Assembly: GCA_003552785.1 (NCBI GenBank)
Contig: PUOQ01000084.1
Coordinates: 1 to 51,616, forward strand
DNA: 51,616 nucleotides
Direction of reading: 5' to 3'
Source: Dehalococcoidia bacterium
GTDB taxonomy: Bacteria; Chloroflexota; Dehalococcoidia; Dehalococcoidales; CSSed11-197
In this document: one piece after another, positions 1 to 51,616 of the stretch
How the letters are laid out: every line of letters begins with the position of its first letter
Numbering within the stretch: position 1 is the stretch's first letter
Position numbers and translations under genes: made by a program
The notes under the pieces: generated by a model
The model's input: only the letters and a program-made list of their open reading frames with translations
The model's database searches: none
Told to the model about the DNA's origin: nothing

Positions 1-1554
<1,554 letters not shown>

Positions 1555-1738
1555 TGTTTCAGGCCTGGTATTAGCCTTTGGACAAAAAACTTATATTCTA
1601 TTGTTAATGTGCCGGGACATAATTAAACGCCCTGGCAACTTGCCACCAGGACGCTACCTGGCTTGAGTCACCGTATGTTATACTATGTCCCTGCTCCTGA
1701 CATTCTTCCTCTCTTCTCTCGTCTTGAGAGCAAAGTAG

Positions 1739-1767
1739 ATGATATCACACCCCAATGACCTTGTCAA
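1739..1767 (-). promoter_or_regulatory. Putative sigma70-type promoter for the 23S rRNA
   Basis: The minus strand reads TTGACA (1767-1762), a 17-nt spacer, then TATCAT (1744-1739). An A-rich tract (GCAAAAAT) sits just upstream of the -35, like an UP element. The site is about 180 nt upstream of the mature 23S 5' end. Confidence 0.5.
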
Positions 1768-1946
1768 ATTTTTGCCAAACCCGTATTGGGTGATACTTTA
1801 ATATAAAACTTGCAAAGCTAAAACAAAACCTGACAGTAGATAGAAATATTTGATTTTTACTCTTTATCAACTCAAATTTGAAACAGACAATCGATTCAAT
1901 TATGTTATAATTATCTTTAATTTAAAACAATTATAGGGGTGCTATA

Positions 1947-3152
1947 GTGTGGGAATGGTTAATGCAACACAGCATCTGGACCCTCGGGGCAGCAACCCTG
2001 GTACTGGCGTTGCTCCTGATATGCAGAGAGCAGCCTAAAAACCGCATAAGCCGGTGGTTTTTAAAAGATAAAAAACCTGAAACGAAAACGGGTCTGTCTG
2101 TCTTTTTCTGGATTTTGGCCGCAGCACTGCTGCTGGTTATTATGGCCTCAGCTATAGCTATTGTATTATCAGAGGAAGGCGTCCAGGCCAACATCACGCT
2201 TGATGATATACAAGCCTGGCTGTTATCCAGTGGTATTCCTGTTCTTTTAATAATAATTGTCTCTTTTGTGTTATATCGCCTGGTATCGCTTGCCATACCC
2301 AGGCTGGTAGAAAAATACCTGAAGTTACGTGCCAAAGGCCGTCATTCCAGGTTATGGTACCAGAACCGAACTCAGACTCTGGCTACCGTGCTGACTACTA
2401 CAGCCGGTGCTGTAATCGGCCTGATTGCTGTTTTTATGCTGCTTGGTGAATTTGGGGTAAACATCACTCCCCTTCTTGCCGGAGCCGGGGTTCTTGGTGT
2501 GGCCATAGGCTTTGGGGCCCAAAGCCTTATCAAGGACTTTATCAGCGGGCTTTTTATATTCCTGGAAGATCACTACAACAAGGGGGATGTGGTCGAAGTA
2601 GCAGGCCGTGTTGGAACAGTAGAGGAAATTAATTTGAGGCGTACAGTATTGCGAGACCTGGACGGGATAGTTCACTCCATCCCCAATGGAGAAATATCCA
2701 CTTCATCAAACTACACGCGCGACTGGGCCCGGGTCAAGCTGGACGTTCCGGTGGCCTACGGTGAAGACCTGGATAAAGTATTTGAAGTCTTAAACCGTGT
2801 TGGACAGGAACTGGCTGCAGACCAGGTCTTCGGACCCAAAATAAAAACTCCTCCACAGGTTTTAAGGGTTCAGAATTTTGGCGATTCAGGCATTGATATA
2901 CGGATACTGGGGGAAGTAAAGCCTATTGAGCAATGGACGGTTACCGGAGAACTTAGACGGCGTATAAAGAAGGCTTTCGACGAAGAGGGAATCGAGATCC
3001 CCTGGCCCCACGTCAAATTGTATTTGGGGCAGGATAAAAGCCATGATTCTTCGGTCCTGTGTACCAGTTGCTCTGTTCCTGCTTCTGAAAACAACCGGTA
3101 CTGTGGTAATTGCGGTAGTGAAATTAAAAAAACAGAGCAGGACAAATCTTAA
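1947..3152 (+). CDS. mscS: Mechanosensitive ion channel (MscS family) with a C-terminal zinc-ribbon
   Basis: 401-aa ORF with N-terminal TM helices and an MscS core (GVLGVAIGFGAQSLIKDFISGLFIFLEDHYNKGDVVEV...GTVEEINLRRTVLRDLDG..HSIPNG). The tail is CTSC-x12-CGNC. AGGGGTG lies 5 nt before the GTG start. Confidence 0.85.
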   Translation: MWEWLMQHSIWTLGAATLVLALLLICREQPKNRISRWFLKDKKPETKTGLSVFFWILAAALLLVIMASAIAIVLSEEGVQANITLDDIQAWLLSSGIPVLLIIIVSFVLYRLVSLAIPRLVEKYLKLRAKGRHSRLWYQNRTQTLATVLTTTAGAVIGLIAVFMLLGEFGVNITPLLAGAGVLGVAIGFGAQSLIKDFISGLFIFLEDHYNKGDVVEVAGRVGTVEEINLRRTVLRDLDGIVHSIPNGEISTSSNYTRDWARVKLDVPVAYGEDLDKVFEVLNRVGQELAADQVFGPKIKTPPQVLRVQNFGDSGIDIRILGEVKPIEQWTVTGELRRRIKKAFDEEGIEIPWPHVKLYLGQDKSHDSSVLCTSCSVPASENNRYCGNCGSEIKKTEQDKS

Positions 3153-3208
3153 GTAAACTGTTATTATTTCAACCACTATAAAGCCCTGGGAAAAGAAAGG
3201 AGTAACCC

Positions 3209-4135
3209 ATGCCATCGTTTGCTTTCCTGAAAGGACAATTTGTACCTCTTGAGGACGCCAAGATAGGAATTATGACTCATGCGCTGCATTATGGAACTGC
3301 GGTTTTTGAAGGAATCCGTGGCAACTGGAATGAGGAAGCAAGGGAAGTTTACCTTTTCCGCCTGGAAGAGCATTATCAGCGCCTTATAAGTGGCGCAAGG
3401 ATACTCAAGATGCAGCCTGATTACACAGTTTCCAGGTTATGTGAAATTACTCAGGAGCTGGGGCGAAAAAGCGGACTTAAGGAAGATATTTATATCCGGC
3501 CGCTGGCATACAAGAGTACTGAAGGGATGGGGGTGCGACTACACGAGCTTGAAGATGATTTACTGGTATTTGTTATCCCCTGGGGGGCTTACCTTGATAT
3601 GGAAAGTGCCCGGTGCTGCATTTCCACATGGAGGCGGCCGGCAGACAATACCATTCCGCCCGCAATAAAAATTGCTGGAACTTATGTCAACAACGCCTTT
3701 ACAAAAACTGAAGCCATTGAAAACGGGTTTGACGAAGGTATAATGCTTACTCCGGATGGATACGTAGCAGAGGGTAGCGGGGAAAACATATTTATCATAA
3801 AAAACGGTAAACTCATAACCCCGCCAATATATAATAGTATACTGGCAGGCATCACCCGGGACACCGTTATCACACTTGCTAAAGCAGAGCTTGGTGTCGA
3901 AACAGAAGAAAGGCCTATCACCAGAGTTGAACTTTACCAGGCGGATGAATGCTTTTTAACCGGCACAGCAGCACATGTTACACCTGTATCAGAAATCGAC
4001 AGTTACAGGCTTAAGAGTGATGGTGTAGGCCTGTTTACCGCACGCATCAGAAAACTTTATTTCGACATCATTCGCGGTAAACATCCTGGCTATATGAAAT
4101 GGTGCACTCCGGTGTATGGAAATAAAACAACATAA
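3209..4135 (+). CDS. ilvE: Branched-chain amino acid aminotransferase (class IV)
   Basis: 308 aa with the typical IlvE N-terminus and motifs (HALHYGTAVFEGIRG, YIRPL, EGSGENIF, GITRDTVI). AAAGGAG RBS is present. Confidence 0.9.
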   Translation: MPSFAFLKGQFVPLEDAKIGIMTHALHYGTAVFEGIRGNWNEEAREVYLFRLEEHYQRLISGARILKMQPDYTVSRLCEITQELGRKSGLKEDIYIRPLAYKSTEGMGVRLHELEDDLLVFVIPWGAYLDMESARCCISTWRRPADNTIPPAIKIAGTYVNNAFTKTEAIENGFDEGIMLTPDGYVAEGSGENIFIIKNGKLITPPIYNSILAGITRDTVITLAKAELGVETEERPITRVELYQADECFLTGTAAHVTPVSEIDSYRLKSDGVGLFTARIRKLYFDIIRGKHPGYMKWCTPVYGNKTT

Positions 4136-4248
4136 AGCGGTTAAAGCGGCGTTTCAGCGCAAAGGTTTGCTACGACTGTTTTAAAAAGTAAGCGCACCAT
4201 AATATCAGCACGCTTGAAGCATAATAGACTGAAGCAGGTTATTTTTGC

Positions 4249-4812
4249 TTAGCCAGTGTTTCCGGTATGAAGAGACCTGAGCAAACACAACACCTTTGCT
4301 GCTTCCTCAAGTACAGTGGTAAAACTAAAAGCCTCTTCGAGCAACTGGCCAACTGCAAAGCATCCATGCCCATAAACTATTACAACATGACGGTTTTTAA
4401 GTGCATCTGCAATTTCTTCCCCGAGACTGCCAGGCTTAACATCGAGACCCCAGCCAACCACCGGAACCGTGCCAATTACATCCTGCCATTCATCTCTGGG
4501 AACAATCTCTTTTTCTACTAGCGATAAAGCGGTAGCGTGGGGGGGATGGGCGTGAACTACGGCCTGTGCCCTGGTCGCCCTGTATATAGCCCTGTGCACT
4601 CCAAGTTCAGATGAAGCCAGAGGAGTCATGCGATCGTTCTTATTGATGCCAGTTTCAATCAGGTCCTGCTCGGTCAGCGAACCCAGCATGGATCCCCTGC
4701 GTGTAATAACCAGCCTCTCATCGAAGCGAACTGATAAGTTGCCGCTATGAGAGGTCACCAGGCCTCTTGTACTAAGCTCTCTGCCAATGGTTTGAAACTG
4801 AGACAGCAACAT
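4249..4812 (-). CDS. Class II aldolase/adducin-domain protein (MtnB/FucA-like)
   Basis: 187 aa with SHSGNLSVR, ELGVHRAIY, AVVHAHPPHATALS and YGHGCFAVG, the metal-binding His pattern of class II aldolases. Confidence 0.8.
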   Translation of the reverse strand: MLLSQFQTIGRELSTRGLVTSHSGNLSVRFDERLVITRRGSMLGSLTEQDLIETGINKNDRMTPLASSELGVHRAIYRATRAQAVVHAHPPHATALSLVEKEIVPRDEWQDVIGTVPVVGWGLDVKPGSLGEEIADALKNRHVVIVYGHGCFAVGQLLEEAFSFTTVLEEAAKVLCLLRSLHTGNTG

Positions 4813-5021
4813 AAAACCCCACTAGAGCTACTTTAACGATAGTTTATACCTTTGCCGGTCCAAAAGGCAAATCCGGCACTACCACACAAGTTAACATTTT
4901 CATAATATAATACTGCTTCTTATCAAACTTGTGTATGCCTGTTGTAATAATACGCAATGGTCGGTTATAATCTCCTAACCTGATTAAAAGCGCGAATCAT
5001 TAATTTACAGGGTTTAGCAAC

Positions 5022-5690
5022 ATGACTATACTGGTGCTACTCATTTTTCTCTTTTTGTGGGCAGCTGTATTCTGGGTGGGATCCATTTTCTTAGAAGCAA
5101 CAGGAATGGAGCGCTCCAAAGCCCGCTTCCAGGCCCTGTCCTGCCTTTCAGGCACAGGCTTTACCACCCAGGAATCAGAGCTGGTAATAAACCAGCCCCG
5201 TCGCAGGCACATAGCTTACTGGCTTATGGTATCTGGCCTAACCAGCTTGCTTGTGCTTGTCGTCATTGCTTCATTTTTTATTATTTATGGATTTGAAGCA
5301 CCGGCATGGCAAACCGGTGTGTTTGCCGGTGCTGCTATTTTAATGGCCATTCTAGTTAAAGCCGGATGTTTCAAAAAGCTAACATCAAAAATAATAGGCT
5401 TATTTAAACAGCGGCAGGATTCGCCATATTCACTGGCCGGGGGTATTTTACATGAAAAAAGTGGCTGCGGTGTAGTTAGGATCTGGTTATCTACACAGGC
5501 CAAGGCAATTAATATGAGCATCAGGGACACTGGTTTTGACCGGGCAGGTATAACAATACTTGCTATTGAACGTGGTGACCGTGTCATCACTTTCCCGGAC
5601 ATCTCCGAGTTTCTCCAGCCTGGAGACTACCTGCTGTGTTATGGCAAAATTCCGGAAATAACTCGAGCAGCCGGTGTAAACCAGTTCTAA
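5022..5690 (+). CDS. Membrane protein with one TrkH/KtrB-like pore-loop and a C-terminal RCK_C (TrkA-C) domain
   Basis: 222 aa arranged TM1, ARFQALSCLSGTGFTTQES, TM2, TM3, then a TrkA-C-like beta domain (GVVRIWLS...MSIRDTGFDRAGITILAIERGDRVITFPDISEFLQPGDYLLCYG). There is no obvious SD. Confidence 0.6.
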   Translation: MTILVLLIFLFLWAAVFWVGSIFLEATGMERSKARFQALSCLSGTGFTTQESELVINQPRRRHIAYWLMVSGLTSLLVLVVIASFFIIYGFEAPAWQTGVFAGAAILMAILVKAGCFKKLTSKIIGLFKQRQDSPYSLAGGILHEKSGCGVVRIWLSTQAKAINMSIRDTGFDRAGITILAIERGDRVITFPDISEFLQPGDYLLCYGKIPEITRAAGVNQF

Positions 5691-5830
5691 AAAACATACC
5701 GGCGAGAATTCTCTCATCATAAGAAAAGAGCTTAATACAAATCCGGGCAACAAGATGAGCCTGTTTCTACATAGTATTCCAAAGAAGCTCCACAAAAACC
5801 GGTTTATAAATAAGAGAGCAGCCTCAAAGC

Positions 5831-6586
5831 TTAATCCTGATAAATTTCCAGGCCTTCAAGGCCGGGGATATTTGATAGAAACTCATAGCCACCCGTTAAT
5901 ATACCGTGCACCATCAGCGGCATGAATGCAAGTACCGTGCCCTCGATTTTGCCGTAATAAAAAGAATTATCAAAAATTTGGGGAGTGCCAAAAACAAGCG
6001 TTTCTGCTTTTAATTTACTAACAGGGGAACAGTTTTCGGGCGGAGATGTGGCCACCAAGCTGGCGCAGGTAAATGGACGAGCTTCGTATATCACGCATGC
6101 CCCCTGTGATAAAAAGGGGCAAAGCATGCCCTGCCGGCGATAAGCATTCTCTGCCATTGTTAAAGCGTTCTTGATCTTATTACCGGATCCCGCCTGGCTT
6201 TTTTCCAGCCACAGCTGGCCACATTCTAGAAATAGATCACCATTTTGCCGGAGCTGTTGGCGCCAGGTTGAGTAGTTACACAAAAAAGTATCCAGGGCTG
6301 GCTGTTTTTGATAAAGATAATATACTATTGCCTCACATTCACCAACGCTTGCCTGCATATAGGCCATACAACAATAAACACAACCCTTTTGACACGATAT
6401 CTGGGCCCCATTACTTTTTACGGAATCGAGTTGCCTTTGCTGTAAATCTTTCAGAGTTGCCTTCTTGCGTTTTATATAATCTATACAGAAAGCTTTTCTC
6501 TCCTGGCCGATTTCACCCCGGTAGGCAACATTCCGGTCAATAATCCGGGGTACCCCGCCTGCAGATGTTTCCGACCTTATTACCAT
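5831..6586 (-). CDS. YkgJ/UPF0153-type cysteine-cluster protein (putative Zn/Fe-chelating domain)
   Basis: 251 aa with a CQKGCVYCC motif (CxxxCxxCC) plus downstream Cys residues (CPF..GACVIY..FTC). Confidence 0.55.
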   Translation of the reverse strand: MVIRSETSAGGVPRIIDRNVAYRGEIGQERKAFCIDYIKRKKATLKDLQQRQLDSVKSNGAQISCQKGCVYCCMAYMQASVGECEAIVYYLYQKQPALDTFLCNYSTWRQQLRQNGDLFLECGQLWLEKSQAGSGNKIKNALTMAENAYRRQGMLCPFLSQGACVIYEARPFTCASLVATSPPENCSPVSKLKAETLVFGTPQIFDNSFYYGKIEGTVLAFMPLMVHGILTGGYEFLSNIPGLEGLEIYQD

Positions 6587-6684
6587 AAAGCTGCATACTC
6601 CAAAACATTTCCTGCCAAATAACGCATGTCAAGCGCATTTGCAGGCATTATACCCTTGATATAACCCGTAAGCAATCGAGATTG

Positions 6685-6713
6685 TTGCACCTGCTACGAC
6701 CGCTTGATACAAT
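6685..6713 (+). promoter_or_regulatory. Putative promoter of leuS-proC-cvpA
   Basis: TTGCAC (6685-6690), 17 nt, TACAAT (6708-6713), about 55 nt before the leuS ATG. Confidence 0.4.
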
Positions 6714-6769
6714 TAACTCCTGATACCACCTTTCCGGTATTTTATTAATGACCCGCAGGGGAGGAATGA

Positions 6770-9214
6770 ATGCCATCCAATTATAACCCAGCTGAAATCG
6801 AGCCTAAATGGCAAAAAAAATGGGCTGACGACAGGCTTTACCACGTTTTTGAGGATTCAACAAAGCCTAAATGGTATGCTCTCACCATGTTTCCATACAC
6901 CTCCGGTGATCTTCATATAGGTCACTGGTATGCTATGGCTCCGTCCGATGTTCATGCCCGCTTCAAACGCATGCAAGGCTATAACGTACTTCATCCTATG
7001 GGCTTTGATGCATTTGGATTACCGGCAGAAAATGCAGCCTTAAAGCACGGAATCCATCCCCATGAGTGGACGATGAGAAACGTTGAGAATATGCGCCGGC
7101 AATTAAAAACCATAGGGGCTGTTTACGATTGGGACAGGGAAGTAATAACCTGCCTTCCAGATTATTACAAATGGACCCAGTGGTTTTTTGTGAAACTTTT
7201 CCAGGCCGGCCTGGCCTACCGCTCCCAGGCCCCGGTAAACTGGTGCTCCAATTGCAATGTAGTACTGGCCAACGAACAGGTAGTCAATGGAGGCTGCTGG
7301 CGATGTGACACCCCCGTGATCCGGCGCGACCTCAAGCAATGGTTCCTGAAAATTACCCATTACGCTGACGAGCTTATGGAGCATGAGGGGCTCGACTGGC
7401 CAGAAAAAATTAAAACCATGCAGAAAAACTGGGTAGGCAGAAGTGAAGGCGCTGAAATCCATTTTGGTATCGAAAGAAGCGATATTGATGAAAAAGGGGT
7501 TAAGGCATTTACTACACGCCCGGATACTGTTTTTGGCATCACCTACGTAGTAATGGCTCCTGAACATCCCCTGGTGGAAAAACTGACCACCAAAGAGAAG
7601 GCTGAAGAAGTAAAGGCTTATGTCGAACGCACTCGTAAACGTACCGAAATTGAACGTGTTTCCACCGAAAAAGAAAAGGATGGCGTCTTTATCGGAGCTT
7701 ATCTAACCAACCATGTTAATGGAGAAAAAGTGCCGGTATGGATTGCGGATTATGTACTGCTGAGTTATGGCACAGGCATGGTGATGGGAGTGCCGGCTCA
7801 TGACGACCGGGATTTTGCTTTCGCCCGTAAATACGGTATTCCTGTCAGAGTAGTTATCGCGCCACCCGACTGGGAAGGGGAAGACCTTGAGGAGGCTTTC
7901 ACTCAGGATGGTGTAATGGTTAATTCCGGACATTTCAATGGTTTGCCCAGCGAAAAGGGAAGAAAGGAAGTTACCCGATATCTTGAAAACAAGGGTTGGG
8001 GCCGTTTCGCGGTAAGTTATAAACTTCGTGACTGGCTAATCTCACGCCAGCGTTACTGGGGCGCACCTATTCCCATAATTCACTGTGATAATTGCGGAAC
8101 ACTGCCGGTGCCCGAGCATGAACTGCCTGTATTATTACCATCGGATGCAGAATTCAAAGCTACCGGTGAATCCCCCCTGAAATATAATGAGGAATTTATA
8201 AACACGACCTGTCACAAGTGCAAATCTCCGGCTAAACGCGAAACCGATACCATGGATACATTCATGTGCTCTTCCTGGTACTTTCTACGCTATACCAGTC
8301 CGGGCTTTGATGACGGACCTTTTGATCCTGACAGGATGAAGTACTGGATGCCGGTCGATCTATATACCGGTGGAGCGGAACATGCAGTAATGCATCTTTT
8401 TTATTCACGCTTTTTCACCAAGGCGCTAAGGGATATGGGCCTGGTCGATTTTGACGAGCCTTTTTTAAAGCTTTTTAACCAGGGCACCATCATAGTAGAC
8501 CGTCAAAAAATGAGTAAATCACGGGGCAATGTTATCAACCCTGATACATTACTATCATCAATGGGAGCAGACGTTGTACGTGCGTACTTGATGTTTGTAG
8601 CCCCATGGGAACAGGGAGGAGAATGGAATGATTCCGGTATTTCCGGCATAAACCGCTGGCTTAACCGGATATGGAATCTCATTAATAACCAGTATAAACC
8701 CGCCGAAAACCTGAATAATGATGCACTCAAGACTTTTGAAAGGCAACTTCACCAAACCATCAGCAAGGTCACCCATGACATAAACGACATACGCTTCAAT
8801 ACCATGCTTTCCACTTTAATGGAGTTCACCAATTACCTTGGCAGGGTCAAAGAATCCGGTTCAGTTCCTTTTCAAAACTGGCAGGAAGCAATTAAAAAAT
8901 TACTCTTAATGCTGGCCCCATCAGCACCTCATATGACCGAAGAACTCTGGCAGCAACTGGGCTATGAATACTCTGTCCACACTCAAAAGTGGCCGGAATG
9001 GGATGAAAATAAAGCTAAAGAAGAAGAAATAACCCTGGTTGTTCAGGTAAATGGGAAGTTAAGAGGTAAAATTAACCTTCCGGTGAACGTAAGCAAAGAT
9101 GAAGCACTGAAAAGTGCAATGGAAGCAGAGCGTATAAAACCTTTCATTGAAGGTAAAAAAGTGGTCGATATGATCTATGTTCCAGGCAGGGTAATTAATC
9201 TGGTGGTAAAATGA
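6770..9214 (+). CDS. leuS: Leucine--tRNA ligase
   Basis: 814 aa with a class I HIGH motif (DLHIGH), KMSKS (QKMSKSRGN), the CP1 editing domain and a Zn-binding CWRC. Confidence 0.97.
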   Translation: MPSNYNPAEIEPKWQKKWADDRLYHVFEDSTKPKWYALTMFPYTSGDLHIGHWYAMAPSDVHARFKRMQGYNVLHPMGFDAFGLPAENAALKHGIHPHEWTMRNVENMRRQLKTIGAVYDWDREVITCLPDYYKWTQWFFVKLFQAGLAYRSQAPVNWCSNCNVVLANEQVVNGGCWRCDTPVIRRDLKQWFLKITHYADELMEHEGLDWPEKIKTMQKNWVGRSEGAEIHFGIERSDIDEKGVKAFTTRPDTVFGITYVVMAPEHPLVEKLTTKEKAEEVKAYVERTRKRTEIERVSTEKEKDGVFIGAYLTNHVNGEKVPVWIADYVLLSYGTGMVMGVPAHDDRDFAFARKYGIPVRVVIAPPDWEGEDLEEAFTQDGVMVNSGHFNGLPSEKGRKEVTRYLENKGWGRFAVSYKLRDWLISRQRYWGAPIPIIHCDNCGTLPVPEHELPVLLPSDAEFKATGESPLKYNEEFINTTCHKCKSPAKRETDTMDTFMCSSWYFLRYTSPGFDDGPFDPDRMKYWMPVDLYTGGAEHAVMHLFYSRFFTKALRDMGLVDFDEPFLKLFNQGTIIVDRQKMSKSRGNVINPDTLLSSMGADVVRAYLMFVAPWEQGGEWNDSGISGINRWLNRIWNLINNQYKPAENLNNDALKTFERQLHQTISKVTHDINDIRFNTMLSTLMEFTNYLGRVKESGSVPFQNWQEAIKKLLLMLAPSAPHMTEELWQQLGYEYSVHTQKWPEWDENKAKEEEITLVVQVNGKLRGKINLPVNVSKDEALKSAMEAERIKPFIEGKKVVDMIYVPGRVINLVVK

Positions 9215-10014
9215 ACATAACCTTTATCGGCGGCGGTAATATGGCCAGGGCAATTCTAGGGGCACTCATCGACAGCAAGATAACAGCCCCGGAGAAAATA
9301 ACGGTAAGTGATATCAGCACTGCAAGGCTGGAGGATATTAAAAATAAATATAGAGTTTGCACAACATCTTCAAACACAAGAGCTATCGCAGCTGCTGACA
9401 TTATTATCCTTGCAGTAAAACCCCAGAACCTGGATGCCATTTCCCGGGAACTTGTCGGCAAATTCAGTCCGGGGAAACTGGTGATATCCATATTGGCCGG
9501 CACCAACCTCGAAAGCCTTGCAAACAGCCTTAAACACGGCGAAGTTATAAGGGCAATGCCCAACACGCCCGCACAAATAAGAATGGGCATGACAGCCTGG
9601 ACTGCCTCTCCGGCAGTTACTGAAGAAAAAAAGAAAGCAGCTCAAAGCATTCTGTCGACAATGGGTAAAGCAATATTTTTTGAAGATGAAGCCTTTATCG
9701 ATATGTCAACGGCCATTAGCGGCAGCGGCCCGGCATACTTCTATCTGTTCATGGAATCACTGGTTGAGGCCGGGGTTGAACTGGGGCTTCCCCGGGAAAC
9801 AGCCATTGAAATGGTAATGCAAACGGCACTTGGTTCGGTTAGTTATGCCCTTAAATCAGATGCCGGGCTGACTACACTAAGACAGCAGGTAACCTCCCCG
9901 GGTGGCACCACAGAAGCAGCCTTGAAAATATTTGAATCTGAAGGATTAAAAGACATTATAATAAAAGCTGTTGCCGGAGCGCATGGCAGGGCAAGGGAAA
10001 TCGGCAAATGTTAG
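9211..10014 (+). CDS. proC: Pyrroline-5-carboxylate reductase
   Basis: 267 aa with an N-terminal Rossmann motif FIGGGNMARAI and a C-terminal SPGGTTEAAL motif. An ATGA overlap with leuS suggests translational coupling. Confidence 0.9.
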   Translation: MNITFIGGGNMARAILGALIDSKITAPEKITVSDISTARLEDIKNKYRVCTTSSNTRAIAAADIIILAVKPQNLDAISRELVGKFSPGKLVISILAGTNLESLANSLKHGEVIRAMPNTPAQIRMGMTAWTASPAVTEEKKKAAQSILSTMGKAIFFEDEAFIDMSTAISGSGPAYFYLFMESLVEAGVELGLPRETAIEMVMQTALGSVSYALKSDAGLTTLRQQVTSPGGTTEAALKIFESEGLKDIIIKAVAGAHGRAREIGKC

Positions 10015-10045
10015 AAGCAAAACCATATGTTATAATTTAACGGCT

Positions 10046-10540
10046 ATGAACTGGCTAGACATTATATTACTGGTACTGCTGGCATTAAGCCTTTTCCAGG
10101 GTTTAAAACGGGGGCTTATAAAAACTGTCTTTTCCATTATAGGTGTTATTGTAGGTGTTATTATTGCCAGCAGATTTTATGATAACGTAAGCGCGTGGTT
10201 CGGTTTTGCAGATAGCGCCGCTTTCAATGTCCTTTCTTTTATAATTATAATTGCTGCTGTAATGGTTATAGCTGCTGTGCTGTCCAGCATGCTTCGTTTC
10301 GCTGCTTCAGCTATATTGCTTGGCTGGGTAGATCGCCTTGGCGGGGCCTTTTTTGGCTTGTTGCTTGGCAGCGTGCTGCTTGGAGCAGTAATATCACTGT
10401 GGATCAGGCTATTTGAAGCGGGAGTAGTAGCCGAATCAGCTATTGCTTCTTTCCTTGCCGGCAAGTTCCCCCTTGTGCTGGCAATCTTGCCGGCAGATTT
10501 CGATACCGTGCGTGACTTTTTCACACGCCTTTTGACTTAA
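10046..10540 (+). CDS. cvpA: CvpA-family membrane protein
   Basis: MNWLDIILLVLLALSLFQGLKRGLIKTVFSIIG is the typical CvpA N-terminus, and there are 4 TM segments. I chose the ATG at 10046; the track ORF start at 9971 would overlap proC. Confidence 0.75.
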   Translation: MNWLDIILLVLLALSLFQGLKRGLIKTVFSIIGVIVGVIIASRFYDNVSAWFGFADSAAFNVLSFIIIIAAVMVIAAVLSSMLRFAASAILLGWVDRLGGAFFGLLLGSVLLGAVISLWIRLFEAGVVAESAIASFLAGKFPLVLAILPADFDTVRDFFTRLLT

Positions 10541-10559
10541 AGATTAGATTCTGCAGAAT

Positions 10560-10820
10560 CTATTTGGGTTCCTCGCCGGGATGCAGACCTTTCCACTTTT
10601 CCATTAATTCATCGCGGCTTTCTTCGTTTTCCGGATCCAAGACAATAGCATCAACCGGGCACACCTCAACACATTGCGGCGCATCATGACTGCCTATACA
10701 TTCAGTGCACCTGCCCTTATCAATGGCATATATAGTTTCACCTTCGGTTATGGCACCGTTGGGGCACTCAGCTTCACAGGCGCCGCAACTGATGCATTCG
10801 TCGGTTATTTTGTAGGCCAT
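10560..10820 (-). CDS. 2x[4Fe-4S] ferredoxin
   Basis: 86 aa with [12 protein letters not shown] and CTEC..x8..CVEVCP cluster motifs. Confidence 0.85.
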
Positions 10821-10893
10821 TTAAAACTTCTCCTCCTTAATTTACTTTGTATTTTCACCAAAATCATGGTGGACTTGCTTTTTAATCTTTACC

Positions 10894-11370
10894 TTATGAG
10901 GCCATCTCATCCAATGCTTCAACTACCTGTGTCGGGACAAGGTCTTTTATATCACCTTTCAATTTTGACACTTCTTTTATTATGCTGCTGCTGATAAACT
11001 GGAACTGCGGGCTTGCCATGAAACACACCATCTCCAAATCCGGGTCAAGGCGATGGTTCATCATTGCCATTTCAAACTCAAGTTCAAAGTCTCCACTAAC
11101 CCTCAAGCCCCGTACTATAACCCCTGCTCCAACTTTGCGGGCAAAATCAACCGTCAGGTTATCATAAGGCTCAACACTTATGTTTTTATATTTACGAAAC
11201 ACTTCCCTTGCAAGAAAAAGCCTCTTTTCCAGATCGAACATGACTTCTTTTTTGGGTGAAGAAAACACACCGACAATTACCCGGTCAAACAACCTGGCTG
11301 CTCTCACAGCAATATCGACATGGCCGTTAGTAATAGGATCAAATGTACCAGGGTATATAGCAATTGTCAT
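10894..11370 (-). CDS. coaD: Phosphopantetheine adenylyltransferase
   Basis: 158 aa starting IAIYPGTFDPITNGHVDI (T/HxGH motif), with ISSSIIKE near the C-terminus. Confidence 0.92.
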   Translation of the reverse strand: MTIAIYPGTFDPITNGHVDIAVRAARLFDRVIVGVFSSPKKEVMFDLEKRLFLAREVFRKYKNISVEPYDNLTVDFARKVGAGVIVRGLRVSGDFELEFEMAMMNHRLDPDLEMVCFMASPQFQFISSSIIKEVSKLKGDIKDLVPTQVVEALDEMAS

Positions 11371-11921
11371 TATAACTCTCCCAATTTAAAAAAAGTGGCA
11401 ACACTGTCCCCATGCCTGAGTTCTTTAAACATTTCCAGCGAAGCATAAGCCGGTTTTAACGGCAGACGCGTCGAATGAGTAGAGCAGAGTATGGTGTCCT
11501 TGCCAACCAGATCAGAAAGCGCCAGTTTCTCGATAATACTATCGATTTCTGGACTACTATAGGGTGGATCCATCAAAATAAGATTGTACTCCTTGTTTAG
11601 TAACTGAATCGCCCGGGAAACATTTAATCTATATACTTTAGCTCTATCACTAAATCCAGTAGCAGCCAAATTTTCCCTGATTATAGCACAACAACGTTTA
11701 TCCTGGTCAACAAAATCCACCCAGCCGGCACCCCTGCTTAATGCCTCGACACCAAGAGATCCACTGCCGGAAAAAAGGTCAAGCACAATCGAGTTTTCTG
11801 CCCCCATATTTTCCAGCGAAGAAAAAATTGCGCCCCTGACAAGCTCGGTGGCGGGACGCGTCGGGGTACCTTTTGGCATCTTTATTGGGTGGCCTTTTGC
11901 CTGTCCGGCAATTATCCTCAT
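11370..11921 (-). CDS. rsmD: 16S rRNA (guanine966-N2)-methyltransferase RsmD
   Basis: 183 aa with MRIIAGQAKG, TRPATELVRGAIFSSL, LDLFSGSGSLGVEALSRGA and a DPPY motif. It overlaps coaD by 1 nt. Confidence 0.85.
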   Translation of the reverse strand: MRIIAGQAKGHPIKMPKGTPTRPATELVRGAIFSSLENMGAENSIVLDLFSGSGSLGVEALSRGAGWVDFVDQDKRCCAIIRENLAATGFSDRAKVYRLNVSRAIQLLNKEYNLILMDPPYSSPEIDSIIEKLALSDLVGKDTILCSTHSTRLPLKPAYASLEMFKELRHGDSVATFFKLGEL

Positions 11922-11982
11922 GAGAGTTATTATATAGCATATTTAGCATACGTCCAAAAGTCTTTTACCCGCACATATTAAC

Positions 11983-12048
11983 TTGACACACCAATCAATA
12001 ACGTGCTACATTACTAATCAATTATTTAATGTACATAAGTATGTACAT
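11983..12048 (+). promoter_or_regulatory. Putative promoter plus duplicated palindromic operator upstream of the yefM-like gene
   Basis: TTGACA (11983-11988), 18 nt, TACATT (12007-12012). Two copies of the self-complementary octamer ATGTACAT follow at 12029-12036 and 12041-12048, 12 bp centre to centre. Confidence 0.5.
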
Positions 12049-12063
12049 TTTTTGGTGCATATC

Positions 12064-12309
12064 ATGCTTGAAGCAATATCAGCAACCCAGGCCCGCCAGC
12101 AACTGCTCCCGATACTGGAGCAGGTAAACGCTGAAAGAAAGCGGTACATGGTAACCCGGCACGGTAAACCAGTAGCTGTAATCATGAGCTATGAAGATTT
12201 CTCCCGTATTGAAACTACCCTGAGGCTGTTTGATAATAAAGAGTTATCACGAAATTTTAATGAAGGCCTTAACGACGAAAGGGAAATGCGGCTAAACCCT
12301 TTTGAGTAA
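12064..12309 (+). CDS. yefM: Phd/YefM-family type II antitoxin
   Basis: 81 aa; MLEAISATQARQQLLPILEQVNAERKRYMVTRHGKPVAVIMSYEDFSRIETTLRL matches the Phd/YefM pattern. I chose the ATG at 12064 because the track start at 11983 coincides with the -35 box. Confidence 0.8.
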   Translation: MLEAISATQARQQLLPILEQVNAERKRYMVTRHGKPVAVIMSYEDFSRIETTLRLFDNKELSRNFNEGLNDEREMRLNPFE

Positions 12310-13102
12310 GCTGCCGGTAAGAATGAACCAGATACTTATTACTGACCAGGTAAAGAATCGACTAAATCAACTAAACGAGTTTGAAAAGACCCGATTCAGG
12401 CGCACCATTCGGCAACTGGCAATAAATGAATTGCAGGGAGTTAAGCTATGGGGCAGACGGGGTCTTTTCATCTACGAGTTTGCCACCGGAGACAGTATAA
12501 TCTACCGAAAACAAAACGGTGGCAGTGAAACGATTATTCTCGGCCTCTCTGTCAAATCTTCTTCTGCCGGGCAAAGAATAAAGGTCTCGGCGGTGGTTCT
12601 GGCTGCTGGGAAAACTGCCTCGCCTTTCGAGTTGCCGCTTCCTTACATGGTAGGCTCACTTTTAGACGGTGGTATTGACGACCTTATAGTTGTACTCGGT
12701 CAACAGTCGGAGCAATTCAAGCAAGAGCTTACTGATCAACCGGTAAAAATAGTCACCATCCCTGAAGGCGAACAGCAACTGAGCCGCTCAATTCGTAAAG
12801 GACTGAAAACAATAGCCCCGGACTGTGGAGCTGTCTTGCTGACCCTGGGAACCCGTCCTTTCATCAGGCCCGGCCTGATAAACATTTTGATCCGTAGTTA
12901 CAAACTGGAAAACACGCCCATCCTTGTGCCGACCTTTGAACACGAGCCCGGCCACCCGGTTGTTTTCTCACCCGGAATATTACCGGAGTTTATGCGGTTA
13001 AAAGGCAACACCGGAGGCAAGGCTGTACTAAAACACCACAGCCAGGATCTTCGCCACCTGGAAGTAGAAGACCGGGGCGTAATTGCATGCCTGGGTTCAT
13101 AA
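12302..13102 (+). CDS. Fusion protein: N-terminal RelE/ParE-fold toxin-like domain plus a degenerate MobA/MocA-like NTP-transferase domain
   Basis: 266 aa; it overlaps the antitoxin stop by 8 nt (TTG at 12302; an alternative ATG is at 12323). Residues 8-85 fit the RelE/ParE pattern. Residues 95-266 fit MocA-like (VSAVVLAAGK, IVVLG, PGHPVVF), but the LAAGxSxRMG and GDxP motifs are altered. Confidence 0.6.
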   Translation: MSKLPVRMNQILITDQVKNRLNQLNEFEKTRFRRTIRQLAINELQGVKLWGRRGLFIYEFATGDSIIYRKQNGGSETIILGLSVKSSSAGQRIKVSAVVLAAGKTASPFELPLPYMVGSLLDGGIDDLIVVLGQQSEQFKQELTDQPVKIVTIPEGEQQLSRSIRKGLKTIAPDCGAVLLTLGTRPFIRPGLINILIRSYKLENTPILVPTFEHEPGHPVVFSPGILPEFMRLKGNTGGKAVLKHHSQDLRHLEVEDRGVIACLGS

Positions 13103-13144
13103 TGATCAATAAATTCAACCGGATAGAATGGAGTTAAAAGAAAA

Positions 13145-14155
13145 ATGAGGATGATTTTCGTTTGCATCGTTGCTGCAATCACAAGCATAAGCATGTTGCT
13201 CGCAGGCTGCACCAATCCGAATAAACCTGTCGGCATGGCAGTTGAGTTCAATGCTCATGCAACTTCAGCATACACAGCTCTCGAAAAAGGCTGGTATGCA
13301 GAGGAGGGCCTTTCCTTCACTGCACACGAGAGCTATGTCACAGGAATGGCTCTGGCTTCCTCACTTGCACGCGGCGATATCGGAGTAGCATATATGTGCC
13401 TTGTGCCTGCTATTACTGCTTACGCCAATGCAGGGGTAGATTTGAAAATAATAGCCGGCACCCACAAAGATGGTTACGGGCTGGCTGTTAATCCGGATAA
13501 AATCAAAGCCGTCGATGACCTTCAAAATCCAGGAATACGTATAGCCAGTGTTCAACCCGGTGGCGCAGTAGATGTAGTACTTAACAAAACTATAGACTAT
13601 TTTGAACTGGATAAAAAAAAGGTTTTGGACAATACATTGCGCATGAACCCGGCCCGAGCCTTGATCTCAATACAATCAGGCCAGGTTGATGCTGTTTTTC
13701 TTCCTGAACAATGGTCCAGTATGGCCGAAGAGCATGGTTTTGAAATGCTCTTGGAAAGTAAAGACGTCTGGCCGGGGCTGCAGGGAGGGGTTCTGGTAGT
13801 GAAACAGGAACTTATTAACAGCTCGCCTGAAACAATTAAAGCACTGCTTAAAGTAGACTCAAAAACAGTTGACTGGATAAACTCAAACCCGGAAGAAGCC
13901 TCGCAAATTCTCTCAAGTGCCATGCAGGGAACAATAAAACAGGAAAAGCCGACTGATTCTGCATTCGAAACTGCAGCCGGGTTTGACTACTCACCAGAAG
14001 TGATGCTGAGAGCCATCAACCGTATTAATTTTTCACCTGCAATTGAGATCTCGGGCGTACAGGAGGTGATAGACTACCTGGAGGAACTGGACTATATTAG
14101 AAGCAGTTTCCCGGCAGAAGAAATAATGGATTTGAGCTTCCTTCTGGCGGATTAA
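13145..14155 (+). CDS. ABC transporter substrate-binding lipoprotein, NMT1/SsuA (NitT/TauT) type
   Basis: 336 aa with a signal peptide and lipobox (LLAGC). The overall pattern is NMT1/THI5-like (GVAYMCLVPAITAYANAGVDLKIIAG..DGYGLAV). Confidence 0.8.
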   Translation: MRMIFVCIVAAITSISMLLAGCTNPNKPVGMAVEFNAHATSAYTALEKGWYAEEGLSFTAHESYVTGMALASSLARGDIGVAYMCLVPAITAYANAGVDLKIIAGTHKDGYGLAVNPDKIKAVDDLQNPGIRIASVQPGGAVDVVLNKTIDYFELDKKKVLDNTLRMNPARALISIQSGQVDAVFLPEQWSSMAEEHGFEMLLESKDVWPGLQGGVLVVKQELINSSPETIKALLKVDSKTVDWINSNPEEASQILSSAMQGTIKQEKPTDSAFETAAGFDYSPEVMLRAINRINFSPAIEISGVQEVIDYLEELDYIRSSFPAEEIMDLSFLLAD

Positions 14156-14161
14156 CCGGAT

Positions 14162-14935
14162 ATGAAAGGCGTCAAAATCATTCTTAAAAAGTTGAACCCC
14201 GGCTGGGGAATTGTTCCCATTTTTATTTTTTTAATTATCTGGGAGCTGGCTGCCCGATTTAACCTCGTCCCCGGTCAGTTTTACTTTCCTCCTTTTTCAG
14301 AAGTTATGGCCGAGTTTTTTAACCTGGCATCAACCGGGGTCCTGGGTGATAACTTCCTTGCCAGCCTGTGGAGGGTCCTGGCCGGTCTTACCGCCGGTTC
14401 ACTTGCCGGTGTGATGCTCGGGGTAATAATGGGATGGAAGGAAATAGCACATAAGTCATTAAACCCGATAGTCAGCCTGTTTTTGCCCATCCCGCCACTG
14501 GGCTGGTTGCCCCTGCTGCTGCTGTGGATAGGTATCAATGAATGGCTTCCCATTACCATAATATTTATTTCATCTTTCTTCCCGGTGCTTTATAATACTA
14601 TCGCCGGCATAAAAAGTGTCGACAAAGATTATGTAAAGGTATCGCGCACCCTGGGTGCATCTGACATCAAAATCCTTACCACGGTGGTCATGCCACTGGC
14701 ATTACCCATGATTTTTACCGGTCTAAGATTAAACGCAGGCCATGCTTGGCGGGTGGTAATCGCGGCTGAAATGGTCGCCATACCCACAGGCATAGGGGCG
14801 CTTATGCTTCGTGCTGAAAGCCTGATCCGGATTGATATCATTATAGTATGCCTCATCGTACTGGCCGTTATGACATTTATATTTGACAAGTTGTTCGGCT
14901 ACATGGAGAACAAAGTGACCGCCAAGTGGAGTTAA
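14162..14935 (+). CDS. ABC transporter permease (NitT/TauT family)
   Basis: 257 aa with 6 TM segments and an EAA loop VSRTLGASDIKILTTVVMPLALPMIFTGLRL. Confidence 0.85.
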   Translation: MKGVKIILKKLNPGWGIVPIFIFLIIWELAARFNLVPGQFYFPPFSEVMAEFFNLASTGVLGDNFLASLWRVLAGLTAGSLAGVMLGVIMGWKEIAHKSLNPIVSLFLPIPPLGWLPLLLLWIGINEWLPITIIFISSFFPVLYNTIAGIKSVDKDYVKVSRTLGASDIKILTTVVMPLALPMIFTGLRLNAGHAWRVVIAAEMVAIPTGIGALMLRAESLIRIDIIIVCLIVLAVMTFIFDKLFGYMENKVTAKWS

Positions 14936-14936
14936 C

Positions 14937-16022
14937 ATGCCGAATATTGAATTAAAAAACATAAGCAGATATATATGTAAAAACATTAACCTCAAAATCA
15001 ACGAGGGTGAACTCATGGTGGTTCTGGGTCCATCCGGTTCTGGAAAAACGACTTTACTCAATGTTATTGCCGGACTTACAGACTATGAAGGTTCAGTAAG
15101 TTTCGACAACAAACCGGTTGACGGCATTGATGCCAGCCACCGTCGTATAGGATACCTTTTTCAGCAACTGGTACTGTTCCCCCATATGGATGTTAAAAAA
15201 AATATTGCCTACAGCCTGGAATTAAACAAGCTTCCCCGCAGCGATATAGAAAACCGGGTTGACGAACTGTTGCGCCTTGCAAAAATAAAACACCTTGGCA
15301 ACCGCTACCCAAAGTATTTAAGCGGAGGCGAAAAACAAAGAGTGGCCCTGGCCAGGGCCCTGGCCCCATCACCCAAAGTGCTGCTGCTGGATGAACCTTT
15401 AAGCAGCCTCGACCTGCAGACTGCCAAATACCTCAGAATGGAACTGAGGCAATTTCAGAAAAACCTGGGTATAACCATGGTATACGTAACTCATGACCTT
15501 TCCGAGGCAGAAGAAATTGCCGACCGAATAGCGGTCATGAACCATGGCAATATCGAACAGGTAGCAACACCTGACGAAGTGTTTTTCTTCCCTGAAAACC
15601 AGGTTGTTTCCAATTTTATAGGAGCTCCGAATATACTGGACTGCTGCTCATGTCGAAAATTGGAACAGGGTGTAGTTGAAGCCGACTGCAACGGCTTGCC
15701 GGTAATTGTTGCACATGAAGGCAACTCGGTGAATCGTATCGCTTTCCTTCCAAGGGATATTTTCCTGTCAGAAACCCGGCCACCGGGCCCTGGAGTTAAC
15801 CGTTTTGAAGGTAATGTAAGCGACATACGCTATACAGACGACTCGGTACGCGTTACAGTAGATGTACGCAGCCATCAGCTGGTAGCTGAAGTTCCCTACC
15901 ATCTTTTTGAAGATATGGCGCTGGCACCGGGTAAACATGTATATTTGATTTTAAAACTGAGGCGAATCCGTGTTTACGATTGCAACTGTAATGACAGAAT
16001 GCACGACACAGGGCTAAAATAA
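14937..16022 (+). CDS. ABC transporter ATP-binding protein with a C-terminal TOBE-type regulatory domain (ModC/CysA-like architecture)
   Basis: 361 aa with Walker A GPSGSGKTT, signature LSGGEKQR and Walker B LLLDEP. A tail of about 120 aa follows, NFIGAPN...NRFEGNVSDIRYTDDSVRVTVDV...GKHVYLILKLRRIRVY. Confidence 0.88.
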   Translation: MPNIELKNISRYICKNINLKINEGELMVVLGPSGSGKTTLLNVIAGLTDYEGSVSFDNKPVDGIDASHRRIGYLFQQLVLFPHMDVKKNIAYSLELNKLPRSDIENRVDELLRLAKIKHLGNRYPKYLSGGEKQRVALARALAPSPKVLLLDEPLSSLDLQTAKYLRMELRQFQKNLGITMVYVTHDLSEAEEIADRIAVMNHGNIEQVATPDEVFFFPENQVVSNFIGAPNILDCCSCRKLEQGVVEADCNGLPVIVAHEGNSVNRIAFLPRDIFLSETRPPGPGVNRFEGNVSDIRYTDDSVRVTVDVRSHQLVAEVPYHLFEDMALAPGKHVYLILKLRRIRVYDCNCNDRMHDTGLK

Positions 16023-16087
16023 AATGTCTCCAAACATCTACATTAAAAAGCAGAGAAAATAATTACAAAGAAAGGTAGGTCTAAGCC

Positions 16088-16891
16088 ATGTCATTAGCAA
16101 GCTTAAAAATCCTGGTAAGAGGGGCCGGAGAACAGGCAACAGCAATCGCCCACCGCCTGCATCAATGTCATTTCAGGGTAGTCCTCACTGAAACGTCCCG
16201 ACCTGAAGCGGTCAGGAGGGAGGTAGCATTCAGCGAAGCGGTACATGACAAGGAAAAAACCGTTGAAGGTGTTACAGCACGGCTTGTAAATTCTCCTGAC
16301 GATGTATTCGGGACCTGGCAAAATGTTGAAATCCCACTGTTAATTGATCCTGAGGCAAAGGTAAAAACGGTTTTAAAACCTGACGTTATTATTGATGCAA
16401 CCATCGCCAAAAAAAACCTGGGCAATAAAATGGATGACGCCCGGCTGGTAATCGGTCTCGGAGTGGGGTTTCATGCCGGCAGAGATGTGGATGTTGTAAT
16501 CGAGACCAATCGCGGCCATAACCTTGGCCGGGTTATCCGGCACGGAGAAGCTGAAGCTGATACCCGCATACCCGGCAGCATAATGGGCTACACCGAAGAA
16601 CGCGTGCTGAGAGCACCGCAGGATGGGGTTTTAAATACCCATTACGCCATCGGTGATATCGTAAAGTCCGGTGATGTGGTAGCCGAAATAAGTGGAGCCC
16701 CGATCAAAACAGTTATCGGTGGAGTAGTGCGGGGGCTACTTAGAAATGGTACCACCGTACACAAGGGCATGAAATGCGGTGATGTCGATCCTCGCGGTAT
16801 CAAGGAATACTGTTTCACCATTTCCGATAAAGGCAGAGCTCTGGGCGGAGGTGTACTGGAAGCTATCCTTGCTGAATTTAATACACATTAA
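16088..16891 (+). CDS. yqeB: YqeB / EF2563-family selenium-dependent molybdenum hydroxylase system protein
   Basis: 267 aa; ILVRGAGEQATAIAHRLHQCHFRVVLTE..PEAVRREVAFSEAVHD matches my memory of the EF2563/YqeB family N-terminus. This is recognition only, with no search run. Confidence 0.7.
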   Translation: MSLASLKILVRGAGEQATAIAHRLHQCHFRVVLTETSRPEAVRREVAFSEAVHDKEKTVEGVTARLVNSPDDVFGTWQNVEIPLLIDPEAKVKTVLKPDVIIDATIAKKNLGNKMDDARLVIGLGVGFHAGRDVDVVIETNRGHNLGRVIRHGEAEADTRIPGSIMGYTEERVLRAPQDGVLNTHYAIGDIVKSGDVVAEISGAPIKTVIGGVVRGLLRNGTTVHKGMKCGDVDPRGIKEYCFTISDKGRALGGGVLEAILAEFNTH

Positions 16892-16908
16892 CAGGGGGCA
16901 ACAGGTTT

Positions 16909-17508
16909 ATGCAAATAAGGGATCTAAAAAGAGTTAACGCTTTATGGCGAGATATTTACCCCTTCCTGGCAGCTCAGGCCATGGAACTCTATGGCAAAAG
17001 GGAAGGAGACGTTCTTGAACTCGGCCCGTTCTCAGGGGGAATAGCAATCGAACTGGCCAGCAACTATCCGGGAGTTAATATAACTATCGCCGATGAGCGT
17101 AATGAAATGCTCGAGTCTTTTAAGAGCCAAGTCTCGGAATGTCGATTGGAAAAACGCATAAAAGTAACACAGACGAACCTGGATAAATTAAATTTTGAAA
17201 ACGAGACTTTCAACCTGGTTATCTTCCGGGGAGCTTTTTTCTTTTTACCAGGCACAAAAACACTGCTTCCCGAAATATACCGGGTCTTAAAGCCCGGTGG
17301 TCTTGCATTTGTTGGCGGGGGCTACGGAAAAGATGCCACCAAAGAGGCGATCGAAGCTATAGCAGATGAATCCCGCATTTTAAATGACCGGCTTGGACGG
17401 CGGCGCTTGAGCATTGAGGAGTTGCAGCACCTGGTAGACGAGGCGGGCATGACGCCTGCCACCCGGATTTGTGAAGAAGGCGGGGTATGGCTGGTAATAA
17501 ACAAGTAG
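16909..17508 (+). CDS. Class I SAM-dependent methyltransferase
   Basis: 199 aa with motif I VLELGPFSGGIAIELA and post-I/II elements (ITIADE, LVIFRGAFFF, LKPGGLAFVGGGYG). Confidence 0.75.
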   Translation: MQIRDLKRVNALWRDIYPFLAAQAMELYGKREGDVLELGPFSGGIAIELASNYPGVNITIADERNEMLESFKSQVSECRLEKRIKVTQTNLDKLNFENETFNLVIFRGAFFFLPGTKTLLPEIYRVLKPGGLAFVGGGYGKDATKEAIEAIADESRILNDRLGRRRLSIEELQHLVDEAGMTPATRICEEGGVWLVINK

Positions 17509-18284
17509 CCGGCCTTAAAGGCATCAGCCTGACAACGGCGCTTGAACTATCCAGCCGGGAAATAATAAGCCTGGTCGGAGGTGGAGGCAAGAGCACTCTT
17601 ATGAATGCTCTTGCAAAAGAACTCGAGGGCGCCGGCAATACAGTGATTACTACTACTACTACCAGGATTTTACCTGCCCAGGCTACCGGATACCTCATTT
17701 GCGAAAATAACGAAGACCTCCTGTTTGAAAAAGCCAGACAAAATTTATCTAAAAAACACCACCTGACTCTGGCTGGAGGCCGTGACGGAGAGTACAAATT
17801 AACCAGTATCGGAGTTGACTGCGTCGAAAAAATTGCCTCGATTGCCAGCTATATCGTTATAGAAGCTGATGGAGCCGGCTGCAAGCCGATTAAAGCCCCG
17901 GGCCGAGCTGAACCGGTAATTCCCCGCGCCACAACCATTGTTATCGCCGTTGTTGGCATCGACTGCCTGGGTAAAAAAGTATCAGAAATAGTTTTCAGGC
18001 CGGAGATTGCCTGTGAACTTATTCAAATAAAACCTGATGACACGGTTTCAACAGGCATGGTTGCCAGCTTGATTCTGCACCCTCAAGGTATAACCAAAGG
18101 AAGCCCGCCTGAGGCCCGCAAGGTTGTTTTTATTAACAAAGTAAACAGCGATCTTGAGCTCGCCAGAGCTGTTGAGATTGCAAAAGTTATAAATAAGCAC
18201 TCTAAATTCAGCCATGTTATAATAGGACAGGCTCGGGAAAAACAACCCGTAATAAAAGTATTAAAATCAGGAAAACACAGGTAA
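17487..18284 (+). CDS. yqeC: YqeC-family selenium cofactor biosynthesis accessory protein
   Basis: 265 aa with a P-loop-like ISLVGGGGKSTLMNALA and VITTTTTRI, as in the YqeC family. It overlaps the methyltransferase by 22 nt. Confidence 0.7.
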   Translation: MAGNKQVAGLKGISLTTALELSSREIISLVGGGGKSTLMNALAKELEGAGNTVITTTTTRILPAQATGYLICENNEDLLFEKARQNLSKKHHLTLAGGRDGEYKLTSIGVDCVEKIASIASYIVIEADGAGCKPIKAPGRAEPVIPRATTIVIAVVGIDCLGKKVSEIVFRPEIACELIQIKPDDTVSTGMVASLILHPQGITKGSPPEARKVVFINKVNSDLELARAVEIAKVINKHSKFSHVIIGQAREKQPVIKVLKSGKHR

Positions 18285-18297
18285 ACAGGGGAGAGAA

Positions 18298-19071
18298 ATG
18301 GAACTTGATATTTATGAAGAAGTATCCAGATTAAAAGCTGAGGGTAAAGAAGCCGCGCTCGTAACCCTGATAGCATCCAGCGGCTCGACTCCACGTGGAG
18401 AAGGGGCCAAAATGATGGTTTTAGCCGACGGCACTATCAAGGGAACCATTGGCGGGGGAAGCGTTGAGAGGGAAATAGTTGAAGTCGCCAAAGAAGTGTT
18501 GCGCAAAGGTAAACCGCAACGTTTTAAGTATGAACTGAAAAAACCCGATGAAGGGGTCGGCATGATATGCGGTGGAGACATGGAGGTATTCATAGAGCCG
18601 GTTCTGCAAACACCAATGGTATTTATTTTCGGCGCTGGCCATATAGCCCATTCACTATCAAAAATGGCTGGACTTGCCGGCTTCAAAGTCACCGTTGTTG
18701 ACGACCGCCCTGGATTTGCGACTCCAGAACGATTTCCAGAGGCGGAAAGGACCCTGACCAGCGATTTTGCACAATCGTTTAAGGAACTGAAAATCGGCAA
18801 GGGCAGCTTTATCGTTATCGTTACCTACGGGCATAAAAATGACCAGGTTGTACTGGAAAAAGCTTTGAAAACGCCTGCTTTTTACATTGGCATGATAGGT
18901 TCAAGAACCAAAAACCAGGCTGTATACGACAACCTCAAGCAAAAAGGGGTTACCGATGAAGAGATCAATCGGGTACACGCCCCGATAGGTTTAAACATAA
19001 AGGCCCACACGCCCGCCGAGATTGCAGTCAGCATACTCGGGGAAATGATTCAGGTTAAAAGGTCTGGATAG
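18298..19071 (+). CDS. xdhC: XdhC/CoxI-family molybdoenzyme maturation factor
   Basis: 257 aa with an XdhC N-domain (AALVTLIASSGSTPRGEGAKMMVLADGTIKGTIGGGSVE) and a Rossmann C-domain (VFIFGAGHIAHSL..VTVVDDRP). Confidence 0.85.
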   Translation: MELDIYEEVSRLKAEGKEAALVTLIASSGSTPRGEGAKMMVLADGTIKGTIGGGSVEREIVEVAKEVLRKGKPQRFKYELKKPDEGVGMICGGDMEVFIEPVLQTPMVFIFGAGHIAHSLSKMAGLAGFKVTVVDDRPGFATPERFPEAERTLTSDFAQSFKELKIGKGSFIVIVTYGHKNDQVVLEKALKTPAFYIGMIGSRTKNQAVYDNLKQKGVTDEEINRVHAPIGLNIKAHTPAEIAVSILGEMIQVKRSG

Positions 19072-19186
19072 ATTTAAATCAGCCCGGCCTTTTAATATTT
19101 CTGTATAAGAAGTATTCTTGATTCTTTTCAACCCGGACTTACAACTATTAATATTGAAAAACACCTTGTCTTGCAGGAGGAAACAA

Positions 19187-20464
19187 ATGGCTTATGACTG
19201 GCATAAACCCTACCAGGAGCTAAAAAAGTATATTGAAAATAACCCCAAGATAGCAATCGAGAAAAATGCTGTATTTATACCTCAGGATGTCAGGGGTGAT
19301 TTTTATTCTCACTTTGACAAAGTGAGAGATACATTTCTTAAACAGCATTTCAGCCATGAAGTCACCATGGCTGAAGAACTGAAGGGGGAATTTATCAAGC
19401 TGGAAAAGCAGGTCACCTCCAGTTTAAACATTGCTGGAGAGGTGAAAATGGCACCGCCCTTGAGGCGTTTTCTCAACGACCCGGTCGACGGGCTAATGCG
19501 GCCATTGTTCAATCCTCTTTTTGACCTGCTGAAGGATAAAATTGATGAAGGTACATTCGAGGAAAATTGCCTGGCCGATATAAGGGCTTTTTTAAAAAAG
19601 CACCTCCGAACAGGTTACGAAAGATGGGCTGTGCTTTGCCTGCTTAAATGGCTGGAACCAACAAAAATGCTGACACTGCCCTTAAAAGATTTTGACCTGT
19701 ATTCATCATCAGGCGAAGGAGACAGCCAGTACGAACGTGTTGAAGTTCTTCCGGGTACCAGCGCCTTAAAAGAACTGCTGTTTGATTATTCAACCCACGT
19801 ATCTTTTGCTGTGCCCGACATTATCGTCTACTCTTCAAAGCTTAACAAATATACAGCTGTAAAAACAGGTTTTATCGAACCGAGGTGGAAGGCAAGATTT
19901 GTAAGTGAATACCGCGAGTGGTTGCCATTAAACCAGTTGACTCAGGTGTTTACACCGAACAACCCCTGGCCCAGCATACTTGTCTACATCGACGACCATG
20001 TTGAAAACATTAAGCTTACTGCCGACCGTTACCAGTTTTGCCAGCCAGACATGATTGTAAATACTCTGCCTGAAGACGACTGGTTTAACCCGGAGGAAAC
20101 AAAACGATTAAAAGCACATACAGAATTAATAAAACCGCTAATGGGAAATCTGATTGTATGCCGTGGTAATGTACCTGAAGAAGCTTCCAGGCTCCTTGCC
20201 GGGGAAAATACAACCGAAGAAAATGCATCTGAGCCGGGTAATCTTGAAGACGAGGGCCAAACAGGCCTGGACCAGGCTCAACCTGAAACAGGGGTTTATC
20301 ATGCAGGAAATGCAAGTCTGGATTCAACCCAAAAGGAACCAGCCGATAAAACTAAGACTGCAAAGGGCATGATGAAAATTATAAGTGCTGGTTATGATTA
20401 TTCCATATTTACCTCGGCCATTGAAAAACTTGTGCTGCCTGAAGATAATTCTCAGCCACAATAA
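19187..20464 (+). CDS. Hypothetical protein (425 aa), no family recognised
   Basis: A long ORF on the operon strand, with AGGAGG (19175-19180) 6 nt before the ATG at 19187. It has a helical N-terminal part, a beta-rich core and an acidic low-complexity region near the C-terminus. Confidence 0.6.
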   Translation: MAYDWHKPYQELKKYIENNPKIAIEKNAVFIPQDVRGDFYSHFDKVRDTFLKQHFSHEVTMAEELKGEFIKLEKQVTSSLNIAGEVKMAPPLRRFLNDPVDGLMRPLFNPLFDLLKDKIDEGTFEENCLADIRAFLKKHLRTGYERWAVLCLLKWLEPTKMLTLPLKDFDLYSSSGEGDSQYERVEVLPGTSALKELLFDYSTHVSFAVPDIIVYSSKLNKYTAVKTGFIEPRWKARFVSEYREWLPLNQLTQVFTPNNPWPSILVYIDDHVENIKLTADRYQFCQPDMIVNTLPEDDWFNPEETKRLKAHTELIKPLMGNLIVCRGNVPEEASRLLAGENTTEENASEPGNLEDEGQTGLDQAQPETGVYHAGNASLDSTQKEPADKTKTAKGMMKIISAGYDYSIFTSAIEKLVLPEDNSQPQ

Positions 20465-20474
20465 AAAGGGGAAA

Positions 20475-21233
20475 TCAGTAACCCAGACCGGGCTGATAAG
20501 GGCGCGGGGTAACCATCCAGCCTTTGTATATATATGTTTTAGAGTTGCCAGTGATAATTAAAGTATCTTTGGCAATTTTCTCCCGTGGCAGTTTTTCAAG
20601 TATGGTAATACGCAGGTCTTCATCCTTTTGTCCTGCATTGCCCACCAGTCCAACCGGAGTATCCGGTGGCCTGGATGACAAAAGTACATTACAAATTTCT
20701 ACCAGGCGTGAATTACCCAGTTTGCCCAGCGGGTTGTAAATAACCAGCACGAAATCAGCCCGGGAAACTGCCTTGACACGTCTTAAAGTATCCTGCCAGC
20801 GCCCGGCCTGATCTGCCAGACTGACTACAGCAAAATCATGTCCCAGTGGCGAACCCAGACGAGCAGCAGCACTGCTTGCAGTAGTTATTCCAGGTACAAT
20901 TTCCAGCGGGATGTTGAGGTCGTTCTCCTTTAAATAACTTAAAAAAGTGCTGGCAATAGCATAAATCCCGGGATCCCCGATTGCTATTACAGCTACTTTA
21001 AAACCTTTAATAGCGTAATCGACCGCCGAAGCCGACCGTTCTAAAGGGCTCATTGACCCTGAAATAACCTGCTTGCCAGTTAACCGGTTTTCTATTAAAC
21101 CAATGCTAAAATAATGGCCGATAACAACCTGGGCGTCGCTTATAGCTTCGACTGCCCGGGGTGTAAGGTCAAGAGGGTTGCCAGTACCAATGCCTATAAG
21201 GTAAACTTTACTCTCCATTGTTGTTGTAAGCAT
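20475..21233 (-). CDS. cbiH: Tetrapyrrole (corrin/porphyrin) methylase, CbiH/CobJ-like (precorrin-3B C17-methyltransferase type)
   Basis: 252 aa with VYLIGIGTGNPLDLTPRA, GDPGIYAIAS and VPGITTASSAAARLG. No SD is visible; the alternative start is MESKVY. Confidence 0.7.
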   Translation of the reverse strand: MLTTTMESKVYLIGIGTGNPLDLTPRAVEAISDAQVVIGHYFSIGLIENRLTGKQVISGSMSPLERSASAVDYAIKGFKVAVIAIGDPGIYAIASTFLSYLKENDLNIPLEIVPGITTASSAAARLGSPLGHDFAVVSLADQAGRWQDTLRRVKAVSRADFVLVIYNPLGKLGNSRLVEICNVLLSSRPPDTPVGLVGNAGQKDEDLRITILEKLPREKIAKDTLIITGNSKTYIYKGWMVTPRPYQPGLGY

Positions 21234-21326
21234 AATATCTGGAACTGTCCGGGGTCAAGATAGCAAAATTAATAAAGTAAACCAGACTTCGCTGATTGCT
21301 TTTCATTCTAATAACGTTGCCGTTCA

Positions 21327-21355
21327 TTGACCTTGATAATTCTTTATTCTATAAT
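21327..21355 (+). promoter_or_regulatory. Putative clpC promoter
   Basis: TTGACC (21327-21332), 17 nt, TATAAT (21350-21355), about 43 nt before the TTG start. Confidence 0.55.
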
Positions 21356-21398
21356 CATAAGTAAGAGTTGATAATTCTGACCGTTACAGGAGTTAATT

Positions 21399-23891
21399 TT
21401 GGCAAGCCGATTTGATAAATTTAGTGAACATGCCCGCAAAGTACTTACGCTGGCCCAGGAAGAGGCGCAGCGCTTTAACCACAGTTATATAGGCACCGAA
21501 CATATACTTTTGGGCCTGGTGCGTGAAGAGGAAGGTATTGCTGCCAAAGTCCTCAACGGTATGGGAGTAAGCCTTGCCAGAGTACGGCAGGCCGTTGAAT
21601 ACATTATAGGCACCGGAGAAAAGAAAACAACCGGAGCTTCCGGCCTCACTTCCAGAGCCAAAAAGATAATAGAGCTGGCAATTGATGAAGCCAGGCAGAT
21701 GGGCCATAGCTATATTGGCACTGAACACCTGCTACTGGGCATTATGCGCGAAGGAGAAGGTGTAGCTTCCAAGGTACTTCAAAGCCTGGACGTAAATCAA
21801 GAAAGAACCAGGGCTGAAATTGCCCGTGTACTTTCAACCAGCAGCTCCAAAAGCAAGGGTTCCCGCACCAGCCGGACTCCGACTCTGGACCAGGTAAGCC
21901 GGGACCTGACTGCAGCAGTTCGGGAAGGTAAATTAGACCCGGTTATCGGCCGGGACAGGGAGATTGAACGTGTTGTTCAGGTTTTAAGCCGGCGCACAAA
22001 AAACAACCCGGCGCTCATTGGAGAACCCGGAGTTGGTAAAACCGCAATTGTTGAAGGGCTTGCACACCGTGTTGTCTCTGGCGATGTCCCTGCCACCCTC
22101 GAAGAAAAACGCATTGTCGCCCTTGATATGGCTTCAGTTGTTGCCGGTACAAAGTACCGGGGCGAATTTGAGGAGCGCCTCAAGAAAATATTAGACGAGA
22201 TAAAAGCAGCCGGTGGCTGCATACTGTTCATTGACGAGTTCCACACCCTGGTAGGAGCGGGTGCTGCCGAAGGTGCAGTTGATGCTGCCAACATACTCAA
22301 GCCACCGCTAGCCAGAGGGGAGCTACAGTGCGTTGGAGCAACTACTCTTGATGATTATCGCAAATATGTAGAGCGTGATGCCGCCCTCGAAAGACGCTTT
22401 CAACCAGTGCTGGTCGAAGAGCCTTCTGCTGATGAAGCAATTGAAATATTAAGGGGTATCAAATCCCGGTATGAAGAACATCACCAGCTTGCAATCACCG
22501 ATGAAGCTATAAAATCGGCAGTTAACCTGGCTGCACGGTACATACCGGATCGCTATCTACCCGATAAAGCTATAGACGTTGTAGACGAAGCTGCATCCCG
22601 AGTCAGGATCAGGTATGGCACCCGTCCCAGCTCAATTAAAAAACTCAAGCAAATTGAAGATCGTTACCGCCAGGACAAAGAAGCAGCCCTGGCCAGCCAG
22701 CAATATGATGATGCAGCCGAGCTACGTCAGCAGGAGATCCAGATAAGCGAGCAGATTAAAACTGAAGAAGAAGAGTGGCTTTCCAAAATGGATCGGGAGG
22801 AAGTCAACGTAAAAGAAGACGATGTGGCTCAGGTTGTTAGCATGTGGACCGGTATACCACTGGTGCAAATCGCCAGTGATGAAACAGAGCGTTTACTCAA
22901 CATGGAAGAAGCACTGCATGAGCGAATTATTGGCCAGGAAGAAGCCATTAAAACCATCTCAAAAGCTGTGAGGCGTGCCCGGGCCGGTATTAAAGATCCT
23001 CGCCGTCCCATCGGCAACTTCCTTTTCCTGGGCCCGACCGGCGTAGGTAAAACCGAACTCGCCAAAACACTCGCAGAATTCATGTTCGGAAACGAAGATT
23101 CGCTTATACGCCTTGATATGAGTGAATTTATGGAGAAGTTTGCCGTTTCACGTCTGGTTGGAGCTCCACCTGGATATGTAGGTTTTGAAGAAGGTGGACA
23201 GCTTACTGAAGCTGTGAGACGGAAATCATACGCCTGTATCCTGCTTGATGAAATCGAGAAGGCGCATCCGGATGTGTTCAATATTCTCCTCCAGATTTTC
23301 GACGACGGGCACCTTACAGATGCCAAAGGCAGAAGAGTCGATTTCAGAAATTCAATTATAATCATGACTTCCAACATAGGCGCTGAACTGATCAGAAAAG
23401 GCACTCAAATAGGCTTTTCGTCCCACAGCGACGAGGCTAAAACGCAACAGCAAAATTATGAATGGATGAAAGAAAAATTACTGGGTGAAGTAAAAAAATC
23501 CTTCAAGCCTGAATTTGTCAACAGGCTGGATGGAACGATAGTATTCCACCCGCTAACACAAGAGCAAATACTGCAGATTGTTGATCTTGCACTGGGCAAT
23601 GTTAAAGAGCAACTGAAAGAAAAGAACATTGAACTGGAAGTAAGCAGTGAGGCCAAGAGCCACCTTGCCAAAAAAGGCTACGATGAAGTATTTGGAGCCA
23701 GGCCGCTTAAGAGGGCAATTCAGGACATGTTGGAAGATCCCATATCCGAAGGATTGCTCAAGGGCGATTACAAGGCAAAAGATAAAATAAAAGTTGACCT
23801 GGTTGATGACCAGATCAAAATAACAAGCACCAAAAAGAAGGAATCGGACGCCGAGGAAGAAAGCATCACCGCGCTTTCTGTTGACGCATAA
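21399..23891 (+). CDS. clpC: ATP-dependent Clp protease ATP-binding subunit ClpC
   Basis: 830 aa with two Clp_N repeats, two AAA+ modules ([18 protein letters not shown]) and a UVR-like linker. The start is TTG with an AGGAG RBS. Confidence 0.95.
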
Positions 23892-23923
23892 TCAGTCCCG
23901 GCAGGCCGGTTACTACATAAGGG

Positions 23924-23970
23924 GAAGGGCGGTAAAGCAGAATTTTAGCTTGATGCCCTTCTTTTTTATT
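23924..23970 (+). terminator. Putative rho-independent terminator after clpC
   Basis: GAAGGGC (23924-23930) pairs with GCCCTTC (23955-23961), with an inner AAGC/GCTT stem, followed by TTTTTTATT. Confidence 0.5.
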
Positions 23971-23991
23971 AAGGAGTAGAGGAAAAATAAA

Positions 23992-24168
23992 GTGATAGAC
24001 TGGGATATAGCCTGGCAGATAACCGGAATAGCCTTCGGCTTTACTTTTCTCGTCCTGATTTTGCTGGCTTTGGTGGTAAAAGCTTCAAGCTTTATTATCC
24101 CTCGACTCCCCGGTGGTGATGAACCGGAGGAAAAAACTACCAATAATAATGCAGCATCAGGGGAATAA
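23992..24168 (+). CDS. oadG: Sodium-pump decarboxylase gamma subunit (OadG-like), 58 aa, not in the ORF track
   Basis: My translation from the GTG start is MIDWDIAWQITGIAFGFTFLVLILLALVVKASSFIIPRLPGGDEPEEKTTNNNAASGE. It has a single TM helix and a polar tail, and lies 3 nt upstream of oadB. Confidence 0.55.
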   Translation: MIDWDIAWQITGIAFGFTFLVLILLALVVKASSFIIPRLPGGDEPEEKTTNNNAASGE

Positions 24169-24171
24169 CAT

Positions 24172-25326
24172 TTGAACGAATTTTTGCAGGTTGGATTTCT
24201 TGACTTAAGCTGGACCAACGGGGTCATGATAGCCGTAGGCCTGGTATTTATCTGGCTTGCTATCACCAAAAAATGGGAACCCTATGCCCTGTTGCCTATA
24301 GGCACCGGGGTAATACTCGCCAACCTGCCCGGAACAGGTCTGCTAATTCAACCCCAGGATGCAGGAGATGAGCTGGGTTCAGCCGGGCTACTGGGTATTT
24401 TTATAGAATACGGGTTACTGAGGTACACTGTTTTACCCAAACTGATCTTTATAGGTTTGGGAGCCATGACAGACTTCAGTCCGCTAATAGCAAAGCCGCG
24501 GCTTGTTCTGCTGGGAGCTGCTGCTCAAATAGGAATTGTGATAGCTTTTCTGGGGGCATTATTGCTGGGACATTTCGGCATTGCAGACTTCGGCCTCAGG
24601 GAAGCAGCTTCCATCGCAATTATAGGGGGCGCCGACGGCCCTACTACCGTTTACCTCACATCAAGGCTGGCTCCAGAGCTTATGGGAGTAGCAGCCGTTG
24701 CAGCTTACTCCTACATGGCCATGGTTGCCATAATTCAACCACCCATAATCCGCGCCCTGACCAGCAAGAAAGAGCGTCAGATTTACATGGATACTCAAAT
24801 CAGACCGGTTTCAAAGCGCGAAAGAATCATGTTCCCGATTATTGCCACAATCGTAGTGGTACTGCTGGTACCAAAAAGTGCGCCTCTGGTCGGGATGTTT
24901 ATGTTTGGTAACCTCCTGCGTGAAAGCGGGGTAGTCGAAAGGCTCTCTGTATCTGCCCAGAACTCTTTAATAAACATAACAACCATTGTCCTGATGCTCT
25001 CCATCGGTGCATCCATGCCGGGCGAAGTAGTTATGCGCCCCGAAACCCTCATGGTGCTGGCACTGGGCCTGATAGCCTTTGCCGGTGGCACTGCAGGAGG
25101 CGTACTGATGGGCAAGCTTATGAAATTCATTTCCAAAGAACCTTTTAACCCGATAATAGGAGCTGCTGGCGTGTCCGCTGTCCCGATGGCGGCCCGGGTT
25201 GTCCAACAAGTAGGGCAAAAGGAAAACCCGCGTAATTTCCTGCTGATGTATGCCATGGGGCCCAATGTAGCCGGTGTCATCGGCTCTGCAGTAGTAGCCG
25301 GAGTTCTCATCAATATGCTGGGCTAA
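24172..25326 (+). CDS. oadB: Na+-translocating decarboxylase beta subunit (OadB/GcdB/MmdB family)
   Basis: 384 aa polytopic protein with LLPIGTGVILANLPG, IIGGADGPTTVY and IGAAGVSAVPMAARV, typical of the family. Confidence 0.88.
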   Translation: MNEFLQVGFLDLSWTNGVMIAVGLVFIWLAITKKWEPYALLPIGTGVILANLPGTGLLIQPQDAGDELGSAGLLGIFIEYGLLRYTVLPKLIFIGLGAMTDFSPLIAKPRLVLLGAAAQIGIVIAFLGALLLGHFGIADFGLREAASIAIIGGADGPTTVYLTSRLAPELMGVAAVAAYSYMAMVAIIQPPIIRALTSKKERQIYMDTQIRPVSKRERIMFPIIATIVVVLLVPKSAPLVGMFMFGNLLRESGVVERLSVSAQNSLINITTIVLMLSIGASMPGEVVMRPETLMVLALGLIAFAGGTAGGVLMGKLMKFISKEPFNPIIGAAGVSAVPMAARVVQQVGQKENPRNFLLMYAMGPNVAGVIGSAVVAGVLINMLG

Positions 25327-25542
25327 AAAACCAGCGGATTTAGCACTTCTAAATAGTTAAAAATAAATATTTTTTACAAAAATTTTTTTACAGATTTTTA
25401 CAGGCACAAGCCTTATTAACAGACTATGGACTTTGCCTTCTGAAAAGGGTTACAATTAAAACGTAAGCTTATCATCTGGTTGAAAGAAAAATTATGCAAA
25501 GCATTTTAAAGTAAAATTATTGAGTGCAAGGAGGGCAAGGAA

Positions 25543-25803
25543 ATGCAGTCGAGTGTAATCGGAAAAGTAGAAAAAGCCAGACTTTATGCCCGGGAACCGG
25601 AACGAATAAAGTTCCACAATTTAACAGTCACCGTCAAAGGCGATAATAATACACACTCTACCAGTTACAAAGAGGGTCAGTGGACTTGCAGCTGCCCTTT
25701 CTTTGAAAACAGGGGCTGGTGCTGCCACACTATGGCAGTACAAAAAGTGCTGGGTGTTATGTTGCCGGAAGAAGCCCGGGATGAAGAGTGCGAGCTATCC
25801 TAA
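25543..25803 (+). CDS. Small SWIM zinc-finger protein
   Basis: 86 aa with CSCPFFENRGWCCHTMAV (CxC-x9-CxH). AAGGAGG RBS is present. Confidence 0.7.
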   Translation: MQSSVIGKVEKARLYAREPERIKFHNLTVTVKGDNNTHSTSYKEGQWTCSCPFFENRGWCCHTMAVQKVLGVMLPEEARDEECELS

Positions 25804-27152
25804 GCACCCGTCTCCCGAGCAAAGTATCTTAAAGCGTCACCCGCAATAAATAGCGAGCCGGAAACTAGTATCAGGCCTGATTCCGGCGTATGGGACAGTG
25901 CTTCTTTAAGCGCCTGCGTCACGCTGTTTCTTATTATTACAGGCTTGCCGATTCGCTTAAACTCCGATGCTAAAGCATCAGTAGCCATGGCTCGGGGATG
26001 AGTTGATTGAGAAACAATTATCCTGTCAAAATAATCACCGAACACAGCGGCCATGCCCCCAACATCTTTATCTGAAGAAGCGCCAAAAATAAGTGTTTTG
26101 GCACCTGCATGGTCATATTGACGGGCTTTTAGAAAAAGGTTTAGTGACTCCAAAAGCACAGCAACCGATTCCGGATTGTGAGCCCCATCGACAATAACCA
26201 GGGGTTTTTCCCCGAGCACCTGAAACCTGCCAGGCCACTTTACCCTCTCCAGGCCTTCTATTATGTGCTGATGTGTGATATTAAAACCCCTGTCTTTGAG
26301 TCCTTCAAGTGAAGCAATGGCTGAAGCTGCATTTATTCCCTGGTAACTGCCCAGCAACGGCAATTTAAAGTTATATACGCCATAACTGCTTTTTATTTCA
26401 AGAACCTGGCTATCATGTTCAAGGCCAGAGTATTTTACATCCAATTCTTTTGCCACATCCATCACCCGAGCCCCAACCTGATGGCATCTCTGGATAATAA
26501 CCCCGGCTGCTTCCGGAGGCTGTGGAGCGCATACCACATATGACCCTTTTTTAATAATGCCGGCCTTTTCGGCTGCAATAAGGCCCAGGCTACCACCCAG
26601 TACATCAGTATGATCAAGGCCCACAGGCGTAATAACAGCAACCTCGGGCTGAACTACATTGGTGGCATCCAGCCTTCCCCCCAAACCGGTTTCGATAACG
26701 TTGAATTGCGCCTCTTTACGATCAAAATACAAAAATCCAAGAACGGTAAGGGCTTCAAAGGTGGTCAAGCGACCATATACTGCTTTCTCGTTTATGCCTG
26801 CTATTACTGGCCTTAGCTCATTTACCAGATAAACCAGTTCATCCGGGCTAATGCTTGTTCCGTCGATTGAAATGCGTTCGGTTAATTCAACAAGATGAGG
26901 TGAAGTATACAGACCTGTATTAAACCCGGCCCGGGTCAAAACGGATGCAATCATTGCCGCTGTGGAACCCTTGCCCTTTGTTCCGGCAATATGCACGCAT
27001 GGAATTCCAATTTGAGGGTTTCCGAACCTGCATAACAAATCATTCACGCGCCTCAGATCATAATGAAGTCCTGAACGCTGTTCAACCCTGGTTTCAAAAT
27101 CTAAAAGGCTGTAAAGGTAATCCAGCGCCTGCTGGTAACTGGGTTCAGTCAT
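25800..27152 (-). CDS. folC: Bifunctional folylpolyglutamate synthase / dihydrofolate synthase
   Basis: 450 aa with P-loop GTKGKGST and Mur-ligase family blocks (TSPHL, ETGLGGRLDATN, DGAHNP). Confidence 0.9.
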   Translation of the reverse strand: MTEPSYQQALDYLYSLLDFETRVEQRSGLHYDLRRVNDLLCRFGNPQIGIPCVHIAGTKGKGSTAAMIASVLTRAGFNTGLYTSPHLVELTERISIDGTSISPDELVYLVNELRPVIAGINEKAVYGRLTTFEALTVLGFLYFDRKEAQFNVIETGLGGRLDATNVVQPEVAVITPVGLDHTDVLGGSLGLIAAEKAGIIKKGSYVVCAPQPPEAAGVIIQRCHQVGARVMDVAKELDVKYSGLEHDSQVLEIKSSYGVYNFKLPLLGSYQGINAASAIASLEGLKDRGFNITHQHIIEGLERVKWPGRFQVLGEKPLVIVDGAHNPESVAVLLESLNLFLKARQYDHAGAKTLIFGASSDKDVGGMAAVFGDYFDRIIVSQSTHPRAMATDALASEFKRIGKPVIIRNSVTQALKEALSHTPESGLILVSGSLFIAGDALRYFARETGA

Positions 27153-27217
27153 CTGTTTTCCCGCTTAGTTATTTAACCGGCCTGTTTTACCGGCAAGCGC
27201 GCGACGGCACTTTCTTA

Positions 27218-27997
27218 CTATTCCGCACTGACACTTGAAAAGTCAGACAAATTAATATTGCCCAGAGTCGGGTCGCCCAAATATTTCAGATTTGAGGCGC
27301 CCGAAAGCCCTGCATCAAGCCTGCCTGAAATGTTAAGCCTGGCAGAAGAAGCCCCGTTTAAACCCACCGTAGCATCTTTTGCCGTTAGCTCGGAAAGATC
27401 GATGTTTGATGCGCCACTGCCATTGATATGAAGATTGCGGGCAACCCCGCTGAGATTGACCCGGCTGGCACCATATACCTCAAAATCCAAATCATTTGCC
27501 CGTATAACTCCGTTGATGTTGCTTGCCGTACCTGCCTCGAGCACGGCATCACCCATCTCAAGGCCGGATAGCTCGATAACACTGGCACCGGTTGCGGTGG
27601 CATTAAAGTCATGTTCAAAATTAAAGCCGGTAACTGTAACCTCTGAAGCACTGGTTGCATTGACTGAATGAATCTCGGGCATGACAACCCTGGCAACCAG
27701 GGCGGTTGGAAAATAGTTTTGACCGGGGCGCATGCCAATCTTCAAAACCCCGTTTGATTTAGCAACCCTTACATCATCGAAAAGGTTGTCATCAGCTGTA
27801 ATACTAACGCTAAATGAGCTGCCCTTTACTACTTCCACCTCAAAGGACTGTCCGGCTTCAATTTTCTTGAAGTCTTCAAATTCAAAACTGCGAGTAACAA
27901 TCGTACCCGATCCTCTTACTGCTTCCTGACAGCCAATAATACCAGAGCTAATTACAAGCACCATCAGGGCAGCCAATGCGCATATTTTTTTTGCCAA
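27218..27997 (-). CDS. DUF2807 / GIN-domain lipoprotein (adhesin-head-like beta-helix)
   Basis: 259 aa with a signal peptide and lipobox (IIGC), followed by repeated G(A/S)S-x-hydrophobic beta-helix rungs (GASVIELSG, GASRVNLSG, GASNIDLS, GASSARLNISG, GASNLKYLG). Confidence 0.65.
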   Translation of the reverse strand: MAKKICALAALMVLVISSGIIGCQEAVRGSGTIVTRSFEFEDFKKIEAGQSFEVEVVKGSSFSVSITADDNLFDDVRVAKSNGVLKIGMRPGQNYFPTALVARVVMPEIHSVNATSASEVTVTGFNFEHDFNATATGASVIELSGLEMGDAVLEAGTASNINGVIRANDLDFEVYGASRVNLSGVARNLHINGSGASNIDLSELTAKDATVGLNGASSARLNISGRLDAGLSGASNLKYLGDPTLGNINLSDFSSVSAE

Positions 27998-28142
27998 ATC
28001 AACGCCCCTCAGCTATCGGTTTCAATTCATATAATTAATGCACCTCAACCAAAGCTTTATCACTGAGGCGCACAATTATTATAAACCTTTGCGAGCCAAA
28101 ACTAAAGAGGGGCTGTAAATTCTTCGTTTTTTACCCTCCGGC

Positions 28143-28171
28143 TTGACTCACTCAAAACCGATTGCTAATAT
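28143..28171 (+). promoter_or_regulatory. Putative pyrF promoter
   Basis: TTGACT (28143-28148), 17 nt, TAATAT (28166-28171). Confidence 0.45.
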
Positions 28172-28195
28172 CATCTTAAAACATGAGGTTGGAAA

Positions 28196-29008
28196 TTGAA
28201 ATTTCTTGAAAAGCTGAATTCATCTGTAAACTGCAATCAGAGCCTTATATGTATAGGACTGGATCCCGACACCAGCTTGATTCCCGATAACATCAGCCTG
28301 GAAGATTTCATCAGGCAGATTATTGAGGCAACCAGCGATCTTGTTTGTGCTTACAAAATTAACTTTGCTTTTTTTGAGGCCATGGGGAGTGAAGGCTATC
28401 ATTTCCTGCATGCAGCCCGGAGCCTGATTCCGCGGCATATACCGGTCATTGCAGATGCCAAGCGCGGAGATATCGGCAACACATCCAGGGCATATGCCAG
28501 AGCCATTTTTGAAAAGCTAGATTTTGATGCAGTAACAGTAAACCCTTATATGGGCTATGATTCAATACAGCCTTTTCTCGAGCATTCTGAACGTGGAATT
28601 TTTATTCTCTGCCGTACTTCTAACCCCGGGGCAAATGATTTCCAGAACCTGCAATGCCTGAAAGACGAAAATAAAACACCCCTTTATTTGCTTGTGGCGG
28701 AAAAGTCCAGGCAGTGGAACATACACGGCAATGTCGGGCTGGTAGTCGGAGCTACATGCCCGGAAGAACTGGGGTTAATTCGCAAACAATGCCCCGAAAT
28801 GCCCATTCTTATCCCCGGTATAGGACATCAGGGTGGAGATGTCCGTCTGGCAGTTGTAAATGGCACAGACTCAAACGGCAGAAGTGCAATCATCAACTCT
28901 TCAAGGCAGATAATTCACGCTTCCCGGGGTGATGACTTTGCCATCCAGTCACGCCAGGCAGCAAATAAATTACGGAAAGAAATAAACCAGTATCGCCGGC
29001 CCTTTTAA
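28196..29008 (+). CDS. pyrF: Orotidine 5'-phosphate decarboxylase (type 2)
   Basis: 270 aa with LICIGLDP, DAKRGDIGNT and VNPYMG. The start is TTG with a GAGG RBS. Confidence 0.88.
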   Translation: MKFLEKLNSSVNCNQSLICIGLDPDTSLIPDNISLEDFIRQIIEATSDLVCAYKINFAFFEAMGSEGYHFLHAARSLIPRHIPVIADAKRGDIGNTSRAYARAIFEKLDFDAVTVNPYMGYDSIQPFLEHSERGIFILCRTSNPGANDFQNLQCLKDENKTPLYLLVAEKSRQWNIHGNVGLVVGATCPEELGLIRKQCPEMPILIPGIGHQGGDVRLAVVNGTDSNGRSAIINSSRQIIHASRGDDFAIQSRQAANKLRKEINQYRRPF

Positions 29009-29027
29009 AAACTGGCGCCAAATCTTT

Positions 29028-29204
29028 ATGAGAGATATCCAACCAGGCTGTGTTCTAAAACTGAAAAAACAGCACCCCTGCGGCAGCAACGAATGGCTGG
29101 TTTACCGCACCGGGGCAGACATTGGAATCAAGTGCCTGGGTTGCGGGCGCAGGTTGATGCTCCCCCGTTCTAAAATTGAGAGCCGCATTGTGGAACAAAT
29201 CTAA
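29028..29204 (+). CDS. DUF951-family small protein (58 aa, not in the ORF track)
   Basis: My translation is MRDIQPGCVLKLKKQHPCGSNEWLVYRTGADIGIKCLGCGRRLMLPRSKIESRIVEQI. The HPCGS...IKCLGCGR..MLPRSK pattern is characteristic of DUF951. Confidence 0.75.
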   Translation: MRDIQPGCVLKLKKQHPCGSNEWLVYRTGADIGIKCLGCGRRLMLPRSKIESRIVEQI

Positions 29205-29319
29205 AAGTTAACCATTAATATTGTAAAACAGGAATTTTTGTAACATTTTTCCGGAGGGGGTTGCTAAATGCTCCCCCGGCATAGTAATCTATATAATCAT
29301 CAAAAGGGGGCTTTATAAC

Positions 29320-29523
29320 ATGGGAGATGTATTTGCTTTTTTCTTTGCTGGAATCTGGGGAATTCTGGTATTTGTAATCTCAATCGGCATTTATTTCCTG
29401 CCAACTATCATTGCAATCGCCCGCCGTCGTGACAATATTTTAGCTATTTTTCTGCTTAACTTTTTCCTTGGGTGGACTTTTATCGGCTGGGTAGTAGCCC
29501 TGGTCTGGTCAGTAAAAAACTAA
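29320..29523 (+). CDS. Superinfection-immunity-like small membrane protein (Imm_superinfect family)
   Basis: 67 aa with 2 TM segments and YFLPTIIAIARRRDNILAIFLLNFFLGWTFIGWVVALVWS. Confidence 0.7.
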   Translation: MGDVFAFFFAGIWGILVFVISIGIYFLPTIIAIARRRDNILAIFLLNFFLGWTFIGWVVALVWSVKN

Positions 29524-29544
29524 AGCTCCCGAAACCTCTTCATG

Positions 29545-30558
29545 CTAAGCCCGCTTTGAAGCAAAGCGAGAAATATCCTCAACAAGGATATGGAGGGCCA
29601 GCTCGGGTTCCCGGCGGCTGGTTTTAATGGCTGCATCGGTTTCAACTATTTTCCGGTAAAACTCTTTTAATTGAGGCAGGTGATAGCGTCTTGCCTGCCC
29701 CAGAGTTTTATGTAATATAAAATCATGGTTGATACCAAGCCTTTTTTTAATTTCATTTTCCCTGCAACCGTTGTTTTGCATGTCTTTTGCCACTATTACC
29801 ATGCGGACCTGGCGTGTAAGCATGGCAAGAATTTGAGAGGGCGAAGTTCCATCTTCGATCAGCTTTTTCAACTCTACTTCCGCCCGGTTGCTTTTGCCTT
29901 CGACCACTGCATCTATCATACGGAAAATATTGGCCTCGGGTGCCAGTGGTACCAACCTGGCAACATCCCGGGGGGTTATTTCTTTTCCGTCTGTAAATAA
30001 CAACAGTTTATCGACTTCGTTTGCCATCGACCAGAGATCCGGGCCAGCCTGTTCAACCAGAGCTGTCAAAGCGCCCCGGCTGATTGAACCGCCGTAGTCT
30101 TTAACCCGTTTATTTATCCACTCCTCAAGCTGCCTGCCCTTTAATAACGGGAATTCTTTGCAATTAACCTGGTCGCCGATAGCATTTACGAGAGGGTTAG
30201 ATCTTGAAATACTGCTGCCAGTCATGACAAGTATGGTTGAATCAGGTTTCTGGCAGACAATTTCTGCAAAGCGCCCGGCCAGCTTCTTATCCGGTGAAGG
30301 CAAAGTAGATTTTTTTGATTTTGCCCTGGACGCACCCGGTTCAAACCGGTCGATTAATCCCCGGATAATTACGAGTCTTTTTGAGGCCAAAAACGGCATG
30401 GCAGATATTATCAGGGCCAGATCATCGGGGGAAGCCTCGCTTGCCTCAACCTGGGACGTGTTGGCCTCTATCAGGTCCCCGGCATCAAGCTCACTTTTCA
30501 GCTTTGATAATTCTCTGCAAATTGAATAGGTATCATGCCCGGTGAAAATATAAACCAT
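29545..30558 (-). CDS. holA: DNA polymerase III delta subunit
   Basis: 337 aa. The N-terminus (VYIFTGHDTY), size and helical C-terminal domain pattern fit HolA; the call rests on overall resemblance. Confidence 0.72.
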   Translation of the reverse strand: MVYIFTGHDTYSICRELSKLKSELDAGDLIEANTSQVEASEASPDDLALIISAMPFLASKRLVIIRGLIDRFEPGASRAKSKKSTLPSPDKKLAGRFAEIVCQKPDSTILVMTGSSISRSNPLVNAIGDQVNCKEFPLLKGRQLEEWINKRVKDYGGSISRGALTALVEQAGPDLWSMANEVDKLLLFTDGKEITPRDVARLVPLAPEANIFRMIDAVVEGKSNRAEVELKKLIEDGTSPSQILAMLTRQVRMVIVAKDMQNNGCRENEIKKRLGINHDFILHKTLGQARRYHLPQLKEFYRKIVETDAAIKTSRREPELALHILVEDISRFASKRA

Positions 30559-30716
30559 AATACTGGCTCTACCCCACTATGCAACTATTTTAGCATAACT
30601 GAAAAATCCGAAAATAAAACTCTGGAAAAACCGGGAGGTTTTACCCTGGTTTGCCTTATAACAAGCTTCTGGTATATGATTTACACTGTTTTGATTTTAA
30701 ACAAATTTTACTCGAC

Positions 30717-31112
30717 ATGTTTGAAGTAGCCTTAGAATATTACGGCCTTGCAGTTCTCGCCTCAATAGCTACTATCCAGGCTGCTGCCAGCTATAACAAC
30801 ATAAATGGAATAACCTTTTTCAAAAACCGTAGCTTTAACTATCTTTTCTCGGCCATTATCATCATTACCTGCCTTGGGGCACTTCTTACCTGGAACTGGC
30901 GAAACCCGATCGGCATGGTTGAAGGCGCCCAGCAATTTTATATATTCATGCTTGGTCTGATCAGCGCTATTGCAGCTACCGCCATAATCTCCTCTATAAT
31001 CAACCACTCTAGATTTAACACAAACCAGGAACCACTCGAGGCGGGACTTGAAGGCTTGAGGGAGAGAACTTTTTATCAAGCTATCACTTTGCTCCTCAGG
31101 AGCAATAAATGA
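30717..31112 (+). CDS. Hypothetical membrane protein
   Basis: 131 aa from the ATG at 30717 with 3-4 TM segments. An ATGA overlap with the downstream PAP2 gene suggests coupling. Confidence 0.45.
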   Translation: MFEVALEYYGLAVLASIATIQAAASYNNINGITFFKNRSFNYLFSAIIIITCLGALLTWNWRNPIGMVEGAQQFYIFMLGLISAIAATAIISSIINHSRFNTNQEPLEAGLEGLRERTFYQAITLLLRSNK

Positions 31113-31690
31113 CCTGGCCCGGGCTGGACAGCAACCTGTTTTTATGGATTAACGGTCTCAGTGGCCAATTCTCTTTTGCTGACAACATCATGCGGGCCAT
31201 AGCAAATGATTACTTTGCCATAGTTACCAGTTGCCTGATCATGATGGCCTTATGGGTAGGAATCAGGAGTAAAAGGCGGCACAACCAGAAAGGAGTGATG
31301 CTTGCCTCGGCCAGTCTTGGAACATCACAGGGAATGGTTGAGCTTATTAATTCAATATATATGCGACCCAGGCCTTTCGATGAACTCGATGCCAACCTGG
31401 TGTTTTATACACCGACCGATCCTTCTTTCCCATCAAACTCGGCTACAGTCTTGTTTGCCCTGGCATGGGGAATATTTTTGTTTAACCGTAAAGCCGGTGC
31501 AGTGCTGCTTGCCCTGGCTGCAATACATGGCTTTTCCCGGGTATACGTGGGTGTTCACTATCCACTTGATATTCTGGGTGGTGCAATAATTGGATTGATG
31601 GTTGCCCTGTTTTTCCTGGTGCTATTTAAGCTATTAGACCCGGTCGTAAACCGCTTAATAAACCTTTTGCGCTTGTTTTACCTGGCTTAA
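31109..31690 (+). CDS. PAP2-family phosphatase (undecaprenyl-diphosphatase/BcrC-like)
   Basis: 193 aa with the three PAP2 motifs: RPRP, PSFPSNSA, and SRVYVGVHYPLDILGG. Confidence 0.8.
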   Translation: MTWPGLDSNLFLWINGLSGQFSFADNIMRAIANDYFAIVTSCLIMMALWVGIRSKRRHNQKGVMLASASLGTSQGMVELINSIYMRPRPFDELDANLVFYTPTDPSFPSNSATVLFALAWGIFLFNRKAGAVLLALAAIHGFSRVYVGVHYPLDILGGAIIGLMVALFFLVLFKLLDPVVNRLINLLRLFYLA

Positions 31691-31779
31691 TGATTTGATA
31701 TTGAAAACTATTGACTTGGATGCATGTAGATTGATTATACTGATTAGGCGAATTATCAACCAGCAACCGGAGGTGTATA

Positions 31780-32409
31780 ATTTTTAAGTTCAACATAACA
31801 CCGCAGGAAAAAAAGTTTTTCAAGCTGTTTGAGGACAGCGCTTCCAACATGGTTGAAATTGCACAGGCACTCAAAGATATGGTCACCACCTGGGACAAAG
31901 TCGATGAACGGGCAAAAACAATCTCGGACCTTGAACACAAAGGGGATGACATCACCCATGAAATTATTGCCCTGCTTCACCGTAGCTTCGTGGTGCCTTT
32001 CGACCGGGAAGATATAAATATGCTGGCTCAATCCATGGACGATGTTTCAGACCTGATCCACAGTGCGGCCGATGACATGGATCTCTACCGCGTCGGGGAG
32101 CCTACCAGGCAATCTGCAGAACTGGCCGATATAATTTTACTGGGAGCCGTAGAAGTTCAAAAAGCGGTCCCGCTGCTTCGGCGCCGTTCCGATCTGAAAA
32201 AAATGTTAACGCACTGTGTTGAAATCAACCGACTTGAAAACGCCGCCGACAGGATATACCGCCAGGCACTGGCAGAATTATTTGACGACCGGGCCCAGGC
32301 GATACGCGTTATCAAATGGCGCGAGATTTACCAGCACCTGGAAACAGCTACAGATAGATGTGAAGATGTAGCCAACGTGCTTGAAGGAGTGGCCCTGAAA
32401 CATGCTTGA
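31780..32409 (+). CDS. DUF47 (PhoU-like) phosphate-transport regulator, probably with an ATT start
   Basis: The track ORF starts at the ATG at 31849. The in-frame upstream sequence encodes (I/M)FKFNITPQEKKFFKLFEDSASN, which is the conserved DUF47 N-terminus. GGAGGTG (31769-31775) sits 4 nt before the ATT at 31780, and no ATG/GTG/TTG lies in frame after the TGA at 31741. Confidence 0.7.
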   Translation: MFKFNITPQEKKFFKLFEDSASNMVEIAQALKDMVTTWDKVDERAKTISDLEHKGDDITHEIIALLHRSFVVPFDREDINMLAQSMDDVSDLIHSAADDMDLYRVGEPTRQSAELADIILLGAVEVQKAVPLLRRRSDLKKMLTHCVEINRLENAADRIYRQALAELFDDRAQAIRVIKWREIYQHLETATDRCEDVANVLEGVALKHA

Positions 32410-33403
32410 GCCATCTTTAGTGGCTCTAATAGTAATAATTGTGCTGGCCCTCGGTTTCGGGTTGGTTAACGGCTTCAATGATGCAGCCAATGCTATAGCT
32501 ACTGTAGTCGGCACACGTGCCCTTTCTCCCAAAAAAGCCGTTATGCTGGCTGCTGTATTTAACTTGCTTGGGGCAGCCACCGGTTCTGCTGTGGCAATTA
32601 CAATCGGCAAGGGCATTCTTTCACCTGAAGCCATTTCGTATCAGACCATTATCGCCGCACTGGCGGCTGTTATCATCTGGACGACTACGGCTACCATTTT
32701 GGGCCTGCCAGTCAGCCTCACACATGGCTTTGTTGCCGCGCTTGCAGCAGCTGGAATAGCCGCCACCGGTGCCTGGGCTGTTAACTGGGGGGTAATTGCT
32801 ACAGTAGCGTCTGCGGTGGGCATAGCACCCCTTTTAGGTTTTACAGGGGGCTTCATTGTGATGATATCTTTGTTTTGGCTGCTAAGGCGAAATTCTCCAT
32901 CCAAAATTCAGGCTAATTTTGCCAAGCTTCAAATATTGTCTGCTTCCTTTATCGCTTACAGCCATGGCAAAAACGATGGACAGATGCCGATAGGTATTAT
33001 CACTATGGCATTTGTTTTTTACACCGGGCACGAAGGGCTATGGGACTCCATCCCCTTCTGGATAATACTGGCTTCAGCACTCTCGATAAGCACTGGAACC
33101 GCTCTGGGAGGTTACAGGGTCATCCGGACGCTGGGAATGCGCGTAACCACTCTCAGGCCGGTAAACGGTTTTGCCGCCGAATTCTCAGCAGCTTCAGTCA
33201 TAGAAGCAGCTTCAACCCTTGGAATACCGGTAAGCACCACCCACTGTATAAGCTCATCCATAATGGGGGTAGGGGCTACACGTCGCCTCTCAGCAGTCCG
33301 GTGGGGTGTAGCCGGTAACATAGTTGCCGCATGGGTAATCACTTTCCCGATTTGTGGCGGCCTGGGGCACATGTTCTCGTGGTTGCTGGGTTATGTATTC
33401 TAA
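32402..33403 (+). CDS. pit: Inorganic phosphate transporter, PiT family
   Basis: 333 aa with the GFNDAANAIATVVGT signature and its C-terminal repeat (HGKNDGQ). It overlaps the DUF47 gene by 8 nt. Confidence 0.9.
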   Translation: MLEPSLVALIVIIVLALGFGLVNGFNDAANAIATVVGTRALSPKKAVMLAAVFNLLGAATGSAVAITIGKGILSPEAISYQTIIAALAAVIIWTTTATILGLPVSLTHGFVAALAAAGIAATGAWAVNWGVIATVASAVGIAPLLGFTGGFIVMISLFWLLRRNSPSKIQANFAKLQILSASFIAYSHGKNDGQMPIGIITMAFVFYTGHEGLWDSIPFWIILASALSISTGTALGGYRVIRTLGMRVTTLRPVNGFAAEFSAASVIEAASTLGIPVSTTHCISSSIMGVGATRRLSAVRWGVAGNIVAAWVITFPICGGLGHMFSWLLGYVF

Positions 33404-33405
33404 TA

Positions 33406-34017
33406 CTAACAGCTCAAGTCCCTGGGTTGAACCCTCAGCTTTTCCGCTTTGATTATGGCAAGCATATCGTCAACCGCTGCATCAACCCGGCCGGAAGGGT
33501 TGTAGACCATATAATCAAACATAGGCAAATTATCAAACTCGCTACCGGCGGTTTTCAGGCGCAGCTCAAGGTCCTGCTCAGACTCGGTATTTCGCTGTTT
33601 AAGCCTTGAAGGCAAATCATCAAGATCGGGAGGGGTGACAAAAACAAAGCAGGCTTCGGGCATGTTGTTTTTTATGGTTTTTGCTCCCTGAATATCAACT
33701 TTGATGACAGCGTCCCTGCCTTTGTTTACCGCCTGCCTCACCTGCTCTCTGGGAACTCCATACCAGTTACCATAAACCTGGGCATATTCCAAAAATTCCC
33801 CACGGGCTTTCATTTCCATAAAGAGTGATTTGTCTACAAAATGATAATTGACCCCGTCTATTTCATAATCACGTTTGGGGCGCGTAGTAGCAGTAACTAT
33901 ATAATCCGCTTCGACGCCACGTTCTTTCATGCGGTTTAATACAGTATCCTTACCGGCACCAGAAGGCCCGGATACTACTAAAACAAGAGGCCGGAAATCA
34001 AGACAGTGGTTTTGCGT
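33406..34017 (-). CDS. gmk: Guanylate kinase (5' end unresolved)
   Basis: The track ORF (33406-33930) starts after the P-loop. Upstream in frame the sequence reads LVLVVSGPSGAGKDTVLNRM (P-loop codons 33969-33949). The frame is open only up to the TGA at 34038-34036 and contains no ATG/GTG/TTG/CTG/ATN. The coordinate 34017 (an ACG codon) is a placeholder. Confidence 0.8.
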   Translation of the reverse strand, partial: TQNHCLDFRPLVLVVSGPSGAGKDTVLNRMKERGVEADYIVTATTRPKRDYEIDGVNYHFVDKSLFMEMKARGEFLEYAQVYGNWYGVPREQVRQAVNKGRDAVIKVDIQGAKTIKNNMPEACFVFVTPPDLDDLPSRLKQRNTESEQDLELRLKTAGSEFDNLPMFDYMVYNPSGRVDAAVDDMLAIIKAEKLRVQPRDLSC

Positions 34018-34019
34018 TT

Positions 34020-34316
34020 CTAGCCCCTTCCTTTCTCAGAAGAGGCTGCGTCCGGTTTGATGACAGTGCCACCACGCATTACCTGCAAACGGCCAGTAAT
34101 GGTTTCAGGCGCCAGAGCCGCCAGCACAACATGACTGCTCTCAGTAAAAATCACCGCCTTGGTTCTGCGCCCGCTGGTCATATCTATCAATTTGCCAGCC
34201 GCCTTGGCATCCTGAACGGCTCTTTTTATTGGAGCAGAACCAGGCGAAGCGATAGCCACAACCTTATCCATAACCAGTATATTTCCAAAACCTATGTGAA
34301 CCATCTCTCCGTCCAT
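34020..34316 (-). CDS. remA: RemA/DUF370-family regulator
   Basis: 98 aa; VHIGFGNILVMDKVVAIASPGSAPIKRAVQDAKAAGKLIDMTSGRRTKAVIFTESSHVVLAALAPETI is the family signature. The conserved remA-gmk order is present. Confidence 0.8.
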   Translation of the reverse strand: MDGEMVHIGFGNILVMDKVVAIASPGSAPIKRAVQDAKAAGKLIDMTSGRRTKAVIFTESSHVVLAALAPETITGRLQVMRGGTVIKPDAASSEKGRG

Positions 34317-34501
34317 TTAAATACCTCTTTCTGGATTTAAAAAATAAACTCTTGCTTTTTTAAAGGAACACAGATATTATACCCTCTCAAGTATTAAGGT
34401 AGCAATCAACCCCTGTGCCTGATTTGATTTTCAAACTCCAATAATGTTTTAATGGGAGCCCTCTTTTCATTAGCTCAATAAATAATTATCGAGGTTGGAT
34501 T

Positions 34502-35344
34502 GTGTATAAGATATTAGAAACAAAAAACCTTGCAAAAAGTATCTACCTGTTTAGAATCGAGGCACCGCTCATTGCCAGCAAGGCCAGGGCAGGGCAATTT
34601 GTCGTCCTTAGAGTTAGCCCTAAAGGTGAACGTATTCCTCTAACCCTGGCTGAATGGGACCCTCAAAGAGGAACAATAACCATTGTATTTATGATAGCAG
34701 GGGCTACTACCTGCCAGCTATCGAAGCTAAAAGAGGGCGACAACATAACCGACATGCTGGGTCCACTGGGCAACCCTACCGAAATCACAAACTATGGTAC
34801 TGTAGCCTGCGTTGCCGGTGGATTTGCCATAGCCGTCATCCGCCCGGTAGTTAAAGCTTTGAAAGAAGCAGGAAACCGGGTGATTTCGATTGTAGGAGTC
34901 AGAACCAGAGATCTTTTGTTCTGGGAAGAGGAGTTGCGCAAAGAAAGTGACGAGCTTATATTAACCACTGACGACGGCTCATACGGGCGCAAAGGCATGG
35001 TTACCGACCCGCTGAAAGAACTGCTTGAGGGGCCGGAAAGCATAAACCGTGTTATTGCCATCGGACCTACGGTGATGATGAAGTTTATCTCCCTGACAAC
35101 CAAACCTTCTGGCATAAAAACCATTACAAGCCTTAATCCTATTATGGTTGATGGAACAGGCATGTGCGGTTGCTGCCGTGTATCAGTTGGGGGTGAGACC
35201 AAATTTGCATGTGTAGACGGGCCTGAATTTGACGGGCATCTGGTTGACTGGGACGAACTTATGAGCAGGCAATCAACCTACCTGGACCAGGAAAATCACG
35301 CCTATAAGTGCCTTACCGGCACCGGCGAGGAGCACCGGAGTTAA
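34502..35344 (+). CDS. NfnA-like / sulfide-dehydrogenase-type FAD/NAD(P)- and 2Fe-2S-binding subunit
   Basis: 280 aa with RAGQFVVLR, ERIPLTL and a C-terminal GTGMCGCCRV..KFACVDGPEF. The start is GTG. Confidence 0.8.
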   Translation: MYKILETKNLAKSIYLFRIEAPLIASKARAGQFVVLRVSPKGERIPLTLAEWDPQRGTITIVFMIAGATTCQLSKLKEGDNITDMLGPLGNPTEITNYGTVACVAGGFAIAVIRPVVKALKEAGNRVISIVGVRTRDLLFWEEELRKESDELILTTDDGSYGRKGMVTDPLKELLEGPESINRVIAIGPTVMMKFISLTTKPSGIKTITSLNPIMVDGTGMCGCCRVSVGGETKFACVDGPEFDGHLVDWDELMSRQSTYLDQENHAYKCLTGTGEEHRS

Positions 35345-35347
35345 ATT

Positions 35348-36796
35348 ATGAATAAACCTAAAATAAATAGAGTTGAAATGCCGCGACAGAAAGCAGACAA
35401 ACGTAAAGGCAATTTTAACGAAGTAGCCCAGGGTTACACTCACGAAATGGCAAAAACCGAGGCATCACGCTGTCTACAATGCAAGAAATACCCCTGTATC
35501 AAGGGCTGCCCGGTAAACATCGATATTCCCGGATTCATAAAAGCTATCAGGGATGATGACCTGCCTGGTGCGGTCGGCGTGCTTAAAAAAGATAACATCC
35601 TGCCGGGCATCTGCGGCCGCGTATGCCCCCAGGAAACACAATGCGAAGAACTCTGCGTATTTAATAAAAGCGGTAATGCAATTGCTATCGGGCGCCTGGA
35701 GCGCTTTGTTGCCGACTGGGAACTTAAAAATAAGGACAAGGTCAAACCTGTAGCTGTATCCCGGTCAACAGGTAAAAAAGTTGCCGTAGTCGGTTCAGGG
35801 CCGGCCAGCCTTACCATAGCAGCCGATCTTGCCCGCATGGGGCATGATGTTACGCTCTTTGAAGCCCTGCACACCACCGGCGGCGTTCTGATTTACGGTA
35901 TTCCTGATTTCCGGCTGCCCTCCGAAATAGTCGGGGAGGAAGTTGATAACATCAAGGCGCTGGGAGTCAAGGTTGAACTTAACTATCTAATAGGTACAAT
36001 TGAGTCGGTTGATGAACTCCTGGGCCGCTTTGATGCCGTTTTCCTGGGTACTGGCGCCGGGCTGCCCATTTTTATGAACCTGCCGGGGGAAAATTTAAGC
36101 GGTGTTTATTCAGCCAATGAATTCCTTACCCGTGTCAACCTGATGCAAGCATACAGGTTCCCCGAATACCACACACCCGTCAAGGTTGGCAAACAGGTTG
36201 CTGTCATCGGTGGCGGCAATGTTGCCATGGATGCAGCCCGTTCTGCACTCAGGCTGGGAGCCGATAAAGTATATGTCGTATACCGGCGCAGCGAAGCGGA
36301 AATGCCGGCAAGGCGGGAAGAGGTCGAAAATGCCTATGAAGAAGGTATTGAATTCATCTTTCTGGCCAATCCCACCCGTTTTCTGGGCGATGAAAAAAAG
36401 GTCCTCAAGGCTATTGAGTGCATACGCATGGAGCTGGGCGAGCCCGATTCCAGTGGCCGGCGGCGGCCATTGCCGGTATCAGGAAGCGAGTTTACACTGG
36501 ATGTCGACGTAGCCATAGTGGCACTGGGTACAAACCCCAATCCACTTATTACCAGCACCACACCGGACCTCAAAACAACGCGGTGGGGTACCCTGGTGTG
36601 CGATGAGGACACCGGCCGTACCACCTGCCCGGGCGTATGGGCCGGCGGAGACGTGGTCACAGGCTCAGCCACTGTAATAAGCGCCATGGGCGCTGCCAGG
36701 CGCGCAGCTGTTGACATCGACAAGTACCTAAAAGGGGACTACATCCGGCCCGGTCAATACTGGCGGGAATCAAAAGGAGAAGAACCCGCTGAGTAG
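35348..36796 (+). CDS. NfnB / GltD-like NADPH-dependent oxidoreductase (glutamate synthase small-subunit family)
   Basis: 482 aa with CLQCKKYPCIKGCPVNIDIP and CGRVCP Fe-S motifs, plus two dinucleotide folds (VAVVGSGPASL, VAVIGGGNVAMD). Confidence 0.85.
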   Translation: MNKPKINRVEMPRQKADKRKGNFNEVAQGYTHEMAKTEASRCLQCKKYPCIKGCPVNIDIPGFIKAIRDDDLPGAVGVLKKDNILPGICGRVCPQETQCEELCVFNKSGNAIAIGRLERFVADWELKNKDKVKPVAVSRSTGKKVAVVGSGPASLTIAADLARMGHDVTLFEALHTTGGVLIYGIPDFRLPSEIVGEEVDNIKALGVKVELNYLIGTIESVDELLGRFDAVFLGTGAGLPIFMNLPGENLSGVYSANEFLTRVNLMQAYRFPEYHTPVKVGKQVAVIGGGNVAMDAARSALRLGADKVYVVYRRSEAEMPARREEVENAYEEGIEFIFLANPTRFLGDEKKVLKAIECIRMELGEPDSSGRRRPLPVSGSEFTLDVDVAIVALGTNPNPLITSTTPDLKTTRWGTLVCDEDTGRTTCPGVWAGGDVVTGSATVISAMGAARRAAVDIDKYLKGDYIRPGQYWRESKGEEPAE

Positions 36797-36832
36797 TAAA
36801 AATGCTCCCATTCCATCTAATGCGGAGGCTAA

Positions 36833-37930
36833 TTAAATATTAAACAGGAAGTGGATAACGTCCCCATCCTGAACAGTGTAATTTTTACCTTCCACCCTGA
36901 GCAACCCTTCCCGCCTTACACCTGCGTACCCGCCCAGCCGGACCAGGTTGTCAAAGGTCACCACTTCAGCCCTGATAAAACCTCGCTCAATGTCACTGTG
37001 TATGTTGCCAGCAGCCCGGGGGGCAGTGGTGCCCCCGGGTACCGGCCAGGCACGGCTTTCATCCTCGCCGGTTGTCAGAAAAGTAATCAACCCAAGCAGA
37101 TCATAAGATGACCGTATAACCCGGTCCAGGCCGGGCTCGGCTAAATTAAATTCAGACAGAAATGACTGCTGGCTGGCTTTATCCAGGCCTGCCAGCTCCT
37201 CTTCAAGTTTACCGGCAAGAGCGATTATACGATGGCTATCGTCCCCGAACTTGCCGGTCATCTCTTTTTCAAGCTCAGCAGAATTTTTAATTTGTTCTTC
37301 ATCTATATTTATAACCGTTAATAAAGGCTTCAAGCTTAAAAACTGGTAACTGGAAATTTGTTTCAGATCTTCTCCGCCAAGTTTTTGACGCCTTAAAGGT
37401 ACACCTTCCTCGAGGCTTTTTTGCAGGCTGCTGAGCAGGCTTACCTCACGCTCAAGCAATAACTTCTCGGATTGCCTGGCTGCCTTTAACTGTCCGGCCA
37501 GCCTTTCAAGGCGCCGCTCAATAATTGCCATGTCTGAAAAGGCAAGCTCCATCTCCATTGCTTCTATATCACGTGAAGGGTCAATGCTTAATTGTGGATG
37601 CATTAAAGATTCATCCTTAAAGTTTCGGATTACACATAGTAGTGCATCGGTTGCCCCCAGCTGAGACAATAAGCGTCCGCTTATATTAAAATCCCCGGTC
37701 GCGCCTTTAATCGATGCGCCAAGATCCAGATATTTGATCTCGGCATAAGTTGCTTTACGAGAATTAAACATCTCCTTCAGTTTGTCCACCCGCCGGTCCG
37801 GCACCCGGGCAGTGCCAATATGCTCTTCCTGCCGCAAGCGGCCGGCTCCGGCGCCGGTTCGAACCAGCGAGTTAAATATCGTAGTCCGGCCACTTTTCTC
37901 AAGGCCGATAATTCCTATGTCCAAGCTCAT
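36833..37930 (-). CDS. ychF: YchF-family (Obg-like) ATPase with an atypical P-loop
   Basis: 365 aa. The C-terminal domain RAWPVPGGTTAPRAAGNIHSDIERGFIRAEVV...VQDGDVIHFLFNI is classic YchF. G1 reads GLEKSGRT instead of GxPNxGKS. Confidence 0.85.
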   Translation of the reverse strand: MSLDIGIIGLEKSGRTTIFNSLVRTGAGAGRLRQEEHIGTARVPDRRVDKLKEMFNSRKATYAEIKYLDLGASIKGATGDFNISGRLLSQLGATDALLCVIRNFKDESLMHPQLSIDPSRDIEAMEMELAFSDMAIIERRLERLAGQLKAARQSEKLLLEREVSLLSSLQKSLEEGVPLRRQKLGGEDLKQISSYQFLSLKPLLTVINIDEEQIKNSAELEKEMTGKFGDDSHRIIALAGKLEEELAGLDKASQQSFLSEFNLAEPGLDRVIRSSYDLLGLITFLTTGEDESRAWPVPGGTTAPRAAGNIHSDIERGFIRAEVVTFDNLVRLGGYAGVRREGLLRVEGKNYTVQDGDVIHFLFNI

Positions 37931-37980
37931 TTTGATTACCTGCTTTTTTCCTGTTGTTATTGCCGCTGTATTGCCTGTTT

Positions 37981-38009
37981 ATTTTACGCTTAAAAAGCTG
38001 GCCCAGCAA
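37981..38009 (-). promoter_or_regulatory. Putative ychF promoter
   Basis: The minus strand reads TTGCTG (38009-38004), 17 nt, TAAAAT (37986-37981). Confidence 0.35.
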
Positions 38010-38113
38010 ACAAAACCGTACACACTTTGAAACAATAATTAACCCGTTTAAATACAATTGTATCCAGGCATCGGGCACCCGTTATACGTCTGTATTTTTA
38101 TCCCCTAGCTCTA

Positions 38114-38142
38114 TTGACAGCCACCATTTTACAGACTACAAT
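38114..38142 (+). promoter_or_regulatory. Putative trkAH promoter
   Basis: TTGACA (38114-38119), 17 nt, TACAAT (38137-38142). This leaves a leader of about 175 nt before trkA. Confidence 0.55.
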
Positions 38143-38322
38143 TCAAGTCTGCTGAACATAAATGAATAATAATTGCAACATTGTTCCTGCCTGGGGTAGC
38201 AAATTGCCGGATAGCATAAAGCAACTCACGACAAGGCTCGTTAAATGTGCTCCGCTCTTTCATCCGGTATTAATATTCCTGCTTAACAACTATTCTTGCG
38301 AATACGAGGTTAAATCAAACTT

Positions 38323-39693
38323 ATGTATATAATTATAGGCGGCGGCGGCATAATAGGCTCCCATATCGCTTCCCTCCTTTCCGAGGAAGGGCATGAAGTT
38401 CTTGTTATTGAACAATCAAAGGAAGCACTGGGCAAAATCCGCCAGCGGGCAGATGTAAAAACCATACAGGGCAATTCCGCAACTCCTAAAATACTCAAGC
38501 AGGCTGAAGCAGAGCGTGCAGACCTGATGCTGGCGGTAACCAATAATGACGAAACCAACATGATCACCTGCTTCATGGCCAAGGAGCTCGGAGCATCAAC
38601 CACAGCCGCCCGAATCCGAAATCCCGACTTTTCTACATACTTTGTAGCCGGAGGCAAATCACCCCTCTCCCCCCGCCGTATAATACGGCCAAGAAAACTG
38701 GGTATAGATGTTTTTATCAACCCCGAAATGACGGCAGCCCAGGAAATAATGGTTATTCTTTCAAGCTTCTATTCCACTCCCATGGAAAACTTTGCCGGTG
38801 GCATGGTGCAGATAAGGGAATTCAGTGTTACGGATAAAGAACTGATCGGCCAAAGCATCACCTCGGTTACAAAGAATTTACCCCATCCGGCAGTTGTAGT
38901 TGCCCTGGCGAGGGGCGGTGAGGTCCTGCCCATCAAGGATGAAACAGTAATACAAGAAGAGGACAGGATATACCTGGCTGCTGAAAAAGAATACATGAAT
39001 GAACTGGGTAAACTATTGAGCCCTCCGCAGCGTCCGGCCAAAAAAGTAGTTATCCTGGGTGGGGACAGGATTGGCCATCTGACAGCTGAAGGTTTAACAC
39101 GGCGCGGAGTCAGGGTCAAGTTAATTGAAAGCGATGAGACAAGGGCCGGTGAACTGGCTTCATCCCTGGATAACGTTGAAATAATAAACGGCAGCGGTAC
39201 AAGCCGTGATCTTCTAACCGAGATGGGGATAAGTTCTGCCGATGCATATGTTGCTACCACCATAAACGACGAGTTGAATATTTTAAGCGCTCTGCTGGCA
39301 AAAAAACTCGGCGTAGAGCGAAGCATGGTGGTAATCAACAATACAGGCTATGTACCTCTTGCCGAAGCCATGGGCTTGCACGTGGCCGCTCTGCCTACCC
39401 TGCTGGCGGCAGATGAAATTGCCCGTTTCGTGCTGCATGGTGGTGCCATTGCCACAGCTCTTTTAGAAGGTGAAAAGCTGGAAGCCGTTGAATTTATCGC
39501 TTCTTCCAAAGCATTGATATCGGGTAAAAATATCAGTGAAGCCGGTTTGCCTGCCGGAGCCACCGCTATTGCTGTAGTACGCGGTTCCGAAGTTTTCCTG
39601 CCGCCACAGGATACCGTAATACAACCGGGGGATCACGTTATTGTTGCCACCCCTATTGCCGGTATTCATCACGTAGAAAGAGTTTTCAAGTAG
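38323..39693 (+). CDS. trkA: Trk system potassium uptake protein TrkA (tandem RCK)
   Basis: 456 aa with two Rossmann RCK_N repeats (IIIGGGGIIGSHIA, VVILGGDRIGHLTA), each followed by an RCK_C. Confidence 0.9.
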   Translation: MYIIIGGGGIIGSHIASLLSEEGHEVLVIEQSKEALGKIRQRADVKTIQGNSATPKILKQAEAERADLMLAVTNNDETNMITCFMAKELGASTTAARIRNPDFSTYFVAGGKSPLSPRRIIRPRKLGIDVFINPEMTAAQEIMVILSSFYSTPMENFAGGMVQIREFSVTDKELIGQSITSVTKNLPHPAVVVALARGGEVLPIKDETVIQEEDRIYLAAEKEYMNELGKLLSPPQRPAKKVVILGGDRIGHLTAEGLTRRGVRVKLIESDETRAGELASSLDNVEIINGSGTSRDLLTEMGISSADAYVATTINDELNILSALLAKKLGVERSMVVINNTGYVPLAEAMGLHVAALPTLLAADEIARFVLHGGAIATALLEGEKLEAVEFIASSKALISGKNISEAGLPAGATAIAVVRGSEVFLPPQDTVIQPGDHVIVATPIAGIHHVERVFK

Positions 39694-39699
39694 ACTGTT

Positions 39700-41154
39700 A
39701 TGAATCCCAGGGTTATACTTCATTATCTCAGCCTCATTATCACCGGTACAGGCCTGGCGATGCTGATCCCTTTCTTTTTCAGCCTGACAGAAAGCGGCGA
39801 GAGTACCGGCGCCTTTCTAATCTCCATCGGCATAACCCTGGGTATTGGTGTACCGGTATTCCTGCTTACACCATCCAGGGAGCGAAATTTATTAACCCGC
39901 GAAGCCATTACACTGGTGGCCGGCAGCTGGATAGCAGCTTCTGTTTTTGGCGCCCTGCCGTATTTCTTTTCCGGTGCTCTGCCTTCCTTTATTGACGCAT
40001 TCTTCGAAGCCGTTAGCGGCTTTACCACCACCGGAGCAACCGTTTTTACCTCCATTGAAACCCAATCCCAGAGCATCCTTTTATGGCGCTCCATGACACA
40101 ATGGCTGGGCGGCATGGGCATTATCATGCTCTTTGTAGCCCTTTTCCCCATTCTGGGAATCGGTTCGGCCCACCTGATACAGGCTGAGATGCCCGGCAGC
40201 CAGTACGGCGAGAAGCTGACTGCCCGTATCCGTGATACCGCCAAAGCCCTGTGGTTAATCTACATCGGGATGACCATTGCCCAGTATATCCTGCTCAGGT
40301 TTGCCGGGCTGCCTCCGTTTGACGCCATCACGATCACCTTTTCCACCATACCCATCGGCGGATTTACCGCTACCGATTTGAGCATAGCCGCTTATAACAA
40401 CCTCTGGGTGGAGATAATAGTCATCTTCTTTATGATTATGGCGGGAGTCAACTTCGGCCTGTATTATTTTCTGTTCTTTAAACGCCAGTCCTCCAGGCTC
40501 TTTAAAAGCTCGGAATTCAGGCTTTACATCGCCATATTGTTTTTTTCCGGCACCATTATAAGCTTCAACCTGCTCGACCAGATGGGTTTTTCGATAGGCG
40601 AGGCCCTTCGCTACGGGGCTTTCCAGGTGGCTTCAATCGGAACAACAACCGGCTTTGTAACTACTGACTTCGACGCCTGGCCCGCCTTTTCCAAGGGCGT
40701 TTTGCTGATCCTGATGGTGATTGGTGGCTGTGCCGGTTCTACCGCCGGAGCTCTCAAGGTAATTAGAATTATTGCACTTGCCAAATATATACACCGGCGG
40801 CTGCTGATGGTGTTTAAACCCAACACCGTTATTCCCATTAAGGTAGACGGGGTGGCCCTGCCGGAAAGTGTTATTTCAAGAATTATCAGCTTTGCCCTGC
40901 TTTATGCTATTCTGGCAGCCCTTGGCTTTATGGCAATGAGTGCCATAGGCCTGGAGCCAATTACCGCCCTTTCATCAGTCATAGCGGCCATTGGAAATGT
41001 CGGGCCTGGCTTCGGTATGGTGGGAGCTTTAGAAAACTACGCCTTTATTCCACCATTGGGCAAGGGTGTACTTATTTTCCTGATGGTTGCCGGCCGGCTT
41101 GAAATCTTTACCCTGCTGGTGCTTTTTATGCCTTCCTTCTGGCGCTGGCGCTAA
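39700..41154 (+). CDS. trkH: Trk system potassium uptake protein TrkH
   Basis: 484 aa polytopic protein with pore-loop motifs (EAVSGFTTTGAT, IGGFT, SIGTTTGF, IGNVGPG). Confidence 0.9.
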   Translation: MNPRVILHYLSLIITGTGLAMLIPFFFSLTESGESTGAFLISIGITLGIGVPVFLLTPSRERNLLTREAITLVAGSWIAASVFGALPYFFSGALPSFIDAFFEAVSGFTTTGATVFTSIETQSQSILLWRSMTQWLGGMGIIMLFVALFPILGIGSAHLIQAEMPGSQYGEKLTARIRDTAKALWLIYIGMTIAQYILLRFAGLPPFDAITITFSTIPIGGFTATDLSIAAYNNLWVEIIVIFFMIMAGVNFGLYYFLFFKRQSSRLFKSSEFRLYIAILFFSGTIISFNLLDQMGFSIGEALRYGAFQVASIGTTTGFVTTDFDAWPAFSKGVLLILMVIGGCAGSTAGALKVIRIIALAKYIHRRLLMVFKPNTVIPIKVDGVALPESVISRIISFALLYAILAALGFMAMSAIGLEPITALSSVIAAIGNVGPGFGMVGALENYAFIPPLGKGVLIFLMVAGRLEIFTLLVLFMPSFWRWR

Positions 41155-41223
41155 TAAGGCAAAGCATTTCTACTGCGACTGGCCTGTTTACAACTGGTTT
41201 TTAACAGGCAATGCCCGCTTTTC

Positions 41224-41253
41224 TTGCCTATTATTAAACGCTAGGGCTATAAT
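41224..41253 (+). promoter_or_regulatory. Putative alaS promoter
   Basis: TTGCCT (41224-41229), 18 nt, TATAAT (41248-41253). Confidence 0.45.
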
Positions 41254-41292
41254 CTGTGTATATTCCAGTCTTTATCCTTAAGGAGTATTATT

Positions 41293-43914
41293 TTGACCGG
41301 TGATGAACTGAGAAACCTTTTCCTGGATTTTTTTGAGAACAAATCTCACCAGATAATGCCAAGCTCGTCCCTTATTCCCCATCATGACCCCACTCTTCTA
41401 CTCAATACCGCTGGCATGGTTCAATTCAAGCCTTATTTTTTGGGAGAAGAAGCCCCTCCCTCCCCCCGCCTGGCTTCCTGCCAGAAGTGCTTTCGTACTA
41501 CAGACATCGAATCCGTCGGGGATTCAAGCCACTGTACTTTTTTTGAAATGCTGGGGAACTTTTCCATCGGGGACTATTTCAAAGCCGAAGCTATTGACTG
41601 GGCATGGGAGTTCGTAATCAAGCACCTCAGATTGCCCTCTGAAAAAATTTGGATAACCATTTTTCAGGATGATGATGAAGCTTTTGAGTTGTGGTCAAAA
41701 AAGGGCATTGCACAGGAACGTATCGTCCGTCTGGGTGAAAAGGACAATTTCTGGGGCCCGCCGGGGCAGGCCGGCCCATGCGGACCATGCAGCGAACTGC
41801 ATTATGACTACGGCCTGCACACCGGTTGCAAGAAACCGGAATGCAACCCCGCCTGTGATTGCGGCCGCTTTGTTGAAATATGGAACCTTGTTTTTATTCA
41901 ATTCAACCAGGAAATAAGCGGGCAGCGCAAACCATTGCAGCGCCCGAGCATAGACACGGGCATGGGGCTGGAGCGAATATCTGCCGTAATGCAGAACAAG
42001 TACACCATTTTTGAGACCGACCTGTTTGAACCCCTTATTGCAAAGGCAGCTGAAATGGCCGGCATAAAATACGGAACCGATAAAGATTCAGATACAGCTA
42101 TCAGGGTGATTGCTGAGCATGGCAGGGGTATAAGCTTCCTGATTGCCGACGGTGTCATGCCCGACAACGAAGGTCGCGGTTATGTTCTGCGCCGGCTCAT
42201 CCGACGCGCAGCACTTTACGGACGCCGCCTCGGCTTGAAAGAACCTTTTCTTGCTCAAATTGCACGAATTACCATTAAAAACATGAAAGCAATTTACCCC
42301 GAACTCGGGGAGAAGGAAAAATTAATAATTGAAGTCATCCAGGCAGAACAAGCCCGGTTCAATGAAACCCTTACGGTGGGCCTTGAAATGCTGGATGATT
42401 TTATTACTGCGGCAGGCTCCGGTGAAAAAATTTTACAGGGAAAAGACGTTTTTAAACTTTATGATACCTATGGATTTCCCCTGGAGCTTACCTGTGAAAT
42501 TGCGCAAAACCAGGGTATCGATTTAGATATTAAAGGCTTTGAAAAGGAAATGGCGCAACAGAAAGAGCGGGCAAGAGCCGCCAGCCAGAAATTTAAAGCG
42601 GGCAAGACCGTCAATGAAAAAATGCCAGAGCTGAGTGCCAGTTGTTTTACGGGATATGATTACCTGGTACAAAAAACCCGGATTAACCATATCCTGCTTG
42701 AAGGTAAAACATCACCCGGTGCAAATGAAGGCCAGAAAGCTGCCCTGGTGCTTGAGAACACCCCGTTTTATGCTGAAAAAGGTGGTCAGATTGGCGACAC
42801 CGGCGATATTAAAACAGTTGCCGGTGCAAGTTTCAAAGTAACCGGCACCATCCCCGGCCCGATGGAGAGCATCATCCACGAGGGTTATGTAACCAGGGGT
42901 GAATTTACACCCGGCGATACAGTAATAGCTGAAGTAGATGCCGCCCGGCGCGCCGACATTGCCCGCAATCACACCGCCACCCACCTGCTTCATATCAGCC
43001 TGAAAAACATTCTGGGCACCCATGTCGAGCAGCGCGGTTCATTTGTTGGCCCCGACAGATTGAGGTTTGACTTTTCCCATCTTAAACCCCTTTCAGCCCG
43101 AGAACTTGAGAGCATTGAAGACAGCGTGAATGAGATGATACTTTCCAATCGCCCGGTTCAAGCAGAATTTCTTCCTTTTCGTGAAGCAATGCGAAGCGGG
43201 GCTATTGCAATATTTGATGAAAAATATGGAGATCAGGTACGTGTTCTGAAAGTGGGCGACCCCCCGGTTTCATCCGAGCTGTGCGGCGGCACCCATGTAT
43301 GCAACACCGGAGAAATCGGGTTGCTCCATATAGTAAGCGAATCCTCCATCGGAGCCGGTTTGAGGCGAATTGAAGCAGTTACCGGCAGAGAAGCGCAGCG
43401 GCTGCTGCGCAGCCAGACAAACCTTATAAAGCAGGCATCAAAATTGCTGGAGGCCAGCCCCGACGAATTAATGGATAACCTCAAGGAAAAACTGGAGGAG
43501 GCGTCTGAAAACAGCAAAAAACTGGAGGAGGTGGAGCGTAAGTCCGTTTTAAGCCGGGCTGAATCTCTTCTTGCTCGGGCTGAAACAAAAGGCTCTGTAA
43601 AAATAATCTCTTCTCAACTGCCAGGTGTAAAGGTAGACCTGTTAAGAGATGCGGCCGACTACTTAAAAAGCAAACTGGAAAGCGGCATAATAGCGCTTGC
43701 CTCCGATGCCGGAGAGAAACCGGTCTTTGTAGTAGCTGTAACCCATGACCTGGTTAAGAAGGGATATAAAGCCGGGGACATTATCAAGCAGATTTCCAGA
43801 ATAGCCGGTGGCGGTGGGGGTGGCAAACCGGAGCTGGCCACAGGTGGCGGAAAGGATAAAGAACGCATTCCAGATGCACTTGAGGCTGTTAAAAATTGCA
43901 TAAAAGTGGATTAA
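41293..43914 (+). CDS. alaS: Alanine--tRNA ligase
   Basis: 873 aa with the typical N-terminus (LRNLFLDFFENKSHQIMPSSSLIP), a class II core, the editing-domain HxxxH...CGGTH motif and a C-terminal DHHA1 (GGGGGKPELA). The start is TTG. Confidence 0.97.
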   Translation: MTGDELRNLFLDFFENKSHQIMPSSSLIPHHDPTLLLNTAGMVQFKPYFLGEEAPPSPRLASCQKCFRTTDIESVGDSSHCTFFEMLGNFSIGDYFKAEAIDWAWEFVIKHLRLPSEKIWITIFQDDDEAFELWSKKGIAQERIVRLGEKDNFWGPPGQAGPCGPCSELHYDYGLHTGCKKPECNPACDCGRFVEIWNLVFIQFNQEISGQRKPLQRPSIDTGMGLERISAVMQNKYTIFETDLFEPLIAKAAEMAGIKYGTDKDSDTAIRVIAEHGRGISFLIADGVMPDNEGRGYVLRRLIRRAALYGRRLGLKEPFLAQIARITIKNMKAIYPELGEKEKLIIEVIQAEQARFNETLTVGLEMLDDFITAAGSGEKILQGKDVFKLYDTYGFPLELTCEIAQNQGIDLDIKGFEKEMAQQKERARAASQKFKAGKTVNEKMPELSASCFTGYDYLVQKTRINHILLEGKTSPGANEGQKAALVLENTPFYAEKGGQIGDTGDIKTVAGASFKVTGTIPGPMESIIHEGYVTRGEFTPGDTVIAEVDAARRADIARNHTATHLLHISLKNILGTHVEQRGSFVGPDRLRFDFSHLKPLSARELESIEDSVNEMILSNRPVQAEFLPFREAMRSGAIAIFDEKYGDQVRVLKVGDPPVSSELCGGTHVCNTGEIGLLHIVSESSIGAGLRRIEAVTGREAQRLLRSQTNLIKQASKLLEASPDELMDNLKEKLEEASENSKKLEEVERKSVLSRAESLLARAETKGSVKIISSQLPGVKVDLLRDAADYLKSKLESGIIALASDAGEKPVFVVAVTHDLVKKGYKAGDIIKQISRIAGGGGGGKPELATGGGKDKERIPDALEAVKNCIKVD

Positions 43915-43943
43915 GTTTGGATAACCATATTCCCGGCCGGATT

Positions 43944-44354
43944 ATGGCCATCGACATCGGTGACAAATGGCTCGGAGTAGCACTTTCCGACCCTTTAAGA
44001 ATAACCGCGACTCCCTGGTCAAGCATAAGGTGTGAAAACGAAGAGGAAATAATAAGCACTGTGTGTGAATTTGCTAAAACCAACAAAATCGCCATGCTGG
44101 TCGCCGGATTGCCCCGCTCTATGGATGGGAGCAGCGGGCAACAGGAAAAGAAAGTGCGCCAGATGGTCGAAAATATTGCCGGAAAAGTCGGTGTCCCGGT
44201 GGTTTATCAGGATGAAAGGCTGTCTACCAGCCAGGCCAGAGACATCCTTGAGAGCAAAAAGGCAAAACCGGGAACCCGGGACGATGCACTGGCAGCTGCC
44301 ATCATCCTGCAGGAATATCTGAATGCAAACTGTAAACCGGGCGGACCATATTAA
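43944..44354 (+). CDS. ruvX: YqgF/RuvX putative pre-16S rRNA nuclease / Holliday junction resolvase-like
   Basis: IMAIDIGDKWLGVALSD, GLPRSMDGSSG and DERLST motifs are present. The start could be the ATG at 43944 or the TTG at 43917; the track start at 43896 overlaps alaS. Confidence 0.85.
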   Translation: MAIDIGDKWLGVALSDPLRITATPWSSIRCENEEEIISTVCEFAKTNKIAMLVAGLPRSMDGSSGQQEKKVRQMVENIAGKVGVPVVYQDERLSTSQARDILESKKAKPGTRDDALAAAIILQEYLNANCKPGGPY

Positions 44355-44377
44355 CAAATAAATTTCGTATAGAATAC

Positions 44378-45238
44378 ATGGCCAAACCTATAAGTTCAAT
44401 CTCAAACTATATCAATGTATTAAAACCCAGAGAAACCGGGTTGCTGGTTTTTATCGGCACAGCCGCAGCAATCATAGCCGGAGGAGGCAGTCCACCATGG
44501 GATACTGTTTTACTGGCAGTATTTGCCATCCTTTTTGCCAGCGCTGCTGCCAACGGACTTACCAACTACCTGGACCGCGATCTTGACAGCCGCATGCCGC
44601 GCACCCATAACCGGGCACTGGCAGCCAGGCGAATATACCCGGCTGAAAAGGTACTGCCTTTGCTGATTATCCTTGCTTTAGTCGGCTTAATACTTTCCTG
44701 GCTGATTAATCCTTATGTTTTCGCCTCTGACCTTATTGGCACTCTAGTGGCAATATCTTTTCGTAAAAAAGTAACCTGCGTGTTTCCCCAGGGCGCGATT
44801 GCCGGGTGTGCCCCGGTACTGATGGGGTGGTTCGCCATTCAGCCGGAGTTGAGCTGGCAAATAGGGTTGATATGCCTTTTGATAATCGTGTGGCTGCCAT
44901 CACATGTCTGGGGTGTTATGGTAGCCCGGCGCAATGAATACTTAAATGCCGGAATCACCTTTTTTCCGATGAGCGTACAACCGGCAACAGCCCTCAATCT
45001 GATGGCTGCCTCAAGCGTTGTTTTGCTCGGTGTCTCCATAGTTCTTTATTTTGCGGGAAACTTTGGGTGGCTGTACCTTGCATCAAGCATTATACTGGGA
45101 TTAATCATGGTGCTTTCAAGCATCAGGCTGGCAAAAACAGCCGACTCTAAAGGTGCCTGGCGTTTATACAAGATTTCCAGCTTTCCGTATCTGGGGCTAT
45201 TATTTTTATTTATGTGCCTTGACGTATGGCTTTTATGA
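44378..45238 (+). CDS. UbiA-family prenyltransferase, heme O synthase (CtaB/CyoE)-like
   Basis: 286 aa with about 8 TM segments. The first motif is NYLDRDLDSRMPRTHNRAL. The second region, HVWGVMVARRNEYLNAGITFFPM, resembles the CtaB HFWALA..DDY..AGIPMLP. Confidence 0.75.
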   Translation: MAKPISSISNYINVLKPRETGLLVFIGTAAAIIAGGGSPPWDTVLLAVFAILFASAAANGLTNYLDRDLDSRMPRTHNRALAARRIYPAEKVLPLLIILALVGLILSWLINPYVFASDLIGTLVAISFRKKVTCVFPQGAIAGCAPVLMGWFAIQPELSWQIGLICLLIIVWLPSHVWGVMVARRNEYLNAGITFFPMSVQPATALNLMAASSVVLLGVSIVLYFAGNFGWLYLASSIILGLIMVLSSIRLAKTADSKGAWRLYKISSFPYLGLLFLFMCLDVWLL

Positions 45239-46407
45239 AAGAAATTTTTGATATATTAACAAACTTGCCGCACTCGCCTGCCAGGACAGGAATACTTCAC
45301 ACCCGTCATGGAGAAGTCCCCACCCCGGTTTTTTGCCCTGTCGGCAGCCAGGCCAGTGTAAAAACTCTGGCCCCGGAAGAAATAAAAGCTGCCGGGGCTA
45401 ACATGATCCTTGCCAACACCTACCATTTATATCTAAGGCCAGGAATTGAAACCGTGCGCAGCATGGGCGGCCTTCACCGTTTTATGGGCTGGGACCGCCC
45501 GATTCTTACCGACTCAGGAGGTTTTCAGTTATTCAGCCTGGCGCCTCTGGTAAAAATAACCGAAGAAGGGGTTGTTTTCAGGAGTCATATCGACGGCTCC
45601 AGGCACTTTATAACCCCCGAGGACGCAGTTTATTTTCAGCAGGATCTTGGTACAGATATAATGATGGTGCTGGATGATGTACCACCGCATGACGCACCAC
45701 CGGATAAAATTTCAGTGGCTGTCGAACGCACCAGCAGGTGGGCTGAAAGGTGTCTTGCCGCCAGAAATTCGCCGGATCAGATGCTTTTTGCCATCGTCCA
45801 GGGAGGCATCAGCCCTGAAATGCGCAGACAGTCTGCAGACCAGCTTGCACAGCTTGATTTTGACGGCTTTGCCATCGGCGGATTAAGCCTGGGAGAGGCC
45901 AAGCTGGATACCTGGCAAACAGTCGAGGCCACCGTACCCCGGCTGCCCGAAGACAGGCCTCGATACCTGATGGGTGTCGGCTCGCCGGAAGACCTCATAG
46001 AAGGCATCAGCCGCGGCATTGATATTTTTGACAGTGTGTTGCCCACCCGGGTAGCGCGCAACGGCGGCCTGTACACCCAATCGGGCCGGATAAACATCAA
46101 AAACAGCCGCATGAAACTGCTTGACGCCCCCGTTGAAAAGGACTGCAATTGCTATACCTGCCAAACGTTCTCTGCCGCCTATCTGGCCCACCTGTTTCGA
46201 AGTGGAGAAGTTCTTGGCCTGAGGCTGGCTACCATCCATAATGTATCGTTTATCCAGAGGCTGGTAAATAAAGCCCGGCAGGCAATTCTTGACGGCACCT
46301 TCAACCTGTTTAAAGAGGGTTTTCTTGAAGGCTACCGGCCCTCAGATGAAGTCAAAAGAAATGAACAGAAGCAAAAATGGCTCAGAAGAAACCGTTTACA
46401 AGATTGA
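45226..46407 (+). CDS. tgt: Queuine tRNA-ribosyltransferase
   Basis: 393 aa with TPVFCPVGSQASVK, TDSGGFQ, LFAIVQGG and a Zn site CNCYTC...H. Confidence 0.93.
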   Translation: MAFMKEIFDILTNLPHSPARTGILHTRHGEVPTPVFCPVGSQASVKTLAPEEIKAAGANMILANTYHLYLRPGIETVRSMGGLHRFMGWDRPILTDSGGFQLFSLAPLVKITEEGVVFRSHIDGSRHFITPEDAVYFQQDLGTDIMMVLDDVPPHDAPPDKISVAVERTSRWAERCLAARNSPDQMLFAIVQGGISPEMRRQSADQLAQLDFDGFAIGGLSLGEAKLDTWQTVEATVPRLPEDRPRYLMGVGSPEDLIEGISRGIDIFDSVLPTRVARNGGLYTQSGRINIKNSRMKLLDAPVEKDCNCYTCQTFSAAYLAHLFRSGEVLGLRLATIHNVSFIQRLVNKARQAILDGTFNLFKEGFLEGYRPSDEVKRNEQKQKWLRRNRLQD

Positions 46408-46441
46408 CCGGGGCTAAACCCCTGGTGATATAATAGCAGCC

Positions 46442-47584
46442 ATGACAACAACGTTTTACATACCCACCAGAATAATTTCCGGAGCCGGCTCGTTTGACCA
46501 GCTTGGCCGGGAGGCAGCTCTGCTGGGCTCAAAAGCACTGCTTGTTACCGGCAAAAGAAGCATGCGTGCCTCAGGGCTTTTGGATAAGGCACAAAGAAAC
46601 CTCAAGAAGTCCGGTGTCGAAACGGTTGTATTCGACAGGGTAGAGCCCAACCCCCGCTCTTTAACAGTAGATGAAGGGGCCAGGCTGACAAGAGAAGAGC
46701 AGATAAATATAGTTGTGGCACTGGGAGGCGGCAGCGCCATAGATGCAGCCAAGGGCATTGTAATTGCCGCTGCCGGCGGCAAGTCTATCTGGAACTATGT
46801 TACCAGCAGGGAACATGTTGACAGGAATAAGGCACCTGCTTTGATAGCTGTGCCCACCGTAGCCGCCAGTGGCTCGGAATCCAACCCGGGAGCCGTAATT
46901 ACCAACTGGGAAACCCATGAAAAATGCATGGTATCCAGGGAGTGCTCCTGGCCAGCCGTTTCTATTGTCGACCCGGAACTTACTCTTTCACTGCCGCTCA
47001 AGCCGACGCTTCAGGGCGGGGTGGACATTTTCTGCCATTTGATTGAACCATATGTAACCGCTGCCCATCCAGCCCCTTTAACCGATGGTATTCTGGAAAC
47101 ATGCCTGAAAATTGTGGTTGATTATCTGCCGGCTGTTGCTGAAAACCTCTCGGACATGGAAGGGCGCACCCAGCTGTCCTGGGCTTCGACCATCGCCTGC
47201 TCCGACTTTACATCTCTAGGTGGAGGGGATGGAGCCATGACCCTTCATGGAATCGAGCACCCTCTAAGCGGCTACTATGATATTGCCCATGGTGACGGTC
47301 TGGCGGCGCTGTTGCCGGCCTGGATGCAATACACTTACCCGGCCAGAAAGGAACGCTTCGAAAAAATGGGGCAAAATGTTTTCGGGCAAACAGACGGCAT
47401 CGGCGCCGTAAAAGAATGGCTTGCCCGAACGGGCATGAATATCGGCTTAGCACAGCTCGGCATCAAAGAAAACACAATCGATGAAATGGCAGAATGCGCC
47501 GTCAGAACAGCCCCGTGGTTAAAAAAGCACCCCCTGCCGCTGAACGCTTCAACAACTGCTGAAATTTACCGGAAATCTTTTTAG
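46442..47584 (+). CDS. Iron-containing (group III) alcohol dehydrogenase
   Basis: 380 aa with the GGGSAIDAAK motif and the His cluster HGIEHPLSGYYDIAHGDGLA. Confidence 0.85.
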   Translation: MTTTFYIPTRIISGAGSFDQLGREAALLGSKALLVTGKRSMRASGLLDKAQRNLKKSGVETVVFDRVEPNPRSLTVDEGARLTREEQINIVVALGGGSAIDAAKGIVIAAAGGKSIWNYVTSREHVDRNKAPALIAVPTVAASGSESNPGAVITNWETHEKCMVSRECSWPAVSIVDPELTLSLPLKPTLQGGVDIFCHLIEPYVTAAHPAPLTDGILETCLKIVVDYLPAVAENLSDMEGRTQLSWASTIACSDFTSLGGGDGAMTLHGIEHPLSGYYDIAHGDGLAALLPAWMQYTYPARKERFEKMGQNVFGQTDGIGAVKEWLARTGMNIGLAQLGIKENTIDEMAECAVRTAPWLKKHPLPLNASTTAEIYRKSF

Positions 47585-47600
47585 CCGGCCTTGTTTTTAT

Positions 47601-47978
47601 TTAACCCGGGCGGTATTCAACCCAGCTGCCGGGTGACTCCCATACGGTGACAGATTCAAGATCCAGCCCGGCGGGCAAATCGGTAAAAGACTTATTTAAC
47701 CCGTCGTAGATTACACGGGCAATATTTTCAGAAGATGGATTAATAACGTCAAAAGGCGGTACTTCATTCAGGCAGGCATGGTCGAAACAGGAAATAACCC
47801 CGTCAAGCACCTGTTTGAAGCGGCTAAAATCATAAGCCAGGCCTGTTTCATCGGTATTCTCAGCCCTTAAACAGGCTGCCACCCGGTAACGGTGGCCATG
47901 CAGATTTTCACATCTGCCCCGGTACCCCCTCAGGTAGTGAGCAGCATCAAAATTCCTTTCTACATTCACTCGATACAT
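47601..47978 (-). CDS. queD: 6-carboxytetrahydropterin synthase / PTPS-family protein (COG0720) with a CExxHGH active site
   Basis: 125 aa with FDAAHYL and CENLHGHRYRV (codons 47912-47892). It is the last gene of the folP-folK operon. Confidence 0.85.
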   Translation of the reverse strand: MYRVNVERNFDAAHYLRGYRGRCENLHGHRYRVAACLRAENTDETGLAYDFSRFKQVLDGVISCFDHACLNEVPPFDVINPSSENIARVIYDGLNKSFTDLPAGLDLESVTVWESPGSWVEYRPG

Positions 47979-47982
47979 AATA

Positions 47983-48486
47983 TTATAATTCTCCCGCCTT
48001 ACTTACTCCCTGCCGGTTATCAAAAACACCAGCAAGTAATTGACCGATGCTATTACCAGTAGCTGGATCAACAAAATCCGGCGCAATTTCGCTCATCGGA
48101 ACCAGAACAAATGCCCGGGAAGATAAACGAGGGTGAGGAATCGAAAGTTCCGGCTCCCTGACAACCATGTCCTCATAAAAAAGTATATCGATATCCAGCG
48201 TCCGCGGTGAATTTCTGGTGTAACCCGGCAACCGGCCCAGTTCTTTTTCAATACTTTTGACAAAATCAAGTAGGCCCTGTGGCGAAAGAGTGGTTTTAAC
48301 CTCGCAAACCATATTTAAAAACCTGGGCTGGTCAATGTTGTCCAACGGCTCAGTTTCATAAACTGATGATTTTTTAACTATAACAACCCGCCGGGAAAGT
48401 AAATCCATGGCTTTATTCAAATTCCTGCACCTGTTGCCTACGTTTGAACCCAGGCCCAAAAAGGCACGGGCCGGTACCGGGTTCAT
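47983..48486 (-). CDS. folK: 2-amino-4-hydroxy-6-hydroxymethyldihydropteridine diphosphokinase
   Basis: 167 aa with AFLGLGSNVGN, YETEP, PRTLDIDIL and PHP motifs. Confidence 0.9.
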   Translation of the reverse strand: MNPVPARAFLGLGSNVGNRCRNLNKAMDLLSRRVVIVKKSSVYETEPLDNIDQPRFLNMVCEVKTTLSPQGLLDFVKSIEKELGRLPGYTRNSPRTLDIDILFYEDMVVREPELSIPHPRLSSRAFVLVPMSEIAPDFVDPATGNSIGQLLAGVFDNRQGVSKAGEL

Positions 48487-49325
48487 GTTCTCCTCCCCAT
48501 AATGGCATCGCTCATACGGGCCACTCTGTACATCGCCCTTACATCGTGAACACGAATAATATCTGCTCCGTTGTAGATGCCGATTGCCACGGATGCAGCA
48601 GTTCCCTCCAGCCTATCATCTTCAGGAAGATTCAAGGTCAACCCTATGAAGGATTTTCTGGATGTGCCCAAAAGAACCGGTTTTCCCAGTGTTTTTAATT
48701 CAGCCAGACGCCTGACAACCTCCAGATTTTGCTCCCTTGTCTTGCCAAAACCTATTCCCGGGTCGAGGATAATATTGCTGGCCGGTACACCGGCTTTTAA
48801 CGCAATATTTATACCTGAATCGAGATCAGATAAAACGGCTTTCATGATATCTGTGGCCGGTTTATCCCTTTCATTGGCGGTGATAATTAGGGGTACTTTC
48901 TTTTCTGCTGCAACATTTGCCAGATCAGGACTCTTTTTTAAGCCCCAGATATCGTTTATCATGCCTGCTCCGGCATCAACAGCTTTACGTGCAATTTCGG
49001 TTTTGTACGTATCGATACTTAAAGGCACTGAAAAACGCGCTGAAATACCTTCAATAGCAGGTATCACCCTGCCAAGCTCCTCGTCTACCGTTACGGGGGC
49101 AGAATTGGGCCGGGTCGATTCGCCACCAATATCAAGAATATCAGCCCCTTCATCAACAAACCGCCGCGCCTGATTCAAGGCATCGTCCAGCATCCCAACA
49201 CCGTCACCGGAAAACGAATCCGGGCTCAGGTTGATGATGCCCATAACATAAGCACGGCGCCCCCAGCTGAATTTCACTCCTCCAATACCGGTTTCTCCAC
49301 GTGCTGATTCACCTTCAAACAACAA
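48483..49325 (-). CDS. folP: Dihydropteroate synthase
   Basis: 280 aa with GIINLSPDSFSGDG, GADILDIGGESTRP, INDIWG and RVHDV. It overlaps folK by 4 nt. Confidence 0.92.
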   Translation of the reverse strand: MLFEGESARGETGIGGVKFSWGRRAYVMGIINLSPDSFSGDGVGMLDDALNQARRFVDEGADILDIGGESTRPNSAPVTVDEELGRVIPAIEGISARFSVPLSIDTYKTEIARKAVDAGAGMINDIWGLKKSPDLANVAAEKKVPLIITANERDKPATDIMKAVLSDLDSGINIALKAGVPASNIILDPGIGFGKTREQNLEVVRRLAELKTLGKPVLLGTSRKSFIGLTLNLPEDDRLEGTAASVAIGIYNGADIIRVHDVRAMYRVARMSDAIMGRRT

Positions 49326-49413
49326 ACCCCTCCATCAACTGTTTGGTGCATATTATACCTGATTATTAAGCCCTGGGAAGACCCTGGGTTATATTTATTA
49401 ATACAAGCTCAAA

Positions 49414-49442
49414 TTGACATCATATTATAGTTGGTGTATCAT
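49414..49442 (+). promoter_or_regulatory. Putative tat-cluster promoter
   Basis: TTGACA (49414-49419), 17 nt, TATCAT (49437-49442). These are the same hexamers and spacing as the putative 23S promoter. Confidence 0.5.
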
Positions 49443-49538
49443 TGAAATCTAGTTAATAGTCTTAATTATACCTTATCTTTAACCACAAAACCGGCAACGG
49501 TTAAATAATTTATAGATAATTTTAGGGAGGAGATAGTT

Positions 49539-49880
49539 ATGCGACCACCAGGTCCCCTAGAAATAGGTCTTATTCTGCTGATCATTCTTATCGTTTTCGG
49601 TGTAGGCAAGCTTCCCCAGGTAGGTTCTGCCCTGGGTAAAGGAATCGCTTCTTTCCGCCAGGGAGCCAAGGGCGAAGATCCAGACGAAAGCGCTGAAAAG
49701 GAAACACCAAAAAAGAAAACCAAGCGTAAAACCAGGAAGACAACCAAGAAGGCTACTCCGGCCAAGACAGAGGCTGCTGAAGCCAAGACCGAAGCTGCTG
49801 AAACCAAGACCGAAGCTTCTACTGAGGCCAAGGCCGAGTCTGCCGAAGCAAAGCCAAGTGAAGATACAAAACAGGCCTAA
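49539..49880 (+). CDS. tatA: Twin-arginine translocase TatA/E-family protein with a long Lys/Ala/Glu-rich tail
   Basis: 113 aa; LEIGLILLIILIVFGVGKLPQVGSALGKGIASFRQG gives the TM helix plus FG-hinge and amphipathic helix. AGGGAGGAG RBS is present. Confidence 0.85.
   Translation: MRPPGPLEIGLILLIILIVFGVGKLPQVGSALGKGIASFRQGAKGEDPDESAEKETPKKKTKRKTRKTTKKATPAKTEAAEAKTEAAETKTEASTEAKAESAEAKPSEDTKQA
49761..49823 (+). repeat. 3 x 21-nt in-frame tandem repeat inside the tatA tail
   Basis: The three units are gccaagacagaggctgctgaa, gccaagaccgaagctgctgaa and accaagaccgaagcttctact, encoding AKTEAAE, AKTEAAE and TKTEAST. Confidence 0.8.
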
Positions 49881-50034
49881 ACTCAAAAACCCGGGTTTGT
49901 TTAATACTGCGGGTGGTTCCGGCTAAGAATTGGATGTTCCAGTATTTAGCCGGTTCAGGTTTAGCTTTATATATTTCTAACCTATAAAACTGATCAAGGG
50001 GTATGACGGGTATTGAGCAAGGGAGGAAGTGATT

Positions 50035-50247
50035 ATGCGACCACCAGGTCCACTGGAAATAGTTCTTATAATAGTCATCCTTGTTATCGTATTCGGAGTC
50101 GGCAAACTGCCTCAGGTTACAGAGTTTATTGGCCGGGGGCTTGGTAAAGCCGCCGGAACTTTACGTGGCAAAAATGAGAATGAAAACCGAGATGATAATC
50201 AGGAAGACCCTCCAAAGAAAAAGAAGGTCATCAGGAAGCTGGATTAA
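50035..50247 (+). CDS. tatA: Second TatA/E-family paralogue
   Basis: 70 aa from the ATG at 50035 (MRPPGPLEIVLIIVILVIVFGVGKLPQV...). The first 19 nt (ATGCGACCACCAGGTCC...) and the GGGAGGA RBS are shared with the first tatA. Confidence 0.85.
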   Translation: MRPPGPLEIVLIIVILVIVFGVGKLPQVTEFIGRGLGKAAGTLRGKNENENRDDNQEDPPKKKKVIRKLD

Positions 50248-50341
50248 ACCCGATCAAATAAATTTAAAGGCTGGTTCGAATTTAGGCGGCCTTCATAAGC
50301 CGGTTACAAAACCAGATTAAGGCCGCTAGAGTTACTTTACT

Positions 50342-51064
50342 ATGGGCATAATGGAAATATTACTGGTTCTGGTGGTTGCCCTTATAGTTCTGGGCCCGGA
50401 AAAGCTTCCTGAAACAGCACGAAAACTCGGAAGGGTCGTCAGGGATTTCAGAAAAATGTCTTCAGGCCTCACCGGTGAGATGAGTAAAGCCCTGGGAGTA
50501 GACGATGACGATGAGGAAGAAAGCATAACAAATGATTTCAAGTCCGTCCGGAAGGATATATACGACCTCAGAAGTTCCCTTAACAAGGATGCCGATGAAC
50601 TTAGTAATGTTGTAGCCAGTGAAGCAAAGCAGGTTCAGGAATCCATGAGCAAGGAAACGGGGGAAGTTGTTTCCGAGCTGCAAAGCGACTCCCGTGAAAT
50701 GAGTAAAGACTTCGGCGAAAGCTTTGAAGAAGTCGGTAAAATGGTTGAAGAAGAAGCTACCGAAGTCCGGCAATCTGTTGCTGAAGACAGCCAGAAGCTA
50801 AGTGAGGCGTTTGAAAAAAGCAGCCAGGAAATCCAGAAGACCCTGGCAGAAGAAGCCGAAGAAATAAAAGAAGTGGTGGAAGAGCCGGCAGAAGCACCAC
50901 CAAAGCCCTCAAAAAAACCTGCTTCCAAACCGGAAACCGGCAAAAAAAGCAGTAAAGATTCATCTAAAGCGGGCAATAAATCACCGGATAAACCAAAAAG
51001 CGTAGGTAAATCTGCCACCAGGCAGGAAAAGTCCGAACCAGGGGCAGGTAATGGCCAGGGGTAA
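50342..51064 (+). CDS. tatB: TatB-like Tat component with a long acidic helical tail
   Basis: 240 aa; MEILLVLVVALIVLGPEKLPETARKLGRVVRDFRK gives the TM helix plus GP hinge typical of TatB/TatA. About 190 aa of E/K/S-rich sequence follow. Confidence 0.7.
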   Translation: MGIMEILLVLVVALIVLGPEKLPETARKLGRVVRDFRKMSSGLTGEMSKALGVDDDDEEESITNDFKSVRKDIYDLRSSLNKDADELSNVVASEAKQVQESMSKETGEVVSELQSDSREMSKDFGESFEEVGKMVEEEATEVRQSVAEDSQKLSEAFEKSSQEIQKTLAEEAEEIKEVVEEPAEAPPKPSKKPASKPETGKKSSKDSSKAGNKSPDKPKSVGKSATRQEKSEPGAGNGQG

Positions 51065-51104
51065 TCCGCAGGCTGCAGATCCATCAGAAGCACAGACTCA
51101 GGGC

Positions 51105-51616
51105 ATGCCCATAATGGTACACCTGAGAGAGATGCGCGACAGGTTGGTCAAGTCTGTCTTTATCCTGCTGATAACCACTACCATCGCCTTTTTTTTCGCA
51201 GACCAGATAATTGAAATTTTAAAAAGGCCTGCAGGCGATGTAGACCTGATTGCCATTGAACTGATTGAAAACCTGGGCGTCTTCCTGAGGGCAAGCCTGG
51301 CAGGCGGCATAATACTGGCTATGCCTTTCCTCATCTACCAGCTTTTTGCTTTCGTGGCCCCCGCTTTGACAGGCAGGGAGAAACGTTTTATTTATACCAT
51401 ACTGCCGTTCATAGTAATAATGTTTCTTGCAGGTGTATCATTTGCATATTTCGTAGCCCTGCCACCAGCACTAAGCTTTCTGTTTACTTTCATGACAGAT
51501 CAGGCCGAAACTCAAATTCGTATATCCAACTACGTAATGATTGTCACCCGGTTGATAGTCGGGCTGGGTATTGTTTTCGAGGCCCCGGTGATTATAATGT
51601 TCCTGGCCCGGATGGG
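51105..51616 (+). CDS. tatC: Twin-arginine translocase subunit TatC (partial, continues past the window end)
   Basis: My translation is MPIMVHLREMRDRLVKSVFILLITTTIAFFF...FVAPALTGREKRF...GIVFEAPVIIMFLARM, with the HL-ELR-RL and FE-PV signatures. An alternative in-frame ATG at 51051 overlaps tatB. Confidence 0.88.
   Translation, partial: MPIMVHLREMRDRLVKSVFILLITTTIAFFFADQIIEILKRPAGDVDLIAIELIENLGVFLRASLAGGIILAMPFLIYQLFAFVAPALTGREKRFIYTILPFIVIMFLAGVSFAYFVALPPALSFLFTFMTDQAETQIRISNYVMIVTRLIVGLGIVFEAPVIIMFLARM

Follow-up and report, generated by a model that had tools for sequence, protein, structure and literature searches.

A toxin-antitoxin (TA) pair located at the head of a molybdenum/tungsten (Mo/W) uptake and cofactor-maturation operon in a Dehalococcoidia bacterium (contig PUOQ01000084.1) has, on balance, probably been domesticated as a two-protein repressor of that operon, in which a dead MocA domain serves as the sensor. 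The sequence suggests that an old toxin-antitoxin module has been reused as a metabolic gene switch. The stretch of DNA that was analysed, here called the window, was 51.6 kb in length. An earlier note on this DNA had proposed such a switch, acting on the downstream Mo/Se cofactor operon, as the first of two options. This option was favoured by conservation, synteny and purifying selection, by an operator kept in 14 of 16 loci, by linkage to Mo/W transporter genes and by the family-wide loss of RelE and MocA catalytic residues; DNA binding and sensing are its predicted components.

The two ORFs that had been described were present at 12064–12309 and 12302–13102 on the forward strand. The first, designated phd, encoded a Phd/YefM-type antitoxin of 81 amino acids with an N-terminal DNA-binding and dimerisation domain and a variable C-terminal tail, and the second encoded the fusion protein. 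The classic 8-nt overlap reported between them requires the fusion gene to start at the TTG codon at 12302. In the nearest orthologues the only start available for the fusion was an ATG 10–14 nt past the phd stop codon, which matched the ATG at 12323 of the window, so this ATG is the likelier start and the fusion ORF most likely spans 12323–13102. The overlap is thus probably not real in this genome; in more distant clades the fusion gene did overlap phd, by 4–14 nt. Numbered from the ATG, the fusion protein was composed of an N-terminal RelE/ParE/YoeB-fold domain (N-domain; residues 1–76, 12323–12550), an inter-domain linker (residues 77–86, VKSSSAGQRI, 12551–12580) and a MocA/MobA-like NTP_transf_3 domain that had lost its catalytic motifs (C-domain; 12581–13102 including the stop codon), assigned from PF12804, TIGR03310, Foldseek and motif comparison. 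The linker had low pLDDT at residues 80–82 and consisted of unconserved columns; the Ser-rich character noted earlier held for this sequence, and across the family the linker was variable.

The concern that the fusion might have been made by assembly was raised in the earlier note. Three further independent assemblies contained the same DNA with 1–3 SNPs, and none had an indel at the domain junction. Together with the occurrence of the fusion in at least 27 protein clusters, drawn from NCBI, JGI, ENA and Logan, this rules out an assembly artefact or frameshift at the junction, and the fusion stands. A split form, in which the N-domain would have a gene of its own and a degenerate MocA would be encoded separately, was looked for and none was found; the fused form was the only one seen. 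The short matches P0012–P0016 and P0018 were considered as stand-alone N-domains and rejected, as they were fragments of fusions ended by contig edges.

The ORF at 12064–12309 matched PF02604 (E 1.8e-16, 60.1 bits, cut-off 29.8) and TIGR01552 (E 4e-14, 51.7 bits, cut-off 20.8), which agreed with its previous assignment to the Phd/YefM family. The nearest solved structures were M. tuberculosis RelB1 (9g12_C, 3.8e-7) and YefM/RelJ Rv3357 (3cto/3oei, 5e-7). The phd gene was directly upstream of the fusion gene in all loci examined and had a dN/dS of 0.07–0.38. A Phd homologue search, which used a word prefilter and returned few proteins, revealed one further example of the phd-fusion arrangement.

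A consensus scan upstream of phd identified the promoter-like site reported in the earlier note, with a −35 hexamer TTGACA (11983–11988, + strand) and a −10 hexamer TACATT (12007–12012, + strand). The site matched the consensus at 10 of 12 positions with an 18-nt spacer, and the TGc preceding the second hexamer made this an extended −10. All orthologous upstream regions contained TTGAC(A/C/T) at the equivalent relative position, and an A/T-rich −10-like hexamer was present in the orthologues 17–18 nt past TTGACA. Downstream of the −10 hexamer were the two palindromic octamers ATGTACAT that had been described as 12 bp apart. Half-site 1 was located at 12029–12036 (core TGTACA, 12030–12035) and half-site 2 at 12041–12048 (core TGTACA, 12042–12047). 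The cores were 12 bp apart centre to centre with a 6-bp spacer, and the second ended 16 bp ahead of the phd ATG at 12064.

The L/S operator repeats of E. coli yefM-yoeB have the same TGTACA core (PMC1802561). The YefM-YoeB operator consists of paired TGTACA cores with a 6-bp spacer and a 12-bp period (PMC1802561, PMC7730913) situated ≤80 bp from the antitoxin start codon (PMC1802561); in E. coli it is bound by YefM, with YoeB acting as co-repressor (PMC1802561, PMC7730913). The repeat upstream of phd had these cores, this spacer and this period and was <80 bp from the antitoxin start. Judged by its geometry it is a canonical YefM-YoeB operator and a predicted binding site, and what had been put forward as a plausible antitoxin operator is strengthened by its conservation. 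The pair was kept in 14 of the 16 distinct loci having upstream sequence (13 perfect copies, and one mismatch in L003), and the loci sharing it encoded proteins that were only 33–57% identical. The second core was degenerate (TGCTCA) in L010 and L011; half-site 1 was kept in every locus with upstream sequence. TGTACA-N6-TGTACA was present once in the window against 0.05 copies expected. Extra copies, as a sign of a wider regulon, were sought across the window and the loci of relatives and none were found; loci with the operator carried it once, upstream of phd every time.

The 76-residue N-domain gave a confident AF2 model (pLDDT 83–92) with the topology β1-α1-α2-β2-β3-β4. Foldseek comparison of an earlier model of this domain revealed a match to E. 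coli RelE (4fxe_E; E 7e-4, TM 0.77, rmsd 2.7) and further matches to M. tuberculosis RelE1 and RelE2 and to HigB2. The better model was compared with the PDB and a viral library, and the best 50 matches listed were all nucleotidyltransferase or GT-A, so the RelE fold was not confirmed a second time by this comparison. An N-domain profile searched against 1.84e9 proteins reached Pfam-positive ParE/YoeB toxins (E 6e-4 to 9e-4), and alignment of the N-domain with P0026, a stand-alone YoeB-like protein, gave an hhalign probability of 96.6. Ten N-domains searched against Pfam, NCBIfam and PHROGs showed no match at E≤1, YoeB, RelE and ParE models included; hhalign with E. coli YoeB and a profile search of the PDB also returned nothing. 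The informative comparisons for this domain were the library-wide profile search, the alignment with P0026 and the structure comparison. From the model and these profiles, the N-domain is predicted to have a RelE fold with remote homology to ParE/YoeB toxins. The RelE/ParE pattern recognised previously in the N-terminal part of the second ORF is thereby upheld, at the level of a fold match and profile matches and with no Pfam model recognising it. This RelE-fold gene was directly downstream of, and adjacent to, the antitoxin gene in all loci.

The catalytic residues of mRNA interferases are K52, K54, R61, R81 and Y87 in RelE and E46, R65, H83 and Y84 in YoeB. In the hhalign register RelE K52 was opposite a gap and K54 was opposite Tyr51 of the N-domain, a conserved residue that did not vary among the 10 closest sequences. 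The linker of the fusion protein took the place of the segment containing RelE R81 and Y87, and the C-terminal His-Tyr of P0026 had no counterpart, which confirmed that the C-terminal catalytic stretch of RelE/YoeB toxins is absent, as first noticed from the sequence. Only the R61 position of the RelE set was R/K in most members; it was Ser in the window and Arg in population variants. R62 and K63 of the N-domain were conserved basic residues and, because such residues are kept, residual RNA/ribosome binding or ParE-like non-enzymatic toxicity is possible. The dN/dS of the N-domain was 0.13–0.40.

The C-domain showed a MobA-like NTP-transferase fold. It matched PF12804 NTP_transf_3 (E 3e-17, 63.6 bits, cut-off 27), only from profile position 31, and Foldseek aligned it with Rv0371c (E 9e-14, TM 0.75, rmsd 2.5) and 3d5n (TM 0.85). 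Its TIGR03310 MocA/YgfJ score of 83.9–85.6 bits was well under the cut-off of 186.45. The motifs were compared with those of the canonical MocA-like proteins P0041 and P0042 and of an intact MocA found in L034. The LAAGxSxRMG loop was reduced to LAAGK (12599–12613, + strand); RMG was missing in all 27 members, and LAAG was followed by K/R in most of them. A gap of 10–11 residues followed LAAGKTAS relative to P0041, P0042 and the L034 MocA, so that the deletion described earlier was real but slightly larger than the approximately 9 residues estimated; the divergent members P0021 and P0023 were without it. GDxP was replaced by G(N/T)RP across the family (GTRP at 12848–12859, + strand). In place of the metal-binding Asp the window had Thr, whereas Asn was nearly invariant across the alignment of 27 members, being present in 14 of 15 that were inspected. 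GDxGAR had become GNxGGR across the family (GNTGGK at 13004–13021, + strand), and the C-terminal DxDTPxD was missing from the family C-domains. The losses of LAAGxSxRMG, GDxP and the C-terminal DIDTPED that had been seen in this one sequence are therefore family-wide. From these motifs the C-domain would be catalytically inactive and, as the deletion removes some of the nucleotide pocket, it might bind nothing.

GHPV.F was retained, and an invariant residue set was kept in the C-domain across sequences 33–57% identical. The C-domain formed a distinct clade that was seen only fused, with a dN/dS of 0.06–0.24. This value and the invariant motifs rule out a decaying mocA pseudogene, and the second option of the earlier note, in which a toxin was neutralised by being fused to such a gene, is not supported. 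L034 encoded its intact MocA (LAAGESKRMGKPK, SDQP, GDIGGR; TIGR03310 175 bits) approximately 6 kb downstream; no second MocA was found in the 51-kb window.

The eight genes following the fusion gene were all on the + strand. Pfam and NCBIfam identified the first three as an ABC transporter, with a lipoprotein substrate-binding protein (SBP) of the NMT1/SsuA type (13145–14155), a permease (14162–14935) and an ATPase with a TOBE domain (14937–16022) for which the best match was the tungstate protein WtpC (300 bits, below cut-off). These were followed by genes encoding YqeB (16088–16891), a SAM methyltransferase (16909–17508), YqeC (17487–18284), an XdhC-family protein (18298–19071) and a conserved unknown protein of 448 amino acids (19118–20464), the last in the same direction as the maturation genes. 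Matches within 16088–20464 were to TIGR03309 (354 bits, cut-off 220), TIGR03172 (194 bits, cut-off 73), XdhC_rel_AOR (313 bits), PF19842, PF13478 and PF02625. The region 13145–16022 had short intergenic gaps and no + strand intergenic terminator-like site, and promoter-like sites were present further downstream, for example at 15991–16020 ahead of yqeB. The phd gene, the fusion gene and the eight downstream genes are probably co-transcribed; alternatively, the operator would be accounted for if the pair did no more than regulate its own two genes. A Moco riboswitch was sought in the window and none was found.

The block at 16088–20464 was syntenic in L001 and L004–L011. Genes for a molybdate/tungstate-type ABC transporter followed the phd-fusion pair in all loci and those for YqeB, YqeC and XdhC usually did; L034, L014 and L038 represented lineages without YqeB. 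In other clades the SBP slot held a ModA-type molybdate SBP (TIGR01256, above cut-off). The unit formed by phd, the fusion gene and the Mo/W-type transporter survived this swap of SBP type (L013, L014, L017 and L034) as well as a different upstream neighbourhood (L038). YqeB, YqeC and YgfJ/MocA are known to co-cluster in other genomes (PMC2276186).

The fusion was present in at least 27 protein clusters and 11 species-level Dehalococcoidia/Chloroflexota genomes. In these genomes the locus was syntenic and fixed in position, was surrounded by housekeeping genes and showed no signature of mobile elements. Values of dN/dS were 0.06–0.40 across phd, the N-domain and the C-domain, indicating purifying selection, and the N-domain and the Phd tail evolved faster than the neighbouring genes. 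As read from these comparisons, the locus appears to be vertically inherited across a class-level clade.

The explanation that we favour starts from the folds, motif losses, conservation, purifying selection, operator and gene neighbourhood observed computationally. Phd/YefM dimers would bind the two TGTACA palindromes (12030–12047) just downstream of the −10 hexamer and so repress the promoter at 11983–12012, from which phd and the fusion gene, and probably also the eight genes that follow them, would be expressed. The RelE-fold N-domain would have lost mRNA cleavage, and presumably toxicity with it, and kept the ancestral grip on the C-terminal tail of the antitoxin; we propose that through this contact it acts as a co-repressor, as YoeB does for YefM. 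The MocA-like domain, with its NTP/Mg2+ catalytic apparatus lost and the remaining fold and pocket kept, would bind a cofactor-related ligand, which may be Mo/W-molybdopterin, its dinucleotide form or a nucleotide. This ligand would alter how well the fusion protein strengthens Phd on the operator, or releases it, so that the uptake of metal and the maturation of the cofactor would both come under feedback control. More tentatively, though still as a serious possibility, the RelE-like domain may be a signal adaptor joining a dead-enzyme sensor of Mo/W cofactor to its YefM DNA-binding partner, in which case the conditional co-repression of TA systems would have turned into a ligand-responsive two-protein regulator of Mo/W uptake and cofactor maturation across Dehalococcoidia.

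Three other readings were weighed against this repressor. The fusion protein could be mainly a cofactor handler, a non-catalytic carrier or scaffold for Mo/W-pterin working with YqeB, YqeC and XdhC, with Phd only autoregulating the operon and no ligand signal passing from the MocA-like domain to the promoter; Phd may also hold the fusion protein inactive post-translationally via the RelE-fold handle. The C-domain does occupy the slot where YgfJ/MocA normally accompanies YqeB/YqeC (PMC2276186), its non-catalytic motifs are kept under strong purifying selection, and the chemistry could come from an intact MocA elsewhere. We nevertheless consider this reading unlikely; it leaves unexplained why the RelE-fold domain and phd with its canonical operator have been kept in every lineage, those without YqeB included, and the invariant partner of the pair is the transporter and not the maturation genes.

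A smaller chance is given to a still-working type II TA system, serving addiction, stress response or phage defence, with a toxin that carries an extra domain and is toxic through either the RelE/ParE-fold domain or a new NTP-transferase-like activity. Its layout, Phd followed by an overlapping or closely spaced RelE-fold gene, and its autoregulatory operator are canonical, the N-domain and Phd tail outpace the neighbouring genes in evolution and some basic residues are conserved. However, RelE K52, K54, R81 and Y87 and the C-terminal His-Tyr of YoeB have no equivalents here, and the nucleotidyltransferase Asp residues and NTP loop are missing. Unlike typical mobile TA loci, the locus is syntenic and vertically inherited and shows no signature of mobile elements, and its linkage to Mo/W transporter genes is constant. 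We regard it as highly improbable that the C-domain still functions as a Mo-molybdopterin cytidylyl- or guanylyltransferase whose active site is unusual and whose synthesis or activity the module couples to Phd. The overall MobA/MocA fold (Rv0371c, E 9e-14), the LAAG-K/R of most members, the retained GHPV.F and the lack of a second MocA in the window are in keeping with an enzyme, but in essentially all members the RMG loop is deleted and the Asp residues of GDxP and GDxGAR are changed to Asn/Thr and Asn respectively, the TIGR03310 score is far under cut-off and L034 has an intact paralogue.

Like YefM-YoeB and Axe-Txe, the locus consists of a Phd/YefM-family gene followed by a RelE-superfamily-fold gene, and like YefM-YoeB it has two TGTACA palindromes 12 bp apart, centre to centre, near the start codon. 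It differs from YefM-YoeB in that the second protein is unrecognised by the YoeB, RelE and ParE Pfam models, lacks their catalytic residues and continues into a MocA-like domain of 170 residues. Additionally, the operator is downstream of the −10 hexamer and not over it. The locus has a fixed chromosomal position with synteny across Dehalococcoidia, and it leads a transport and cofactor-maturation operon of approximately 8.4 kb where YefM-YoeB is a two-gene cassette. M. tuberculosis RelBE1 (Rv1247c/Rv1246c) and RelJK (Rv3357/Rv3358) provided the best solved-structure matches for Phd, and RelE1 (9g12_A/B) was one of the best matches to the fold of the N-domain; these toxins, however, are stand-alone proteins with intact active sites, no extra domain and no link to metal-cofactor genes. 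The C-domain shares its fold (TM 0.73–0.85) with MocA/YgfJ (TIGR03310), MobA and Rv0371c (PDB 2we9/2yes) and the motifs LAAG, NP, GxSxSxxxGL and GHPV.F with MocA/MobA, and YgfJ, like the fusion gene, has YqeB, YqeC and XdhC in its gene neighbourhood. Unlike MocA/MobA, the C-domain is without the RMG loop, the GDxP and GDxGAR Asp residues and DxDTPxD, and has a RelE-fold N-domain in every case.

ModE and the Moco riboswitch couple genes for molybdate uptake and Moco biosynthesis to the availability of molybdate or cofactor; the former is a one-protein repressor with winged-helix and Mop domains and the latter is an RNA. Both are functional analogues only of the role proposed here, with no sequence or structural relationship to the locus. 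Whereas ModE is a single protein, DNA binding and putative sensing are here placed on two proteins joined via a toxin-antitoxin interface. If the proposal is true, a protein pair that regulates Mo/W homeostasis in Dehalococcoidia has been identified, a pseudoenzyme sensor is added to the MobA/MocA family and a design hint is gained for ligand-controlled switches of the toxin-antitoxin type. In the signal-adaptor reading, the pair would stand in for ModE or the Moco riboswitch without being homologous to either.

It has long been debated whether chromosomal TA modules do ordinary work in the cell and, to our knowledge, clear domestications into dedicated metabolic regulation are scarce. The phd-fusion locus offers a clean test case, with a canonical operator, a toxin fold lacking its active-site residues, a fused pseudoenzyme that may be a sensor and, throughout a bacterial class, a constant position as the leading genes of an operon for Mo/W uptake and cofactor maturation. 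A literature search found no published description of a Mo/W regulator built as such a pair and nothing relevant on a Phd/YefM-MocA link or a RelE-MocA fusion, in agreement with the earlier note, which knew of no described RelE/ParE-MocA fusion. The only label that the fusion proteins carry in current databases is "nucleotidyltransferase family protein" or else "molybdenum cofactor cytidylyltransferase", which is probably wrong as a statement of their function.

The product of phd (12064-12309, + strand) matched PF02604 (E 1.8e-16; 60 bits, cut-off 29.8) and TIGR01552 (E 4e-14), and its sequence identifies it unambiguously as a Phd/YefM antitoxin. The closest solved structures were the M. tuberculosis Phd-fold antitoxins RelB1 (Rv1247c, 9g12_C) and YefM/RelJ (Rv3357). 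ORF calling placed the fusion gene next to phd, at 12302-13102 on the + strand. The window's sequence was found again in three other independent assemblies, 1-3 SNPs apart and with no indel at the domain junction; an assembly-made fusion was therefore excluded, and the in-frame fusion described in the earlier note is real. The 8-nt overlap with phd reported there rests on a TTG start at 12302 and is doubtful. In closest-clade orthologues the sole start available was an ATG 10-14 nt past the phd stop; it corresponds to ATG 12323, which is therefore the likelier start here; in more distant clades the fusion overlapped phd by 4-14 nt. Two of the population SNPs between the independent assemblies of this organism fell nearby: 12321 G>A, between the two candidate starts, and 12332 A>G (Ile4Val in the fusion).

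Whole-protein and C-domain searches revealed approximately 27 clusters of 254-270-residue proteins sharing the two-domain architecture, 33-57% identical to the query. When one genome per species was scanned, the full-length fusion was present in 11 species-level genomes, all of them Dehalococcoidia or Chloroflexota MAGs, with the closed chromosome CP070729.1 among them; outside the Chloroflexota, other phyla matched the MocA part only. Database names for the fusion proteins were limited to nucleotidyltransferase or MocA. No Phd/YefM-associated RelE-fold-MocA fusion turned up in literature searches, in agreement with the earlier note, which knew of none.

The first ~85 residues of the fusion matched no Pfam or NCBIfam model, and none of 10 N-domain members matched Pfam at E ≤ 1. 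The AlphaFold2 model of the fusion, built from a 27-sequence alignment, had a mean pLDDT of 84.8 (83-92 in the N-domain) and predicted the topology b1(3-6)-a1(8-16)-a2(19-33)-b2(48-52)-b3(58-64)-b4(69-76), after which comes a linker of low confidence. In Foldseek, an earlier, shallower model aligned with E. coli RelE (4fxe_E; E 7e-4, rmsd 2.7 over 83 columns, TM 0.77 on the target), and also matched HigB2, T. thermophilus RelE and, from M. tuberculosis, RelE1 and RelE2. A profile of the 10 sequences, searched against 1.84 billion representative proteins, retrieved only 18 at E ≤ 1e-3. These were further fusions, fusion fragments, two repetitive proteins that are probably false hits, and four proteins of 73-84 residues that stand alone; two of these four were Pfam-positive toxins: P0024 (ParE_toxin, E 7e-13) and P0026 (YoeB_toxin, E 5e-9). 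Alignment of the profile with P0026 in hhalign gave a probability of 96.6 over 67 columns (33% identity). The RelE-type structural matches and the reach of the profile to ParE and YoeB toxins therefore place the N-domain in the RelE/ParE/YoeB fold superfamily, as had been claimed, as a member too diverged for curated models.

The catalytic residues of RelE, which we take to be K52, K54, R61, R81 and Y87, with a C-terminal His-Tyr in the YoeB type, were compared with the N-domain in the RelE alignment register. K52 was opposite a gap, K54 aligned to a conserved Tyr51, and the linker took the place of the segment with R81 and Y87; the C-terminal His-Tyr of YoeB-like P0026 had no counterpart. The R61-equivalent was the only retained position, being Arg or Lys in most members and Ser in the window. 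This site is polymorphic: SNP 12496 T>G changes Ser58 to Arg, and of the three other assemblies the two that cover the site have Arg, while one stops short of it. We read the N-domain as a toxin fold that appears to lack the mRNase active site; it may have ParE-like, non-enzymatic toxicity.

The C-domain matched PF12804 (MobA-like NTP-transferase; E 3e-17) from profile position 31 on, and in Foldseek aligned with Rv0371c (E 9e-14, TM 0.75, rmsd 2.5) and the Sulfolobus MobA-like structure 3d5n (TM 0.85). Its motifs were compared with those of two canonical MocA-like references (P0041, P0042) and of the intact MocA of the related locus L034, which carries LAAGESKRMGKPKLLLP, SDQP and GDIGGR and scores 175 bits against TIGR03310. 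The fusion family has LAAG(K/R) and lacks RMG, and a 10-11-residue deletion comes after this motif. This deletion was absent from the divergent members P0021 and P0023, which indicates that it is derived. The Asp of GDxP is replaced by Asn (Thr in the window), as is that of GDxGAR by Asn, and the C-terminal DxDTPxD is absent. Invariant or near-invariant in the family were LAAG, NP, LSxSxRxGL, GHPV.F and GN.GG(R/K). Sequence searches also set the fused clade (E ≤ 1e-35) sharply apart from ordinary MocA proteins (E about 1e-6). The motif losses pointed out in the window are thus seen family-wide in the alignment, a stable degeneracy that appears typical of a pseudoenzyme keeping its binding fold.

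Nei-Gojobori estimates from unsaturated orthologue pairs gave dN/dS values of 0.07-0.38 for phd, 0.13-0.40 for the N-domain and 0.06-0.24 for the C-domain, indicating purifying selection on all three. The proposal that a toxin had been neutralised by fusion onto a decaying mocA is refuted by these values.

The best promoter-like site in the region was TTGACA (11983-11988) and TACATT (12007-12012) on the + strand, with an 18-nt spacer. Two copies of the palindrome ATGTACAT (12029-12036 and 12041-12048) follow as a putative operator; their TGTACA cores are 6 bp apart (12 bp centre to centre), and the second ends 16 bp short of the phd ATG. The paired pattern occurred once in the window against an expected 0.05. 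At the E. coli yefM-yoeB and axe-txe operator, YefM occupies two TGTACA cores whose centres are 12 bp apart, YoeB strengthens the repression, and the same paired motif lies within 80 bp of yefM across diverse genomes (PMC1802561, PMC7730913). The window's pair has exactly this experimentally defined geometry. Among 16 distinct related loci with upstream sequence, the pair was perfect in 13, had one mismatch in L003 and had a degenerate second core (TGCTCA) in L010 and L011. It was the sole such site in each locus, 31-40 nt ahead of the phd start and downstream of a conserved TTGAC(A/C/T) -35. The cores were fixed while spacer and flanks varied, a phylogenetic footprint that is strong evidence for function and upholds the suggestion of an antitoxin operator. 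L001 (7669-7684) has a separate 16-bp palindrome, CATGCGAAATCGCATG, in the spacer that divides the -35 from the -10 hexamer upstream of phd, with an equivalent in L007; it was absent from the window and the other clades.

The genes after the pair share its strand and are separated by short gaps that contain no terminator-like site; we infer that they are co-transcribed. They encode a lipoprotein SBP (substrate-binding protein) of NMT1/SsuA type, a TauC/SsuC-like permease and a TOBE-domain ABC ATPase (13145-16022), then YqeB, a SAM methyltransferase and YqeC (16088-18284), an XdhC-family maturation factor and, as last gene of the putative operon, a 448-residue ORF (19118-20464). The last had no Pfam or NCBIfam match; homologues with 33-51% identity occupy its position in L001 and L004-L011. 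YqeB (354 bits against TIGR03309, cut-off 220) and YqeC (194 bits against TIGR03172, cut-off 73) both mark the cofactor system of the labile-selenium molybdenum hydroxylases. The methyltransferase gene overlaps yqeC by 22 nt at its 3′-end. The genes for YqeB, YqeC and YgfJ/MocA are known to cluster, and they have an accessory role for molybdenum hydroxylases that depend on selenium (PMC2276186); neither selD nor a molybdenum hydroxylase was seen among the scanned ORFs of the window.

The window's binding protein and permease are of NMT1/SsuA and TauC/SsuC type, yet the ATPase is WtpC/ModC-like (best match, tungstate WtpC); molybdate, tungstate or another oxyanion may be the substrate. Other clades have ModA-type molybdate components instead (TIGR01256 above cut-off), and the sister-clade loci compared (L013, L014, L017, L034 and L038) carry a ModA-type SBP, a ModB-like permease and an orthologous ATPase in the same slot, so the binding and membrane components look like non-orthologous displacements. 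YqeB is sometimes swapped for a DUF4213/DUF364 protein, and a MoCF_biosynth-domain gene is sometimes inserted; in L015 and L016 a 341-aa gene of this kind, homologous to that of L034, directly follows the fusion gene. Synteny with relatives extends over the whole stretch that begins at leuS and ends at the tetrapyrrole methylase. L038 is the most divergent informative locus; its fusion is 34% identical and unrelated genes lie upstream, yet operator, phd, fusion, ModA-type SBP and permease still form an intact unit, which points to a molybdate/tungstate-type transporter as the constant partner of the pair.

We lean, by a modest margin over even chances, towards a domesticated YefM-YoeB/RelE-type module whose two proteins together repress the operon. 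Both TGTACA sites, just downstream of the -10, would be occupied by dimers of Phd, which very probably represses its promoter through them. The RelE-fold domain would grip the Phd tail as a co-repressor, as YoeB does, and is likely to bind Phd. The C-domain, which is in all likelihood catalytically inactive, would bind a cofactor-related ligand and modulate the complex, so that Mo/W uptake and the maturation of the cofactor would come under feedback control; that it transmits such a signal, whatever its ligand and whichever way the response goes, is plausible at somewhat short of even chances. Type II toxin-antitoxin architecture with a fused pseudoenzyme would then have been exapted to head a metabolic operon. 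In function, ModE and the Moco riboswitch would come closest, both unrelated in sequence; no Moco riboswitch was present in the window.

That the fusion is instead a cofactor carrier or scaffold, with Phd as an autoregulator only, seems rather unlikely. A still functional toxin-antitoxin system is less probable again: catalytic residues have been lost, inheritance is vertical and syntenic, and the metabolic linkage never varies. The module resembles YefM-YoeB at the DNA level, in antitoxin, operator, gene order and fold, but lacks the toxin sequence-model match and catalytic residues, and was therefore not classed with it. A still-active MocA is the most improbable of these readings in view of the motif losses and the intact paralogue. 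The C-domain shares the MocA fold and neighbourhood but falls far below the TIGR03310 (MocA/YgfJ equivalog) cut-off (84 bits against 186) and fails all three catalytic motif comparisons, and so was not classed as MocA. No second MocA was found within the 51-kb window. In L034, the intact MocA lies ~6 kb downstream of the degenerate fusion, which argues that the fused C-domain is not the cell's cytidylyltransferase. The region 10900-12544 of L034, just past the convergent tetrapyrrole methylase, encodes this MocA, which has 199 aa and every motif, together with a MoCF_biosynth-domain protein of 340 aa.

The remainder of the window contained housekeeping genes and no mobile-element genes, and ARAGORN found no tRNA gene in the whole window. 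L038 has TIR-domain and ThsB-like genes (1338-3866, - strand) a few kb before its phd-fusion-modA unit; we regard these as a defence island unrelated to the unit. At 1-1554 on the - strand, a bacterial 23S rRNA gene, represented by its 5′ half (model positions 1-1518), runs off the start of the window.

What the first reader, a model, noticed from the sequence alone, without database searches (positions are those of the whole stretch)
12064..20464. Orphan selenium-dependent molybdenum-hydroxylase maturation cluster (YqeB, YqeC, XdhC, MocA-like) wired to a transporter, with no hydroxylase or selD in 51 kb
Seen: ten co-directional ORFs with gaps from -22 to +65 nt up to xdhC, then 115 nt before the last gene. 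The order is yefM-like, RelE/ParE-MocA-like fusion, ABC binding protein, permease, ATPase, YqeB (EF2563 family), SAM methyltransferase, YqeC, XdhC/CoxI and a 425-aa unknown. Established: YqeB, YqeC, XdhC-like and MocA-like genes are accessory markers that comparative genomics linked to selenium-dependent molybdenum hydroxylases with a labile Se cofactor (Haft and Self, Biology Direct 2008). They are normally adjacent to xanthine-dehydrogenase-family subunits and associated with selD. In this window I find no molybdopterin-binding large subunit, no FAD or 2Fe-2S small subunit and no selD. The accessory genes instead sit with an importer and a methyltransferase under a TA-like regulator. Inference: either a self-contained uptake-plus-cofactor-maturation module serving a client enzyme encoded elsewhere, or these maturation factors serve something other than the known hydroxylases.
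Basis: partly seen in the sequence, partly recalled or inferred. Interest (0 to 1): 0.7.

Follow-up and report, generated by a model that had tools for sequence, protein, structure and literature searches.

The report
Orphan selenium-molybdenum cofactor maturation operon
A Dehalococcoidales bacterium carries a real ten-gene operon for importing an oxyanion and maturing the selenium-containing molybdenum cofactor, and although having the client enzyme elsewhere is ordinary for this system, the operon shows three undescribed add-ons: a dedicated methyltransferase, an antitoxin-derived regulator and an unusual importer.

Summary
Ten co-directional genes lie at 12064-20464 with exactly the stated spacing. 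YqeB and YqeC pass their NCBIfam equivalog cut-offs, XdhC passes both Pfam domains, and no XDH-family hydroxylase or selD lies in the 51.6 kb window, which is a whole contig of a Dehalococcoidales MAG.

The "orphan" state is not unusual. Of 32 species-representative YqeB loci with at least 8 kb on both sides, 20 have no hydroxylase within about 10 kb, and selD is nearby in 1 of 80. Orthologous clusters in three other contigs (L005, L009, L169) do sit beside three-subunit XDH-family hydroxylases. The best reading is therefore an ordinary split system with the client elsewhere.

Three features appear to be undescribed:
1. The methyltransferase is a dedicated third partner. YqeB-MT-YqeC occurs in 24 of 34 informative loci, and MT-YqeC fusions occur in 12 of 80.
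2. The "MocA-like" protein is a RelE-fold domain fused to a MocA domain that has lost its catalytic motifs. It is paired with a YefM antitoxin and a textbook YefM operator (two TGTACA cores 12 bp apart).
3. An NMT1/TauC-type importer replaces ModAB in the slot where sister loci have molybdate transporters, but keeps a ModC-like ATPase.

The parts
11983..12012 (+). Promoter-like site, TTGACA-18 nt-TACATT with an extended TG, in the divergent rsmD/yefM intergenic region
   Evidence: 10 of 12 matches. This is a consensus match only. The position is conserved relative to the operator in L002, L006 and L007.
12028..12049 (.). Operator-like 22-bp perfect inverted repeat, AATGTACATAAGTATGTACATT. It contains two ATGTACAT palindromes whose TGTACA cores are 12 bp centre-to-centre, 34 and 22 nt before the yefM start.
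   Evidence: The window has only 4 TGTACA sites in 51.6 kb, and this is the only close pair. The same pair occurs in L002/L092 and L109, with one-mismatch pairs in L117 and L130. It matches the published YefM-YoeB operator architecture (PMC1802561).
12064..12309 (+). Phd/YefM-family antitoxin homologue (81 aa), the putative DNA-binding repressor of the operon
   Evidence: PF02604 at 60.1 bits and TIGR01552 at 51.7 bits. It overlaps the next gene by 8 nt. It always precedes the fusion gene in related loci.
12302..13102 (+). RelE/ParE-fold N-domain (about residues 10-83) fused to a degenerate MocA/MobA-like domain (about residues 95-260). Putative co-repressor or ligand sensor, probably not a cytidylyltransferase.
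   Evidence: PF12804 covers residues 117-247 only. The AF2 model has a b-a-a-b-b-b N-domain with block-mean pLDDT 73-89. Foldseek matches RelE 4fxe_E (E 7e-4, TM 0.77) and Rv0371c (E 7e-6). The catalytic motifs are missing relative to five canonical MocAs. The family has only 10 clusters in 5.8 billion proteins.
13145..14155 (+). Extracytoplasmic lipoprotein substrate-binding protein of the NMT1/SsuA (nitrate/sulfonate/bicarbonate) family
   Evidence: PF13379 at 67 bits and TIGR01728 at 98.5 bits, below its cut-off. The lipobox LLAGC is read directly from the sequence. Orthologues occur in L002 and L075, and in L018 (46% identity) next to XdhC and MocA.
14162..14935 (+). ABC importer permease, TauC/SsuC/NtrB-like
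   Evidence: PF00528 at 101 bits. SaoP (157 bits) and TauC (140 bits) are both below their cut-offs. It is not homologous beyond superfamily level to the ModB-type permease of sister loci.
14937..16022 (+). ABC ATPase with a C-terminal TOBE regulatory domain, ModC/WtpC-like
   Evidence: PF00005 and PF03459. WtpC is the best NCBIfam hit at 300 bits, below its 440 cut-off. It is 51% identical over its full length to the ModC of the ModABC loci L005 and L009.
15991..16020 (+). Possible internal promoter, ATGACA-18 nt-TAAAAT, at the 3' end of the ATPase gene, just upstream of the 65-nt gap before yqeB
   Evidence: 10 of 12 matches. This is a consensus match only and was not tested.
16088..16891 (+). 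YqeB (EF2563 family), selenium-dependent molybdenum cofactor maturation protein
   Evidence: TIGR03309 at 354 bits against a cut-off of 220. It is 47% identical to residues 271-524 of E. coli YqeB. There are 7979 homologues at E<=1e-10.
16909..17508 (+). Class I SAM-dependent methyltransferase, a dedicated partner of YqeB and YqeC. It overlaps yqeC by 22 nt.
   Evidence: PF13649 and PF08241. The family has 581 clusters. YqeB-MT-YqeC occurs in 24 of 34 informative metagenome loci, and MT-YqeC fusion ORFs in 12 of 80 loci plus L011.
17487..18284 (+). YqeC, a P-loop protein (Walker A GGGGKST) of the selenium cofactor trait
   Evidence: TIGR03172 at 194 bits against a cut-off of 73, and PF19842 at 139 bits. 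The Walker A motif is read from the translation.
18298..19071 (+). XdhC-family Moco chaperone, equivalent to the N-terminal half of E. coli YqeB
   Evidence: PF02625 at 80 bits and PF13478 at 159 bits. NF045664 scores 313 bits against a 350 cut-off, and TIGR02964 scores 151 against 161.6. It is 37.5% identical to residues 1-253 of E. coli YqeB.
19187..20464 (+). Uncharacterised conserved protein (425 aa) that recurrently follows xdhC in Chloroflexi-type clusters. Its membership of the operon is uncertain because of the 115-nt gap.
   Evidence: No Pfam or NCBIfam hit even at E<=1. The family has 410 representative clusters. The AF2 model has pLDDT 85.6 but no PDB neighbour below E 0.4. A family member follows XdhC in 14 of 50 cases, and does so for a member at 29% identity.

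Best explanation
This is a vertically inherited Dehalococcoidales operon with three parts.

(i) An ABC importer sits in the position where sister genomes have a ModABC molybdate transporter. It most likely brings in a Mo/W-type oxyanion.

(ii) A maturation core, YqeB-methyltransferase-YqeC-XdhC, prepares the selenium-containing molybdopterin-cytosine-dinucleotide cofactor and hands it to an XDH-family molybdenum hydroxylase. That hydroxylase is encoded elsewhere in the genome, as are selD and a catalytic MocA.

(iii) A repurposed toxin-antitoxin pair acts as regulator. The YefM homologue binds the paired TGTACA operator that lies between the -10 box and its own start codon and represses the operon. 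The RelE-fold domain of the next protein acts as its co-repressor. That protein's catalytically dead MocA domain plausibly senses a nucleotide or Moco-type ligand.

Shown: gene identities, synteny, loss of the catalytic motifs, the operator sequence and its conservation, the methyltransferase linkage and fusions, the importer swap, and hydroxylase adjacency in orthologous clusters.

Inferred: co-transcription, repression, the ligand, the transported substrate, the methyl acceptor, and the existence of the client and selD in this genome.
For: - **Identities.** YqeB and YqeC pass their equivalog cut-offs, and XdhC passes both Pfam domains.
- **Link to the known system.** E. coli YqeB equals the window's XdhC plus YqeB fused. 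YqeB has genetic support in selenium-dependent purine catabolism (PMC11448449).
- **Synteny and purifying selection.** The same ten genes occur in the same context in L002. Core-only derivatives (L003, L004) retain the operator and a truncated yefM.
- **Client.** Orthologous clusters sit beside FAD/FeS/Mo hydroxylase genes in L009 (Dehalococcoidales), L005 (Chloroflexi) and L169 (YqeB-MT-YqeC-FAD-FeS-MoL contiguous). These hydroxylases are 4-hydroxybenzoyl-CoA-reductase-like or XdhA-like.
- **Separation is the norm.** 20 of 32 fully flanked loci lack a hydroxylase within 10 kb, and selD is nearby in 1 of 80. Haft and Self say the same about selD.
- **Importer.** Sister loci carry ModA (TIGR01256, 79-184 bits against a 62.5 cut-off) and a ModB-type permease (TIGR01581, 217 against 210) in the same slot. 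The window's ATPase is 51% identical to their ModC, TOBE domain included. Orthologous ModE-N-like regulators (77% identical) precede both importer types.
- **Regulator.** The operator is documented, the RelE fold, and the motif loss. The fusion coexists with a canonical MocA in L006, L117, L172 and L173. The YefM-fusion pair travels with the core even when there is no transporter (L173).
Against: - No hydroxylase, selD or catalytic MocA could be shown for this genome. The window is the whole contig, and no tool could search the rest of the MAG.
- The binding protein and permease belong to the nitrate/sulfonate/taurine family, for which no molybdate-binding member is known to me. The substrate could be something else, such as a selenium species.
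- The AF2 model of the fusion is only moderately confident overall (mean pLDDT 64.5). The RelE match is E 7e-4, and sequence profiles do not detect RelE/ParE.
- The promoter and operator are sequence matches only. YefM-type operators are also what a plain autoregulated TA pair would have.
- YqeC showed no phenotype in C. difficile. The literature also warns that YqeB or YqeC alone may have Se-independent roles.
- 10 of 34 informative methyltransferase loci have the methyltransferase alone.
Confidence: 0.68

Rival explanations
1. The maturation factors serve something other than an XDH-family hydroxylase. Possible clients are another Mo/W enzyme, or a Se-independent process.
For: 20 of 32 fully flanked YqeB loci have no hydroxylase within 10 kb, and 6 of 32 have YqeB with none of its usual partners. 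The uncultured Desulfobacterium locus L088 has MT-YqeC-XdhC with no YqeB or hydroxylase within 10 kb on an 836-kb contig. The literature notes that YqeB or YqeC alone may act in Se-unrelated processes.
Against: XdhC-family chaperones and MocA are known only in connection with XDH-family enzymes (my knowledge of the family). Whenever a Mo enzyme is adjacent to this clade's YqeB, it is a three-subunit XDH-family enzyme. No alternative Mo/W enzyme was seen recurrently next to the cluster.
Confidence: 0.12
2. The importer brings in selenium (selenite, selenate or an organoselenium compound) rather than Mo/W. The operon would then couple Se supply to Se-cofactor assembly.
For: The binding protein and permease are not ModA/ModB-type but of the nitrate/sulfonate/taurine family. 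This family includes oxyanion binders such as NrtA/CmpA-like domains. An orthologous binding protein sits between XdhC and MocA in a Desulfobacteraceae MAG, so the association is specific and crosses phyla. No dedicated Se transporter is known (PMC9312934; PMC11097638).
Against: The slot is occupied by a real ModABC in sister loci. The ATPase, with its regulatory TOBE domain, is orthologous to their ModC. The same ModE-N-like regulator precedes both importer types. There is no positive evidence for a selenium ligand.
Confidence: 0.2
3. The yefM gene and RelE-like domain form an ordinary toxin-antitoxin addiction module that merely sits upstream and autoregulates itself, with no regulatory role for the downstream genes.
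For: The Phd/YefM family match and the canonical paired TGTACA operator are exactly what a plain yefM-yoeB module has. A second promoter-like site precedes yqeB.
Against: The RelE-fold domain exists only as a fusion to the MocA-like domain. That fusion family (10 clusters) is found only in front of YqeB clusters. The gaps to the downstream genes are short (+42, +6, +1 nt) and no plus-strand terminator was found. L003 and L004 have lost the module but kept the promoter and operator in front of yqeB.
Confidence: 0.1
4. The fusion protein is a working MocA with a divergent active site, so the cluster is a complete MCD-plus-Se maturation set.
For: It retains LAAG, the GLSxS-type motif, GHPV and GxxGG motifs shared with canonical MocAs. 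It also gives E 1e-23 hits to TIGR03310.
Against: It scores 84 bits against a cut-off of 186. It has lost the SxRMGxxK loop and the GDxP aspartate (N or T instead), which I recall being needed for nucleotide and metal binding in MobA/MocA. A canonical MocA is present as well in four related clusters.
Confidence: 0.1

Closest known systems
Selenium-dependent molybdenum hydroxylase accessory set YqeB/YqeC/MocA(YgfJ) of E. coli, Enterococcus faecalis (EF2563/EF2564) and Clostridioides difficile (Haft and Self 2008; Johnstone and Self 2024)
   Same: YqeB and YqeC are full members by curated HMM. An XdhC domain is present, as a separate gene here and fused to YqeB in E. coli. The setting is anaerobic.
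   Different: There is no hydroxylase, selD, purine-catabolism gene or catalytic MocA within 51 kb. A dedicated SAM methyltransferase lies between YqeB and YqeC, and an ABC importer and a TA-derived regulator are present. None of these three is mentioned in the papers read here.
ModABC molybdate transporter with ModE regulation
   Same: The position in the operon matches that of ModABC in sister loci. The ATPase has a TOBE domain and is 51% identical to their ModC.
   Different: The binding protein and permease are of the NMT1/SsuA and TauC/SsuC type, not ModA/ModB. Regulation is by a YefM-type protein rather than a ModE-type protein.
YefM-YoeB (Phd/YefM with RelE superfamily) type II toxin-antitoxin autoregulation (Kedzierska et al. 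2007)
   Same: A Phd/YefM-family protein is followed by an overlapping gene with a RelE-fold domain. Paired TGTACA palindromes lie 12 bp centre-to-centre within 80 bp of the start codon.
   Different: The toxin-fold domain is fused to a 170-residue MocA-like domain. The pair heads an eight-to-ten-gene metabolic operon. Toxicity was not tested.
XdhC/CoxI Moco chaperones (e.g. Rhodobacter capsulatus XdhC)
   Same: Both Pfam domains are present and the length is similar.
   Different: It falls just below the TIGR02964 cut-off. Its best model is the Desulfovibrio-type 'XdhC family aldehyde oxidoreductase maturation factor' NF045664, also below cut-off. It functions here alongside YqeB.
NCBIfam DVU_1551 NTP transferase / DVU_1556 methyltransferase / XdhC_rel_AOR set (Desulfovibrio vulgaris aldehyde oxidoreductase neighbourhood)
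   Same: It is the same combination of fold types (MobA-like NTP transferase, XdhC relative, class I methyltransferase) associated with an XDH-family enzyme.
   Different: All three hits are below their cut-offs (83 against 315, 313 against 350, 29 against 155 bits). I found no paper describing the DVU cluster's function.
SAO system ABC transporter SaoX/SaoP/SaoA (Haft preprint 2022)
   Same: It belongs to the same nitrate/sulfonate/taurine ABC subfamily.
   Different: Scores are far below the cut-offs (48 against 300, 157 against 295, 177 against 360). There is no Sec or CC motif and none of the other SAO genes is present.

Membership tests
YqeB (TIGR03309, EF2563 family) | Score above the curated equivalog cut-off over the full length | tested here: met
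   354.3 bits against 220, covering residues 8-262 of 267.
YqeB (TIGR03309, EF2563 family) | [quoted passage not shown] | not testable with these tools
   The window is the whole contig and no tool searches the rest of the MAG. No selD was found in the window.
YqeC (TIGR03172 / PF19842) | Score above the curated cut-offs; P-loop motif | tested here: met
   193.9 bits against 73.05, and PF19842 at 139 bits against 27.6. GGGGKST is present in the translation.
XdhC/CoxI chaperone | XdhC_CoxI N-domain plus XdhC Rossmann domain | tested here: met
   PF02625 at 80 bits and PF13478 at 159 bits. The equivalog models are narrowly missed (TIGR02964 at 150.7 against 161.6, NF045664 at 313 against 350).
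MocA / YgfJ (TIGR03310) Moco cytidylyltransferase | Score above the equivalog cut-off | tested here: not met
   83.9 bits against 186.45. The match starts at profile position 20.
MocA / YgfJ (TIGR03310) Moco cytidylyltransferase | N-terminal (L/T)AAGxSxRMG nucleotide loop and the GDxP aspartate | tested here: not met
   In an alignment with five canonical MocAs there is a deletion of about 10 residues after LAAG, GDxP becomes G(T/N)RP, and the C-terminal DIDTxxD is absent. This holds in all 10 family members.
Selenium-dependent molybdenum hydroxylase locus (SDMH system) | XDH-family Mo, FAD and 2Fe-2S subunits in the same extended locus | tested here: not met
   None occurs in 51.6 kb. The criterion is met in the orthologous clusters L005, L009 and L169. 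In this clade it is met in only 12 of 32 fully flanked loci.
YefM-YoeB type II toxin-antitoxin | Phd/YefM-family antitoxin gene overlapping a downstream RelE-superfamily gene | tested here: met
   PF02604 at 60 bits, with an 8-nt overlap. The N-domain of the next protein has a RelE fold by AF2 and Foldseek (E 7e-4, TM 0.77), but no sequence-profile match.
YefM-YoeB type II toxin-antitoxin | Paired TGTACA operator, 12 bp centre-to-centre, within 80 bp of the start codon | tested here: met
YefM-YoeB type II toxin-antitoxin | A free-standing toxin with RNase catalytic residues that is toxic and neutralised by the antitoxin | not tested
   The domain is fused to a MocA-like domain. Catalytic residues were not mapped, and toxicity needs an experiment.
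ModABC molybdate transporter | ModA-family binding protein and ModB-family permease | tested here: not met
   The window's binding protein is NMT1/SsuA-type and its permease is TauC-type. modB scores only 27 bits against 183. Sister loci do meet the criterion.
ModABC molybdate transporter | ModC-type ATPase with a TOBE regulatory domain | tested here: inconclusive
   TOBE is present. TIGR02142 scores 205 bits against 285, and WtpC scores 300 against 440. The ATPase is 51% identical to the ModC of ModABC loci.
SAO organometallic transport system (SaoX/P/A) | Scores above the NCBIfam cut-offs | tested here: not met
   47.8 bits against 300, 157 against 295, and 177 against 360.

The most novel reading that the evidence does not exclude
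The operon contains three undescribed components of the least understood selenium pathway:
(a) a SAM methyltransferase that is an obligate partner of YqeC (often fused to it) and methylates a selenium or cofactor intermediate;
(b) a domesticated toxin-antitoxin pair in which a RelE-fold domain fused to a dead MocA domain makes YefM-mediated repression responsive to Moco or nucleotide status;
(c) a new class of high-affinity Mo/W (or selenium) oxyanion importer, built from a nitrate/sulfonate-family binding protein and permease driven by a ModC-type ATPase.
Probability: 0.3. Interest if true: 0.75.

Novelty: new variant of a known kind. Interest (0 to 1): 0.5.

Why it matters
[quoted passage not shown] Only YqeB has genetic support, and YqeC has no phenotype and no known activity.

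- **Methyltransferase.** A methyltransferase that is wedged between YqeB and YqeC in most loci of a large clade, and physically fused to YqeC in about 15% of them, gives a concrete biochemical handle. It predicts a methylated intermediate, or a SAM-dependent step, in cofactor assembly.
- **Regulator.** The YefM plus RelE-fold::pseudo-MocA pair would be a clear case of a toxin-antitoxin module repurposed as a metabolite-responsive operon regulator.
- **Importer.** The swap of ModAB for an NMT1/TauC pair with the ModC-like ATPase retained points to a possible new binding-protein class for Mo/W. Less likely, it points to the long-sought dedicated selenium importer.
- **Client enzymes.** The hydroxylases found next to this YqeB clade are 4-hydroxybenzoyl-CoA-reductase-like. 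This suggests that selenium dependence of XDH-family enzymes extends from purine catabolism to anaerobic aromatic degradation.

Tried and rejected
- I suspected that 41293-45238 (873, 152 and 286 aa) was a missed hydroxylase. Pfam shows AlaRS, RuvX and UbiA.
- I looked for selD among the 333-337-aa ORFs. They are the DNA polymerase III delta subunit and a PHO4 phosphate transporter.
- I looked for a Moco riboswitch or other RNA element. Only a 23S rRNA fragment reached gathering thresholds, and there are no tRNAs.
- I scanned for selenoprotein genes with an in-frame TGA, as a proxy for a Sec trait. All candidates are antisense or out of frame relative to real genes.
- I tried to walk beyond the window. 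The window is the entire contig, and the only other copy is a 6.4-kb contig.
- The SAO-system lead from the SaoX/SaoP/SaoA hits was rejected. Scores are far below the cut-offs and the similarity only reflects a shared ABC subfamily.
- The DVU_1551/DVU_1556 lead went nowhere. No literature was found and all scores are below the cut-offs.
- A Pfam search of the fusion's N-terminal 100 residues at E<=1 found nothing.
- A sequence search of the PDB with YqeB and YqeC found no solved relative.
- A fold search of the 425-aa unknown gave no significant match despite a confident model.
- The Methanococcus selenium regulon paper was checked for a link to the methyltransferase or transporter. There is none.

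Full report
**Observation.**

The ten co-directional ORFs reported at 12064-20464 are present with the stated spacing. The gaps are -8, +42, +6, +1, +65, +17, -22 and +13 nt, then +115 nt before the last gene.

Pfam and NCBIfam scans give the following identities:
- a Phd/YefM antitoxin homologue;
- a 266-aa protein whose C-terminal two thirds is a MobA-like NTP-transferase domain;
- an NMT1/SsuA-type binding protein with a lipoprotein signal (LLAGC);
- a TauC/SsuC-like permease;
- an ABC ATPase with a TOBE domain;
- YqeB (TIGR03309, 354 bits against a cut-off of 220);
- a class I SAM methyltransferase;
- YqeC (TIGR03172, 194 bits against 73);
- XdhC (both Pfam domains);
- a 425-aa protein with no family.

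I scanned every other ORF of at least 130 aa in the window. They are housekeeping genes: LeuRS, ProC, CoaD, RsmD, ClpC, OadB, AlaRS, RuvX, UbiA, Tgt, Fe-ADH, TrkAH, FolKP and others. An 873/152/286-aa trio that looked like hydroxylase subunits by size is AlaRS, RuvX and UbiA. There is no XDH-family subunit, no selD and no other Moco biosynthesis gene.

**Source and limits.**

The closest YqeB homologues are annotated as Dehalococcoidales MAG proteins. The longest contig carrying the identical protein is 51,616 bp, so the window is the entire contig. The question of what lies just outside it cannot be answered with these tools.

**Synteny.**

An independent 160-kb contig (L002, YqeB 74% identical) has the same ten genes in the same housekeeping context. 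L172 is similar.

L003 and L004 (77% identical) have the same context but lack the YefM, fusion and ABC genes. Their 820-nt gap still holds the promoter, the TGTACA operator and about 35 codons of a truncated yefM, so they are deletion derivatives. L007 retains only a remnant of the binding-protein gene.

The core that is always kept is YqeB-methyltransferase-YqeC-XdhC.

**Is 'orphan' unusual?**

I fetched 80 loci around the nearest YqeB relatives from GTDB species representatives and annotated them with phmmer against a reference set. The set included the E. coli XdhA/B/C, XdhD, YgfK, SsnA, MocA, YqeB/C and SelD proteins.

- Of 32 loci with at least 8 kb on both sides, only 12 have an XDH-family large subunit within about 10 kb.
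- Of the 20 without one, 13 still have YqeC or XdhC.
- Six of the 32 have YqeB with none of its usual partners.
- SelD is nearby in 1 of 80 loci.

Haft and Self state that selD sits far from TIGR03309 genes in genomes that also have Sec or SeU traits. Separation from the client and from selD is therefore the common state in this clade.

**What is the client?**

Orthologous clusters do sit beside classical three-subunit hydroxylases:
- L009 (Dehalococcoidales): FAD-FeS-Mo genes 4-9 kb upstream of MocA-ModABC-YqeB-MT-YqeC-XdhC.
- L005 (Chloroflexi): two large subunits, a 2Fe-2S subunit and a FAD subunit 4 kb from the cluster.
- L169: YqeB-MT-YqeC-FAD-FeS-MoL, contiguous.

The large subunits next to this YqeB clade score best against the 4-hydroxybenzoyl-CoA reductase alpha model in 9 of 10 cases. 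One of them (L044) passes the equivalog cut-off.

Together with what is known of XdhC and MocA (chaperone and cytidylyltransferase for XDH-family enzymes), this supports a client hydroxylase encoded elsewhere in the genome.

**Relation to the E. coli system.**

E. coli YqeB (541 aa) aligns to the window's XdhC over residues 1-253 (37.5% identity) and to the window's YqeB over residues 271-524 (47% identity). The window therefore encodes the two halves of E. coli YqeB as separate genes.

**The methyltransferase.**

Its family is well conserved: 581 clusters at E<=1e-15, about 199 aa, 50-67% identical.

In 80 metagenome loci found with this family:
- the methyltransferase lies directly between YqeB and YqeC in 24 of 34 loci with at least 1 kb on both sides;
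- YqeC is next to it or fused to it in 40 of 68 informative loci;
- 12 loci encode a single methyltransferase-YqeC fusion ORF, as does the species representative L011 (460 aa).

In 10 of the 34 loci the methyltransferase stands alone (for example L089 and L090). An uncultured Desulfobacterium has MT-YqeC-XdhC without YqeB.

None of the papers I read on the Se-cofactor trait mentions a methyltransferase. Its closest solved relative is an uncharacterised structural-genomics protein, 3dlc. The methyl acceptor is unknown. A selenium or cofactor-bound intermediate is my inference.

**The 'MocA-like' fusion and the regulator.**

The fusion family is tiny: 10 clusters in 5.8 billion proteins, all full-length, all Dehalococcoidales or Dehalococcoidaceae.

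Against five canonical MocAs it lacks about 10 residues containing SxRMGxxK. It has N or T instead of the GDxP aspartate, and it lacks the C-terminal DIDTxxD. It keeps LAAG, GLSxS, GHPV and GxxGG. It scores 84 bits against a cut-off of 186 for TIGR03310. A canonical MocA is present as well in L006, L117, L172 and L173. I conclude that it is probably not catalytic.

An AF2 model has mean pLDDT 64.5, with block means of 73-89 over the N-domain. It gives a b-a-a-b-b-b N-domain. Foldseek matches this to E. coli RelE (E 7e-4, TM 0.77, rmsd 2.7 Å over 83 columns), M. tuberculosis RelE1 and RelE2, and HigB2. The C-domain matches the MocA-like protein Rv0371c (E 7e-6). Sequence profiles do not detect the RelE fold.

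Upstream of yefM lies a promoter-like TTGACA-18-TACATT. It is followed by a perfect 22-bp inverted repeat made of two ATGTACAT palindromes whose TGTACA cores are 12 bp apart, 34 and 22 nt before the start codon. The window has only four TGTACA sites, and this is the only close pair.

This is the published YefM-YoeB operator architecture: paired TGTACA, 12 bp centre-to-centre, within 80 bp of the start (PMC1802561). The pair recurs in L002/L092 and L109, with one mismatch in L117 and L130, as single sites in L007, L128 and L132, and not at all in L006.

In L173 the YefM-fusion pair directly precedes YqeB with no transporter in between. The pair therefore belongs with the maturation core.

The model that follows is inference: YefM is the repressor, the RelE-fold domain is the co-repressor, and the dead MocA domain is a ligand sensor.

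**The importer.**

In sister loci (L005, L006, L009, L071) the same slot holds a ModA that passes the TIGR01256 cut-off and a ModB-type permease that passes TIGR01581. In L009 there is also a ModE-N-like regulator.

The window, L002, L075 and L007 instead have an NMT1/SsuA-type binding protein and a TauC-type permease. These are unrelated to ModA and ModB beyond superfamily level. Yet the ATPases of the two types are 51% identical over their full length, including the TOBE regulatory domain.

The ModE-N-like regulators that precede ModABC in L009 and the NMT1-type importer in L075 are 77% identical.

An orthologue of the binding protein (46% identity, with a signal peptide) sits between XdhC and MocA in a Desulfobacteraceae MAG with no permease or ATPase detected nearby.

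I read this as non-orthologous replacement in a molybdate/tungstate-uptake slot, with a probability of about 0.55. A selenium species is the main alternative. No dedicated selenium transporter is known.

**The last gene.**

The 425-aa protein belongs to a family of 410 representative clusters with a conserved core of about 340 residues. The AF2 model is confident (pLDDT 85.6, pTM 0.82), but it has no PDB neighbour below E 0.4.

A family member follows XdhC in 14 of 50 XdhC genes that have enough downstream sequence, and in three loci a canonical MocA follows it. A member at 29% identity is also downstream of XdhC. It is probably a lineage-specific partner of unknown function. I do not rely on it.

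**Verdict.**

The cluster identity is right, and the orphan placement is real but ordinary. The system is a new variant of the known Se-dependent Mo-hydroxylase maturation set. Its interest lies in three parts:
- the dedicated methyltransferase, with its YqeC fusions;
- the TA-derived regulator with a pseudo-MocA domain;
- the ModAB-replacing importer.

Noticed in passing
window 1-1554 (- strand): The contig starts inside a bacterial 23S rRNA gene (model positions 1-1518 of 2925, 1357 bits). It could be used to place the MAG phylogenetically.
   Followed up: no
L044:5200-7509; also L037, L041, L063, L084, L029: The hydroxylase large subunits next to YqeB relatives are 4-hydroxybenzoyl-CoA reductase alpha-like. 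The one in L044 (a Spirochaetia MAG) passes the TIGR03194 equivalog cut-off (1205 bits against 995) and sits directly before YqeB-YqeC-MocA. This hints that 4-HBCR of strict anaerobes may use the selenium cofactor.
   Followed up: partly
L006:7849-8562; L075:7309-8767; L172:9263-9991: DUF4213/DUF364 proteins ('putative heavy-metal chelation') are inserted between the importer ATPase and YqeB in several Dehalococcoidia clusters. The window has none.
   Followed up: partly
L018:12442-13473: An orthologue (46% identity) of the window's NMT1-type binding protein, with a signal peptide, lies between XdhC and MocA in a Desulfobacteraceae MAG. No permease or ATPase was detected nearby.
   Followed up: partly
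L003:8900-9723 and L004:1-840: These are deletion derivatives. The promoter, the TGTACA operator and about 35 codons of yefM remain, but the fusion and ABC genes are gone. The YqeB core is left behind an operator with no intact repressor gene.
   Followed up: yes
L009:2848-4952 (- strand): An MttB-family methyltransferase and a corrinoid (B12-binding) protein lie between the hydroxylase genes and the MocA-ModABC-YqeB cluster.
   Followed up: no
window 19187-20464: The uncharacterised 425-aa protein gives a confident AF2 model (pLDDT 85.6) with no significant PDB neighbour. The top, non-significant hits are PD-(D/E)xK restriction endonucleases. Residues 341-393 are disordered and acidic.
   Followed up: partly
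L171:304-3588: Two tandem paralogues of the unknown family (382 and 379 aa) follow an XdhC gene on a short JGI contig.
   Followed up: no
window 50342-51064: A 240-aa protein has a TatA/B/E N-terminus followed by apolipoprotein-like helical repeats, which is unusually long for a TatA.
   Followed up: no
window 34502-36796: An adjacent pair, a DHODB-type Fe-S protein and a GltD-like protein, looks like an NfnAB/SudAB-type oxidoreductase. The GltD-like protein gave a spurious weak hit to E. coli YgfK in my phmmer screen.
   Followed up: no
L088:10001-12601: An uncultured Desulfobacterium (836-kb contig) has MT-YqeC-XdhC with no YqeB or hydroxylase within 10 kb, so the core can be split further.
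   Followed up: no
L013, L026, L040, L065, L074 and others: In 19 of 80 species-representative loci, YqeB has none of YqeC, XdhC, MocA or a hydroxylase within the sequence available. These loci are mostly Thermodesulfobacteriota.
   Followed up: no
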